From: a virus
Direction: 5' to 3' (one strand)
Virus record (IMG/VR): IMGVR_UViG_3300046777_002658
Coordinates: 64,001-128,000 of that record
Length of the DNA stretch: 64,000 nt
How positions within the stretch are numbered: the first letter of the stretch is position 1; each line of letters starts with the position of its first letter. A program made the translations under genes and the position numbers. The notes beneath the pieces are model-generated. The model was given only the letters and a program-made list of their open reading frames with translations, searched no databases and was not told where the DNA came from. Below, one piece after another: positions 1 through 64,000 of this stretch.

Positions 1-1
1 T

Positions 2-3000
2 GTTTGGTTTAGCTATGACACAAGCATATCTCTGGAAGTAACTGAGCTTTTAGCAGAGTTTGGCTTTGCTTCTAAGTATGACTGCTTCTTGTTAAAACCA
101 GCATTAAGAGAGCCAGTTAACAAGGATGTCAAATCTATGTACATCACAGTACATACAAAAACCAAAGCTGGTGTAGCTTCAGGTTCTTTCACTGTGGGTG
201 ACACCACTATCCCAGTGGAAGTAGACCAAAAAGCTACAGAGCCAGCTAACAGACTGCTCTGTGTTAAGCAAGCAATCGCTTACGCTATTAACGCTGGGGC
301 AAAGGCTGTTTCGGTAGAAGTCAGCCACGCTAACTATGACCTGAACAAGTTAGCTGCATGGAAAGCTGCTGGCTTTAAAGGCAAGTCTAATGTTGAGTTG
401 CTAAAAGATATTGAGTCTCTGACTCACTACCTTTCTGTTACCTGGGTAAACCCTAAGAACAAAGCCAAAGAAGTGGCTAATACTGTAGTAAGAGAAACTG
501 TGGCACAAGTAACAAAGGTGCAGGCTTCCGTAACCACATCCCATAAAGTAATTGGTGGAGAGGCTTATGCAGAAGAAGGCTTACTGTATTACCCTAAAAT
601 CCTGTTTAAAGAAACCAGAGACTTACTGCTTGAAGATCTTCAAGCAGTTCTTGACAGTGGTGCTGTTGAGAAAACCAGCTTTGGTCCCTACCAGTACACC
701 TGTTTAGGTGACTACTACTGGACATGGGAAAACAAGAAGGGTGTCTACTCTACCACTCAACCAAATGGCTCTCCTGTCGCAGCTGTACCAAAGCGGCTGA
801 GAGAAATTGTTGAAGTCTGGTTAAATGGAGAGTTAAAAGTTTGGGAGGGTCAGTACGTAGTAGAATCTTGCCTTGTAAACTTCTACGAAGGCAAGCAGAA
901 GCTAAACTGCCATCAAGACATCTCTGAAGAGATTGATGCTCCTATTGTCTCTTTCTCCTTTGGTGCTACTGGTCGTTTCCTCATTCGTGAGGGAGCTCGC
1001 ACTGGTCGTATCTCTCATGAGTTCACTTTAAGTGACTCTGACTTACTTGTTATGTATGGCAAGCACAGATACTGCTGGCATGAGTATGCTGGCAACATTG
1101 AATCTGGTACAAGGATAAACTTAACCTTCCGCATGGTTAAGAAGCCTGTAGTAACCCAACCAGAGGTAAGAACTGTGGAGCAAAGGACTGTAAAAACAGA
1201 ACGTCTTGTTGATACTACTGCAGTGAAGCAGAATCAACAGCCTGCAGCAAGAACTGTTCAGGATAGAGTAAGGGTTAACCCAGACTTCAAGCCTCAACCC
1301 AGAGCAAAAACCTTGCCGGAGCCTGGTTTGCTACCTCAGTCAGAGGTTGGCAGAATCAGTGGCACTCCTCAAGGTTGCTCTCACATCTTTGACTTTAAAA
1401 ACAATGAGTCTAAGAAAGGTCTTGATGAGGTTATTGTAGCAGCTTTCGCTGTAAGGTTAGACCCCGTTAAAGGGCAGCCTGTAGAGTGTAACATTAACAC
1501 TCCCTCATATGCTTATAACGATGAGTTTACTCACTACGGGTATGAAGATACTCTTACCACTAAAAAGGGTGAGAATATGAATGTTATAAGCTTGGGTGCA
1601 GCCGCTACAAAGGCTCTACCAGCTCATCTGACACCAATTATACTTTCTGTTTGCAACCACTGTTTAAATGGTGTGCGAGAAGAGTTTATACCCACAGCTC
1701 TATCATCAGTGAACAGAGTTAACAAGAAGGCTAATCTGCAGATTATTCTTGGGCAACCAGGTGGTGAATCCTGCTTGACCAAAGAGAAAGCCATCCAGGC
1801 ACCAGAATCTAGCTCTAGACAAAAGATGGGAGCAGCTATACTAGAAGGTGAGTCTAAAGAAATCCCTTCCGTAATATTCCACGATGACGGACAGGGACAT
1901 ACTCCCACGTTTGTTAAGTTAGAATTTTCTGGAGATGGTCTAGAAACTATTCTTGCAGACGGTAAGAGACACATCTTTATCGTAGTTGCTTGGTACGACA
2001 AGAGCAAGCAAACTTACTTTGAGAAGGGGGGTAAGCAGTACAGAATCTACCCCCACACTGCTAGTGTCTTCCATGTTGATGACTTAGAAGCTGTCTTTGG
2101 TGGTCAGAAAGTATTTAAGTTTGATGAAAGAGCTCTTCTAGGGTTATCAGCAGAGCCTGTAGTTGAGGCTAAAGCTGTTAAACCAGAGGTTAAAGCTCTT
2201 AACAGACCTCTTATCAAACCAGAACCAACAAAAGCAACCTCTGAAGAGGTTACAGAAGTTCAACAGTCTGTTGATAAGGCAAATCTAGCCAAAGAGCTGG
2301 CAGATCTTCACAAAGCCACCAGATTAAAAGGTCTTCCACTGACCAAAGGTCTAACAGAAGAAGACTTAGAGAGCATATTTGTTTGCATGAGTCCTGATGG
2401 TCAGATAGCTCACAGAACTCTAAGCTACATCAAGTCCAGAACCGATGGCAAACCTGTGCAGCTGTTTGATTGGACTAAAGCTGATGTTCTTAAGGTAGCA
2501 AAAGTTTTTGTAGACCTTTTATCGCCTACAAAAGCAACAGCAGATCAACAGGTGTTCCGCTACCGCAATACTGAAGAGGGCTTGTTGCTTTCCTTTGACG
2601 CTGGAACTATTGAGTTCTTGATAGGCAATGATGGTCGTGCTTATAATGCTGCTGATGGTCGTGCCTTTGAGCAAGGCATGGAGCTGATAGGGTACAACGC
2701 TTTAGATATGTCTTGGTGGGACTCTCCAGAGTATGCTAAAGCTAAAGCAGCACTAGCCGCTGCGGGTAAGAAAGAACCTGAAAAAGATGTTTCTTACTTC
2801 CAAATAGTTAATGGAGAGGTTCAGACCAGAGAGGAGTACAAACCTGAAATCACAGATGTTTGTTTCTCCTCCTCCATCGGTAAGTTCATGCAGGCTTTCT
2901 GTGCTTACTTATTGATGTTTGCTCAAAGCAAGAACAACACTCGGGGGGGCTTGGGTGACAACTTTAAGATTCTTTTGAACAAGTGCGAGAGTGTTATCTC

Positions 3001-6000
3001 TATGACCGAAGGAGATATCCTTGGTCAAAATGGAGGTTTCTTGTACTCTGTGCAAAACAGTCCTAAACTGTACGTTCACAGAGAGCAGTGTGACATATTT
3101 GCACTAGAAGAAGACAAGCTGAAAGACTTGGCTAATTCAGTGGCAACAGTAGTCAAGGGTTATGATAAAAAGCCACCAGAAGAGATGCTCAAAGTGTCTT
3201 CCACTGACACTCAGTCTCTAGCTATGAAAGAAGCTTTCAAGAAGTATCCTGCTTTGGGCTTCCACTTTGCTAAGGGTACTTTTATCAATGGTCTGACCCA
3301 TCTCAGACTAGCTACTCTTCAAAAGTATGCTCCAAACTTGTTTAATAAGACTCTGCAACTAACAGGGTTATCAGTTGAGGCTGCTGTTGAAAGTGTTGTC
3401 TCTTTAACTCTAAAAGCTTCTAAGGGTGCTAAACGAGCAACTTTAGCCTTAGCCAGAGCTGTTGAAGTGTTAGGAGAAGTGAAAGCTGGCTGGGCTTTCT
3501 ATGGTCAAGAGAAGGTGCTGACAGGCTGGCTTGTGCAAGAGTGTATGGCTCCTACATTTGTCATGGCTCCTGGTATGTCCTTCTTCTTAGGCAATGAGGA
3601 GGAGAAACCAGTTGCTTTAGTCAAGAAGACTCAGACACAAAACTACCCCAAGTTCTTGGCTAGTAACCTTGCTGAGGCTGTGAGCATGACAGGCGTTACT
3701 GAGTATCAAAGATGCCTGGCAGATCACAGACCCACTCAAACCTATGATGAGGTTTCAGCAACCTACCGCATCACCTTTGATAAAGAGGTAAAGCTAATCA
3801 AAGGCACAGAAATTGCTTTTGTTAAAAAGGAAGAGGGTCAGGGAGCCGATGCCGTCATTATTTTCAATGACAACGAGAGAGCCACTCTCAATGAGATAAC
3901 CTGGAGAGTCCATAAGGATCTTGTAGGTGAGTCAGTCTTGGTAGTCAACTACTCTTACACCCTACACCACCGCAACCCTAAACTGCGTGGTGTCATCAAA
4001 ACCATGATGGCTTCCTGCAGTAAAGAGTTGTTGTACAACTTCTTTAATGAGCCAAAGTTAACAGCTTTGGGATTAAAGGACATCAAGCTAGTATGCCCGC
4101 AGGATACTATCAAGTCTGATATGCTGTACTCTTGGCTAATGGTGATAGGTAACACTATCAGACACAACGACCCAACTAACCCTCACATTGCTAAGTTGAT
4201 TAGCTTAAGAGATCAACTCAATGAAGAGATGATGGGTGGTGCTGATTACGACCCTGACACCATTGTCATTAACCCAGCAGCAGTAGTAGCTGGTCTCTAC
4301 TCTGACTTGATTGCTTATTTTGTTAAGCACTTTGGTCATTCCTTATGGATGCACGTTCAACAACCAGAAGACCAAGGAGAGATCATGAATCGCCTGTATG
4401 TTGACCGCGTTGCCCAAAAAGCTGGCTGGGTAGAAGTACCTAAGATAGCTTGGGGTGAGTATGAGGAGGCTCTAGCTACAGCTAGACGTATGGAAGGCTA
4501 TACAGTCAAGCTATACGCAGAGTCAGTTGATTATCTAAAGAATGACAAGCAGAATGCTTTGTTGTTTACTTTAGACGCTGATGGAGTGGTAGTTGAATAC
4601 TTCCATCGTTCGTTCTGTTTTGTGGGTGCTGAAGGAGCACCTGTCTATGGTGTAGAGCTATTCGAGTCTAGCACTGTGGCTGAGGCTATCTCTGACTCCA
4701 GACATATGCCACCATCTGTGCGTTCACTCTCTCGCATGGAAGGAGTTGCTTTTGATGATGCTTGGGCGCTTCTAAACGCTGGTAAAGAGAAGATGTTTAT
4801 GTCTTTGGTGATTGCTGGAATGTCATCCTGTGACAAGTTCAACTGCTCTAAGACAATAACAATCCTAGAGCGTGGTGCTGAGAAGGACAAGAACCTGATT
4901 CTCTCTCCAGAAGACAAGGATTATTTCAATAGCATTTTAGTTGAGAACAAAATCAGCTTGGATTTCCATGAAGAGGAGCAGTTTAAAGCTGTAGCTTATG
5001 CGTTCAGAGATATTGTGTTTGTAGCTAAAGGCAAGACCTACTGGCTACCTGCTTTGTTTGCTATCAACAGCTTGAAGTCTGAAAACTCTACAAACAACCT
5101 TGCTCAACAGTTCTTTAGAGATATTCTTGTTGAGTGTCTAGCTGGCAGAACTGTGCCCGCAATAGAAGGTTCAAGAGCTGCTGGTATCTTGGATAGTCTA
5201 TGTGACTCTGCTTCTACCAAGAAGTTAATCACTGCTGCTGATAATATGGCAGCCAAGCGGATTGCTCTGGCTCACATTCCTGCTGGAGAGATTCATATTC
5301 TCAAGAGTACACATCCTGCCAGTAACTACCAAAACCTGCTCAGACACAAGTTTGACTTGAAGAGCGTAGAGGCTGGTAAGTCTACTATCTTTGTTCACAA
5401 CTCTCGCGCTCCTCTAACAGATGGTTGTCTGTTAAAGCTTGTAATAGTAACAGAAGAGCAAAACAGTAAGAACTTCTGGAAGTTAGACTCTGACAGCTTT
5501 GCTCTTGGGAGTATGGGTAACGGCATGGACTTTGGTGACTTTGACGGTGACGGTCACTATTTTGTTCAGCTTGTGGGCACTGACTATACAGTATCTACCT
5601 TTGACAGCATTGCTGACTTTATCACTGATGCTGTTGGGTACAACATTTTCAACACCTATGCCAACCCAGAGAATAAGAAAGGAGAGCCAAACGAAGCTTA
5701 CCTAGCTGACCACTACAACATCAAGAAGTGGTCTAAGGTTGATGAAACCTTATGCAATATGGGAGTCAAGAAGGCTACAAAGTCTAGTGCTACCTACTTG
5801 ATGTATAACCAGAATGCGCGTGAGATGCAAGCCAAAGCAACTGGCATTGCATACTCTGTGTATATGTGGTCTGAACACCTTGTAGACATCCTTCTAGCGT
5901 ACAAGAAGCTAGGCGGTGTTTTACCATTTGGTTTTGAAGCTGCTGCTGATGGTAGTTTAGTAGCCCCTATCTCTCAAGTGTACGAAGTTATTCTTGGTGG

Positions 6001-9000
6001 ATTTTCAGACCCTGCTTGGGCAGTCTACACCAAATACTTCCTCAAAATGAAGGAAGGTGAGCGCACAGTGTTTGACCATAACTTAGCCGAGTTTAACAAA
6101 GACTTGATGGCTATGGGCATCACTGGTCAAAAGCAAGCAGGGTTTAGTGCTCTGATGTTTGCTTCTTACCACTTATTCTTTTTAGAGAAGTGGGGTGAGT
6201 TCAATGACTATGAAGTAGACATGGTTACTAAGAACCCACTACCTTTAGAACTAAAAGGTATGTTAGCCTGCGCGTTGGTTTCCTTTGAGCTGATGCGAGG
6301 TAAGTTCCAAGGGTTTGTTGGTGCTCTGGAAGTCGAGAAAGGTGGTAAGGTGACAGGTCACAAGACTGCTATGAACTTTGCTAGAACCTTCCTATTAAAC
6401 AATCCAGGCATGGTGAGTGAGTCATTAGTTTGTAAACAACTAGCTCAAACTATTGAGGTTTGTAATCACCTGCTAGAAGGTAAGCCTCGCCCAGAAAGAA
6501 CTCTTGCAACACCAGGAGTTATTCAAGAGCGCACTGTAGCTGTTCCTACTTCTAACTTGTCTGATGAGGCTTTACAGTATTTCTTAACTAAAGTAGGTGC
6601 ATCTGCTGTGGTTAAGGAGACTAATGACTCTGATGATGAAGGTGGCAGCAAGGTTAGTGCAGAACCTAATACTCCTGACAATGGAGATGGTGGTGCAGCT
6701 GTAGAAGCTATAGACTATGCTGCTTATCTAGAAACTGAAGAAGTTGCTGCTCCTACAATTGAAGAGCTTGTGTCTGTTAGTTCTGCGGTAGTTGAAGAAT
6801 ACTACTCTGAGTCAGAGCTAGAAGAGCCAGAGTTTGCTGCTACCCCAGCTGTTCTTACAACATCTGAACCAAGCAGCTCACAGTATGAGTTTGATGCAGA
6901 TGGTTTTCTTGTAAATTGGCTAGACCACGCGCTTGCCACTATAAACTGGCAAGAAGAAACTCTTGTGATTGACTACACAGGTTCTAAACCTTGTTACTTA
7001 CTCAAGGGTGAAGGTCTCAAGTTGCACTCTTTAGTATCAAAAGGTTGGGGAGGAGCCTACTACTTTGAGGGCTTAGGAGAAGATAAAAAGGCTCCAGTCA
7101 TCTTTATGGATCAAAGTGTTGAAAGAACCGTGAAGGCAGACCAAGAGTTTAATGAGTTAGTGAGTTCTTGGGCTGAGTGGGCTGGAGAAACTATCGAGGC
7201 GCCAGAAGAGTTCTCAAAAGTCCTGATGGTCAGAGGTGAGGTAATAATCATTGAAGATGAAGATGAAGAAGAGCCAGTACAATCAGAGGTAATAGAGAAT
7301 GGAACAAAACAGAAGATGGCGACGTTAATGCAAGTGGTAGAACAACTACCAGAGTCTGCTTTAGATAAGCTACTAGCTGAGGGTGAAAGGCTACTAGCAG
7401 AATTAACCAAAACTAAAGAGCCAGTAAGAGAGGCTCTTAAAACAATAGAACCTACTGTTACCTGTACTTCCTGCTTAACAGTAGCAGAACCAGTTACTGA
7501 TGAAGCACCCTCTATAGACATACCTAGTGAAGGGACACAAAAGCAGTCAATAGTTAGTTTTACCTCCAGAACTAAGAGGGCTGACAAACCAGAAGTAACG
7601 AACAGTTCGTCAAGAGAGATTCTTCAAGCTGAGTCTGTTGTAGAAAATGTTGAAGTTGTAAAAGCTCATCCTTTAGATGGTCTTGCACCTTTGAGGTCTT
7701 CCACAGCAAAACACATGATTAAAGACATAGCTATGGCTGCTGTGGCTACTCAGTTCATTGGTACAAGTGCTGTATCTAAACCTTCTAGCACAGAGCTTTA
7801 CAGACAAGCCTGGGCTGATTGGAAAAGTGGTTGTGCCAACACAGGTGTCTACACTGCTGCTGACGTAGTAATGGTATCTGGTAACGGCTTGGGGAGGGCT
7901 ACAGAGGCTCAAATAGTAGAAACCTTTGCAAAGAGCTATATCCCCTACCTGTTGTTGGTAATCAATGCCAAAGCCACAGTAGTAGTTGGTGACTGTCCTG
8001 GTATGGACTGTTGTGTCAGAGATTACTTAGTGGGGCATGGCTATCAAAATACATGGGTTGCTGCCAAGATTGGTGGTTATAACAGACTCACACCTCCCAC
8101 CCAGCGAGAAAGAAAACTTGAGAGAGCTGTAGTTAAACAGTCTGTAGAAGCTGTAAAGATTCAACCAGAAGGAGACTGGGTTGAGGCTCTTGTTAGTAAG
8201 TTAGAGCCTTGGACTGGTAACCAGATAAAGAAAGCTCTAGCAACTCTTAGCTCTGAGCAGTTAGAGGCTGCTAGAATCATCATCCAACACGCTCTAAGCA
8301 ACACTACCGCTAAAGTTGCAGAGTTAGACCCTAAAGACGTGGTGGGTGGTCACATCCTCACTGGTAAAGCTGGTACTGGTAAAACCTACGCTACTCTTGT
8401 AATCATCATAGTCCTAGACTTGCTAGGCTTTCGTGTGGTAGCTTGCGGAACCACGGGTCTGGCTAGTCAAAATCTCAAAAACTCTTCTGGTACAATAAAC
8501 AGGGTTTTAAGCTTGGGTACAGGCTTTGAAGAGAGAAAAGATACTGAGGGAAACCTGCTGCCAAGAACTGAGGCAGACATTAGCCAGATAATACTCAAAA
8601 TGAGTAAGGATGGTAAAGTAGCCAAAAGACTATCTGAGCAAAGCAACAACAAGAACTATATAGGAGTAGTTCTGCTAGTTGATGAAGCCTTTATGCTTGG
8701 AGGAGATTTAGGTATCGCCGCTGCTGAGGGCTTAAAGACCATTGTTGGGCTAGAAGCTCAAAATGGTAAAGTCCGTCAGAGACCTATTCAGTTATTAATG
8801 GTTGGAGATCCTAAGCAGCTAGAACCAGTAAAAGACAGAATGATATTCGAGGAAGGTGAGTTCCTAGAATATTCTGACAGCACAGAAGTTCAGAAATACC
8901 ACGCTTTTACAGACCGTCTGAATCTAAAGGTTATTAAGCTAGAGAAGAACGAAAGGCAGTCTGGTGATACTGCTTTTGGCTTAGAGTTGGACTTGCTGGG

Positions 9001-9826
9001 AGAGGGTAAAGCTAAAACAGACCTGAGTAACTGTCCTGTTTTGTTGAGTAGATTTAAGGCTTCTCTCTCATGCCAACCCGCAGATGCTTTGCATATCATC
9101 TACAATAATGATGAAGTTGCCAAGTTTAATAAGTCTAAGCTAGACGAGCTTGTCAAAAAAGGTGCTTTCAAAAGAAAGTTTGAGGCAATTATTGACTCTA
9201 GTAGATGTGGCGAGAGTGAATTGCTATCTTACGTTGCTCCTACTCCTAGAACTTTAGAGTTAGTAGTGGGTGCTCCTGTCAGAGTAACCCAAAACATCCC
9301 TAAGAACGATGGCACAGACAATCTGTTAGTAGCTAATGGCGAGCGCGGAGTTGTGGCAAGCATGACCAAAGACAAAGTGACCGTCAAGTTCAAGGATGGT
9401 CGCTTTGAGGAGCTAGAAGCTGTAGAATCCAGAAAAATTCCGGTAGACGAAAATGGTGCACCAATAGGATCTTTCAGACAGCTTCCCTTATGCTTGTGTT
9501 GGGCTACTACTTTTCATGGTAGCCAAGGTCAAACCTACCCTAAAGGTGAACCTGTCATAGTGCATATGTACTCTCGTAAGGGAGGTAAGCATGATGGAGA
9601 GCTTCAAAGAGTATGGTCTAACAACGCGTTCTACGTTGCTTGTAGCCGCGTAACCCGCTCTAAAGACTTATTCTTTTACACCGGGTTGGGTGTTGATGAA
9701 AAAGCTGAAGGAGTGACTGATGAGGAGTTCACCAAGCAAAGGATGAACACTTACTTCAATCACTTCAAGCAAAGCTACAGATTCAATGAGAAGGCTATTG
9801 CTTGGTTAAACAAGCAGTCCTGCTAG
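2..9826 (+). CDS. Giant multidomain protein (>3270 aa, 5'-truncated): RNase H-like, AlkB, two-barrel RNA polymerase, SLOG, Pif1-like helicase
   Basis: The track starts at TTG 89, but the frame has no stop back to base 2 (VWFSYDTSISLEVTELLAEFGFASKYDCF), so the true start is probably outside the window; ATG 137 is an alternative. Domain motifs are listed separately. Confidence 0.9.
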   Translation, partial: VWFSYDTSISLEVTELLAEFGFASKYDCFLLKPALREPVNKDVKSMYITVHTKTKAGVASGSFTVGDTTIPVEVDQKATEPANRLLCVKQAIAYAINAGAKAVSVEVSHANYDLNKLAAWKAAGFKGKSNVELLKDIESLTHYLSVTWVNPKNKAKEVANTVVRETVAQVTKVQASVTTSHKVIGGEAYAEEGLLYYPKILFKETRDLLLEDLQAVLDSGAVEKTSFGPYQYTCLGDYYWTWENKKGVYSTTQPNGSPVAAVPKRLREIVEVWLNGELKVWEGQYVVESCLVNFYEGKQKLNCHQDISEEIDAPIVSFSFGATGRFLIREGARTGRISHEFTLSDSDLLVMYGKHRYCWHEYAGNIESGTRINLTFRMVKKPVVTQPEVRTVEQRTVKTERLVDTTAVKQNQQPAARTVQDRVRVNPDFKPQPRAKTLPEPGLLPQSEVGRISGTPQGCSHIFDFKNNESKKGLDEVIVAAFAVRLDPVKGQPVECNINTPSYAYNDEFTHYGYEDTLTTKKGENMNVISLGAAATKALPAHLTPIILSVCNHCLNGVREEFIPTALSSVNRVNKKANLQIILGQPGGESCLTKEKAIQAPESSSRQKMGAAILEGESKEIPSVIFHDDGQGHTPTFVKLEFSGDGLETILADGKRHIFIVVAWYDKSKQTYFEKGGKQYRIYPHTASVFHVDDLEAVFGGQKVFKFDERALLGLSAEPVVEAKAVKPEVKALNRPLIKPEPTKATSEEVTEVQQSVDKANLAKELADLHKATRLKGLPLTKGLTEEDLESIFVCMSPDGQIAHRTLSYIKSRTDGKPVQLFDWTKADVLKVAKVFVDLLSPTKATADQQVFRYRNTEEGLLLSFDAGTIEFLIGNDGRAYNAADGRAFEQGMELIGYNALDMSWWDSPEYAKAKAALAAAGKKEPEKDVSYFQIVNGEVQTREEYKPEITDVCFSSSIGKFMQAFCAYLLMFAQSKNNTRGGLGDNFKILLNKCESVISMTEGDILGQNGGFLYSVQNSPKLYVHREQCDIFALEEDKLKDLANSVATVVKGYDKKPPEEMLKVSSTDTQSLAMKEAFKKYPALGFHFAKGTFINGLTHLRLATLQKYAPNLFNKTLQLTGLSVEAAVESVVSLTLKASKGAKRATLALARAVEVLGEVKAGWAFYGQEKVLTGWLVQECMAPTFVMAPGMSFFLGNEEEKPVALVKKTQTQNYPKFLASNLAEAVSMTGVTEYQRCLADHRPTQTYDEVSATYRITFDKEVKLIKGTEIAFVKKEEGQGADAVIIFNDNERATLNEITWRVHKDLVGESVLVVNYSYTLHHRNPKLRGVIKTMMASCSKELLYNFFNEPKLTALGLKDIKLVCPQDTIKSDMLYSWLMVIGNTIRHNDPTNPHIAKLISLRDQLNEEMMGGADYDPDTIVINPAAVVAGLYSDLIAYFVKHFGHSLWMHVQQPEDQGEIMNRLYVDRVAQKAGWVEVPKIAWGEYEEALATARRMEGYTVKLYAESVDYLKNDKQNALLFTLDADGVVVEYFHRSFCFVGAEGAPVYGVELFESSTVAEAISDSRHMPPSVRSLSRMEGVAFDDAWALLNAGKEKMFMSLVIAGMSSCDKFNCSKTITILERGAEKDKNLILSPEDKDYFNSILVENKISLDFHEEEQFKAVAYAFRDIVFVAKGKTYWLPALFAINSLKSENSTNNLAQQFFRDILVECLAGRTVPAIEGSRAAGILDSLCDSASTKKLITAADNMAAKRIALAHIPAGEIHILKSTHPASNYQNLLRHKFDLKSVEAGKSTIFVHNSRAPLTDGCLLKLVIVTEEQNSKNFWKLDSDSFALGSMGNGMDFGDFDGDGHYFVQLVGTDYTVSTFDSIADFITDAVGYNIFNTYANPENKKGEPNEAYLADHYNIKKWSKVDETLCNMGVKKATKSSATYLMYNQNAREMQAKATGIAYSVYMWSEHLVDILLAYKKLGGVLPFGFEAAADGSLVAPISQVYEVILGGFSDPAWAVYTKYFLKMKEGERTVFDHNLAEFNKDLMAMGITGQKQAGFSALMFASYHLFFLEKWGEFNDYEVDMVTKNPLPLELKGMLACALVSFELMRGKFQGFVGALEVEKGGKVTGHKTAMNFARTFLLNNPGMVSESLVCKQLAQTIEVCNHLLEGKPRPERTLATPGVIQERTVAVPTSNLSDEALQYFLTKVGASAVVKETNDSDDEGGSKVSAEPNTPDNGDGGAAVEAIDYAAYLETEEVAAPTIEELVSVSSAVVEEYYSESELEEPEFAATPAVLTTSEPSSSQYEFDADGFLVNWLDHALATINWQEETLVIDYTGSKPCYLLKGEGLKLHSLVSKGWGGAYYFEGLGEDKKAPVIFMDQSVERTVKADQEFNELVSSWAEWAGETIEAPEEFSKVLMVRGEVIIIEDEDEEEPVQSEVIENGTKQKMATLMQVVEQLPESALDKLLAEGERLLAELTKTKEPVREALKTIEPTVTCTSCLTVAEPVTDEAPSIDIPSEGTQKQSIVSFTSRTKRADKPEVTNSSSREILQAESVVENVEVVKAHPLDGLAPLRSSTAKHMIKDIAMAAVATQFIGTSAVSKPSSTELYRQAWADWKSGCANTGVYTAADVVMVSGNGLGRATEAQIVETFAKSYIPYLLLVINAKATVVVGDCPGMDCCVRDYLVGHGYQNTWVAAKIGGYNRLTPPTQRERKLERAVVKQSVEAVKIQPEGDWVEALVSKLEPWTGNQIKKALATLSSEQLEAARIIIQHALSNTTAKVAELDPKDVVGGHILTGKAGTGKTYATLVIIIVLDLLGFRVVACGTTGLASQNLKNSSGTINRVLSLGTGFEERKDTEGNLLPRTEADISQIILKMSKDGKVAKRLSEQSNNKNYIGVVLLVDEAFMLGGDLGIAAAEGLKTIVGLEAQNGKVRQRPIQLLMVGDPKQLEPVKDRMIFEEGEFLEYSDSTEVQKYHAFTDRLNLKVIKLEKNERQSGDTAFGLELDLLGEGKAKTDLSNCPVLLSRFKASLSCQPADALHIIYNNDEVAKFNKSKLDELVKKGAFKRKFEAIIDSSRCGESELLSYVAPTPRTLELVVGAPVRVTQNIPKNDGTDNLLVANGERGVVASMTKDKVTVKFKDGRFEELEAVESRKIPVDENGAPIGSFRQLPLCLCWATTFHGSQGQTYPKGEPVIVHMYSRKGGKHDGELQRVWSNNAFYVACSRVTRSKDLFFYTGLGVDEKAEGVTDEEFTKQRMNTYFNHFKQSYRFNEKAIAWLNKQSC
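137..480 (+). other. Degenerate RNase H-fold domain of the giant protein
   Basis: AWKAAGFKGKSNVELLKDIESLTHYLSVTWV resembles the RNase HI segment WKxxGWK...KNxDLWxxL...xWxWV; the catalytic YTDG is replaced by VHTK. Confidence 0.55.
560..1135 (+). other. AlkB-family 2OG-Fe(II) dioxygenase domain
   Basis: CLVNFY, HQD at 911-919, IVSFSFG, distal His at 1079 and RINLTFR at 1112-1132 form the complete HxD...H...RxxxxxR set. Confidence 0.92.
3500..5580 (+). other. Single-chain double-psi-beta-barrel (two-barrel) RNA polymerase core
   Basis: GDFDGD with DFDGD at 5537-5551, preceded 44 aa earlier by SRAP (5402-5413; cf. beta' NRAP). Upstream PKLRGVIKT (K at 3980 and 3998) then IKLVCPQD is a candidate beta-like lysine-pair region. 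Confidence 0.8.
7715..8090 (+). other. SLOG (SMF/DprA/YpsA-like) domain
   Basis: KDIAMAAVATQFIG...SST..Y...ANTGVYTAADVVMVSGNG...VVVGDCPGMDCCVRDYL pattern. Confidence 0.6.
8200..9680 (+). other. Pif1/RecD-like superfamily 1B helicase domain
   Basis: Walker A GKAGTGKT (8363-8386), TTGLA, Walker B LLVDEAFM (DE at 8681), VGDPKQLEPV, NERQ, NGERG, ATTFHGSQGQT, YVACSR. Confidence 0.93.
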
Positions 9827-9832
9827 TAAACT

Positions 9833-9852
9833 GAGGGGTTCCTCAACCCCTC
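9833..9852 (+). terminator. Hairpin after the giant gene
   Basis: GAGGGGTT-CCTC-AACCCCTC just after the stop; U-tract is weak. Confidence 0.55.
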
Positions 9853-9875
9853 CTGTCCAGCTTTATTAAACACCA

Positions 9876-9905
9876 TTGACAGAAAGTCCCAATGTCCTGT
9901 ACCCT
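9876..9905 (+). promoter_or_regulatory. Possible host sigma-70 promoter
   Basis: TTGACA (9876-9881), 18-nt spacer, TACCCT. Confidence 0.35.
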
Positions 9906-9945
9906 TAATATAGAAAAAAAGAATAAAGAGTGTAAACACCACTTT

Positions 9946-10001
9946 GAGAAGCTAGTTTGATATCTTTCACCCCTCAGATATCTGGTGATAACTAGCTTCT
10001 C
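9946..10001 (+). terminator. Long hairpin between two motif copies
   Basis: GAGAAGCTAGTT...AACTAGCTTCTC (12 bp) with an inner GATATCT/AGATATC stem. Confidence 0.6.
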
Positions 10002-10054
10002 TTTCTTTAGAAAAAAAGAAGAGTGTTTGCAATATTCTTTAAAGGTTTCAAATC

Positions 10055-10684
10055 ATGTCTTTATTACAATTGTCTCTAGAAGCTGGTGTTCCAAAATTCT
10101 GTGTTGACCAAATTGCTCAAGGTGATGGTCGCATTACTTTTGAGGCATCTGATTTGGAAATGTTGACCTTTAAGGTCTGGAACGTCTATGAGGACACACC
10201 AGGTCAATTCCAGATGATGGTGACCTTCCAAGGTCATTGTCTTGGTGAGTATGAGTTGCAAAGTCTACCTGAAGACCTTCACACCTTAGAGCAGCAGCCT
10301 GGGTATTTTAAACTATCTGGGTATATCCTGGAAGTTGCGGAAGACGTGCCTGCTGAGGTAGCTGCAGCAATGTCTGCTTTTGCTCAATGGAGCAAAGAAA
10401 ACAAGGGTGTCAAAAACCCTGCTAATCGTCCTCACTTATTTTATAAAGTGGCTAGTGCAGAAGCGTTAATTCAGTTAGTTGTGTGTTCTAGCTATAACAA
10501 GTCTACCAAAGTTAACGAGCTCAGCTTTAACGGCTGGGCTTACCAAGGCCTGGAATGGGCTGGAAACGGAATAGGTAGCATCAAAGCTACCAAGACTGGT
10601 ATAAGTGGTTATACCAGAAAGGTGCTGCCTCCAGCACCTGTAGCTCCCCCAGCTCCCCCAGCTCTTACTCTTAAGTCACGATAG
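10055..10684 (+). CDS. Hypothetical protein (209 aa, Pro-rich C-terminus)
   Basis: ORF after motif copy 10010 with an AAGG RBS. Confidence 0.85.
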   Translation: MSLLQLSLEAGVPKFCVDQIAQGDGRITFEASDLEMLTFKVWNVYEDTPGQFQMMVTFQGHCLGEYELQSLPEDLHTLEQQPGYFKLSGYILEVAEDVPAEVAAAMSAFAQWSKENKGVKNPANRPHLFYKVASAEALIQLVVCSSYNKSTKVNELSFNGWAYQGLEWAGNGIGSIKATKTGISGYTRKVLPPAPVAPPAPPALTLKSR

Positions 10685-10880
10685 GGGGTAATAAACCAAT
10701 TGATCTACTAAAGACCAATTGGTTTATTATTATTTTGTTGTACACAGCCCGGCGGGGACTACAGAGCCTCCAGCGATCGCTCTTTGGACAGGTGACAGAG
10801 AGAAAGGGGTGTACATCTAAATCTTCCTTTCTTAGAAAAAAAGAAGAGGGAATGGAATTATTAGTATTAAAGGAACAATC

Positions 10881-11294
10881 ATGACTAACGTATACTTCTT
10901 CTCCCGCCACGAAGCTCAAGAAGCAATGGTATCTGACTTGGGTGGAACTATCACTCAACAGTTCCGAGGCACAATCTCTAATGTTAAGCGTGTTGGTGAC
11001 GGCATTGAGTTCCAAGAGATTCCATTAGGTGAAACAGCTCCTGTGGTACACACAATTCCTGCCGATTCTATAGTCGTTGCTGTAGCTCCTCTGCCTTTAC
11101 AAGAGGCTTGGCTGAGAGCTGGTGTTTCTGTGTTCCTTGCGCCACAGAACAAGCGCGAGACCACAGAGTCTGGTGAAGTAGTTTTTAACTACGCAGGGCT
11201 GTTACAAGTCCTGAAGATTGAAGTAGTAACCCAACAGTGGGTTGGTACTGCTGTTAGTCTAGAGGACAAGCACGCCGAGCGTAGTGCTTTATAA
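10881..11294 (+). CDS. Hypothetical protein, possibly Csx16/Csx20-like (Crn1-type ring nuclease fold)
   Basis: N-terminal VYFFSRH, central DSIVVAVAPLPL and C-terminal KRETTESGEVVF; AAGGA RBS. Family call is from memory only. Confidence 0.45.
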   Translation: MTNVYFFSRHEAQEAMVSDLGGTITQQFRGTISNVKRVGDGIEFQEIPLGETAPVVHTIPADSIVVAVAPLPLQEAWLRAGVSVFLAPQNKRETTESGEVVFNYAGLLQVLKIEVVTQQWVGTAVSLEDKHAERSAL

Positions 11295-11375
11295 AGAATG
11301 TTGGGAGCGATCGCGCTCTCACTTTCTTTTAAAGAAAAAAAGAATAGTGAGTGGAACTTATTTTTTTAAAAGTAT

Positions 11376-11585
11376 ATGTGGTCAACAACTATATCCAACC
11401 CACCTCTACCAGGATGGGTGCTACCAGATGGTAGCAAAATACTTGAAGTATTTGATGGAGATGTAAACGCCCTCCACCAGGTGTACATGGGTATAGCAAA
11501 GGTTGAATCCCCAACGGGGGAAGTAAGAATTGTGAGGGCTGACTGGTGGGTATCACCGGATGGCTCTCTGTTTATTGAGCTTTGA
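11376..11585 (+). CDS. Hypothetical protein (69 aa)
   Basis: ORF between motif 11334 and hairpin 11590. Confidence 0.75.
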   Translation: MWSTTISNPPLPGWVLPDGSKILEVFDGDVNALHQVYMGIAKVESPTGEVRIVRADWWVSPDGSLFIEL

Positions 11586-11589
11586 ATTT

Positions 11590-11626
11590 AGTTAACTCAT
11601 TAGAGTATTAACCTAATGAGTTAACT
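11590..11626 (+). terminator. 14-bp hairpin with T-run
   Basis: AGTTAACTCATTAG/CTAATGAGTTAACT followed by C and a T run. Confidence 0.7.
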
Positions 11627-11684
11627 CTTTTTTTTGATATAAAAAAGAATAGTGAATGAAATTATTAGTATTAAAGGAACAATC

Positions 11685-11861
11685 ATGACAGAGCAAGAAA
11701 TTTTACAATTGGCTTCTCTTTTAGAAAGAGCCAAACAAGCATTAACCTCTCCCTCAGGCTGTTTGCCTGAGTTCATTTATGTAGAGAAAGGTAAGGGGGA
11801 AATAAAGGGTTACACACCCTATATTGCAAATGGGGGGGCAAACTTTCTTTTCCCTCTCTGA
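11685..11861 (+). CDS. Hypothetical protein (58 aa; track start 11652)
   Basis: ATG 11685 follows TTAGTATTAAAGGAACAATC, the same leader as before 10881. Confidence 0.7.
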   Translation: MTEQEILQLASLLERAKQALTSPSGCLPEFIYVEKGKGEIKGYTPYIANGGANFLFPL

Positions 11862-11899
11862 GGAGGGAGAGGTAATTAAAGTAGAATCCGCAATCTACT

Positions 11900-11956
11900 A
11901 ATATTAATGGTTAAAGAAGAAGAAAAGAATTAACTCCTTCTTTAACCATTAATATT
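11900..11956 (+). terminator. 20-bp hairpin with T-run
   Basis: AATATTAATGGTTAAAGAAG/CTTCTTTAACCATTAATATT then a T run. Confidence 0.7.
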
Positions 11957-11991
11957 TTTTTTGTAAAAAAAAGAATAGTGGGTGCAATATT

Positions 11992-12192
11992 ATGGAGTTT
12001 TCTATGACTCGCGAAGAAGCTTTAAACACTAACTTAGTGCAAACCGGCGACTACTTCGTCTACAAAGTGGTCCAGGTTAAAGAAACAACAGTAGTTGTAA
12101 CTCCCTACAAGGGGGAGCAGTGGGGTGAGCAGTGGGGTGAGCACAATGAGTACAGGCTAGACAGCCTGTACCCCTACGATGGGGCTTTATAG
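11992..12192 (+). CDS. Hypothetical protein (66 aa)
   Basis: ORF after motif 11965; internal GEQWGEQWGEH duplication. Confidence 0.7.
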   Translation: MEFSMTREEALNTNLVQTGDYFVYKVVQVKETTVVVTPYKGEQWGEQWGEHNEYRLDSLYPYDGAL

Positions 12193-12264
12193 TAACTGGG
12201 GGAAGCAATCCCCTTTTAAGAAAAAAAAGATAAATGAATGAAGTTTGTAACTCTAGGAGTTATC

Positions 12265-12336
12265 ATGACCGCATTTATTTATATTCTCTTAGTTTACTTT
12301 TATCTGTGGGCTATGGATGCCCACACTCGAGATTAA
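12265..12336 (+). CDS. Small hydrophobic peptide (23 aa), not in the track
   Basis: AGGAG RBS then MTAFIYILLVYFYLWAMDAHTRD*, after motif 12220. Confidence 0.4.
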   Translation: MTAFIYILLVYFYLWAMDAHTRD

Positions 12337-12559
12337 AGGGAAAAAGAAAGTAATGAGAAAAGTAAGTAATTTAGAGTTTAACCTAGCAACCAGCGGACAC
12401 GCCTGGCTGCTGGAATTAGAAGTAAACAACCAGGTAGTAGCCTCCCAGCTACTACTACTTGAGGAGCCGCCGCTCCTCAAACAGCAGAGGGAGTTTCGTG
12501 CGGAACACCCCCTTCAACATGGGGGTGTTGTGAAGTTTCATCCTGTAGTAAGGGAGTAA
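12317..12559 (+). CDS. Hypothetical protein
   Basis: ORF followed by an 11-bp hairpin at 12564-12594. Confidence 0.65.
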   Translation: MPTLEIKGKKKVMRKVSNLEFNLATSGHAWLLELEVNNQVVASQLLLLEEPPLLKQQREFRAEHPLQHGGVVKFHPVVRE

Positions 12560-12653
12560 CTTTGATTGCCTATCTAATCTCTGGATAGGCAATCGCGCTC
12601 TCTTTCAAAGAAAAAAAAGAATAGTGGATGGAATTGTCACACCAAAACTTACA

Positions 12654-12977
12654 ATGAGAAAAACATCAGAAGAGTTGAAAGAAATAAGAAAACAGAAGAG
12701 AATAGCAGCCTGTCAAGCTGCTATAGAAAAATATAACAGGTTGGACAAACCTGTTTATGCTTACACCACAAGTTGTGGTGACCCGTGGGTTCCAGAAAAG
12801 GAAGTTGCCCTTCCCCTATATTGGGAGGAGGAACACAAGGAACTAAAGTTTTACACAGATTTTCTGTGGGGGATACTCAATGCTATTAACTATGAAATCC
12901 CTGACTGTGATTCTTCAACAGTAGTATTTAGGGAAAGAGGGGAGGGGGGAAAGATTGAAGAAATTATAACGGAGTGA
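12654..12977 (+). CDS. Hypothetical protein (track start 12624)
   Basis: ORF after motif 12610. Confidence 0.75.
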   Translation: MRKTSEELKEIRKQKRIAACQAAIEKYNRLDKPVYAYTTSCGDPWVPEKEVALPLYWEEEHKELKFYTDFLWGILNAINYEIPDCDSSTVVFRERGEGGKIEEIITE

Positions 12978-13058
12978 AGGAGGGGCTGGCGCGGGCTGGC
13001 TCTTTTTCTTCAAAAAAAGATAAGTGAATGAAATAATATTTTCTAAGGAGAAGCAATC

Positions 13059-13592
13059 ATGGCTATTTTAAACTTTAGAGGTCACACACAAGAAGTAGAG
13101 ACTCTTAACAACCAAGAGTTCACTGCTCCCGTTGTTAGAGTAGTAAACTCCAACAGTTACTGGTATAGAGCTTACTTAGAAGATGGCAGTATAGTTCAGT
13201 TCATACTTCCCCAAGTAGAAGACAGTTTTAAGTTTATAAACTGTCTTTTAAAATATAAAGGACATGAACTTCATGTCCTTCTCAAAGAGGAAGAGTTTCC
13301 TGACTCTTCGATAGTCTCCATCTCCTTTACTAAAAGATACTGCAAAGCAGTATATAAAAATGGAGAGGCAGTGGAGTTTAGGTTTTTCAAGTACGAAGAT
13401 TCTATCCCGTTTAGGGATAACTTTCCGCTTGAAAAATACAAAGCAGCCCTAGCTGCAAAAACAATGGTTGAGCAGGCTATCTTTGAATACCAAAAGGAGA
13501 TGGAAAAACTAGGAGCCGTGAACTGCTATGACTCGACAGAGTCGTGGTTAGAGATAGAAGATATTCCAGACTATGAGTGGAATCTCTTTTAA
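13059..13592 (+). CDS. Hypothetical protein (177 aa)
   Basis: AAGGAG RBS; motif 13012 upstream; hairpin 13619-13652 downstream. Confidence 0.85.
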   Translation: MAILNFRGHTQEVETLNNQEFTAPVVRVVNSNSYWYRAYLEDGSIVQFILPQVEDSFKFINCLLKYKGHELHVLLKEEEFPDSSIVSISFTKRYCKAVYKNGEAVEFRFFKYEDSIPFRDNFPLEKYKAALAAKTMVEQAIFEYQKEMEKLGAVNCYDSTESWLEIEDIPDYEWNLF

Positions 13593-13702
13593 TCTGCGGA
13601 GTGCTGCAAGAACACCTTTTCTACCTATCTTCCATCACCAAGATAGGTAGAAGGCTTCCAGCCCTTTAAAGAAAAAAGATAAGTGAATGATAAGAAGAAG
13701 CA

Positions 13703-13963
13703 ATGATGTATAAACCTACAGCTTTTGAGAATGTAACTTATACATATACAGGTTATGACCTTGATGGTCAGCCTGTATATCAAAACGAACAGGGGGAGAG
13801 AACAACCCCCGAAGCTTTAATAGAGCAAGGGGCAACTGTGCCTCTTGGCAACACTGTTGTTCTAAAAGAACAACATGATGTCTGTGTCTACTGCGGCACA
13901 GACAACGGGCTCCACGGGGTTAGGAGGAGAGGCTACGAATGCTGCTCCTGCGGCAGTGCTTAA
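13703..13963 (+). CDS. Small protein with C-terminal zinc-ribbon-like cysteines
   Basis: CVYCG...CCSCG. Confidence 0.7.
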   Translation: MMYKPTAFENVTYTYTGYDLDGQPVYQNEQGERTTPEALIEQGATVPLGNTVVLKEQHDVCVYCGTDNGLHGVRRRGYECCSCGSA

Positions 13964-14005
13964 CCTCCCCTCCCTCTAACTCAACGTAAGGTAAAGGAAG
14001 AAATA

Positions 14006-14257
14006 ATGAACACTATCCGCGTGAAAGAAGAAAATTTATCATCTATTGTTCAAGGTTTACAAGAAGCTGGCTTTTCAGCCAAGGCTTCTAAATGCACCCC
14101 TCTGAGTCAGTGGGAGCATGATCAAAACTCTGATTATGACTTCGAGCATTGGACGTTCAATTCCCTCATTGGTATGAGGGGTATTGAAACCAATGCAAGT
14201 GGGAAGCAAGCCCACAAAGTCATTAAAGCCCTCAAAAAGGAGGGCAAAGCAAAATAA
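14006..14257 (+). CDS. Hypothetical protein (83 aa)
   Basis: AAGGA RBS; 16-bp hairpin at 14272-14313 downstream. Confidence 0.8.
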   Translation: MNTIRVKEENLSSIVQGLQEAGFSAKASKCTPLSQWEHDQNSDYDFEHWTFNSLIGMRGIETNASGKQAHKVIKALKKEGKAK

Positions 14258-14368
14258 TAAACATTGATTAGGGTTTAGGTAGTAGTTAGACCTCTTTAAC
14301 TACTACCTAAACCTTATTCTTTAGAAAAAAAAAGAATAGTGAGTGGAACTTATTAGTAAATTACAGCC

Positions 14369-15196
14369 ATGTCCATCAAGATAAAATTTCCCCAATTCTC
14401 ACACCACTCAGATGGCACTGTTTGGGTGCACCTTGATGGTGTGTATTGGCTAGACAAAAGTAACGAAAGATGGTTTGTATCGGGGGTTCACCCCCAAGGT
14501 ACCAACAGCCTTAGTTCTTGCAAAGGAGAGGTTGCCTCTCCGTTTTTCTTCAACCAGGAAACTGAAGAAGCTTTCCCTCTTTTCTTAGCTGCTATTGCGG
14601 CTAAGAAAGCAGAATTAAAAGCTTTCTCCCTCCAGACAGAGGGGATGGATAAGTTAGAAGCCATTAAGTTGGCAAGGGAACAGTTTGACATGAGTCTCAA
14701 AGAAGCCAAGGAATTGGTAGAAGGGTGCCCCAGAACTCGCTACTCTGTCACACCTCTCCCCGTAGAAGTTTTTCGGGTTGAGGAAAGCAACCACCCTACC
14801 GCAGAGGAGGATCAACTCTGCAGCGTGAAGGGTCTCTGGAGTGGGAAGATGACCCTTCCAGCTTCTCTACTGGCACAAGTAGAGGAACTGATTGATTGGC
14901 AAGAGCCGTTGCTTTCTGCAGACTTCGAGCCCTCCTTAGTCCAACTGTTGGACACAGGAGAATGCGTTGGAGAGACTGAAAAACTACTCCTGCGCTTCAA
15001 AGTTGATACAGAGGAGGAAACCACAAGCCTCTGTAGTTGGAAAATACGTGAAGAAGGAAAAGATTTGGCTCCTGACTTTTCCTGCCTGCGGGTAACCACG
15101 CTCGATGCAGCACCAGCCTTGTACTCTATGTACTTGGCAGGGAAAGCAGATGAAGCTGAACGTTGGAAACAGCGTTTAGCCCTATTAATCAAATAG
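14369..15196 (+). CDS. Hypothetical protein with a ribosomal L7/L12 C-terminal-like segment
   Basis: DKLEAIKLAREQFDMSLKEAKELVEG (about 14648-14725) resembles the L7/L12 CTD KIAVIKAVR...GLKEAKDLVE. Confidence 0.6.
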   Translation: MSIKIKFPQFSHHSDGTVWVHLDGVYWLDKSNERWFVSGVHPQGTNSLSSCKGEVASPFFFNQETEEAFPLFLAAIAAKKAELKAFSLQTEGMDKLEAIKLAREQFDMSLKEAKELVEGCPRTRYSVTPLPVEVFRVEESNHPTAEEDQLCSVKGLWSGKMTLPASLLAQVEELIDWQEPLLSADFEPSLVQLLDTGECVGETEKLLLRFKVDTEEETTSLCSWKIREEGKDLAPDFSCLRVTTLDAAPALYSMYLAGKADEAERWKQRLALLIK

Positions 15197-15262
15197 ATAT
15201 TAAGGGGAGGGGGGGGCTATCCCCCTTTTTCTTATAAAAAAGATAAGTCAGGGAGAAAGTCA

Positions 15263-15484
15263 ATGAGGCTGAACAAGAATAAACAACCTTCCCATATTGA
15301 GAAAGTGTTATCAGCTTTAGAAAGTCAGACTCATGGTGCTACAAGAGAGCACTTGAGAGTAATAACTGACCTTCCTAATGATGTTGTTGAAAGAAGATTA
15401 AAAGAGCTCGTTGAGCAAGGAGAGGTTGAGTTAATCAAACGCCCGGGCAGGAAAGGCTACCTTTATCTTAAAAAAGAAGAGTGA
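15263..15484 (+). CDS. Small winged-helix DNA-binding protein
   Basis: ATREHLRVITDLPNDVVERRLKELVEQGEV pattern. Confidence 0.65.
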   Translation: MRLNKNKQPSHIEKVLSALESQTHGATREHLRVITDLPNDVVERRLKELVEQGEVELIKRPGRKGYLYLKKEE

Positions 15485-15511
15485 AGGGAATTTTGTTAAA
15501 GAGAGGGAAGC

Positions 15512-15763
15512 ATGGAAATAGTAGTAATTCTAAAGAAAATTGGCAAGCACAGCGAAGTGCAGCCAATAGTATTCTTTGACCCAGCAGAGGGTCATAAATA
15601 CTGGGAAGAGATTAAAGCAGACTTCTTACGGGACGAAGACAGTCGTTATTACGACTGTGAGCTCTGGCAAGGAAAGCCAGACTCTCTGAGAAGGATAGAA
15701 TACTTACAGGGGGCTTATAACATTAAAAGACTGGTCAACCTATCAAGGCAACCAGTCTTTTAA
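15512..15763 (+). CDS. Hypothetical protein (83 aa)
   Basis: ORF after motif 15470. Confidence 0.7.
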   Translation: MEIVVILKKIGKHSEVQPIVFFDPAEGHKYWEEIKADFLRDEDSRYYDCELWQGKPDSLRRIEYLQGAYNIKRLVNLSRQPVF

Positions 15764-15784
15764 TTTAAAAAAGTATAGAGTAGC

Positions 15785-16597
15785 TTACAGGGCAAAGCTC
15801 TCTTCTAAGGAAAGCAGCCGGCGCAGTCTTATGATTTCTTGATTAGATTCTTGAAGCATTACTCTTTCACTCTTAAAATGCTTGCATCTAAGGCGCAGTC
15901 TTATGATTTCTTGATTAGATTCTTGAAGCTTATCACTAAGTTCTTCTAGTTTATATGTTAGCTCATCAACCTTCTTTTCCAACTGAGCATAGGTTGGCTT
16001 GCTAGTCCTTTCTTGTTGAGCAGCTAGTTCTTCTCTCTCTTTAAAGTAGAGATGATGATCTAGTTCTTTAAGGTTATAGCCTGCTTCCCTCTTTTTAATG
16101 CCCCAAGTGATAATCTTGAGAGTAATCTGCAGTCTATAGCAAGCTTCGCTTTCTTGTAGCTTTAAGTCTTCTACTATATCCCAATTTTCTGCCAGCCTCA
16201 TGTAGTTCCAAGCCTGCGATCGCTTCAGACTAGCATTAGAGTTCTTACCATAAAAGGTTTGAAGATAGTGCTCAAAAGAGTTAAACACCCCTATGTCTGA
16301 GACAATAGGTTTCTCTTTTGAAGCACCCCGCAGAGCTTCTCTTATCTTTATCAGAAACTCACCAGAGTTCTTATAGTGAGTAAGGCTTTTAAAGCGATAG
16401 CTCTGGGATGTCTCATAAGCTTCCTTAGCAACTAGAAGTTCATTCATGCTGGCATTGTGATAAGATAGTAGGTATACGGAAGGCACCGGCTCATCCATAA
16501 ATTCTAACTCTTCGATGAAAAAGTCGTTCGTATCAATCATAATAAACCTTTGGTACTTTTGATAGGTAGTCCATTTCGCTGGACTACCTATTTCCAT
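15785..16597 (-). CDS. DUF3102-like protein with coiled-coil tail; paralog of 22488-23123
   Basis: GEFLIKIRE...FNSFEHYL...LKRSQAWNYMRLAENW; shares LAENWDxVExLKL and GYxLKELDHHLYF with the paralog. Confidence 0.7.
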   Translation of the reverse strand: MEIGSPAKWTTYQKYQRFIMIDTNDFFIEELEFMDEPVPSVYLLSYHNASMNELLVAKEAYETSQSYRFKSLTHYKNSGEFLIKIREALRGASKEKPIVSDIGVFNSFEHYLQTFYGKNSNASLKRSQAWNYMRLAENWDIVEDLKLQESEACYRLQITLKIITWGIKKREAGYNLKELDHHLYFKEREELAAQQERTSKPTYAQLEKKVDELTYKLEELSDKLQESNQEIIRLRLRCKHFKSERVMLQESNQEIIRLRRLLSLEESFAL

Positions 16598-16690
16598 ATT
16601 AACAGCTTATTAGCAGAAGTGTGTGCGATCGCTCTTTCAAAGAAAAAAAGAAGAGTGAGTGAAGTTATTTGTTGTTTAAGGGGGATTACC

Positions 16691-17563
16691 GTGGAATTAC
16701 TTAAAAGAAAATTTGAGAGCTTTGAAGATGCTAACTACTGGGTAGCTGGCTTGTCTAAAGCCATCAACACTACCTATATTCCTAGTGGTAATAGCATAGA
16801 GGAAGTGTATGCTTCCTTCCTGAAGATACAACTGGGTCGGAGCTTCAACCATAACTGTGGGTTTGGCTCTGCTAACCTTGAGATGGTATTCAACGAGGGT
16901 GCCATGACCTTTCACTACTCCAGCACGTCTGGTACGTATGTCTTCTTGCAGTATTGCTTCTCCGACAAGATGGAGTTTAAGGGTGGAAGCGTCGAGTGTT
17001 CCATACCAGACCACAGAGTAGGCGGACAGCACTATGAGTTAATCACTCAACTCATCTATGACTACAAGTGGTCTAAAGATGGTGAGGTAGTTGTTCCCTT
17101 AGAGCTAATAAGCTTGAACCCTGAAGGTACAGAGTTTCCAACTCCTACTTGGGTTCTGGATGACTTAGCTAACCGAAGAGCTCAGAACAACCCAGAAGAG
17201 CGGGATGCTCAACTGCTGGAGTTTGGTTACACTCCTGTAGCTAAACCTATAGGCTTTGAGAGAGCCTGGGAGAATCCTAACCCTGAAGTCTATTATCCTT
17301 ATATAGTTCTCTCTGAGCAGTACAGTCATAACAGCAAGAACTACTTCATTCTGAGGGAGGGTAGTTGTGTGGAGCGTGACTACTCTGTCTCCTATAGGAG
17401 ACTACTGGAGATTCTGGCTGAACCTCCTAAAGAGAGCCGCCGAGCTCGCAGGACTAGAAGGTCAAAGTCAGAGGAAGTGGTAGAAGTAGAAGTAGAAGAC
17501 TACGACTACGACTACGACTACAACTATGAAGAGTCTGAATACACTGACGAGGATGAGAGTTAA
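16691..17563 (+). CDS. Hypothetical protein with acidic tail (track start 16550)
   Basis: GTG 16691 after AAGGGG and motif 16642; ends EVEDYDYDYDYNYEESEYTDEDES. Confidence 0.8.
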   Translation: MELLKRKFESFEDANYWVAGLSKAINTTYIPSGNSIEEVYASFLKIQLGRSFNHNCGFGSANLEMVFNEGAMTFHYSSTSGTYVFLQYCFSDKMEFKGGSVECSIPDHRVGGQHYELITQLIYDYKWSKDGEVVVPLELISLNPEGTEFPTPTWVLDDLANRRAQNNPEERDAQLLEFGYTPVAKPIGFERAWENPNPEVYYPYIVLSEQYSHNSKNYFILREGSCVERDYSVSYRRLLEILAEPPKESRRARRTRRSKSEEVVEVEVEDYDYDYDYNYEESEYTDEDES

Positions 17564-17626
17564 GGTAAGGAGGGGGCATCAAGCCCCCCTTTTCTTAAGG
17601 AAAAAAGAATAGAGTGTGTATAAACT

Positions 17627-18148
17627 ATGCTTGTGAAAAGAGAAATGATTGAACAATTAAAGCTAACTCTTCCTGTACATCTGTATGGTGTAGGTAAAGC
17701 TAAGTCTTTTGAAGGGCTCCTGAAAGAAATAGAAGACGGGGAGACCCAGATGGTCTTTGAAAACGACCTGCCAGTCAGACTAATCCAGGTTGCTAGAGTA
17801 TATGTCTTCCACAAAGACCAACAGCTTGTAGAAAGCAAGCAGACCATCAAGGGTCAGGGAGATAGACTCAGAAACCTTGAATGTGTTTCTGAGAAGTTTA
17901 AGTTATCAGAGTCTGCTCTAGATGCAGCGTGTCGTGGCATTCAGGAGGAGTTGGGAGTGAGCGTGTCATATTCTGAATTACAGTTTTTAGGTAAAAAGAC
18001 AGGGGAGCGGGTGAGTCCCAGCTATCCAGGATTGATGACCCGGTATGATTTCTTTGACTTCAAGTGGGATATGCCAGAACGGCTTTACAAGTCTGAAGGG
18101 TATATAGCTGACGAAGGGGATTGTATAACCTTTTTTAACTGGAAGTAG
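17627..18148 (+). CDS. NUDIX hydrolase-like protein
   Basis: Degenerate Nudix box SEKFKLSESALDAACRGIQEELGV. Confidence 0.7.
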   Translation: MLVKREMIEQLKLTLPVHLYGVGKAKSFEGLLKEIEDGETQMVFENDLPVRLIQVARVYVFHKDQQLVESKQTIKGQGDRLRNLECVSEKFKLSESALDAACRGIQEELGVSVSYSELQFLGKKTGERVSPSYPGLMTRYDFFDFKWDMPERLYKSEGYIADEGDCITFFNWK

Positions 18149-18196
18149 GCGGAAGGGGCTTGATGCCCCTTTTCTTAAAGAAAAAAAGAATAGCGT

Positions 18197-18661
18197 ATGA
18201 AAGTGTTTACCACTATTAATCCTATGAACGTTACCTACGAACTCACCCTCCTAAACTCAATAGTAACCAACCAAGCTAAGGAGCTAGAGCTCCTTAGACA
18301 ACAGATAGAAGAAATGTCTACACCAAAGTCTCATGACTACAGTAAGTGTTGGAAGACAAAGGATGGCAAATTGCTCTCCTACTGTGAGATGACCGACTAC
18401 CACTTGTTCTGTGCTATCCAGAAAGTGTGGTCTACAAGTCCATCAGTAGCTCCTCTGTTAAAAGAGGCACAAGCTAGATGGCACAGCATCCTTATTGACG
18501 AGACAGACAAAAACAGAAGTTGTTTAGAGTTTAGTGGAGACTTTAGAATCTCAGACCTTTTGTCAACAGAATACGTTTTCTCTCCTTTAAGAAGGAAAGC
18601 TATCTTGCTGGCTTATAAAAGCCTAAGGCAAGCCGGGGTGGATGTGGCTTTGACTATCTAG
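18197..18661 (+). CDS. Hypothetical protein (154 aa)
   Basis: ORF directly after motif 18180. Confidence 0.75.
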   Translation: MKVFTTINPMNVTYELTLLNSIVTNQAKELELLRQQIEEMSTPKSHDYSKCWKTKDGKLLSYCEMTDYHLFCAIQKVWSTSPSVAPLLKEAQARWHSILIDETDKNRSCLEFSGDFRISDLLSTEYVFSPLRRKAILLAYKSLRQAGVDVALTI

Positions 18662-18727
18662 AAGCGGTGTAGGTAGAGGGTTTACGCTCACCTACTCTTA
18701 ACCTTTTCCTTTCTAGTAAATTGTAAA

Positions 18728-18991
18728 ATGACAACAACTTATAAGCTATGCCAAGCAGTTGGCACTTACAGCATTGACTCTTACTTGCATGAGTCAATCA
18801 AGCTCAATCCTGGTAAACCTCATTACCTGAGGGTGAGCCTGACATCCACTGCCTATAGAAATGTAGTGACAGTGATTAGAGTTAAAGTAGATTCTATGAA
18901 GAGTCTACATGGGAAAATCATTAACTTGAGAGCACTATACCAAAAGAAATGGGGTGTCCCCCCGGATGAGGTGGTAGTAAGCCGGGGTTAG
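18728..18991 (+). CDS. Hypothetical protein (87 aa)
   Basis: ORF; followed at once by the GACGAACAGTTCGTC palindrome. Confidence 0.7.
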   Translation: MTTTYKLCQAVGTYSIDSYLHESIKLNPGKPHYLRVSLTSTAYRNVVTVIRVKVDSMKSLHGKIINLRALYQKKWGVPPDEVVVSRG

Positions 18992-19049
18992 TGACGAACA
19001 GTTCGTCAAGAGAGCATTAAGCCTCTCTTCATGGAAAAAAGAATAGTGG

Positions 19050-19610
19050 GTGAGTTTCAAGTACACAACTGCTGCAGCAGTTTTAACCATGCCTTATATT
19101 CATATCAAGATATCAGACAACGTGGCAGCTCTCCTAGAGGAAGCTAGATCCACTGGTAGTGGATTTGAGTTCAAGTCCAACTTACATGGGTTAGACATAC
19201 AGGTCAGCCCAGGAGTAAAACCTACCCTCACAGGTTCTTTCAGCAACTTTAAGGTTGTTGCCGAACCACAAATAGTAGTAGAGGACAGAGTGCTCATAGA
19301 ACAACCTCCAGAACAACCACAACCCTCTAACGTTGTTTCTATCAAGCTACCTCACAGCAAAGAAGCAGAAATAGAGAATCGCAGGAATCTGTTAGTAGCT
19401 TTACTACAGAGGGGTTACCGACCAGGTATGACTCAAGCAGAAATAAGGGAGCTAATGCTCCAAGACTGCGGGGTTGAGTGTTCAGTTACTACTGTAAACA
19501 ATGATCTTAATGAACTCAAGAAAAGAGGCACAATCACCTCTTATACCGAGCGGGGCGTGGGCATAGTTTATAAAGTAGTGGAGCCCCCAACTAAAGCTTT
19601 ACCTTTTTAG
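19050..19610 (+). CDS. Protein with C-terminal helix-turn-helix
   Basis: MTQAEIRELM...CSVTTVNNDLNELKKRG. Confidence 0.65.
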   Translation: MSFKYTTAAAVLTMPYIHIKISDNVAALLEEARSTGSGFEFKSNLHGLDIQVSPGVKPTLTGSFSNFKVVAEPQIVVEDRVLIEQPPEQPQPSNVVSIKLPHSKEAEIENRRNLLVALLQRGYRPGMTQAEIRELMLQDCGVECSVTTVNNDLNELKKRGTITSYTERGVGIVYKVVEPPTKALPF

Positions 19611-19808
19611 GGTAATCAAGGGAGTGTAACAGCTCCCTATCTCTTTAAAAGAAAAAAAGAATAGGGAATGAGTATAAAACTCTCTCTGTGTACTGGGTAG
19701 TTATTTCAGAAATAACTACCCATTTTTTATATCATCTGCTGATCGTTTTTATAAGAAAAAAGAATAGTGGATGAATTAGTAAACACTCAACAATCTTTAA
19801 GGTAAAAA

Positions 19809-20558
19809 ATGACTACTAACACAAGCACCGCTTCCTCTTCCTCTTTAGACCAAGCTGAATACTCTCCGCTAGAATTTGTAGCTATGCTACAGAACGATCC
19901 TCAAAGGGCACACTTGGTACATCAAATTCCAGAGATATTCTTTCAGCAGGCAAAGGCAAACTGCTCAACGTTCATAATCACCCCCGATATGATTGCTGAC
20001 CGTCTGCTGAACATTCAAGTAGCAGAACCCTTAGTGGAAGGAGACTCAGCAGTCAACATCAAACTGCGCCTTGTAGCTAGAGTAGATGAGCACTTCAACT
20101 TTATTCCTTTAGCCAAACAGGGTGAAGCTGATGAAAACGAGGACATTCCTTCAGCTTGGCTAAAAGGATTCAACTCTACTTTTATATCTTTAAACAACTC
20201 TTCTGTTAAAGCAGGACTTTTAACAGACAGAGAGTTGAAGTCTCTTGTAAACCACGCTGAGTTTTACGAGACCATTCCATTGGATGAAACAGGTCTCAGG
20301 TCTGCTTACTACAAAGACCCAAAGTACAAAAAAAACAAAATGAACCTCTCTGGAGTAGAAGGAGCAGAGGGTCAGTTCCAGTTCTTAATGGAAGTAAGAC
20401 AAAAAGGTAATAATGCCGGGGAGGAAACTCTTGGCATTGTTGTTAAGTTCTGGACTCCGGGAGCGTTTAAGTTCCTCGGTGGTGGTAATGCACGGGTAGT
20501 CTCCCTTAATGCTGTAACACCTGCCACTGGTTGGACATATAAATCTGCTAAGAAATAA
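19809..20558 (+). CDS. Hypothetical protein (249 aa)
   Basis: AAGG RBS, motif 19755 upstream, hairpin 20565-20590 downstream. Confidence 0.85.
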   Translation: MTTNTSTASSSSLDQAEYSPLEFVAMLQNDPQRAHLVHQIPEIFFQQAKANCSTFIITPDMIADRLLNIQVAEPLVEGDSAVNIKLRLVARVDEHFNFIPLAKQGEADENEDIPSAWLKGFNSTFISLNNSSVKAGLLTDRELKSLVNHAEFYETIPLDETGLRSAYYKDPKYKKNKMNLSGVEGAEGQFQFLMEVRQKGNNAGEETLGIVVKFWTPGAFKFLGGGNARVVSLNAVTPATGWTYKSAKK

Positions 20559-20678
20559 TCCTGTTAGACCTGGTTCACTAAACCAGGTCTGACTTTCTTT
20601 CTTCTCTCTCAACTAACTCTTTTAAATAAGAAAAAAGAACAGAGAAGGATTACCTTATAAGTACCAAAGGCAAATCCC

Positions 20679-21302
20679 ATGTCTGATCGAATCTTGCATC
20701 GTGGTTGGGTTAAGTCTATACGTGAGCTCAAGTCCCATAAAGTAGAGCTTGCTATCAAGTCTAAGTACCCAGCCATCCCTATTATAGGTCTGTTAGCAGT
20801 CCACCTAGCAGTAGAGTGGTTCAGACCAACTGACTGTGTTGAATACAGAAGAGCATCGGAGTTAAAAGACGAAAAGCTAGGTCAGAGCTTTGATGACTTA
20901 ACTGTAGAGTTAGTCATTCCGGTGCTAGAGAGACTGGCTGGTGATCGCTGGTTGGTATGGTTTCCTAATGTAGAAGTAGAGCTTTCAACAGCTCCTACAG
21001 AGATAACTATAGAGCATGACAACCTGGAGTTAAAGTACAAGTGGAGTAAGTACAAACAAGACTATCTTCGCACTGCTAAACCAGAGCTGGGGGGGCGCAT
21101 CCTGTTCTTCCCACCTAGTGAGGTTTCCTTACACTCTATCTTAGAGCAGCCAGCTCAACTGGGAGCTAACGTGGCTGACATTCCTTTTGTGTACCCAAGT
21201 GATGATGAAGAGGACATAGCTAGGAATGCTGAGAGAGAGGAAAAAGACTACTTCTCCAGAGAGATTAGTGCGACAGAGGCTTGGGAGTTAGTGCGCTCTT
21301 AG
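20679..21302 (+). CDS. Hypothetical protein (207 aa)
   Basis: ORF after motif 20630. Confidence 0.8.
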   Translation: MSDRILHRGWVKSIRELKSHKVELAIKSKYPAIPIIGLLAVHLAVEWFRPTDCVEYRRASELKDEKLGQSFDDLTVELVIPVLERLAGDRWLVWFPNVEVELSTAPTEITIEHDNLELKYKWSKYKQDYLRTAKPELGGRILFFPPSEVSLHSILEQPAQLGANVADIPFVYPSDDEEDIARNAEREEKDYFSREISATEAWELVRS

Positions 21303-21336
21303 TGGGGTACACTAAATCTAGTAAATCTAGAGAGCT

Positions 21337-21696
21337 ATGCACCCCATAAAGATAATAGGGTTGTTATTTGCAGCCCTAACCACTCCAGCCCTTGCTTGGG
21401 TGAGTGTCGGTCTAGGCAGTGGTGTTTACCCATTAGTGAAGCATTCTGCCTACCCCGCTCCAGGAACTTATACTCTCAAAACCAAAGTATTAGGGTTCTG
21501 CGGGGGTAAAGATTATATAACGTTCTCCTACAAATTCTCGAAGGAGAACTGTGTGGTTGTCTTCTTGTCAGATGATGAAAGGTTGAGAGTAGAAGACCCT
21601 CGCAACTTGTTAACCCACCAAGACCAGAAAGGTCAAGCCACCCTAGCAGTTGATGGGTTTAACAGACCCACATTGGTGGGGTGGAGTAATGAGTGA
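21337..21696 (+). CDS. Hypothetical secreted protein
   Basis: Signal-peptide-like start MHPIKIIGLLFAALTTPALA. Confidence 0.7.
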   Translation: MHPIKIIGLLFAALTTPALAWVSVGLGSGVYPLVKHSAYPAPGTYTLKTKVLGFCGGKDYITFSYKFSKENCVVVFLSDDERLRVEDPRNLLTHQDQKGQATLAVDGFNRPTLVGWSNE

Positions 21697-22174
21697 GGAG
21701 CAACCGCCATCCACTAGAGAAAGTATAGTAAGGTGCTGCTTTGGTATGTTCTTACTTACTGTCAGTCTGCATGGTGTAGCAGGTGAGTTTCCCAACCCAC
21801 TACCAACTCTAGCAAGTGACTGGATGCCAAAGCCCATAGAACAACCTAGAATAGGGTTCTACAAGTACATCAAAGTCCTCGGCTCAGGTGATCGCTATTA
21901 CCTTCTCAACCTAAATACAGATAGGGGAGTTGTCAAGAACGTTAGAGCAACTTTAATGCCGGGTAGCTACTGGAAGAATGTTACTATTAACTCAGAAGGT
22001 AGAGTAACCCGTAAGGAGCTATCAAAGTCTAGAGACACAGGCTGCCTTGAGAGGGCTGTTATTATGCGAAGGTCTGGCATAGTAAGCGTAGGTGGTATAC
22101 AAGTGACTGACGCGCAAGGGAACTTCTACGGGAATGTTGATTTAGTTAATTGTGAGAAGAAGGAAGTGGAGTAA
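21689..22174 (+). CDS. Hypothetical membrane-anchored protein (track start 21650)
   Basis: Hydrophobic N-terminal segment; start overlaps the previous stop. Confidence 0.65.
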   Translation: MSEEQPPSTRESIVRCCFGMFLLTVSLHGVAGEFPNPLPTLASDWMPKPIEQPRIGFYKYIKVLGSGDRYYLLNLNTDRGVVKNVRATLMPGSYWKNVTINSEGRVTRKELSKSRDTGCLERAVIMRRSGIVSVGGIQVTDAQGNFYGNVDLVNCEKKEVE

Positions 22175-22178
22175 CACT

Positions 22179-22412
22179 ATGAAAATAACAGTCAGCATAG
22201 AGATTGATGCAGAAGACGCTGGACACCTTATTGCTTTTGCTCACTTGTTATCAGATTGGGAGGAAGCAATAGACAATCAGATGGATGATGTTCTGAAAGC
22301 TTTCTGTTATGCCTCAGACCATCTAGTAGGTATAGAGAATAAAGAGATAGAAATGAAATGTAGTGAGCAGCAAGCTAACAGGTACAAGAAGCTTTTAGAG
22401 AAGTTAAGGTAA
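22179..22412 (+). CDS. Hypothetical protein (track start 22152)
   Basis: GGAG RBS; 17-bp GC-rich hairpin at about 22416-22454 downstream. Confidence 0.7.
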   Translation: MKITVSIEIDAEDAGHLIAFAHLLSDWEEAIDNQMDDVLKAFCYASDHLVGIENKEIEMKCSEQQANRYKKLLEKLR

Positions 22413-22487
22413 AGGGAAGGGGGCTGGTTATTTCATTAATAACCAGCCCCCTTCAGCCCCGCCTTGCTTGCCCTAAAAGAAAAAAGA

Positions 22488-23123
22488 TTATGAGTTTTTC
22501 AAACAGAGTTCAGCCTTGAGTCTGTCATTCTCCAACATTAGATGTTGGTTCTTCTCTGTTACGTCCTGTAAGAGAGCTCTCAATGCACTAACCTCTATTT
22601 GTAACTCTTTCTTTGAAGGTACTTTAGGGTCGGGCTCTCCCTTACCTCTTTTCTCATCAAAATAAAGATGGTGGTCTAACTCTTTGAGATCGTAACCTTG
22701 CGACCGCTTCTCAAGTCCCCATCTAATGATATCCATAGTGATCTCAAGCCGATAAGCTGCATTTTCCTCCATGAGCTTTAGCTCTTCAACTACGTCCCAG
22801 TTCTCAGCCAGCTTGATATACTTGTATATCTGAGTTTTCTTCAAGCCAGACTCATAAGACTGATGTTCGCGCAGGAAGTGGTCAAAGGAAGTAAACTCTC
22901 CCATATCCGAAGAGACTGGGTGTAGCTTACTTGCTCCAGCAAGACTGTTTTTAATGTGAAGAAATTCAACCCCACAGTCTTTGTACATCACTAAGCTTTT
23001 CTTACGATGCTTTTGAGAAGTGCTATACTCCTTCTGTCCTTCTAGCCAGTTATTCATACCTTGTTTGTAGTATACTGAAAGAAGGACTTGCTCTCCTGGA
23101 AAAGAAAACTGATTAGCTGTCAT
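22488..23123 (-). CDS. DUF3102-like protein with coiled-coil tail; paralog of 15785-16597
   Basis: Clear shared blocks with 15785-16597. Confidence 0.7.
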   Translation of the reverse strand: MTANQFSFPGEQVLLSVYYKQGMNNWLEGQKEYSTSQKHRKKSLVMYKDCGVEFLHIKNSLAGASKLHPVSSDMGEFTSFDHFLREHQSYESGLKKTQIYKYIKLAENWDVVEELKLMEENAAYRLEITMDIIRWGLEKRSQGYDLKELDHHLYFDEKRGKGEPDPKVPSKKELQIEVSALRALLQDVTEKNQHLMLENDRLKAELCLKNS

Positions 23124-23257
23124 AGCTCTAAGTTAATAAGGTTTACTATTAGTCGTTTAGTTGTTTAGTAAAAAAAAATAACTGAACGACTATTTCAATA
23201 GTAACTCTTTTCCACAAGAAAAAAGAATAGTGAGAGTAATCAAGTGAGAGACCAGCC

Positions 23258-24013
23258 ATGTCAGAACCCAACCCAGTAGACAAAGATATTAAAAAGACTA
23301 TTGATAGTTGGCTTCTCTCTTTACCTTATAAAGAGGGAGACGTAGTGAAGTGTTACTATCCCGATGGGTTACTGCAACCAAAAGAATTAGAAATAGAAGA
23401 GTTAGAAATCTCCTCTAACTGTGCAAGTGGAGTAAGAGTACAGCTCAAAGGAATTAGAACGCGAACAGGCACAGAGTTATGGTTAGACTCTGATTGGATA
23501 GAACCTACCCGAGTAGAAGTAAAAGCAGCAGAGGCAGAGGAGTCAAAAGCAATAACAGATACCAAATGGATTGCTGTAGACCCAGATAACTTACCAGAGG
23601 GTGAGGTGTTGGCTATCAGTAAAGATAGACTGAGACCAGTAATAGGTGAGATTAAAATCCACAAGAACGGGGGTTTATACTGCCAGGATGATGAGGGACA
23701 TTCCATTACTCCTGAGGCTTACCAGCCTTTAGAAGCTGTTCACCAACTATGGGAAGGTCATAATCCATCTGCTGGATATTCTAAAGATAGTGATGCCTTC
23801 AAGTTACTAGAGTGGATTATTGAGTCTGATAGTAGTTTAGGTAAAGCATTAGAAGAAATACCTATCAAAGCTGGACACACAATAAAGATACTAGCTCAAC
23901 AGATAATTAAACTGTCGAGGCTTGTAGAAGATGCCCCTCAGAGTCCTGAGAGAAACTCAAGTGACTTCTTTCAAGAATTAATTTACTGGATTAAAGATTA
24001 CATAGCTGATTAG
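23258..24013 (+). CDS. Hypothetical protein (251 aa)
   Basis: ORF after motif 23218; C-terminal half paralogous to 25314-25812. Confidence 0.8.
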   Translation: MSEPNPVDKDIKKTIDSWLLSLPYKEGDVVKCYYPDGLLQPKELEIEELEISSNCASGVRVQLKGIRTRTGTELWLDSDWIEPTRVEVKAAEAEESKAITDTKWIAVDPDNLPEGEVLAISKDRLRPVIGEIKIHKNGGLYCQDDEGHSITPEAYQPLEAVHQLWEGHNPSAGYSKDSDAFKLLEWIIESDSSLGKALEEIPIKAGHTIKILAQQIIKLSRLVEDAPQSPERNSSDFFQELIYWIKDYIAD

Positions 24014-24123
24014 AGTTAAGAGGGAGGCAACTCTCTACCCTAGTAACCAACTCATGAGATAGTTTGTGTAACTCTGCTGGTAAGAAAAAAAGCCAAAAGA
24101 GAGGATTCCTCACACAAATTACT

Positions 24124-25239
24124 ATGAGCATTCACTTTCTAGTTACCTTTAGCTTATTCTGCTGGGTAGTCTTACACCTAGCTAGGCATTCTTTGATAAC
24201 TCCTTATATAGCCGGGGGAGCAGCCATGACTCTGTGTTCCTACTTTCAAACCAAAGCAGTAGTCTTTCTGGTTGCCGTAGTCCTTGCCTACTTCACTGTT
24301 TATCTCCTGAATGAGGATGTAGACCCCAACCAACTGTTAGTAAGAGATAGAGAGAGTGCGGCTGCCCTGACAGAGGAGATAGGTGGCAACATTAAAGTAG
24401 TGAAAGTAGTGACTTTGCTACTGTTCTGCTTCCTACCAATCCCCAGCCCTCCTGGTTTTATTACAGGAATACTCCCAGTAGTGATTATCTCTTTGCTGAT
24501 ATTCCTCAACAAGGATGCAGGGAAAGGCAACCTGGTAGGTTATCTGGTTTTGGTTATGGGAGCAGTAGGAGGAGCCAGTTTTACTCTATGGTTAGTCAAA
24601 ACCTTCCTACCAATCCAAGTGAGTGTAATACCAATATTAACCGGGCTGGCTATCCCTTCCTTGCTGGGCTGTGACCCACCACCTACCAAGAGCTTGAGAG
24701 AAAGAGGGTTGAACTCCCCACCAGGGATAAACAACATTCTGTGGACATTCCTGCTCACTTGGGTAACACCAGGTTTATCTCTGAGTGCTACCACGTCTGC
24801 GCTCATAGCTCCTGGTGCTTACAGGTTAGTAATTGCTAACCTAACTTCTGTAGCTATAGAAGGCTGGAATCTAGGTCTGTTGTTTAGGGATGGGAGTTCT
24901 ACTAAAACTCCTCTAGGAGACTTATTACTCAGACCAGACCGCTGGTATCAAACCCCAACCTTGCAAGTTTCAGGAGCGGGGCTGGACCACCTGTTCTTTG
25001 TAGTCCTGCTGGGAGTAATGCCAGCGGTCGCAATGTACCTCTGGTGTAACTCAAAGTTTGAGCCAGACCCTTCCATAATCATTGTGGTGATGCTATTGCA
25101 GTCTGCCGTGATAGCAGGTTGGTCATCCTTAGTTTTAGTACCTCTGGGATTTGGGTTTGCTATATTGCAGATGGCGTTGATGCCAAACTATTCAGAGATT
25201 AGAAGCTTGACTATCATGGCTCCAATGCTTGTACCTTAA
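24124..25239 (+). CDS. Multi-pass membrane protein, tentatively TctA-like (track start 24064)
   Basis: Many hydrophobic segments; VIPILTGLAIPSLL and TPGLSLS recall TctA-family motifs. Confidence 0.5.
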   Translation: MSIHFLVTFSLFCWVVLHLARHSLITPYIAGGAAMTLCSYFQTKAVVFLVAVVLAYFTVYLLNEDVDPNQLLVRDRESAAALTEEIGGNIKVVKVVTLLLFCFLPIPSPPGFITGILPVVIISLLIFLNKDAGKGNLVGYLVLVMGAVGGASFTLWLVKTFLPIQVSVIPILTGLAIPSLLGCDPPPTKSLRERGLNSPPGINNILWTFLLTWVTPGLSLSATTSALIAPGAYRLVIANLTSVAIEGWNLGLLFRDGSSTKTPLGDLLLRPDRWYQTPTLQVSGAGLDHLFFVVLLGVMPAVAMYLWCNSKFEPDPSIIIVVMLLQSAVIAGWSSLVLVPLGFGFAILQMALMPNYSEIRSLTIMAPMLVP

Positions 25240-25313
25240 AGGAGATTGTATGACTGAAGTAACAAGAGTTAATAAATCACTGATGATTTTAGAAAACAAA
25301 GGAGCGCAGCAGT

Positions 25314-25812
25314 ATGAGTATTAAATGGATTCTAGTTGATGCTAACAATCTACCAGAGGATGAGGTAATAGCTATTGATAAAGAAGGGCACATAGTGGTA
25401 GGATTCTTTATGCCCTCTTCACGCTCTTATTCCCCCCCCTCATCAACTTGTTGTTGCAGTACAAGATGATGAAGGGAGAGTGGTGAAAGATGTACACTCC
25501 TTCATACCTATGAAACATCTAACAAAGCTATGGAGAGAACAAAACCAGGTAGTACCAAATTACTACTCCAAAAAGAGTAAAGCTTACGAGATTCTCTCGT
25601 GGCATATGGAAGAGGGTGTGCTGAAAGAACCTTGGAACTCTGGACTACTAGAGTGTCCTTTAAAGGCTACTAAGCTTATAAGGTGTTTAGCCAATTCTAT
25701 GGTTCTTAACTACTTCATTTACCCATCCAAAGCAAAGCTAATAGCTGGCGATACGCAAATAATGGATGAGCTTGTCTACTGGCTAAAAGAATACATTGCT
25801 GCTAATAAGTAA
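25314..25812 (+). pseudogene. Frameshifted paralog of the 23258-24013 C-terminal half
   Basis: ORF 25314-25469 (KWILVDANNLPEDEVIAI) and ORF 25480-25812 (QDDEG upstream in frame ... DELVYWLKEYIA) join if one base is removed; a C8 run lies at 25432-25439. Confidence 0.65.
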
Positions 25813-25930
25813 AATAAAGAGGGCTGCCCCTCTTTATTTCTATAAGCTATAACCTCCCAATCACATTACAATAACTCTCCACCACAGAACTAGCAGTAAA
25901 CGCTTCCAGAGAGTTGTTAAAGAAAAAACA

Positions 25931-26188
25931 GTGACCTTTACAGCAGAAAATTTTGTAGAAATGGAAAAAGCAAAACTAAAAAGCGGGACTGGCTATTCTT
26001 CTAAAAAGACTTTCTATTACCATGTCTGTAAAGGAGAAGACCAAGAGATTACTTTTAACCAAGAGGATTTAGGAGAGGCAGTAGAGTTAAGCAACATCTA
26101 TTCCAATCTTGGAGACTTTGAAGAAGAGCCTTCTCTTAAAGATGTAATAGAAAGACTATTAGAGCTAGAAAGAGGCTATGAAAGTTAG
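25931..26188 (+). CDS. Hypothetical protein (85 aa)
   Basis: ORF only. Confidence 0.6.
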   Translation: MTFTAENFVEMEKAKLKSGTGYSSKKTFYYHVCKGEDQEITFNQEDLGEAVELSNIYSNLGDFEEEPSLKDVIERLLELERGYES

Positions 26189-26375
26189 AGGAGTCTAACA
26201 TTTAAAGAATGGATGGAGCAAGAAAAAAGAACAAAGAAAGTATATCAACAGAGAGCTCAAACAAGCTCTCCTTTTCATTTTTAAAAAAGATAAGGTGCAC
26301 TACTACAATGATCTAATTAAAAGCTACACAGTCAATCACTAACAAAGCAAATGATAAAGAAAATAACAAACAAAG

Positions 26376-26798
26376 ATGGCACGCGCAACACTATATACAG
26401 ATGGTTCAGGATTAGGTGGTTATGGAATCTATGGAGTCAGTGACCACGGCAGGATAGAATGTGGGGGCAGGTGCGAATACAGAGATTCTGTAGCTTGCGA
26501 ACTGTATGCTATTCTGGAAGGCATCAGAACCTGCCTAAACCAGTGGGGGGAGAACATTGACAGAATTTTAGTCCACTCAGACTCCCAACAAGCCCTCAAA
26601 TTAACTAAAAATTCTTTCAGAAACAAGCTGTCCCCCAGAGAAGACTTAAGAGAACTCCAAAAACACTTTCAAGCCCTGTCTAAACAAGTGAGAGTAGACA
26701 TTCGCTGGGTGCCTGGACATCAGACAGGAAACTCTACAGAAGCTTACCTCAACAGGAAAGTTGACCAGATAGCATCCAGACACAACAGAGCAGCATGA
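26376..26798 (+). CDS. rnhA: Ribonuclease HI
   Basis: LYTDGS, CELYAI, HSDSQ, WVPGH, NRKVD: all catalytic carboxylates present. Confidence 0.9.
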   Translation: MARATLYTDGSGLGGYGIYGVSDHGRIECGGRCEYRDSVACELYAILEGIRTCLNQWGENIDRILVHSDSQQALKLTKNSFRNKLSPREDLRELQKHFQALSKQVRVDIRWVPGHQTGNSTEAYLNRKVDQIASRHNRAA

Positions 26799-26889
26799 CA
26801 AAAGTTTTTCTCTGGCTTTAGACAGCCGAAACAAACAACCAATGCACAACATCCCTTCCTTCCTTGCATAACTTTAGTCTTACCTGCAA

Positions 26890-27100
26890 AGCCAACAAGC
26901 TTTAGACATGACAAATCACCCTCAAGTTCAAGTGACTTTAAGAGTGTCTAAACCAAGCTAGTTGGCTGCTCTGCTATTGATGGTAATTTACTGAATCATG
27001 TCTTCAGCGGGAGACTAAAAGTGGCCTTGGCTCTCACCCAGCGTCACTCGACTGTTAGATAAGTTGACCCTTGAACTGTCATGCACTTGGTCTCCGCCTG
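26890..27100. ncRNA. Candidate structured non-coding RNA
   Basis: Long stems 26891-26908/26945-26966, 26991-27007 and 27007-27023/27084-27097 in a region with no convincing ORF. Confidence 0.4.
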
Positions 27101-27293
27101 CAATGTTAAGGTGGTCTGTCTATCTACTCTTATTGTACCCTGATTAACAAAAAGAAAGAAATAATTTCTAAAAAAGTTTGACAGCCGACCTCAAAACACA
27201 ACTTTATTATTTCTTAACAATCTCTGTAAAGCCTGCTGCGTAAGAGTTTGAGAGGTTAGATAAAAAATATTTAGAAATTCTTTGGAAAAACAC

Positions 27294-27322
27294 TTGTCAT
27301 TATTGTTTTATTACTGTATGAT
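27294..27322 (+). promoter_or_regulatory. Host sigma-70-type promoter
   Basis: TTGTCA, 17-nt spacer, TATGAT in AT-rich DNA. Confidence 0.6.
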
Positions 27323-27614
27323 GATAGTAGAAGAACTAAATATAGATTAAACCTCTAAGTACAGAGCTGGTATAGAAAATGACTAAACATACCCTATATC
27401 CCATCTTCATTATTTGAATTTTTTATTTGTACTTCTTAATAAGCTATTTAATACCCCTTGTTGTAAAACAAGGGGTATTTTAGTATTTAACCTCTTTCTA
27501 CTCTATCCTACCCTTTCCAAGAGGCGCTACCAAAGTTTATTTTGGGGACTAGTGTTATTATGCAAGAAAAGAGAATAGAGAGAGAGTAGTGAAACAAAAA
27601 GTATACTAGCGAGT

Positions 27615-28049
27615 ATGGTAAATAAGAAAGAAGCTGAGAGAAGTTTAGATTTAAAGAAAGCAGCTTTGATTGCTTTCAGGGCATGGAGATACAAAGGGTC
27701 TTTATACCTTAGAGTCGTGGAGCAGACAAATGGGTTAGCAGTCATTCTTTCGGATGTGTGTAGAGAAGATCACAAGATTAAAGAAGGGGAGGAGGGCTGG
27801 GCTTACAAGATGTGCGTCGGTTGGGGGAATTATTTGTTACCTCCTGGTCTTTTGCATTATGGAGGAGAGAGCTGGTTTAGTGATAAAGAGGATAGTTTAA
27901 TAAAATTGCTGACAGTGATCGCTCGTGAATGGTATGAACCCACAGTTGTTATACACTGTGAGGAGAATAGTTCTTCTAGAGAGGATGTATTAGAAGGAGA
28001 AGGGAGGGTGGCTTTAATGAGATACCTTGCTGCTTTTCGTCAGCGTTAA
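27615..28049 (+). CDS. Hypothetical protein (144 aa)
   Basis: ORF. Confidence 0.65.
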   Translation: MVNKKEAERSLDLKKAALIAFRAWRYKGSLYLRVVEQTNGLAVILSDVCREDHKIKEGEEGWAYKMCVGWGNYLLPPGLLHYGGESWFSDKEDSLIKLLTVIAREWYEPTVVIHCEENSSSREDVLEGEGRVALMRYLAAFRQR

Positions 28050-28259
28050 GAAGAGGAGTTGCTATGACTACAAGTTTTAGGAAACAAGAAAAAAGAATAA
28101 AGAAAGAGTCTAAGATTACTAAAATGAACTACAGCAACTAGCCCTGACACAGAGCTAGTTGGCTAATTGTCCATTAAAAGAGATAAAAGCTTCTAGGGAG
28201 CCGGCAGTCACTTTATGCCTGCTTGCTAGTTAATAGCCTTTAAAAAAAAGTTAAAACAT

Positions 28260-28299
28260 GGAGGAGCCGGCTTCCTAAAGGAGGAGCCGGCTTCCTAAA
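28260..28299. repeat. Tandem 20-bp repeat (2 copies) with internal palindrome
   Basis: GGAGGAGCCGGCTTCCTAAA twice. Confidence 0.8.
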
Positions 28300-28398
28300 A
28301 GAACTGAAGTCTGGCTTTGCAGAGAGTGGAAAAACTTTGAGATAGAAGGAGTAATCAGATAATGACTAGTACAAAGCAATTTAAACAACAGGAGATTT

Positions 28399-28773
28399 AT
28401 GAAAAGAGATTTAAGACGCCTGACTGAGTTAGTTAATGTAGTGCTGCCACAAGTAAAAGATGAAGAGTTTAATTTATTTTCATGGAAAAGCGAAAGCAAC
28501 TGCGGGACAGTAGCTTGTGCTGTTGGTCATGCTTGCTTACACCCACCTTTTCAAAAAGCTGGACTGTCCCTCTCTTTTTATGAGATTCCTTATCCAATAT
28601 ATAATGGTGTCACAGGTACATCTGCCGTAGCTCAGTTCTTTAACTTGTCAGCAGTTGAGGTAGAAGACTTGTTCTTTGTACAGTCATACCCAAACAGAAA
28701 GGACACCACTAAGCAAGAGGTGATGCAAAGGATTAAAGAGTTGCTGGCAACAAACAGTTCGTCAGAAAGCTAG
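28399..28773 (+). CDS. Hypothetical protein, CGTVAC family, copy 1
   Basis: CGTVACAVGH; AGGAG RBS. Confidence 0.8.
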   Translation: MKRDLRRLTELVNVVLPQVKDEEFNLFSWKSESNCGTVACAVGHACLHPPFQKAGLSLSFYEIPYPIYNGVTGTSAVAQFFNLSAVEVEDLFFVQSYPNRKDTTKQEVMQRIKELLATNSSSES

Positions 28774-29026
28774 AATAGTAACAAAAGGAGCTGTGTTGTG
28801 TTAGGACTAATTAAGGTAGTTAGAGATTGAAACAAAACAAGGATTAAAACAAAAAGGAGATTTTGTGATGATTTACTTAAACAGTGGAGACGAGAAAGAC
28901 CACAACCAGCCAATTAAAAGACCACCAGGTGGTAGATAGTAAAAAAGTGAGGGAGGTCGAGACCTCCCTTTTTGTTTCAATAAACTTAGTAATGACTTAA
29001 ACCTAGAGTTAAGAAAATAAGAGAAG

Positions 29027-29794
29027 ATGAATAACTTGATAATTCTTGGTGGCAGAAAGGGTAGTGGTAAGTCAACTTGTGGAGCTATTCTTGAGAAGAA
29101 ACTGGGCTACAAGCAGGTTAGTTTTGCCAGTAAGCTAAAAGAAGTAGTTGCTAAAGTGTATAACCTAGATAGGACTAAGCTAGAAGGCTTGACAGAGGAG
29201 GATAGAAAGTGGCGTGAGACTCCTTTGGTCAATTTGAGAGGAGAGAAAGCTATAAACCACCAAACCTTTTGGGAAGAAAAGTACAAAAACGCTATCCAAG
29301 ATGTTTATGGAATTGAGCTGACAGATTACTACCAAGACTGCCAAACTCTACAAAACAGAACTGCTTTAGATGTTTTTAGTGAGTTAAAATGTGCAGTTGA
29401 TAAGCTAAACAGGTATAGAGACCTCACTCCCAGACAGTTGATGCAGTATGTAGGAACAGAAGTATTTAGAACAATAAGCAAAAACACTTGGTGTGAAGCT
29501 TTAGGTAGAGAGATTGAACCAGACTTAGATGCTGGGCAGAAATTTGTAGTCACAGATGGCAGATTTGAGAATGAGGCGCTGTGGGGTAAATCTAAAGGTG
29601 CATTGATTGTTTTCATAAGTAGAGGACTAGAGCCTGAATACAATGATGAGCACTCTAGTGAGAACTTAAAGGAGTTTGAGCAGCTTGCGGATGTAGTTAT
29701 AACTAATAACTCAAGTGTAGAAGAGCTAGAAGGGTTTTGGGTGTCCTTCTTTTCATTAGGTAAGCAGAATTTAAGACAGCCTTTGATAGTATAG
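29027..29794 (+). CDS. Deoxynucleoside monophosphate kinase (T4 gp1-like)
   Basis: GGRKGSGKST, FASKLKE, TPRQLMQYVGTEVFR, VTDGRFENE. Confidence 0.88.
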   Translation: MNNLIILGGRKGSGKSTCGAILEKKLGYKQVSFASKLKEVVAKVYNLDRTKLEGLTEEDRKWRETPLVNLRGEKAINHQTFWEEKYKNAIQDVYGIELTDYYQDCQTLQNRTALDVFSELKCAVDKLNRYRDLTPRQLMQYVGTEVFRTISKNTWCEALGREIEPDLDAGQKFVVTDGRFENEALWGKSKGALIVFISRGLEPEYNDEHSSENLKEFEQLADVVITNNSSVEELEGFWVSFFSLGKQNLRQPLIV

Positions 29795-29879
29795 CAAGAA
29801 GGAAAGTTTAACTCTTTGAAAGGTGATGTTAACTAGCTTCTAATCTACTATCCTGTAAGAATTTAAGAAGAAATAAACT

Positions 29880-30677
29880 ATGGACATCCAAAAACTGAAC
29901 AGCGCGACAAAGTACCCTTCCATTTTGTCCTATCACCAGCATGGGCAGAAAGGGCTTCTAACAGAGAAGCTAAACTGTACTCCTCCCACTTGCTTTCACG
30001 CGCTTCCTCTGGGCTGCACAGAGAAGATAAACGGTAGTAATGCTAGAATCATCCTCTTTTTAGATAAAGACCAATGGAGGTTTGTTATAGGCAGCCGTGA
30101 GACTTTACTTTATACTAATGGCGACTTTTTACTAAGAGAAGAGTATAGTATTGTAGAAACCTTACAAGCTACAGCAGCACGACTGCAGAGACAAAAGGTT
30201 TATGCGTTCAATGAGAACGCCATCACAACCTTCTATTTTGAGGTGTTCGGTGACGCTTCTCAGCCAGAAAGTAAAAACTACAGCAGCTTTCATAATCCTA
30301 CTTTTAGATTATTTGATGTGTCTAGAGTAGATATAGACTTCTTTGAGAAACAGTCTATTGAGGAAATAGCTGCTTGGAGAGAACGCGGTGGTCAGCATTT
30401 CTTGGATGAGTTAGAGTTGCAACATATAAAGGATAAACTCTTTCTAAACCTAGTGCCTCGTAGATGGAATGTACAGCTACCCACAAGTATTGAAGATACA
30501 TATAGTTGGCTTCAAGAAATTATGCCTGAAACTCGTTGCTTGTTAGACAACACAGGTAAAGGTAAAGCAGAAGGAGTGGTGGTGAGGAATAGCGATCGCT
30601 CTTTTATCGCAAAGATTAGGTTTGAAGATTACGAGAGACACTTCAGAAAAATAGAACTACAGGGAAAGGGAAAATGA
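29880..30677 (+). CDS. ATP-dependent RNA ligase-family nucleotidyltransferase
   Basis: Motifs I TEKING, III FEVFG, IIIa FRLFD, IV EGVVVR, V IAKIR. Confidence 0.82.
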   Translation: MDIQKLNSATKYPSILSYHQHGQKGLLTEKLNCTPPTCFHALPLGCTEKINGSNARIILFLDKDQWRFVIGSRETLLYTNGDFLLREEYSIVETLQATAARLQRQKVYAFNENAITTFYFEVFGDASQPESKNYSSFHNPTFRLFDVSRVDIDFFEKQSIEEIAAWRERGGQHFLDELELQHIKDKLFLNLVPRRWNVQLPTSIEDTYSWLQEIMPETRCLLDNTGKGKAEGVVVRNSDRSFIAKIRFEDYERHFRKIELQGKGK

Positions 30678-31639
30678 GTAACACAAAAATCATCTACCAT
30701 AAAATAAACCAAAATACCAACTGTCCAGACGGCTATTCGGCAGCGTGGATTGCTCTTAAGAAATATCCTGATGCTGAAATAATAGGGTGGGAGTATCAGA
30801 CTGAACCACCCTTAACATCTGACAAACTAACAAATCTGTTCAAGTTATTAGTTAGAAGTTTTTCTAAGAATGTAAAACATCCTCAGAAAACTCTTATAAC
30901 CCCTGGAGACAGAATTGTGATAGTTGACTTCTCCTTCCCTAAAGAAGTTCTTGACTCTTGGGTGGCTATAGGTGTTGAGGTAATAGTAATAGACCACCAC
31001 AAGACAGCACAAAAGATGCTTGAAGGGTTTGCTGGTGGTATCCTGCGTTTTGACATGGAGAAATGTGGGGCTATGCTAACTTGGGAATACTTTTTCCCAG
31101 ACAAGCCAGTTCCAGAGTTTATCAAGTATGTCCAAGACCAAGACTTATGGCAGTGGTCTTTACGCTACTCAAAAGAGGTAAGAGAGGCTTTTGGTAGTCT
31201 GGGTAGAAACTTTAAGACCTTTAACTTTCTAGAAACTCTTTCAGGCGATGAGTTTGTAGAGTATATGCTTTCAATAGGAGAGCCACTTGTTAAGGCTAGA
31301 GAAGAAAAGGTCAAGGCGATCGCTAGTAGGCACAAGGATACATTTCTTGATGAGTATATTATCAAGGCTGTAGAGCTGACTGAAGATGAGCTGCCTTTAA
31401 CTTCAGATGTTTGTGCCTTCTTGTATAATCAGTTTCCAGACGTTCCTTTTACTGCTTGCTACAACTATGAGCCTCAGAACTTGCTGCAAAAGCTTCTGAG
31501 AAAAACTAAAACTGTAAAGTGGAGTCTGAGGTCTAGCAACAAGAATCCTAACGCTGTAGATGTCTCAGCCGTTGCAAAAAAACGGGGTGGAGGGGGACAT
31601 CACTCGGCAGCAGGTTTCAGTACAAAAGAAGAAAAGTGA
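30674..31639 (+). CDS. DHH/DHHA1 phosphoesterase
   Basis: CPDG, IVDFS, VIDHH, GGGGHHSAAGF. Confidence 0.92.
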   Translation: MSNTKIIYHKINQNTNCPDGYSAAWIALKKYPDAEIIGWEYQTEPPLTSDKLTNLFKLLVRSFSKNVKHPQKTLITPGDRIVIVDFSFPKEVLDSWVAIGVEVIVIDHHKTAQKMLEGFAGGILRFDMEKCGAMLTWEYFFPDKPVPEFIKYVQDQDLWQWSLRYSKEVREAFGSLGRNFKTFNFLETLSGDEFVEYMLSIGEPLVKAREEKVKAIASRHKDTFLDEYIIKAVELTEDELPLTSDVCAFLYNQFPDVPFTACYNYEPQNLLQKLLRKTKTVKWSLRSSNKNPNAVDVSAVAKKRGGGGHHSAAGFSTKEEK

Positions 31640-31752
31640 GTAAAGATTGTGTGCAGCAAGAGATAAAATTATCCTTGCCAGCACAGCAAAGAGCAAAGCT
31701 GAGTAAGCTATAATAAACTAAGAATTAAAAACTTTTAGTCTATACGCTATCT

Positions 31753-32304
31753 ATGAATTACCAAGAATACTCTCCACTAGCTCTACGCACCCTGTCCCCC
31801 TCTTTTGATGGTGATAGAGTGAGCGCAGAAGAGTTTTACAAGCTTGTTAAAGGTCTTAGTGTAAGCGGAGAGCTTATTACTCTATTTAAAAAAGCTTTGT
31901 TCTACGGTAAACCTCAAGAAGCTTTAAAAACTCCAGAGAGAGAAAAAAGCTTAACTTTTCACTTCCCACAGTTAAACAACTCAGACAAGTTTAACACCCT
32001 CCACGCTTTGTTAGGCTTAATAGGTGAGTCTGTAGAGTTGTTAGAAAATTTACTTGGTGGAGATGACTCTACAAACACTGTAGAAGAAGTAGGGGACTTG
32101 TTTTGGTTTATGGCGTTGCTGACCGAGACTAATAAACTAGATGCTGAAGTAATTTGGCAAGCTAATATAGCCAAACTGGCAGCTAGATACCCAAATAAGT
32201 TTGACAGTGAGAAAGCAGTGAATAGAGACTTAGAGGCTGAGAAGAAGGCTTTGGAAACTGCTCTAGACAGCACAGGCAGTGAACAATTGTCTCTGGCCTT
32301 ATAA
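31753..32304 (+). CDS. MazG-like nucleotide pyrophosphohydrolase
   Basis: GLIGESVEL, EEVGDLFWF, NIAKLAARYP. Confidence 0.85.
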   Translation: MNYQEYSPLALRTLSPSFDGDRVSAEEFYKLVKGLSVSGELITLFKKALFYGKPQEALKTPEREKSLTFHFPQLNNSDKFNTLHALLGLIGESVELLENLLGGDDSTNTVEEVGDLFWFMALLTETNKLDAEVIWQANIAKLAARYPNKFDSEKAVNRDLEAEKKALETALDSTGSEQLSLAL

Positions 32305-32388
32305 GGTACACTATTTCGTAAGCTAAAAAGGCTGGAAGTTAGCAATTAACTTCCAGCCATTGTTTTTCTAACACTAAACAAAACTACA

Positions 32389-32799
32389 ATGACAGAAACA
32401 ATGACGAACAGTTCGTTGACAACTAAAATTTTAACACTAGACGAGATTAGGACTGGCTTGGGTCTTCTTAAACCAGAAGACCAAATATTAAAAGTTGTGA
32501 AGCAAATACTAGAGTCAGACTTAACAAACTGGGAGAAAGCACAGGCTATAAAACAGATGAGGGGCTTTGGTTTTACAACAGAAGTTTTATTAGATGCTTT
32601 GTACAGCTCTCAGATGTACAAGGTGGCTATAGAAGCCTTCTACAAACCTAGAAGTGAAGACTTAGCCAAGAAAGCTAGAGATTGGGCTGTCCAGTTGGGT
32701 ATAGACCCTAGTAACATATTAGCCGCGCCAGTAAAGCTTGAAGCTGGAACTGTTACCTCTGATGTTACCACCTATTATGATAGGTTCAGAAACAGCTAG
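32389..32799 (+). CDS. Hypothetical protein (136 aa)
   Basis: ORF; palindrome copy in its 5' end. Confidence 0.7.
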   Translation: MTETMTNSSLTTKILTLDEIRTGLGLLKPEDQILKVVKQILESDLTNWEKAQAIKQMRGFGFTTEVLLDALYSSQMYKVAIEAFYKPRSEDLAKKARDWAVQLGIDPSNILAAPVKLEAGTVTSDVTTYYDRFRNS

Positions 32800-32870
32800 T
32801 TGACACTATTAAAAATCCTGAAGGTTTTATGAAGTGACAATTACTAATTAAGGTAATTGAGGATTGAAAC

Positions 32871-33065
32871 ATGAACAAAGACTCAGAAAATAAAACACTA
32901 AAGTCACTAAGCTTTGTCACCTCTCTTCTTGTAACTATAACTTGTGGTATTCTGGCAGCAAAAATTATAACAGGGCTAGACCAGCAAGAACAGTTAGTTG
33001 AATTAGTGTGCTTAATTTATGGTTTAGGAGCTTTAGCGTGTCACCTACTATTAGTAGATTATTAG
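32871..33065 (+). CDS. Small two-TM membrane protein
   Basis: GAGGA RBS; two hydrophobic stretches. Confidence 0.6.
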   Translation: MNKDSENKTLKSLSFVTSLLVTITCGILAAKIITGLDQQEQLVELVCLIYGLGALACHLLLVDY

Positions 33066-33113
33066 TAGTGAGCAAGCATATCATATAATACTTTGATATG
33101 CTTGGTAAAGCAA

Positions 33114-33187
33114 GCCTCTCTAGCTCAACCAGATAGAGCAGCGTTCTTCTAAAGCGCAGGTTGAAAGTTCAAGTCTTTCGAGAGGCT
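33114..33187 (+). tRNA. trnR-UCU: tRNA-Arg (anticodon TCT)
   Basis: Acceptor GCCTCTC/GAGAGGC, D stem GCTC/GAGC, anticodon stem GCGTT/AGCGC with loop CT-TCT-AA, T arm GAAAG-TTCAAGT-CTTTC; no encoded CCA. Confidence 0.95.
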
Positions 33188-33213
33188 TTTCCAGCAAGAA
33201 AAAAGAATAGGGT

Positions 33214-33702
33214 ATGTACAAACATACTTTTATTATGTTGCTACAACAAATCAAGCCTTTTACAGAAGAACAGGTTAGGAAAGTTTACCCCTTAGAGCAA
33301 GTAAAGGCTATCTTTGCTGGTGAACTAATAGCAGAGGGAAATGTTTACTGTGACTTTAGTGCCTCTTTACTAACAAATGACTATTTTCTTAGCGAAGCCT
33401 ACTTTATTGGCACAAGTGGAGCAGCTAGTCACACAGATGATGAATTTGCACAGTATGCTTATCATTTAGTGCTAGTTAACACAGGGTTAGTAGCTAAAGG
33501 TGTTAACCAACAAAACAACTTTGAACCACAAGTACCAGGTACAATCATCGTCTTAAACAATTGGGAATGGCATCACGCTATTAAAGACTCAAGAATTGGG
33601 ACTTCTGAAGATCCTATTTGGGTTTCTATTTGCTTTGATAGTGATTATGAGCTCACTGAAGAACAATTGATAAATATATTCAAGGAGTTTTTGAATGACT
33701 AA
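33214..33702 (+). CDS. Hypothetical protein, possible 2OG-Fe(II)/cupin fold
   Basis: SHTD...PGTIIVLNNWEWHHAI. Confidence 0.45.
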   Translation: MYKHTFIMLLQQIKPFTEEQVRKVYPLEQVKAIFAGELIAEGNVYCDFSASLLTNDYFLSEAYFIGTSGAASHTDDEFAQYAYHLVLVNTGLVAKGVNQQNNFEPQVPGTIIVLNNWEWHHAIKDSRIGTSEDPIWVSICFDSDYELTEEQLINIFKEFLND

Positions 33703-35371
33703 CACATTTAAGATAGGTATCAGCCCAAAGATTCTCGACAAAGCTAGAAACTTTTTTAACTCAACAACTGAAGATATTCTCAATGAGTTACTGCAGAACT
33801 CCCGCAGAGCAGGAGCCACTAAAGTTAAAGTTACAAAGAGTGTTAATGACAACACAGTAATTATTGAAGATAACGGCATAGGAATCTTTAATAACGGCGT
33901 GGCAATCAATCTTGGTGGCAGCAGTTGGTCTTCTAAAACTCAAGAAAAAGAAAGTCCTGCAGGTTGTGGGCTGTTCTCTCTAGCTAATCTTGACAGTATT
34001 ATAGAATCACACGGTAAGAAAGTACGCTTAAATGCTGCGGCATTTAATGGTGCAAGAGAAGTGGAGATTGAAGAATCAGATTTCCTAAATGGCACTAGAA
34101 TTACGTTTAGAAACGATGACAACGAGACCTTTTTCAATTGGATTCTAAAGAAAGCTTGTAAGTTTTACCCAGTTGAGGTTGAGTATAACGGAGTAGATCT
34201 GGACAAACCTAAGGATTTTCTAGAAGATGCTGTCTATGTACAAGAGTGGGAAGGTCTCAGAATTGGTGTTGTAAAAACTTACCAAAGGGTTGGCTCTGTG
34301 ATTAAGCTAAACTTCTATGGTTTAGAGATTAACTGCCCAGACCGAAGGAGACCTTACTTTAACGGAGTATTAGACAAAGAAGACCTACTTATAAAAATAG
34401 ACATCATAGATTGCTCTAAGTTGCAACTAGTCTTGCCCTCGCGTAAGGAAGTCGTATCAAATGACTTTTTAGAGCTGCTGTTTCAACAGGGTAGAAAGGC
34501 TGTCTTTAACTACTTTAAAGACTACTGTGCCGCTGGTGGTACCCATACCCTAAGTTATACGCTGTGGTTAGAAGCTAAGAATTGTTTTGGCATAGAACTA
34601 CCAGAAGCCAAAGAGAGTCTTATTAAATGGTATCCAGAGACAGATAAATATCATAATGAGTTTTGTAGTGAGCACGTAGAAGTAAAAGCTACAAATGTCG
34701 TGATCTACAACATTGCGCAGGAAAACTATGAGCAGCACACTCTCTACCGTAGTCTATGTATAAATAACAAGGCTCCAACATTGGTTTTTGCTAATAAAGA
34801 CTATGAGGGGTACTCCTGGTACAAGAGCCTTCCTAAACTAAAAGAAGTAGAAACAAAACTTACTTACAAAGGAATTACAGTTTCACTGCAGGAGGAGATA
34901 AACGAAGACCAAACTGATCTTCGACCTGACTGTATAGAGCTAGAGTTGGTCATAGAAACTTGTGGGTTAGATACAACAATAACTCTTTACACAGACCTTG
35001 TTTTAGCTGGTGGAGAATACTGCTGTGACCTCTATGAAGCAATAATCTTTTTGTCTAAAGATAGCAAAATAGAATTAGAGGAGCTAGTTAATGTTTTAAC
35101 TTTATGCTTTTTTATTCCCTGTGAAGATAGCGGCTCTGACAGTTATGAAACTCAAATGGAATATTTCAGTGGTGAAGTCTGGTCTCTTGCCAGGAGTTTA
35201 CTGCTGTCAGAAAAAGAGGCTGCTTTAGCAAGTATACAAGAGGCTGTAGAAAACCATATACGCTGTCTTGTCCCTTCTGGAAACAGGGCTGTAATTAAAA
35301 TTCAGCAGGGCTTAGTTACAGTTGACCTGGAGCTTCTAACAGAAAATACCCTTGAAGCAGTAAAAGAATAG
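33695..35371 (+). CDS. GHKL (HATPase_c) ATPase domain protein
   Basis: NELLQNS, IEDNGIG, PAGCGLFS, GTRI. Confidence 0.85.
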   Translation: MTNTFKIGISPKILDKARNFFNSTTEDILNELLQNSRRAGATKVKVTKSVNDNTVIIEDNGIGIFNNGVAINLGGSSWSSKTQEKESPAGCGLFSLANLDSIIESHGKKVRLNAAAFNGAREVEIEESDFLNGTRITFRNDDNETFFNWILKKACKFYPVEVEYNGVDLDKPKDFLEDAVYVQEWEGLRIGVVKTYQRVGSVIKLNFYGLEINCPDRRRPYFNGVLDKEDLLIKIDIIDCSKLQLVLPSRKEVVSNDFLELLFQQGRKAVFNYFKDYCAAGGTHTLSYTLWLEAKNCFGIELPEAKESLIKWYPETDKYHNEFCSEHVEVKATNVVIYNIAQENYEQHTLYRSLCINNKAPTLVFANKDYEGYSWYKSLPKLKEVETKLTYKGITVSLQEEINEDQTDLRPDCIELELVIETCGLDTTITLYTDLVLAGGEYCCDLYEAIIFLSKDSKIELEELVNVLTLCFFIPCEDSGSDSYETQMEYFSGEVWSLARSLLLSEKEAALASIQEAVENHIRCLVPSGNRAVIKIQQGLVTVDLELLTENTLEAVKE

Positions 35372-35482
35372 GATTGTAGTTTTTTGTTGCTTGGTAGAGA
35401 CTTGATTTCTACCAAGCTGTTCAGATTTGATGATAAGCTATTTCTTAAAAGAGAATAGAACATAAACTTTTGGAGGCTATAA

Positions 35483-35869
35483 ATGACTAAGGATTTATCA
35501 AGACTTAAAGAACTGGTTGAAGTAGTTTTACCAGCCGTGCCTGAAGATTCTTTTAGTCTAGAGTTTTGGGCTAAAATAAAGGACTGCAGAACAGTTTACT
35601 GTGCTTGTGGCTGGGCAGCTGAATATCAACCTTTTAAAGAAGCTGGGTTAAGCTTAACCTTGATAGAACAACTAACACATACTTTTGAATTGGTTTACCA
35701 AGAGAACAAGAATACTAAGTATACAGGTTATAAAGCAGCATCAAAGTTCTTCAATATACCCCTTAGCCAAGCTTTTAACTTCTTTGATCCTGATAGTTAC
35801 TCTAAGGGGACATACACAACTAAAGCAGAGGTTATAGAAAGAATCACAAGCTATCTAAAGGAGGTTTAA
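35483..35869 (+). CDS. Hypothetical protein, CGTVAC family, copy 2
   Basis: CRTVYCACGW; aligns by eye with 28399-28773. Confidence 0.8.
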   Translation: MTKDLSRLKELVEVVLPAVPEDSFSLEFWAKIKDCRTVYCACGWAAEYQPFKEAGLSLTLIEQLTHTFELVYQENKNTKYTGYKAASKFFNIPLSQAFNFFDPDSYSKGTYTTKAEVIERITSYLKEV

Positions 35870-35872
35870 GTA

Positions 35873-36142
35873 ATGAAAGAATTAGCAACCAAGAATAACT
35901 GGGAATTTACAGAAGTATGGATAGACCCAATGTTATCACCTCCATATATTCTGTTATTGCTTTGCGACAGTAAAGGAAATTGTCGAATTTATGACCCAAA
36001 ACAAGGTGATAAGGTTGTATTTTCTAGTAATAGTTATGAAACTACAAAGTTATGGTTATTAAGAAATGAGTATCAACCAGTTGAAGGTAGGCTTTTAGCT
36101 GCAAAATTATTGGAAGATATTTTTGATAAATGCAGCCCTTAG
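35873..36142 (+). CDS. Hypothetical protein (89 aa)
   Basis: AAGGAGG RBS. Confidence 0.8.
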   Translation: MKELATKNNWEFTEVWIDPMLSPPYILLLLCDSKGNCRIYDPKQGDKVVFSSNSYETTKLWLLRNEYQPVEGRLLAAKLLEDIFDKCSP

Positions 36143-36219
36143 CGTTGGGAAGGTACTCAACTTCTGAAGCACCCAAAATTCTACTAAATTCTTTTTCTAT
36201 AGTCTCAGGAGCGCAAAAA

Positions 36220-36474
36220 ATGACGATAGGGACACACCAACTAAAAACTCATCCACAGTATTTTCAAGCTGTTAAAAAAGGACTGAAAACATTTGAGTGT
36301 AGGTACAATGACCGCAACTTTCAAGAAAACGACACATTAATACTTAAAGAATTTAATCCTGAAGCACAAGAGTATACAGGTGATGAATTAAAGGCTGTAA
36401 TTACGTATATTCTTAGTGATTTTGCAGGGTTAAAAGAAGGTTTTGTAGTTTTGGGAATTAAAGTAACCAGATGA
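36220..36474 (+). CDS. DUF3850/ASCH-like protein (track start 36130)
   Basis: HQLKTHPQYF...KTFECRYNDRNFQENDTLILKEF. Confidence 0.85.
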   Translation: MTIGTHQLKTHPQYFQAVKKGLKTFECRYNDRNFQENDTLILKEFNPEAQEYTGDELKAVITYILSDFAGLKEGFVVLGIKVTR

Positions 36475-36559
36475 CTGAAGAAAAGATTCTAGCTGGCGTG
36501 CAGAAGTGCTAGAGCTACCTACCTTTGATTGGAATTAAAAAGAAATAGAGCACAACAGT

Positions 36560-36871
36560 ATGAACCACATAAATCTATCAGGAACTTCCCGCAACTCTAT
36601 TGGAAGTATAGCAGACAAAAACAGTAGCAGAGTAGTAGGATTCGGAAGCTCTCAAATAGTTAACGACAGAGAAGAAGTAATCTTAGACTTTGAGGTGGAG
36701 AACGAGAAAGAAGACCTCTGCGTTTCTATAGCAGAAGCAGAACAGAAAATAAGCTTTGACCCAAACACAAAGTATTTCCTTAAGATTAATGCTCCATTAT
36801 GGAATGCCACCCGGGAAAGAAATTCTTTAGGAGAGTTCGTTTGTACAGAGTCAGGTTCAGGTTTTGCTTAA
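36560..36871 (+). CDS. Hypothetical protein (103 aa)
   Basis: ORF. Confidence 0.6.
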   Translation: MNHINLSGTSRNSIGSIADKNSSRVVGFGSSQIVNDREEVILDFEVENEKEDLCVSIAEAEQKISFDPNTKYFLKINAPLWNATRERNSLGEFVCTESGSGFA

Positions 36872-36958
36872 GCAGCTCATAAGTTTCGTTAAGTGTAAAG
36901 TTACCACAAATGTCTCTTGTACACTTTTGATTAATAAAAATAGAGAATTAGCTTCCTC

Positions 36959-37939
36959 ATGCAAACAAAATCAATTCCACCCAACTTGGAAAAGTTGGAG
37001 CATCTCAGAAGTCTTAAATCATCTATTCAGCACCGTCCACGCTCTTTGGCTAACTTTATTAAACCAAATGGACGCAGTGCTGATTTTTGTTTATCTATAG
37101 CCTATGGTTGTCTGCTGGGCTGCTCCTACTGTTATGTTCAACGCAACAACATTAATGGTAATCCTCTTACAATCTACTCAAATCGTAAAGAGCTGTTCAA
37201 TAAAGTAGTAAAGTGGCATAGTCAACTACCTAGCACTAAGCCTAAAAGCTTTAAACCTTGTGACTCTCCTTACCCTTCAGGAGAGTCAGACCAAATCAAC
37301 TATACCTATGACATAGGAGAGTCAGTAGATTTGTTGTTGAAAACTCTCTCAGAAGACGTTAATTGGTGGTTAGAAAAGCTAGTTGCTGTCTCTAGACTGA
37401 AACCCACCTTTGCAACAAAGATATCAACCCCTGTGGCTGTATCTTGTCTGATTGACTGTCCAAGCCCCCGCAAAGCCCGCATCAGAGCTTCTGTAGCCCC
37501 GCAGCATATTATAGACCAAACAGAGGTTCTTACAGCTAGTGTGAGCGATCGCATTGCTGGTCTGAATCTTGCCTATCAGAAAGGCTATGAGTGTCACTTG
37601 AACTTTAGCCCTATAGTTATTACTCCTACTTGGGTTGAGGACTACAAGAATCTTTTTCTTCAGATAGATCAATTGCTATCAGCAGAGGTAAAAGAACAGT
37701 TGCGCTGCGAGGTCATATTCCTAACTCACCATGAGAAGTTATCTCAATGGAACAGGGAAAACTTTCCTACAGATAGTGAGTCCTTATTGTGGACTCCTAA
37801 AAATCAAGAAAACAAAACTAATGGGCGTGGCTCCCAAGTTAGACGTTACAAATGGCAGCTTAAGTCTCTTTACGTAAACACTTTTAGACAGCTATTAGCA
37901 GAGTATATGCCTTATTGTAAAATAAGGTATAGCTTTTAG
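36959..37939 (+). CDS. Spore photoproduct lyase-like radical SAM protein
   Basis: GCLLGCSYCYV (CxxxCxxC), YDIGESVD, FATK, HLNFSP pattern of SplB-family proteins. Confidence 0.8.
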   Translation: MQTKSIPPNLEKLEHLRSLKSSIQHRPRSLANFIKPNGRSADFCLSIAYGCLLGCSYCYVQRNNINGNPLTIYSNRKELFNKVVKWHSQLPSTKPKSFKPCDSPYPSGESDQINYTYDIGESVDLLLKTLSEDVNWWLEKLVAVSRLKPTFATKISTPVAVSCLIDCPSPRKARIRASVAPQHIIDQTEVLTASVSDRIAGLNLAYQKGYECHLNFSPIVITPTWVEDYKNLFLQIDQLLSAEVKEQLRCEVIFLTHHEKLSQWNRENFPTDSESLLWTPKNQENKTNGRGSQVRRYKWQLKSLYVNTFRQLLAEYMPYCKIRYSF

Positions 37940-37989
37940 ATTTACTCTGAAAGCCGGCAAACCTGCTGTAAGAAAAAAACGGTAATAGA

Positions 37990-38018
37990 TTGCGCTTTTG
38001 GAGAAAGTAAGCTATACT
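37990..38018 (+). promoter_or_regulatory. Host sigma-70-type promoter
   Basis: TTGCGC, 17-nt spacer, TATACT. Confidence 0.65.
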
Positions 38019-38024
38019 AAGAAA

Positions 38025-38680
38025 AGTAGCAAAAGAGGGTCAGACAGCTAAGGCTGATAAAGACTCAATCTAATAGCTATTAGGCAGAGGTTACAACGGT
38101 CGTAACAAACACACTAGATAGGCGCGTTGGCCGGGCTCAGGGAAACTCCTCCCGGTATGGGGGCATATAGTCAACATAACGAACACCAACGATACTCACT
38201 GAACTTGAACCCTTCCAGTAATTATGGGCACTCCATAAGCTTAAAGTAGAAAAGAAAATACTGTTGAAAGACAGCTTCTATAGAGAGTTGGAACTGAAGA
38301 AGGGGCGTGGTACTGAGATCCTTTACCACGAGACGCGAAGAGGCATGAAGCCGTTAGAAACCGTCGAGCAAGTCTTCTATCTTTTGTGCTGCCTATTCAA
38401 CACTTTGTTCTACCAACAAAAGCACCAAACAATGCAAGCAAACTCCGTTCAGCGAAATCCCACCAGTAGAAGCAAGTTTATATTGCTGTTGGTAGAGCGG
38501 AGAGTAACCATAACAGATTGTAAGGTTAACTAGGATGTAGCAGACTTGGTAACAGAATGTCTTGTTACCTGTAAAAGTCGAGCAATCCAGGTAAGAACGT
38601 TTAGAAGGCATAGCCAAGGCGTAGTCGTATGACTGCGGGCAATAAGAGATTCTAGCATTGGCTGGAGTCTCTTATTGTTT
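38025..38680 (+). ncRNA. Candidate large (about 650 nt) structured RNA upstream of an HNH gene
   Basis: Starts at the predicted TSS; stems at 38090/38106, 38131/38155, 38222/38238, 38306/38330, 38407-18/38487-98, 38548/38569, 38620/38637, 38640/38677. Confidence 0.55.
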
Positions 38681-38705
38681 TGAAGTACACAACAGAGGAT
38701 TGCTT

Positions 38706-39464
38706 ATGCTAAAGGATTTGATAAAGTCTAAAAAGAAAAAAATAGAACTTCTTGTAGAACTTCTTAAAGAGAAGCTAGACAAAAAAAGCAAGAAGCCACA
38801 ACGTTGGGTTCTGAGATTTACAAACTCTCAGGGATTTGCTAAAGAATCCTTACTAAACTTGCTGACAGAAATTGGCTTGTTCCAGTTCTACTCTAAGAAC
38901 AACAGTAAGCTACTTAACGTCTCTCAAGTAGTGTATTACTTAAAGAGCGGCTGGAAAGCACTAGAAAATGGTTACACAGCAGGCAAGTCATCTGAGGTAG
39001 AAATTCATCATATAGATGGTGATATTACCAACGATAGCCCTCACAACTTGGTTGCTTTATTCAGTGGAGACCACTATTACGTCTCTGCTTGCCAAAATGG
39101 AACTTTCAGACTGGAAGATTTTTTCTGGCAGAATAGCAAAGCCACCGACCAGCCAACCCTCTTTAATAATCAAGGTAGACCAATCAAGAACCACGCTAAG
39201 TTCCTGCAACGCATAATCGCAGCTACCCTCTTCAACACCCAACGCTGGCTAGAAAAAGCAGCAATGCGAACAGGTGCTAAGGTTAAGCAGATAGTAGGCT
39301 GGGTGGTCAAAAAGCTGGGTCAAGCAGTTGAAAAAGGTGTTCAGGCTATCAAGGCTATAGCAGTGAAGCCCCAAGAAAATCAGCTCGGCAGCCCTTTACT
39401 TAACTCTCCCAAAACTACTTGGAGAGAACTCAGAAGAGCTATTCTCAAACCTGTTATAGTTTGA
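38706..39464 (+). CDS. HNH endonuclease (track start 38658)
   Basis: EIHHIDGDITNDSPHNL...DH at 39000-39075; AGAGGA RBS before ATG 38706. Confidence 0.8.
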   Translation: MLKDLIKSKKKKIELLVELLKEKLDKKSKKPQRWVLRFTNSQGFAKESLLNLLTEIGLFQFYSKNNSKLLNVSQVVYYLKSGWKALENGYTAGKSSEVEIHHIDGDITNDSPHNLVALFSGDHYYVSACQNGTFRLEDFFWQNSKATDQPTLFNNQGRPIKNHAKFLQRIIAATLFNTQRWLEKAAMRTGAKVKQIVGWVVKKLGQAVEKGVQAIKAIAVKPQENQLGSPLLNSPKTTWRELRRAILKPVIV

Positions 39465-39564
39465 ATGCAAGAAAAAAGAATAGAGAATGATAAAAGATAA
39501 AACAAAGTTGACGAACAGTTCGTCGCTGCTATGATTCTGTTAATTAATAAGGTATCAACAATGT

Positions 39565-39765
39565 TTGACTATGAAAACACAACAGGAAGCTGTACACGTC
39601 CTTCTCCAGAACGGCTGGAGTACAAAGGAAATAAACCTTTTATTCAACCGGAAGCAATCTTGCCCTATTCCACCTTGGAGTCCAGAGAAACAACAAATCG
39701 CTCAGTCGTCTTCTACAAAAGCCTTGAGTATTTCTTTCTCTATTCCCAAAACTTCCCAGAGCTAG
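39565..39765 (+). CDS. Hypothetical protein (66 aa)
   Basis: One of two overlapping ORFs; the choice is uncertain. Confidence 0.4.
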   Translation: MTMKTQQEAVHVLLQNGWSTKEINLLFNRKQSCPIPPWSPEKQQIAQSSSTKALSISFSIPKTSQS

Positions 39766-39804
39766 GAGTAATAATAGGGGGTTAATGTACAAAAGGAAAA
39801 CAAC

Positions 39805-40020
39805 ATGACAGAAGATATAAAATCATTAGCTCTACAAGCAGTTCAAACATGGGGTAACAAACCTCAGTTGTCTCAAGCTACAGAAGTAGCAGAAGAAGTG
39901 GCTGACTGCCAGCTAATGCTTGAACAGATAAAGCTGATAGTTGGCATACCAAAAGATGTTATGCAAGAAGTACAGCAGACCAAGCTTAAGAAGCTGAAGA
40001 GAGGGTTAAATGCAGAGTAA
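39805..40020 (+). CDS. Short MazG-like protein, possibly internally deleted
   Basis: QAVQTWG..QL...EEVADCQLMLEQIK. Confidence 0.55.
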   Translation: MTEDIKSLALQAVQTWGNKPQLSQATEVAEEVADCQLMLEQIKLIVGIPKDVMQEVQQTKLKKLKRGLNAE

Positions 40021-40194
40021 AAGAGCTAGACGTAGGGCTAGAGGGTTAGAGAGAGTTAAGAAGATAATCAGGAGTTTAACAGGGACTTTTAGTTTTGAGT
40101 ATACTCACATAGTAATAAGAAGAGGCAGTGTTCAAGCTTTCTGCCTACCGTCTGGCTTTTTATTAAACTTATCTACTCCTGGTCTGTACTCGTT

Positions 40195-40866
40195 ATGAGA
40201 AACCCTCTTGACCACTATGACAGCCCCGGTTGGTTTGTAACTCACCTGCCAAATTACATTACTCTTGATGGTGTCGTAGGAGAACCTTGTTCAGGGGCCG
40301 GCAACCTCTCTTCTATCCTCCCTCACTTTAAGAATGTTCAGTCAGTCTGGACTAATGATATAAACAGAAATCTAAAAGCAGACTCACACTTTGATGCAAC
40401 TAACCCCAGAAGCTGGTTAGAGTTTCCAGAAACTGATTGGGTGGTCACAAACCCACCTTTCAACCAAGCCTTCCAAATTCTCCTCAACGCCTTCTTCTTT
40501 GCTAAAAAAGGTGTTGTTTTTTTTGTCAGGCATTCATTTACAGAACCAACAGAAGAACGAGGTGAGTGGCTCTCTAACCACCCCTGCTGGGCTAACTTGG
40601 TTTATCCAAGGTTTAAGTTTGTACAAAACAACAGAGGAACCTGGCAGACTGATAGCGCACCTATTGATGCTGTAATCTGGTTGAGGCATCCTCCAGCAAA
40701 GCTAGGTCTTTTAACTATTCCTAGCAGTAAAATAGTTGGGTTCTACAATGACCCCTCTAAAGAACCTACTACAGAACAACATTTAATTAACCTACAAATT
40801 GAAGAAGGAAAAGCAGAATATGCAGTGCAACAGGTGGAAGCAAGAAAAAGCTGCAGTAGCCCCTAA
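40195..40866 (+). CDS. DNA amino-methyltransferase (N6-adenine type)
   Basis: DHYDSP, EPCSGAG (motif I), VTNPPF (motif IV). Confidence 0.85.
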   Translation: MRNPLDHYDSPGWFVTHLPNYITLDGVVGEPCSGAGNLSSILPHFKNVQSVWTNDINRNLKADSHFDATNPRSWLEFPETDWVVTNPPFNQAFQILLNAFFFAKKGVVFFVRHSFTEPTEERGEWLSNHPCWANLVYPRFKFVQNNRGTWQTDSAPIDAVIWLRHPPAKLGLLTIPSSKIVGFYNDPSKEPTTEQHLINLQIEEGKAEYAVQQVEARKSCSSP

Positions 40867-41263
40867 CATCGAAGCTTTAGAAAAGGCTATTGAAATTTTA
40901 GAGTCATTACCAGACAGCTTAGTAAATTTAAACTCCTGGAAAACAGGCGACACAGACTGTGGAACAGTAGCTTGCGTTGTAGGTCACTGCTGCCTTAATG
41001 AGTGGTTTAATGCTAAAGGGCTAACTCTCACAGATTGGGGTCCAGACTACATATGTCCCCATAATAAAATTGAACTTTGTTCTTGGGATGCTGTAGAAGG
41101 ATTTTTTGGTCTTAGTAGTACACAATCTTCTTTCCTTTTTAAAAAAGGTAGCTATGACTCTCCCACAGATAACAGTGTAAGTATCAGACAGCAGGTAATT
41201 AACAGAATTAAGGAGTTTGTGGATGGGAAGCAATTATCAAGTAGTGAACAATATGGCAGTTAA
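40820..41263 (+). CDS. Hypothetical protein, CGTVAC family, copy 3 (track start 40799)
   Basis: CGTVACVVGH...FFGLS...QVINRIKEF. Confidence 0.75.
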   Translation: MQCNRWKQEKAAVAPNIEALEKAIEILESLPDSLVNLNSWKTGDTDCGTVACVVGHCCLNEWFNAKGLTLTDWGPDYICPHNKIELCSWDAVEGFFGLSSTQSSFLFKKGSYDSPTDNSVSIRQQVINRIKEFVDGKQLSSSEQYGS

Positions 41264-41504
41264 ACCCTTAACTGTACTAGAGTTTCTCTTAAAAGTTATG
41301 ATTCTAAACTCAAGGATGACTCAAGTTAACCTAGTCAAAGCAACTAAAAAGTTACAAAAAGCAAAGCTAAAACTAATAACAAGCAAAAAGCCGACAGAGC
41401 CAGGCAAAACAACTTACACATAAGTAGATGGTCTTCTAGAAATAGAAGACCTTTTCTTTTTAATAGTATCAAGCAAGAAAAAAGAATAAAGTACGAATAA
41501 AAGT

Positions 41505-50472: not shown

Positions 50473-51165
50473 GTGACACAAACAAACGGGCATATTATAT
50501 GGGAGGGAGCCTCATTAATTAATGGGGCTCCTATTTTATTGCTTCTGACAGGCACAACCCGTCCGTCAAGCAATGTAAAGACAGGGTGGATGCTCCAGAC
50601 TTGGATAATGCCTAAGAACCATCATCCACTAGAAGCTATTCATAGCAACCAAGATACATCTGTCTGTGGTAGTTGTCCTCTAAAAGGAGATAAAGGCACA
50701 GGAAGAATTTGTTATGTAAATAGCATGACTCTAGGGCAGATTTACAAGGCTTACAAAGCTGGTAATTATCCAGTCTTAAAGACAAGCCACAGACTAAGTG
50801 GTAGAGACTTGAGAATGGGTTCTTATGGGGAACCCACCGCTGTTCCTTTCAATGTATGGGAACCTTTAATAAAACTAGCCAGAGTACATACTGGCTACAC
50901 TCATAGATGGAAAGAATGTGATCAGCAATGGAAAAGCCTTTTAATGGCTTCTGTTGAGAGTGTAGCCCTAAAGCAACAAGCAAACTCTTTAGGCTGGAAG
51001 ACCTTTAGAGTTAAAAAACCGAGCGAACCTGTTCTACCCGATGAAAGATACTGCCCAGCAGCAGAGTCAGCCTATGAGGTTACCTGCCAAAAGTGTGGTA
51101 AGTGTAATGCTCGTAGCGGAAACATTGTGGTAGACATTCATGGAAATGGGTCAAGGTACTTTTAG
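50473..51165 (+). CDS. Cys-rich phage protein, possible Fe-S enzyme
   Basis: SVCGSCP...ICYV, RMGSYGEP, TGYTH, YCPA...CQKCGKC. Confidence 0.7.
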   Translation: MTQTNGHIIWEGASLINGAPILLLLTGTTRPSSNVKTGWMLQTWIMPKNHHPLEAIHSNQDTSVCGSCPLKGDKGTGRICYVNSMTLGQIYKAYKAGNYPVLKTSHRLSGRDLRMGSYGEPTAVPFNVWEPLIKLARVHTGYTHRWKECDQQWKSLLMASVESVALKQQANSLGWKTFRVKKPSEPVLPDERYCPAAESAYEVTCQKCGKCNARSGNIVVDIHGNGSRYF

Positions 51166-51246
51166 ACGAACAGTTCGTTGATTTTGCTTCTGCTGTAGTA
51201 GTTTTGTAGCTATGTTGAGAAGGTAGAGCAAAATAAATATAAAACA

Positions 51247-51561
51247 ATGACAGAAAGCCAAAATAAGACAAAAACAGTTACCACAAAGGAACTGACTACC
51301 TTAATACATACCACAGGTTTAGAAAAGTCAGTGGTAGAAAAAGTAATCAAAGAAGTAGTAAAAGCTGTAACTGACTGTGTAACCAGTGGTCAATCTGTTC
51401 GTATAAAAGGTCTAGGAACTTTTAGTGCCAGATTAAGTAAGGAAAGAGTAGCTAGAAACCCTAAAGATCAAGCTGCTGTAGTTAAAGTTTCAAGCCGTTA
51501 TAGAGGTAAGTTTAAACCTGCTGCAGCTTTTAATAGAGCAACAAAAGACATGAAAGTTTAG
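51247..51561 (+). CDS. hup: HU/IHF-family DNA-binding protein
   Basis: SVRIKGLGTFS...RVARNP...KFKPAAAF. Confidence 0.92.
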   Translation: MTESQNKTKTVTTKELTTLIHTTGLEKSVVEKVIKEVVKAVTDCVTSGQSVRIKGLGTFSARLSKERVARNPKDQAAVVKVSSRYRGKFKPAAAFNRATKDMKV

Positions 51562-51674
51562 AAAGGTTGTGCCAGAGCTATAAGTGTAACAAGCTCTGGT
51601 TAAGATATCTTTTTTAGATGTAGGTAATTTCTAATATTTACGTTAGTATAAAAAAAATAAGTTTCTTTATACCA

Positions 51675-51941
51675 ATGGTTAACCAGACTACTACAGCAAA
51701 CACTCAACTACCAGCTACTATTAAAGACTATAGTAACTATAAAAAAGCTACAAGTTATTTAAGTGACATAATACCAGAAACTAAAAGATGGGTAGAAGAG
51801 GGTGTTATCAACCTGCAGCCAGATGAGTTAGAGGTTTACCTAAAGTTTGTTGTAACTCCTAGCTTGGGTAGAGGAAAGACCAATTTAGGCACTCTTAAAG
51901 ATCTGCTAGATATGTCTTTGTGCAATACAAAAATATCATAG
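51675..51941 (+). CDS. Hypothetical protein (88 aa)
   Basis: ORF. Confidence 0.65.
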   Translation: MVNQTTTANTQLPATIKDYSNYKKATSYLSDIIPETKRWVEEGVINLQPDELEVYLKFVVTPSLGRGKTNLGTLKDLLDMSLCNTKIS

Positions 51942-52104
51942 TAAATCACAAGTTAAAGTGTTTTAGCCTGGACTACAAGGGGTGAGGTGTATTATATACA
52001 TCCCACCCCTATGTCTTTTGGAATAGATTATTCCTGCTTGTTTAAACTACCAAAAAAAGTTATTATAAAAAACAAATAACAAAAACAAGAATAAGTAACT
52101 ACTT

Positions 52105-53451
52105 ATGTCTAGAACTACAACCACTCAAAAGACTAATAGTAACAATGTCTATAGTAGTCTAAAAAAAGATACAACAAGCGAACTAAAGCTAATAGCGTTT
52201 GAGCTACAAGAATTAATCACAGAATGGAAGAGGCAGAGCCATAAAACTGCTGTAGAAGCCGGCTGCAGATTACTGGAAGCAAAAAAAATATTTGTAAGAG
52301 ATAAGAAAAGTGGTAAGTTCTGGCAAAGGTGGGTGGAAGAAGAGCTAGGAGCAGAAATCAGCCATGATACAGCTACAAATCTTATTAACCTGTATACCTT
52401 AGTCAGAGACCACGGAGAGCAGCACAGCGAGGGTATAGCCAAACTTAGCCTGAGTGCTTTGTATTTTACTTCTAGAGCCAGTGTTGAACCAGAAATCAAA
52501 GAAGAGATCCTTAAAATAGCTGCTGAGTCAGAAGAAGCTCCTAGCAGAGATGAAGTCGCTAGTTTAATAAAAGTTTACAGAAAGGTTAAGTTAGCTCAAG
52601 CAGGAGTAAACCCTGAAGTAATAGATGTTTTAGCAAGTAGTAGTGTTATCGAAGATCCTAAAGAGTTAAAAGCTTTAGCAAAGCTTAGTCAGAAGAAGCA
52701 GGCTGAAGTTGCTAATATGCTTGAATCAGACAACCAGACTGGCTATAGCACTGTCAAACAAGCTATAGCAGAAATAAAAGAAAAAAAAGAAAGAGTTCAA
52801 GAGCAGGAGAATACTTCAATACAAACTCTTTTACTAGAGGGTATGGAGCTGAAGAGCTATACAGGTCTAGCATCAAAAAGTTTTGACTTAGTAGATGCAG
52901 AATCTATTAATATAGCACTTATAGAAGCTCCTATGAAGTTTAGTTTTACTCATGATAAAACTGAAGGATTTGCTTTGATGTGCCGGCAGCTTGAACATTG
53001 CCTAAAACCTGGTGGGTTTGGATTTGTTACAGTAGGTCACAAAGCTGCTATGTTTATAGGAACTTTAATAGAAGAGGCTGGTCTTGTTCCTCTGCATCTT
53101 TTAGTATTAAGAAGACAGTCTGGTAGGTCAAGAAGCATTGTTGGCATAAACATTACTAGCGCCTCAGTCATCATGGCTTTAGCGTACAAACCTCCGTTTT
53201 ACGCTCCTAAAAAGATGATTGTTGACCTACAGACTATTAGTGATGGTGAGAAAGTAACAGAGGGTATGGATGTAATAGAAAATGGTATTGAAGACTGCTT
53301 AAAAAGATTTTTAACTCCTGTAATAGAAGCTAACAGCTCTGTGTTACATTGTGTATACGGTTCTTCAGAGGAACACTTTGGCATATCAGAAGATTTAAAA
53401 ACTATATCTAGAGACTGTGGAGCAGCAAAGTTTGTGCAGCTAGGGCTGTGA
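52105..53451 (+). CDS. DUF3102-like N-terminus fused to a degenerate methyltransferase-like fold
   Basis: AGCRLLEAK...GKFWQRWVEEEL...SHDTATNLI; C-terminal ESINIALIEAP...CLKPGGFGFV. Confidence 0.6.
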   Translation: MSRTTTTQKTNSNNVYSSLKKDTTSELKLIAFELQELITEWKRQSHKTAVEAGCRLLEAKKIFVRDKKSGKFWQRWVEEELGAEISHDTATNLINLYTLVRDHGEQHSEGIAKLSLSALYFTSRASVEPEIKEEILKIAAESEEAPSRDEVASLIKVYRKVKLAQAGVNPEVIDVLASSSVIEDPKELKALAKLSQKKQAEVANMLESDNQTGYSTVKQAIAEIKEKKERVQEQENTSIQTLLLEGMELKSYTGLASKSFDLVDAESINIALIEAPMKFSFTHDKTEGFALMCRQLEHCLKPGGFGFVTVGHKAAMFIGTLIEEAGLVPLHLLVLRRQSGRSRSIVGINITSASVIMALAYKPPFYAPKKMIVDLQTISDGEKVTEGMDVIENGIEDCLKRFLTPVIEANSSVLHCVYGSSEEHFGISEDLKTISRDCGAAKFVQLGL

Positions 53452-53509
53452 GTTGTTTATCTGTTGGTTGGCATACTATAATAGTGCTAACAAACAGCAT
53501 TTGAGCACT

Positions 53510-54535
53510 ATGGGCAGACCAAAGAAAATAACAACTAACACCCTTTATAGTTTGCATACAGAAAGAACCAAAACACCCAGAGAACTGGACTGTCTAGGTT
53601 CTTTTTTAAATTTGATAGGTAGACATAGGCTACTCACAGAACAAGAAACTAATGACTATAGCCTATCAGTAAGAAAAGCTATGACTATTGTAGAAGCTAA
53701 TCCAGCTCTAAAATTAAACTTGACTATGAAGTCTTTTACTGAAGAGCAAGCTAAGGCAGTAGGAATGTCTCAAAAAGAACTAAATATAATATTTAATAGA
53801 GCCGCTCACGCTAAAAATAAACTTATAGTTTCAAACCTAAGACTTGTTGTTATTCTTGCTAAAGGATACGCCAGAAGGCAGGAAGAATCACTTGTAGACC
53901 TAATTCAGGAAGGATCAGTTGGACTAAACAGAGCTGCTGAAAAGTTTGATTCCACAAAAGGGTTCAAGTTTAGCACGTATGCTTCTTGTTGGATAAGACA
54001 ATCTATTTCTAGGTCTATAACACAGCACAGTAGAGCTATCCGTCTTCCAGCAATGGTGTACGAAGAGGTTAATAAGCTAAAAAGAACTGTAAAAGCTTTT
54101 ACAGCAGATAAGGGCTATAACCCAACAATTGCTGAACTAGCAACTCTTTTAGGAAAAAGCGAAGAGAGAGTACAGCAGTTGCATAACTGGTGTAGAAGAG
54201 TGTGCTCCTCAGACATTACTGTAAAGCAAGGCAACAGTGATACTACTTTGGAAGAGCTGATGCCATCTCCAGATAATACTGATTTAATACTACAGGAAAT
54301 AGGCTATCCTACTGTTTTGGAAATGATGATGTCTGACACGCCTGATCGTGAAAGAAAACTACTGAACTGGAAGTATGGTCTAGATGGTGAAGAACCCCTA
54401 TCTGCTTTCGAGATAGGGGCTCTTATTGGTGTTTCCCCGGAAAGGGTGAGACAGATATGCAACCAGGAGCTAAGGAGGCTAAAAGAAAAAGCTGATAGAC
54501 AAGGTTTAAGGGGTGACGAGGTTTTTTGTATATAG
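53510..54535 (+). CDS. RpoD-family sigma-70 factor (track start 53453)
   Basis: Region 1.2 IGRHRLLT, region 2 SNLRLVV...DLIQEG..GL.RAAEKFD..KGFKFSTYA..WIRQ, region 4 ERVRQI. Confidence 0.95.
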   Translation: MGRPKKITTNTLYSLHTERTKTPRELDCLGSFLNLIGRHRLLTEQETNDYSLSVRKAMTIVEANPALKLNLTMKSFTEEQAKAVGMSQKELNIIFNRAAHAKNKLIVSNLRLVVILAKGYARRQEESLVDLIQEGSVGLNRAAEKFDSTKGFKFSTYASCWIRQSISRSITQHSRAIRLPAMVYEEVNKLKRTVKAFTADKGYNPTIAELATLLGKSEERVQQLHNWCRRVCSSDITVKQGNSDTTLEELMPSPDNTDLILQEIGYPTVLEMMMSDTPDRERKLLNWKYGLDGEEPLSAFEIGALIGVSPERVRQICNQELRRLKEKADRQGLRGDEVFCI

Positions 54536-54597
54536 GAAGTAGATAGTAAGCTAGACCACGCACTTTGTGCTAAGTTAATAGCAGTTTTAACTAACTA

Positions 54598-57500
54598 TTA
54601 CAAAGATGCAGTATCTAAAAAAGCCATAGCCTCATCAGTCCAACCACCGCTCCAAGCATGGCTAGTACCCGCTAGGGAGTATGTGTGTTGAATCCCTAGA
54701 TTTGTTAAGTGAGTAGTAAAGTTTTGCATATCAGTAGGGAATTTAATAGCAGGGAAACCACCAGTTCCACGACTAATCCAAATCCTATTTGTAGAAGTAA
54801 AATTAGCAGCGTTATTAGTCGCTAAAGTTGGCGGGTAATAAGTATCTAAATTTGCTTGAGTGCCAAATATAAAAGTACCTGCGCCGAAAAAGTTAGCATG
54901 ATTTATTGTATTTGAGTACAAAGGGGCATCAAAGCAAGCAGCAGCACTGTATAAAGATTGGTTTCTAAATATCTTAGTTAGCGCACCCCACCCAGACTTA
55001 GAATATCCAATTAATACCCGCTTGTCACCAGGTGTACCAAAGTTATTTTCTACCCAAGGTATTAACTCTTCATCATAAAAAGACTCCCATCGTTGATGTG
55101 CATACGTAGGATGGTCTGCATACCAGCATTCATCAGGGAAGTCTACCTCAATGAATGTCATGTTGTAATCATTGTGGTAGGATTCTGTTACTGTGCAGTG
55201 TTCAATCCCAACACCAAAGCTAGTTTGCGCAGGTATTGTTGTGGCTTCCAGTAAATAACAATATCTAGGTGGCTTACCTGCTGCGGGTGAAGTGGGAGGC
55301 TTAACTCTAATCCTTACAAATCCTGCTTTTCTACTAATCACATTGTGGTTAATAATTCCATTAGCATCAGTGCTAGTGCTAATAATCCTGAATTGATTGG
55401 CTGATAGACCTAATGTATGTGCATCAATTTCAAATTGCAACATCCCCCTCAAAAGATTATCTATTTCAGTTTGAGTTGGGTATCCTTTAAGAATAATTAC
55501 TGATGGGATATAAGACGGACAAGCAACAAAAATAGGATTGTTAGCTGAGTAACCTGAAATTAACTTACCCATTCGTAACTCATGGGGATTAATGGGGGTT
55601 TCCTGTTGGGTGTAAGTATCTCCTGCATTTCTAGTCCTCAAGTTCTGGTTAAAACTTGTACCATTCCGCATTCCTAAAGCAGTCGCACCTTGCCAGTATG
55701 CAGAACTAAATTGAGCTAGTTCGTCACCTCCAAGATTATGATCCCAAATCAACCCCTGGGTATCCCTAAAAGTTGCACCTCTCCACCCAAGAATACTCAG
55801 TCCGTTGGAACTGTTGTAGCCTTTTAAAGATGTTGGGTTGTCTTGGAATGCTAATACTCTGTTACCTTGTCCCGCTCCAGCTTGCCCCGTAGCAGCCCAT
55901 AAATCACTAGTGGCATTAAATCCTGTAATGATTGCAGTAATGCCATCACCGCTTGCTCCATGAGTAAAATTTAAACCTTGTGTAGAGATTATTACACTAT
56001 CATTTTGTGCAGGTACTCCACTGAAGAAAGTATCCCAAGTATAGTTAGCTTCTAAAGTAGCTTTAGCATTAACAGGAGCAATAGTTGGTATACCTCCTGA
56101 TATACCTACTTCCATTACCGCACTACTACCACTGCCAACATTTACTGCACTAGATAAACTAACACTCAACACAATTTTATTAAAAACATTTACAGGGGTT
56201 AATCCATTAGCTATAGACCAATCTGTAGCTTCTCCGTTTAAGAACTTAACTTTGTTTTTAATAAGATTCGCAGAATTAACAGATAATAAACTTTGACCAA
56301 GAGCAGTTCTCTCACTATTTATCTCACTAATTATAGGTCCCCAAATAGCAGAGAAACTTTCACGGAACTGAGTGTCCCATATTTTTAGTTCATACTCAAT
56401 AAATGAACCATCGCAGTCTCCTATTAATTTAGACTTCTTGTAGGCCTCTGTAGATACAGGTGTAGACTCTTCAGCAGCTTTAAAAACAGAAGGGTTTAAA
56501 CTAACAGAATAGGGCACACTGCCTTGAATAATGTTAATAATATATTTTCCTGACTGTAAATTAGTAAAAGTTAAACTTGTAACATTTCCAGTTACAGTCA
56601 GATCATAAATATTAGATAAGCGACCGTCAATAATTACATCCCCACTAATGTCTTGAACTTCTCTAAGAGAACCCTGAAACCCTTCAAACTGCTGGCTAGT
56701 ATTAGTTTTAGCCATGTCAGTTAAGCTACTATCTACATAGGCTTTAACAGCCAGCGGGGTTGCTGCTTCTGTTTCTGAAGTTGAAGTAATAGAAGAGTTT
56801 AGTTGTACTATTCCTGTTTGGCTAGTAGTAGCTGTTCTGATGTCAGCTAATACACGACCAGTTATTCTACCATAAGTATCTTTAGATACTGACTGAACAA
56901 AGTTAATTCCTGCTTCTCCATTTGTGTCTGTTTGAGAAACAGTAGCTAGGTCTATAGCATTAGTAGTAGAATTAACAGCTATTCTGTTAGTTGTACCAAC
57001 TATTGTTAGTTGGGTCTGGGGTACTTTACCGTTGCTATCTAAAGTAGCAACACCATTGTTAGCGCCTTTTTCTGTAGAGGCGATCGCACCGCCAGTCAAG
57101 TTGATGACACCAAAGTTGGTTAAGGTAACGCCATCCTGATAGAACAGGGTATTGGGAGCATTTAGAGGAACAGTCCAGATAAATTTAGTGGAATCGTTAG
57201 TTACCTGAGTACCATTTGTTCCTATCAATCCTGTGCTGTATAGGTTGCCGCTAACAGTCCCAGATGTGGTTGTGATGTTGAAACCATGTCCAGTAACGTT
57301 CAGATTAAACTTATAGGTTTGACCCTTAGTGAGAGTCAATACAGGATTAGAACCCAAGCTAACGTCATTGACTGCAATGCTGTAGGTAGACCCGCTAAAA
57401 CTAACTGCAATAGTGGGGACAGTAGCAACCACGTCATTCAAAGGAAGAGATCGCACTACACCAGTCGTTCCGCTGTTGTTCCCTAAGACTGAGTTACCAG

Positions 57501-60500
57501 GAACGTGAGCAATCTCATTGAGGTCTACAGCTTCATTTTTAATCGAGACAACCCCATTGGAAATATCAAAGTCTGTGTAGTCAAACTTAGCAACGCCTAA
57601 GGTACTAGCACCGCTGGTTTGTCCTTGGCTATAACCTACGGTGTTGACAGTGACCGTGATATCCCCAACCTTAGAGTTTGTAGGATAAGTTCCAGGGGTG
57701 ATCGCATCAGTACCAATCACAACGGACTCATTCCCACTCAGGAGCGATCGAACTACAGGTTTGTAGGAGCTATCCCCTGCCAAGAATGTACTGGCGTTGG
57801 CTGTACCGGAGCCTAAATTAGTTACTGGGATTACCCCAGCGATGCTACTGGCTGAAGTCACTCCAGAAGGTAGGATTGCCCAATTGTCATCAACACTTGC
57901 ACCACCATTAGCTATAGTTTTTAGGACATAAACAACACCAGTATCAGCTTGAGCCGCATAGTCTCCCTGATTAACATTGGTTAAAGCTAATCTCTCAGCT
58001 TGGTTGGCAACATTAAAGATATTGAAGGGAGAACGCGGTGGGAGTTGGGTTTCACTAATAAAGCCCTGTTGAGTTAGCTCTACTAACTGACCAGCAAAGC
58101 TAGACCCGCCGCCGCTGGTTCCTGATGTCTTATCAAATAGATTGCCCAGCTTGTTTTTAACAAAGTCTCTAATTGCTCGCTGGGTGGGGATGCGGGTATT
58201 AGCTGCGCCGGTATCTCCACTCAAGTCTGTATCAATGGAAAATTCTCGAATGGGAACACCAGGAGAGTTTTTAAGCTGAATCTCATCAATAACACCCAGT
58301 GAAACTGTGCCAGTGAATGTGACTTTACCGGATTTCAAATCAACGTTAAAGAAAGGTCCAACAGTGAAGTTACCATCCTGGTCTGTAGCAGAGCAATAGA
58401 CCCTGCCTGAGTTGACTTCTACAGTTTGGGTTTGAGGATCTGTAACGCCACCATTTTCAGGTAGAGCTGTGTAGTTTATACCTGAGCCAATAAACTCAAA
58501 GGTATGGGAGGACGAGTTAATGGTACTGGGTCGTCTTAGCTCTATTGCAGTGTTCCCGGGTAATGCACCTTCCCAGAGTACCTGTAAGGTGACGACTGTA
58601 ATACCACTATTGTTAAATGGTGTTGCTTCCTCAACAATATATTCTAATTCGTCAGTACGAGTGTAAAAATTGCTAGTACCAAGGATTCTAACCTTGACGA
58701 CGTAATTAGGAAGGGGTATAGAGGTGAAGCCAGAAATACTCAACCTAGTAACTTGTCTGCCTTGGGTAATCGTTACAGTCCCTGTTTGCCCACCAGCAGC
58801 AATACCACTACCAAAGGGGATATCAACTATATAAGAGATTGTGCGGTCGCTTGCCTGGACGTTAGTAATAATCAACCCCGTGCCGTTGGCTGCTGCTACG
58901 CTATGTCCCGCGACTGTGATAGTTTGCCCAACTACAAATTGACCTATTTTGTCAGCTTCCAAAGTTAGAGTAACTCTGGTTTGGTTGTTGCCCGCGTTAG
59001 CAAAAGTAGACTCAAAAATGTTTGAGGGTGTATTATTAAAGCCTAAGTTTACGTTCTCAGCGCCAACTAATGTCCCTTCGTAAAAAGGGAAGGAAGTGTC
59101 GCTAAAACCCACTGCCTTGAGAGCATAATTACCAAAGTTTGTGGCGCTGTTAGTGACAGAGGTATAAGCGCCAGACTCACACAAGATGCCAATATCCTCA
59201 AAGACCTGGAATACAGATACTAGTTGGGAGTAACCATTGCGCTTGTGGTGGAAGCCTACAGACCCTGAAACGATTTGGGTAAAGGCATCCATTACCATAG
59301 AAGCAATAGGAGACGTATTTGCTAATACGCCACCATCAACCAATATCCCACCAGCTAGAGTCTTAGTATCATCCAGTTCTCCACTGCCATCTGATTTTAA
59401 GACTGTGCGACCAAGAACTGAAATATTAGAACAGTTTTGGATGTACGGGGACAAAAAGATATTTACCCCATCTTTAAATGCGGCTGCATATCTAAAAGCT
59501 TTGGCGTTCTGAGTGCATTTAGATCCGCTAATATGCCGAGTAGCTGTTGTGTTGAATACCCCTCTACTGCCAATTACCAAATCATTGCCATTCAAAGAAG
59601 CAATCTGCATCCACTCTTGGTTTACCAGTAATAGTGTTCCAGTGTTAGCTTTGGGTGGAGGATTACCAGCAGCGATCGCACTAATAAGGTCAACTAGGGT
59701 AGCGGCTGCTGATTGGACATTGGCGCAGTCACCAGTATCGTAGTTAACACCACCTGGATTCAGGGAATTGAAATCCGTGCCAGAGGTTTGGTTGGCTTCA
59801 CTATTAGGCAAATCCCCCCGAATTGCACTGAGAATCAGGTCTTTAGTTTGGGTGATTTTGGTGGGGTTATTGACTGCGATCGCCTCGATGGAGTTAATGT
59901 TCCCCATGATTCTCAAGTCTGCAATTACCGCGTCAATGATGGGTAAAGCGTTGTAATCAATAACCTGTGCATCAATGTACAATCGGTTTGCTCTAACTAA
60001 GTTAGCAGCATCTTTAAACCTACCAGGAGTGTCTTTGATGGTATGTCCAGGGAAGAGTCTGAGGGTGGTAGCTGTAGCTGACATTTCTCTAGGATTGACC
60101 TGGTTGGAAGAGTCCAGGATACCAAACCCACCCCGGTAATTGTCCTCAAATACCATGTAATTTAGATAAGTACCTGAATCAATCTTGAATAGGTCTTGTC
60201 CGTGATTCAAAGGGCAAATGGTAGTAGTCCGTAGGTTGTCCCCAATGACTGCTGTCTTTGGTTGAGGAATGATTAAGGGGTTGTCTTCGTAGAATCTCCC
60301 AGAGCTTACCCTAACTGTACATTCCTTTTCTGGAAACTTAGCTACTTCAGCTAAAGCCCTTTTGATACTAGCAAATGCAGTTCTCCAGCTTTGCCCTGGT
60401 AGTTCCTTCTCAATCAATCCTACCTTGCGTTTAGGAGCATCAGCCCAGTCTAAGCCATTTTCTAGATACCCAATAATAATATTAAATATGCTGTAAGCTG

Positions 60501-64000: not shown

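What the first reader, a model, noticed from the sequence alone, without database searches (positions are those of the whole stretch)
2..9826. Giant single-chain RNA polymerase fused to AlkB, RNase H-like, SLOG and Pif1 helicase domains
Seen: one uninterrupted ORF over 3270 aa with SRAP...GDFDGD, an upstream KLRGVIK lysine pair, a full AlkB motif set and a full SF1B helicase. Established: RxP...DxDGD is the active site of two-barrel polymerases; single-chain versions exist (SPbeta YonO, crAss-like virion RNAPs), and as I recall some cyanobacterial RdRP-like proteins carry SMF/DprA or RNase H fusions. Inference: a self-contained machine that unwinds, repairs and transcribes (or primes) DNA. I know of no described RNAP carrying both AlkB and a Pif1 helicase.
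Basis: partly seen in the sequence, partly recalled or inferred. Interest (0 to 1): 0.93.

Follow-up and report, generated by a model that had tools for sequence, protein, structure and literature searches.

The report
Cyanophage RNA polymerase-helicase fusion protein
A large freshwater virus of cyanobacteria encodes one 3,918-residue protein that joins an unrecognised family of cell-type RNA polymerase to a DNA-unwinding motor and a base-repair enzyme, and a shorter relative sits unannotated in the model bloom-killing phage Ma-LMM01, which was thought to rely wholly on the host's transcription enzyme.

Summary
Real, and longer than reported: the ORF starts 1.9 kb upstream of the window (3,918 aa) in a 197-kb phage related to Fukuivirus (Ma-LMM01/MaMV-DC), probably infecting Nostocales. 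An AlphaFold model of aa 1720-2780 (pLDDT 89.5) is a single-chain two-barrel RNA polymerase (QDE-1 Z 12.2, Rpb2 Z 10.9, P74-26 gp62 Z 9.4) with invariant RxP, DxDGD and lysines. AlkB and an SF1B helicase are confirmed; SLOG is plausible but unproven; the RNase H-like part is weak and lacks catalytic acids. The core defines a family of 86 clusters with no profile match to YonO or crAss gp66; it includes unannotated Ma-LMM01 gp064. The helicase is the stable partner (fused in 32/74, next gene in two others); AlkB is swappable cargo. A second polymerase-like giant lies in the virion module, and 39 plus-strand copies of a candidate promoter follow the gene: a P23-45-like two-polymerase scheme. Activity is inferred, not shown. 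No paper found describes it; this scan noted a virion polymerase of this lineage and a helicase-polymerase-NADAR fusion on other genomes.

The parts
2..9826 (+). Last 3,274 codons of a 3,918-aa ORF (genome C1:62070-73826; starts 1,931 nt before the window)
125..499 (+). Degenerate RNase HI-like segment (aa 686-810); catalytic acids absent; only in the 8 closest relatives
   Evidence: weak
578..1132 (+). AlkB-type 2OG-Fe(II) dioxygenase (aa 837-1021) with H948-x-D950, H1004, R1015/R1021
3401..4696 (+). beta/Rpb2-like barrel region (aa 1778-2209), aligned to Rpb2 760-1105
3614..3967 (+). Sandwich-barrel-hybrid (beta-flap-like) insert (aa 1849-1966)
   Evidence: E. coli beta-flap 3tbi_B Z 5.3, rmsd 3.6, 93 aligned; biotinyl domains at the same place; moderate
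3980..4114 (+). Invariant basic/acidic residues K1971, R1973, K1977, D2012, K2015 (candidate phosphate-binding lysines)
5240..5572 (+). beta-prime-like double-psi barrel (aa 2391-2501) with R2446-x-P2448 and D2490-x-D2492-G-D2494
6500..7640 (+). Acidic, poorly conserved linker of about 380 aa; variable cargo slot (AlkB, NADAR in relatives)
7667..8119 (+). SLOG-like module (aa 3200-3350) shared with cyanobacterial multidomain and DxDGD proteins
   Evidence: family assignment indirect
8282..9814 (+). Superfamily 1B (Pif1/RecD2/Dda-class) helicase, motifs I-VI intact
9902..46726 (+). 28 window copies (39 in the genome, none on the minus strand) of an A-tract motif, consensus AAGAAAAAAGAAtAG, mostly 30-70 nt before start codons and often right after a terminator-like hairpin; candidate promoter of this polymerase

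Best explanation
This is the non-virion, DNA-dependent RNA polymerase of a roughly 200-210-kb Fukuivirus-related myophage of Nostocales cyanobacteria. Shown by computation: one chain holds both catalytic barrels and a flap-like insert; an SF1B helicase and an AlkB domain with full motif sets are in the same chain. Inferred: (1) the gene is among the first expressed, probably by the second polymerase-like giant of the virion module (C1:41425-53187), as gp96 expresses gp64 in Thermus phage P23-45; (2) the enzyme then reads the A-tract motif and transcribes the early and middle genes that follow its own gene; (3) the tethered 5'-to-3' helicase works with it on the same DNA, most simply by opening or clearing the template for a sigma-less enzyme, or by removing roadblocks and R-loops; (4) AlkB, and NADAR/DUF4326/SLOG-like modules in the same slots of relatives, are exchangeable passengers that remove base damage or host-added marks from the single strands the machine exposes. 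Odds: two-barrel fold 0.97; active phage transcription enzyme 0.8; non-virion role 0.7; helicase coupled to transcription 0.45.
For: Fold: pLDDT 89.5, pTM 0.88; QDE-1 Z 12.2, rmsd 5.8, 406 aligned over model 17-1018; Rpb2 Z 10.9; in the wide search the top ten rows are all two-barrel polymerases, with P74-26 gp62 Z 9.4 and P23-45 gp96 Z 9.3; ESM Atlas rows are RNA_pol_Rpb2_6/Rpb1_2 clusters. Catalytic residues invariant in 75 sequences. Role: orthologue Ma-LMM01 gp064 lies directly upstream of, and on the strand of, the ten early genes gp063-gp054 (PMC5780444); gene order capsid cluster / virion giant / ORF69-like / polymerase / small genes is shared with MaMV-DC. Motif: 39 plus, 0 minus copies, starting 76 nt after the stop codon, same pattern in four relatives' loci; strict pattern 12 copies against 0-1 in Markov controls. 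Helicase link: fused in 32 of 74 cores, 23 of 28 in this protein's clade, scattered elsewhere, and the next gene in two unfused members (L021; L109, where that gene also carries AlkB). Cargo exchange.
Against: No activity, expression or virion data. The fourth (MgB) aspartate of two-barrel enzymes has no obvious invariant counterpart at the expected place. Ma-LMM01 gp064 has no helicase and none next to it, nor has L108, so the core does not always need one. The A-tract motif is absent from three more distant relatives' loci (L017, L021, L027) and could be read by the virion enzyme or be a translation signal. About 380 poorly conserved residues separate polymerase and helicase, which allows independent action or cleavage.
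Confidence: 0.6

Rival explanations
1. The polymerase is a transcription enzyme, but the fusion is only a way to co-express early functions: helicase and AlkB act on their own (recombination, replication, repair), perhaps after cleavage in the acidic linker.
For: Long unconserved linker; 39 of 74 cores have no fused helicase and gp064 has none; the genome shares RecA and a repair helicase with MaMV-DC, a context for a Dda/RecD-like helicase.
Against: Fusion or adjacency recurs in separate clades and in both orders (C-terminal in 32, N-terminal in 2), with helicase plus AlkB next door in L109. No protease domain was detected.
Confidence: 0.2
2. It is a virion-packaged, injected polyvalent protein (as N4 vRNAP or crAss gp66) that transcribes the first genes and brings counter-defence domains in with the DNA.
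For: Giant size; conflict-type passengers (AlkB, NADAR, DUF4326, SLOG-like); every early gene has the same candidate promoter.
Against: It lies outside the morphogenesis cluster, at the head of the small-gene region; another giant with RxGSP and GDNDGD motifs sits beside the head genes and resembles MaMV-DC ORF82. In P23-45 the enzyme in this position is non-virion.
Confidence: 0.12
3. It is a replicative primase-helicase: the helicase unwinds 5'-to-3' and the two-barrel core lays RNA primers, or it acts as an RdRP on single strands as QDE-1 does.
For: Best structural match is QDE-1; primase-helicase fusions with this polarity are established (own knowledge, T7 gp4).
Against: The genome has its own DnaG-type primase and DNA polymerase homologues elsewhere; the flap-like insert and a strand-specific upstream motif point to promoter-directed transcription. 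QDE-1 ranks first mainly because it is single-chain.
Confidence: 0.08

Closest known systems
Thermus phage P23-45 gp64 / P74-26 gp62 (non-virion RNAP) with gp96 (tape-measure-fused virion RNAP); PMC10770324
   Same: Single-chain two-barrel fold (Z 9.4 and 9.3); two polymerases per phage, one in a virion giant and one at the head of the early region; private AT-rich promoter motif.
   Different: 8% identity; gp62 is about 600 aa with no helicase, AlkB or other passengers (the paper does not mention helicases); roles here are inferred.
Microcystis phage Ma-LMM01 gp064 (BAF36155) / MaMV-DC ORF65 (AGR48630), annotated hypothetical
   Same: Family HMM E 4e-10 over about 430 aa with KLR, RTP and GDADGD motifs; best BFVD match, E 1.4e-13, TM 0.45/0.55 (the 839-aa fragment is half of ORF65's length, so I take it to be ORF65); same genomic position.
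   Different: 1,677 aa, no helicase or AlkB; never described as a polymerase in the papers searched.
QDE-1 / RDR2 eukaryotic RdRPs
   Same: Best structural match over both barrels (Z 12.2, 406 aligned); DxDGD.
   Different: 11% identity; this core has a flap-like insert, which RdRPs and YonO lack (PMC7824862).
SPbeta YonO and cyanobacterial YonO/RdRP-like proteins (PMC2919709)
   Same: Single chain, DxDGD; the SLOG-like module is shared with cyanobacterial DxDGD proteins.
   Different: No profile match of the core to YonO or to those cyanobacterial proteins.
crAss-like virion RNAP phi14:2 gp66
   Same: Large single-chain two-barrel phage enzyme; weak BFVD matches to crAss giants (E 5e-4).
   Different: No profile match; gp66 is packaged, has DFDID, and its hosts are Bacteroidota; no fusions of this kind are reported in PMC7886860.

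Membership tests
Two-barrel RNA polymerases | beta-prime-type double-psi barrel with DxDxD in a loop | tested here: met
   Model 672-782 aligns with DPBB domains and Rpb1/beta-prime; D771-D775 in a loop before strand 776-782; invariant
Two-barrel RNA polymerases | Invariant R-x-P upstream of DxDxD | tested here: met
   R2446, P2448 in 78 of 78 cores
Two-barrel RNA polymerases | beta-type barrel with two conserved basic residues | tested here: met
   Model 59-490 aligns with Rpb2 760-1105, Z 10.3-10.9; K1971, K1977, K2015 invariant; residue-level superposition not available
Two-barrel RNA polymerases | Fourth aspartate for the second Mg (Rpb2 D837 / QDE-1 D709) | tested here: inconclusive
   No invariant acid in the first beta-barrel strand region; D2012 and E2199 are invariant candidates
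Two-barrel RNA polymerases | Template-directed NTP polymerisation | not testable with these tools
   needs purified protein
YonO / RdRP-like family | Profile similarity to YonO | tested here: not met
   hhalign probability 0.07%; HMM score -1.0 bits
YonO / RdRP-like family | No SBHM (flap) insert in the beta barrel | tested here: not met
   Flap-like insert at model 130-247, Z 5.3; moderate confidence
crAss virion RNAP (gp66) | Profile similarity to phi14:2 gp66 | tested here: not met
   hhalign probability 0.08%
crAss virion RNAP (gp66) | Packaged in the virion | not testable with these tools
   position argues against
P23-45-type two-polymerase system | Second DxDGD polymerase inside a giant of the virion module | tested here: inconclusive
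   C1:41425-53187 has RQGSP, GDNDGD and an NKG motif and matches MaMV-DC ORF82 (E 3e-5); not folded here
P23-45-type two-polymerase system | Phage-specific promoter motif before early genes | tested here: met
   39 plus / 0 minus copies; function as promoter not shown
AlkB 2OG-Fe(II) dioxygenases | HxD...H triad, RxxxxxR and Pfam score above cut-off | tested here: met
SF1B helicases (Pif1/RecD2/Dda) | Motifs I-VI and profile match | tested here: met
Pif1 family in the strict sense | Pfam PF05970 above cut-off | tested here: inconclusive
   13.8 bits against 25.9 here; relatives P0037 and P0020 pass
SLOG superfamily | Profile or fold match to a SLOG family | tested here: inconclusive
   No direct hit; homologous module in P0116 overlaps a weak YAcAr hit, E 0.0065; not folded
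RNase H | Catalytic D-E-D acids | tested here: not met
   positions read H, L and H-like residues in all five aligned copies
RNase H | Fold or profile similarity | tested here: inconclusive
   7.2 bits to RNase HI, about 1 in 1,000 by shuffling; none to other RNase H domains

The most novel reading that the evidence does not exclude
A widespread, undescribed family of sigma-independent phage RNA polymerases that use a tethered or co-encoded SF1B helicase as their promoter-opening motor and carry exchangeable erasers (AlkB, NADAR) to clean the template as they go; with a virion polymerase it gives Fukuivirus-like cyanophages a private transcription system, which would explain how Ma-LMM01 runs its gene programme while host transcription hardly changes.
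Probability: 0.35. Interest if true: 0.92.

Novelty: new variant of a known kind. Interest (0 to 1): 0.78.

Why it matters
It adds a family of single-chain two-barrel polymerases (86 clusters at 50% identity) that Pfam, PHROGs, NCBIfam and PDB sequence searches miss, and the first architecture I could find in which such an enzyme is regularly fused to an SF1B helicase. It also makes an open question testable in a cultured system: Morimoto et al. (PMC5780444) found that Ma-LMM01 expresses three gene classes with 0.17% of host genes changed, concluded that it uses only host sigma-70 polymerase, and asked how timing is controlled; gp064, just upstream of its early genes, is a member of this family. 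These phages infect bloom-forming cyanobacteria, and a single-chain, promoter-specific enzyme could be a tool in the way T7 polymerase is.

Tried and rejected
Sequence searches of the core against Pfam, PHROGs, NCBIfam, PDB and cultured phages found nothing; the link to Fukuivirus came only from the fold. A first model from 7 close sequences failed (pLDDT 45) and was not searched. hhalign of the family against YonO, gp66 and the upstream giant was not significant. No stand-alone SLOG-like relatives of 75-240 aa or in cultured phages. RNase H-like segment: no useful hit in PDB or plasmids. No sigma-70 consensus before the gene (a simple scan). No shared 8-mer before the Ma-LMM01 early genes in a crude count. 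The ORF at C1:60796 that I took for a transposase found nothing in genomes. Moraphages (PMC12619734) are another lineage. The polyvalent-protein paper (PMC5512222) does not list this architecture. The 2012 Iyer and Aravind paper was not held. Tree caveats: FastTree, 901 columns, rooted on MaMV-DC ORF65; cores under 800 aa left out; some 'no helicase' rows may be contig-edge fragments. Tracing as an assembly artefact was rejected: 13 independent full-length or near full-length relatives.

Full report
Observation. Window 2-9826 is one open frame. The genome is a single 196,877-bp IMG/VR virus record, 94% complete, and the frame begins at C1:62070, giving 3,918 aa. Numbers below are for the full protein. 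Thirteen relatives at 48-87% identity in the core, on freshwater metagenome contigs of up to 211 kb with the same gene order, exclude an assembly artefact.

Flanking domains. AlkB (aa 837-1021) scores 100.5 bits on PF13532 and keeps all metal and 2-oxoglutarate ligands. The C-terminal helicase matches PHROG 325 (E 1e-35) and solved Pif1 proteins (E 1e-6) and keeps motifs I-VI; I call it SF1B rather than Pif1, since Pfam PIF1 is under cut-off. The module at aa 3200-3350 has no direct family hit, but occurs at 45-50% identity in 44 mostly cyanobacterial multidomain proteins, next to cpYpsA SLOG, RNase H, DUF4326, AlkB or ART domains, and in 1,600-2,000-aa DxDGD proteins of Trichormus and others; in one it overlaps a weak YAcAr (SLOG) hit. 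SLOG is therefore likely but not shown. The segment at aa 686-810 recalls RNase HI weakly, lacks the catalytic acids and is confined to the eight closest relatives.

The core. No sequence library recognised it. A profile search of 1.84 billion representatives returned 86 proteins of up to 4,532 aa; R-x-P and GDxDGD are kept in all complete ones, with K1971, R1973, K1977, D2012, K2015 and E2199 invariant or nearly so. With 50 sequences AlphaFold gave pLDDT 89.5, pTM 0.88. Foldseek's top PDB rows are all Rpb2/beta or beta-prime chains. VIA-align gives QDE-1 Z 12.2 (rmsd 5.8, 406 aligned, spanning both halves) and Rpb2 Z 10.9; the wide search adds P74-26 gp62 (9.4), P23-45 gp96 (9.3), RDR2 (8.3), isolated double-psi barrels at model 672-782, and the E. 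coli beta-flap at model 130-247. So this is a single-chain two-barrel polymerase with a flap-like insert. The family has no profile match to YonO or phi14:2 gp66.

Which virus. The best viral structure match is a MaMV-DC protein (E 1.4e-13). The genome shares terminase (36%), capsid (30%), sheath (27%), DNA polymerase, primase, RecA and rIIA with MaMV-DC. The family HMM finds MaMV-DC ORF65 (E 4e-10), which is 98% identical to Ma-LMM01 gp064 and present in all cultured Fukuivirus-like genomes held. A transposase of this genome is 94% identical to copies in Sphaerospermopsis NIES-73, pointing to a Nostocales host (inference); one distant family member comes from a Leptolyngbya assembly.

Two polymerases. 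A second giant (C1:41425-53187, 3,920 aa) beside the head genes has RQGSP, GDNDGD and an NKG motif and matches MaMV-DC ORF82 around the active site; I did not fold it. The order head cluster, virion giant, ORF69-like gene, this polymerase, small genes is shared with MaMV-DC. In Ma-LMM01, gp064 lies directly before the ten early genes, yet the transcriptome paper concluded that the phage uses host sigma-70 polymerase only (PMC5780444). The arrangement matches P23-45, where a tape-measure-fused virion enzyme transcribes the gene of a non-virion enzyme and each has its own motif (PMC10770324).

Candidate promoter. Following a lead from earlier notes, I tested the A-tract motif: 12 strict copies against 0-1 in controls; by weight matrix 39 on the plus strand and none on the minus, dense right after this gene and scattered through the replication region, absent from the minus-strand structural genes. 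Most lie 30-70 nt before an ATG and many follow a hairpin. Four relatives show the same pattern; three distant ones do not. Two copies lie inside the 5' part of the polymerase gene, and relatives also have internal copies, which could let the enzyme make a shorter form of itself. Which polymerase reads the motif is not known.

What is stable and what is cargo. In a tree of 74 cores, 32 carry a C-terminal SF1B helicase (23 of 28 in this protein's clade, nine scattered in other clades) and two an N-terminal one. In two of three unfused members whose contigs I read, the helicase is the next gene, once with AlkB in it. AlkB is fused in 5 of 74: before the core here, after it in P0020, P0021 and P0027, with NADAR in P0020; other relatives carry DUF4326, NADAR or an amidoligase. 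The helicase is thus the recurring partner and the rest are exchangeable passengers of the kind linked to host conflict (PMC7824862).

Mechanism. Most likely: an early-made, non-virion DNA-dependent RNA polymerase that transcribes the phage's early and middle genes from the A-tract motif, helped by a tethered helicase and carrying base-cleaning enzymes. The fold and domain content are computed results; timing, promoter use and helicase coupling are inferences. Rivals are co-expression without coupling (0.2), an injected virion protein (0.12) and a primase-helicase or RdRP-like role (0.08).

Novelty. Single-chain two-barrel phage polymerases and two-polymerase phages are known. This family, its helicase fusion and its presence in Fukuivirus were not found in the paper library. 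Earlier notes of this scan reached related ideas on other genomes; I saw them after my own tests and do not count them as support. Verdict: new variant of a known kind, interest 0.78.

Noticed in passing
G000 C1:41425-53187 (L002:5425-17187 +): 3,920-aa giant beside the head genes with RQGSP (2664), GDNDGD (2726), an NKG motif (1421) and a faint PLD hit; probable virion polymerase, related to MaMV-DC ORF82.
   Followed up: partly
G000 C1:183614-196333 (L003:6614-19333 -): 4,239-aa protein with PLD-like HxK motifs near the N-terminus, long hydrophobic Gly/Ala stretches and a peptidase M23-like region by eye; looks like a tape-measure or ejection protein.
   Followed up: no
G000 C1:62834 and 63014 (L001:7834, 8014): Two copies of the A-tract motif inside the polymerase gene, read as KKKEQ in the protein; internal copies also in L004, L007, L008 and L011. 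Possible internal promoter and shorter isoform.
   Followed up: partly
L001:6999-7035; L004:9931-9965; L027 before 6001: Strong hairpin plus U tract about 40 nt before the polymerase start codon, kept with stem changes in L004 and L005, followed by a conserved stretch up to the ribosome site; a hairpin in the same place precedes Ma-LMM01 gp064, and gp064 and gp066 share TAGTGGT after it.
   Followed up: partly
P0002 aa 1090-1720 (window 1337-3230): About 600 conserved residues before the core with no family hit; not folded. May be the protrusion/lobe or promoter-recognition part.
   Followed up: no
L109:7580-12196: Separate 1,538-aa gene right after a family polymerase, with an N-terminal SF1B helicase and a C-terminal AlkB.
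   Followed up: yes
G000 C1:159795-160961 (L015:16795-17961): TnpB-type transposase 94% identical to Sphaerospermopsis NIES-73 copies and 69% to a MaMV-DC copy; host clue.
   Followed up: yes
OR578708 (Microcoleus phage My-WqHQDG) 1765-2595: Hypothetical protein matching the active-site region of MaMV-DC ORF65 (E 1e-13) in a 30-kb phage record.
   Followed up: no
window 54598-61701 (-): 2,367-aa ORF with a tail-fibre-like start, in a minus-strand block with 61713-63065 and C1:127497-131543.
   Followed up: no
P0119, P0120, P0132, P0136: Cyanobacterial 1,800-2,000-aa proteins with RDFDGD/RDYDGD and the same SLOG-like module, but a polymerase core of another family.
   Followed up: partly

Follow-up and report, generated by a model that had tools for sequence, protein, structure and literature searches.

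In OMEGA loci a structured RNA, HEARO or omegaRNA, lies directly 5′ of the gene for an HNH-containing protein, IscB, IsrB or IshB. HNH nucleases are also found as free-standing homing endonucleases; those of the HNH_3 type (PF13392), exemplified by I-HmuI, show a patchy distribution and changes of site. SegB is a free-standing homing nuclease located beside the T4 tRNA cluster. The solitary CRISPR-repeat anti-CRISPRs (Racr) are phage RNA decoys. That phages can evade ToxIN by mimicking toxI is well established (PMC3920263), and the pseudo-ToxI of phage phiTE is such a mimic (Blower 2012, as cited in PMC3920263). GOLLD, ROOL and OLE are large ornate RNAs (PMC12286853). SroH, finally, is a bacterial RNA found together with yjaZ, also called htrC (NCBIfam NF007263); literature searches found no described function for either E. 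coli SroH or YjaZ, and nowhere found YjaZ named as a toxin.

Here we analyse a 64,000-nucleotide stretch of viral DNA (the window; positions 64,001 to 128,000 of IMG/VR record IMGVR_UViG_3300046777_002658), in which a large structured RNA is predicted in front of a gene for a compact HNH endonuclease. As with pseudo-ToxI and Racr, the phage has the RNA half of a host RNA–protein unit and lacks the protein. Whereas those are short repeats directed against proven defence systems, the RNA described here is large and non-repetitive, is built from several unrelated blocks, stands beside an HNH gene and has a putative target system. It resembles GOLLD in being a large structured phage RNA that varies in its 5′ part and is conserved in its 3′ part, but unlike GOLLD, ROOL and OLE it is tied to an HNH gene and holds an SroH domain. 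The arrangement, with the RNA directly 5′ of an HNH-containing gene, is that of HEARO and omegaRNA, but unlike OMEGA the HNH cassette showed, in the loci compared, neither a family-wide scaffold nor a site-tracking guide. The nuclease shares its core, patchy distribution and changes of site with the I-HmuI-type HNH_3 enzymes, and differs from them in its distinct flanking domains and in the dedicated large RNA in front. RNA mimicry itself is known; new here are a candidate phage RNA mimic that travels with a mobile nuclease and three folds without an Rfam family. No account of this RNA-HNH family came up in literature searches. The earlier note on this DNA had called the RNA undescribed, which holds for the RNA as a whole but not for its block D, a diverged SroH that the note had missed.

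The window is part of a virus record of 196,877 bp that is 94% complete and in which the cassette locus is single-copy. A spore-photoproduct-lyase-like (SPL) gene lies 5′ of the locus. The host is probably a cyanobacterium, because the cultured relatives of the HNH protein are found only in Microcystis and Microcoleus phages and on Synechocystis plasmids. A search of the phage for nblA found none.

The 252-aa HNH open reading frame and its ribosome binding site (RBS), reported earlier, were confirmed (Table 1). Its catalytic residues are H101/H102, N114 and H123; across the family H102 and N114 are invariant, H101 is present in 96% of members and position 123 is H in 81% and N in 19%. The retention of these residues makes nuclease activity probable. 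Pfam, PHROGs and Atlas agree on an HNH_3 assignment and PHROG HNH families were matched; the Pfam match is weak (E 1.3e-3, below cut-off), as is the sequence match to I-HmuI (E 0.4). The N- and C-terminal parts are helical, basic extensions (model pLDDT 81.6), and fold searches with the model returned no clear structural match, the results being filled by the C-terminal helix. The earlier note had seen no PLMP or RuvC motif and had set the protein apart from IscB/HEARO, and we agree. HNH_3 was the sole Pfam family matched, NCBIfam gave nothing, neither a RuvC nor a PLMP family was matched, the alignments contain no conserved PLMP motif, and the RNA has no match to the HEARO covariance model (RF02033). 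The family was taken as ten close relatives at 50–73% identity and 106 representatives at E≤0.001. Loci of close relatives were obtained by exact look-ups only; pattern scans of viral, metagenome and genome contigs brought up no further ones.

Table 1. Features of the RNA-HNH cassette, in window coordinates.
Feature	Position	Strand	Description
Promoter	37990..38018	+	weak −35 at 37990-37995, 17-nt spacer, −10 TATACT at 38013-38018, predicted start ~38025
5′ hairpin	38026..38080	+	left arm variable; from fold; counterparts in L003, L006, L007 and L010
Block A	38081..38395	+	multi-stem domain of ~315 nt with a 7-bp long-range closing helix
Block C	38424..38526	+	three nested helices; tip is a conserved 13-nt loop
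Block D	38533..38606	+	diverged SroH (RF00372) core: P1, P2, P3 and a 4-bp pseudoknot
Two small hairpins	38607..38639	+	first optional among relatives, second conserved
Terminator-like hairpin	38640..38681	+	17 bp (38640-38656/38661-38677) plus T run, ~25 nt 5′ of the HNH start
HNH_3-type endonuclease	38706..39464	+	252 aa; ATG at 38706, stop at 39464, RBS 38695-38699

Counted from the promoter start to the terminator, the predicted RNA spans about 38025-38681, or roughly 655 nt. The sigma-70 promoter proposed earlier stands in part: its −10 element is conserved, but the −35 matches at only three of six positions and a consensus scan did not call a promoter. A similar −10 lies 5′ of the leader in all 17 loci inspected (found by eye, then by motif), and we retain the promoter because of this conservation among relatives. 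The hairpin and T run are predicted to form the 3′ end. The 17-bp closing stem was confirmed, with several compensatory pairs, and closing hairpins like it are also present in L007, L123 and L127. The absence of a credible ORF from the leader also stands, despite an 89-aa TTG frame at 38264-38533, because that frame has no Pfam match and is broken by an 11-nt gap in L006.

The RNA is highly structured, as had been claimed. The window fold has a z-score of −3.9, with none of 20 shuffles as good, and a strand comparison of the window RNA gave −5.8 for sense against −1.0 for antisense. Ten random 400-nt pieces of the genome, used as controls, ranged from −1.9 to +3.2, and the sense strand of six relatives from −3.4 to −7.6. 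Across seven sequences, 13 of the 65 pairs predicted for the 3′ half show two-sided changes. One element of the earlier description fell away: the 12-bp long-range helix (38400-38418/38487-38505) appears only in the minimum-energy fold of the window copy, and the homologues place its 3′ strand in another, local, covarying hairpin. The window RNA region gave no Rfam match at the gathering cut-off or at E≤10, the GOLLD, ROOL and OLE models included. The claim that there is no group I or II intron core fits both this and the setting of the RNA, which is flanked by intact ORFs and has a promoter and a terminator of its own. Comparison with the hairpin ribozyme, twister, RNase P, group I P7 and group II domain V showed required elements to be missing or misordered. 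A role in plasmid replication (CyRepX) was also set aside, a literature search showing no link to HNH.

Comparison of the relatives revealed that the RNA is a string of exchangeable folded blocks and not one scaffold. From 5′ to 3′ the window copy consists of the 5′ hairpin, block A, block C, block D and the terminator. Block A is found in the window, L006, L008, L010 and L011; it has nine pairs with two-sided change among three sequences, and no Rfam match. In its place L003 and L007 carry an unrelated block B, and L009 a third block. Block C is present in all eight close relatives with DNA at this position, in diverged form in L007, and block D is missing from L007 and partly deleted in L011. 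The window and L003 cassettes occupy the same site after the SPL gene and have C and D in common, yet one carries A and the other B; the blocks have therefore been exchanged in place. All three of A, B and C are RNA folds that covary and fall outside any Rfam family. BLAST found no host counterpart of A or C in 401 genomes of the cyanobacterial phylum, or of B in 301, blanks that are weak because BLAST recovered one of the nine SroH copies found by profile. For block C a covariance-model search of 150 cyanobacterial genomes likewise found no host counterpart. DNA patterns for the conserved hairpin and block C gave chance matches only.

For block D a bacterial counterpart was found. Rfam sroH matches L006, L010 and L003 at 23–26 bits (E 0.024–0.14), short of the gathering cut-off of 80 bits, and did not detect the window copy; pattern searches brought up many further SroH copies. 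Block D can be aligned with enterobacterial and cyanobacterial SroH over a core common to all, with P1 paired in 100% of alignment cells, P2 in 98% and the pseudoknot (38541-38544 with 38601-38604 in the window) in 98%. One pseudoknot position is AU in 10 sequences, CG in 4 and UA in 1, and the pseudoknot covariation score was reached by none of 500 shuffles, although kinship among the sequences can inflate it. P3 also covaries, being U-A in the phage and cyanobacterial copies and C-G in the enterobacterial ones. The Rfam model has the terminator as its sole structure and contains neither the pseudoknot nor P3. Block D agrees with SroH in the P1-P2-P3 core, in the pseudoknot and in the invariant junction bases, and in both a hairpin and terminator come next. 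With the cyanobacterial copies it also has in common the P3 variant and the stretch that comes after P4. The difference lies in the setting: block D lies inside a 655-nt phage RNA, at the 3′ end, and has the HNH gene on its 3′ side in place of a convergent yjaZ. The window copy is the most drifted, with three G-U pairs in P1 and one pseudoknot mismatch.

A blind BLAST search with the whole L006 RNA against the 401 genomes returned a single match, an RNA beside yjaZ (E 4e-8). SroH lies tail-to-tail with yjaZ in all nine cyanobacterial genomes of this sample from which the yjaZ 3′ end was recovered, most of these RNAs behind their own promoter. In most bacterial contigs checked it abuts the stop codon of the convergent yjaZ, and the pair is frequent on plasmids. 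We take block D to stem from this two-gene SroH-yjaZ unit of bacteria. In the phage record, 94% complete, tblastn with two YjaZ queries (E≤1) found no yjaZ; as in other RNA mimics, the RNA half of a host RNA–protein pair was found without the protein gene. YjaZ had no match in Pfam or the PDB and is unrelated to the HNH family. In L287-L295 and L251 every cyanobacterial yjaZ gene is met tail-on by an SroH-like RNA that ends in a terminator and in most cases has a clear promoter.

Collecting HNH homologues, aligning their upstream DNA and testing covariation, as the earlier note had proposed, showed that a conserved, covarying large RNA accompanies the gene in close relatives. Where upstream DNA was available these have a promoter, 570–690 nt, a terminator-like hairpin, an RBS and the HNH gene, at the window site in L003 and beside other neighbour genes in L006, L007 and L010. 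Distant relatives (28–35% identity) mostly have their own promoter 210–610 nt upstream, among them the MaMV phages, My-WqHQDG, pSYSA, pSYSG, L126, L127 and L137-L139. Their leaders are alike within subfamilies (pSYSA and L299; L137 and L138) and unrelated between them. The expectation that the upstream RNA is kept with the gene therefore holds for close relatives but not family-wide, L132 and L298 being without a long leader. Fold z-scores of some distant leaders are −2.7 to −4.7, and those of pSYSA and pSYSG are +1.2 and −0.1.

No clean empty site was seen among the relatives, Ma-LMM01 being a deletion derivative. In this phage (NC_008562.1, L124:2107-2143) the promoter and first ~170 nt of the MaMV leader are followed by a 37-nt CRISPR-DR5-like repeat, which stands in place of the remaining leader and most of the HNH gene. 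The CRISPR-DR5 match is single and full-length (32.8 bits, E 0.26). The repeat could be a solitary-repeat anti-CRISPR RNA, as a candidate, or a recombination scar; as a single case, it fits a site that takes up host-derived RNAs.

Several members of the family are in cultured strains and phages. HNH genes are present on pSYSA (L130:3601-4642) and pSYSG (L131) of the model cyanobacterium Synechocystis PCC 6803. The pSYSA gene, by gene order probably slr7057, has a leader of ~330 nt that is conserved in L299. The HNH gene is unannotated in MaMV-DH01 (L122:3872-4507) and MaMV-DC (L121), where an opposite-strand shadow ORF is annotated instead; the same gene is annotated as 17R in MaMV-CH01, and the MaMV-DC leader has a foreign insertion. 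The leaders of My-WqHQDG (L123) and L127 have in common a 46-nt segment at 78% identity and the same promoter offset, which by its sequence appears to be a further conserved block of that subfamily. On a plasmid of Synechocystis B12 the HNH gene has an IS200/IS605 tnpA inserted in its 5′ part (L134:3502-3948).

What, then, does the RNA do? The earlier note proposed an RNA-associated, perhaps RNA-guided, HNH system or a new class of large phage ncRNA. In a guided system block C and the terminator would serve as scaffold and a variable segment as guide. The order of RNA then nuclease is that of OMEGA loci, the HNH residues are intact, the helical extensions of the protein are basic, the 5′ hairpin has a variable left arm, and block C alone is present in all close relatives. 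However, the variable 5′ stretch changes independently of where the cassette is inserted: L006 and L010 have it in identical form although their upstream genes differ, and it is similar in L003 and L007, which occupy different sites, and unlike in the window and L003, which share one. Compared with the flanks and the genome it gave no significant match, the best being 16 nt at E 0.11. A cis-derived OMEGA-type guide is therefore unlikely, a judgement from few loci; a guide supplied in trans is conceivable. There is in addition no family-wide scaffold and no HEARO match, and the fold searches gave no RNA-guided nuclease, although there the C-terminal helix filled the results. Overall we regard a guided nuclease as quite improbable. 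Since block D is SroH, and SroH is tied to yjaZ, cargo or a decoy is indicated rather than a guide scaffold. In L009 a truncated HEARO RNA (L009:1-133, minus strand; 67 bits, E 1.9e-11) points away from the cassette promoter, and an OMEGA element therefore probably adjoins the cassette there.

The RNA might instead work for the HNH gene itself, either as an attenuator in cis or, in an addiction-like arrangement, as an RNA antitoxin that restrains a toxic nuclease, the SroH block being a recruited structural part. Most family members, in phages and plasmids, have a promoter and a 210–690-nt leader, often with a terminator, and the leader is kept within each subfamily. Against this, no leader sequence is common between subfamilies, unrelated 5′ blocks precede proteins that are 60–73% identical, L132 and L298 have little or no leader, and a simple attenuator has no need of 550 nt of covarying blocks; we think this explanation unlikely. 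That the blocks are self-cleaving or processing elements, cutting the transcript or tuning expression, with SroH perhaps a ribozyme or ligand-binding fold, seems very unlikely. Block D is a compact pseudoknotted fold with invariant junction bases, and the loop region of block C, to our eye, loosely resembles loop B of the hairpin ribozyme, but no ribozyme family was found at E≤10, helix 4 and the loop-A cleavage motif are missing from block C, and a protein partner is suggested by how strictly SroH is linked to yjaZ. Least credible is neutral debris gathered beside a homing nuclease. The drift of the window block D, its partial loss in L011, the truncation in Ma-LMM01 and the insertion in MaMV-DC are what debris would leave, but the two-sided pair changes in the 3′ half, the folding of the sense strand in six relatives and the conserved promoter and terminator all argue against it.

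Our preferred, and still tentative, reading is that a mobile HNH gene carries modular RNA cargo, probably antitoxin or defence decoys, to which we would give a probability of about 0.45. A host-type promoter would make the ~655-nt RNA, ending at the terminator, and read-through of the terminator would supply small amounts of a free-standing HNH endonuclease, which would spread the cassette by ordinary protein-directed homing. Block D would act in trans as a decoy, binding, silencing and titrating host YjaZ, a putative defence toxin, much as pseudo-ToxI does ToxN. Blocks A and C would probably be decoys or effectors for other host RNA-binding systems. The in-place block swaps, varied neighbours, linkage of SroH to yjaZ, Ma-LMM01 repeat and precedent of ToxI mimicry speak for decoys; the drifted window block D, the partial loss of D in L011, blocks A, B and C without a host counterpart, and the presence of YjaZ in 10 of 401 sampled genomes speak against them.

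A bolder version of the cargo and decoy reading, which we hold as doubtful, is that cyanobacterial phages carry an HNH-mobilised RNA decoy array of swappable RNAs taken from host RNA–protein defence systems. Equally speculative is that its sources would be SroH, CRISPR repeats and further undiscovered ones, with SroH-YjaZ a new class of RNA-antitoxin anti-phage system. If there is such an array, each block would mark an undiscovered host system. The locus suggests that phage counter-defence RNAs may be large modular arrays and not short repeats, and the orphan phage SroH gives a direct, testable hypothesis for E. coli SroH and YjaZ. Because the HNH family occurs in cultured Synechocystis PCC 6803 (pSYSA), MaMV and Ma-LMM01, the guide, attenuator and cargo models can be separated by ordinary experiments.

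Some further features of the record lie outside the cassette. A tRNA-Arg(TCT) is encoded at 33113-33188 of the window, and a tRNA-like sequence also lies just 5′ of the cassette promoter in L139. On the 3′ side of the HNH gene a second long stretch (39464-40194) has no ORF of at least 95 aa, and within it a promoter-like site with a 10/12 match is located at 39508-39535. Beyond the window, near position 135348 of the record (G000:C1), an 806-aa open frame contains an HNH-like stretch (family-profile E 7e-7), and is perhaps an in-frame mobile nuclease.
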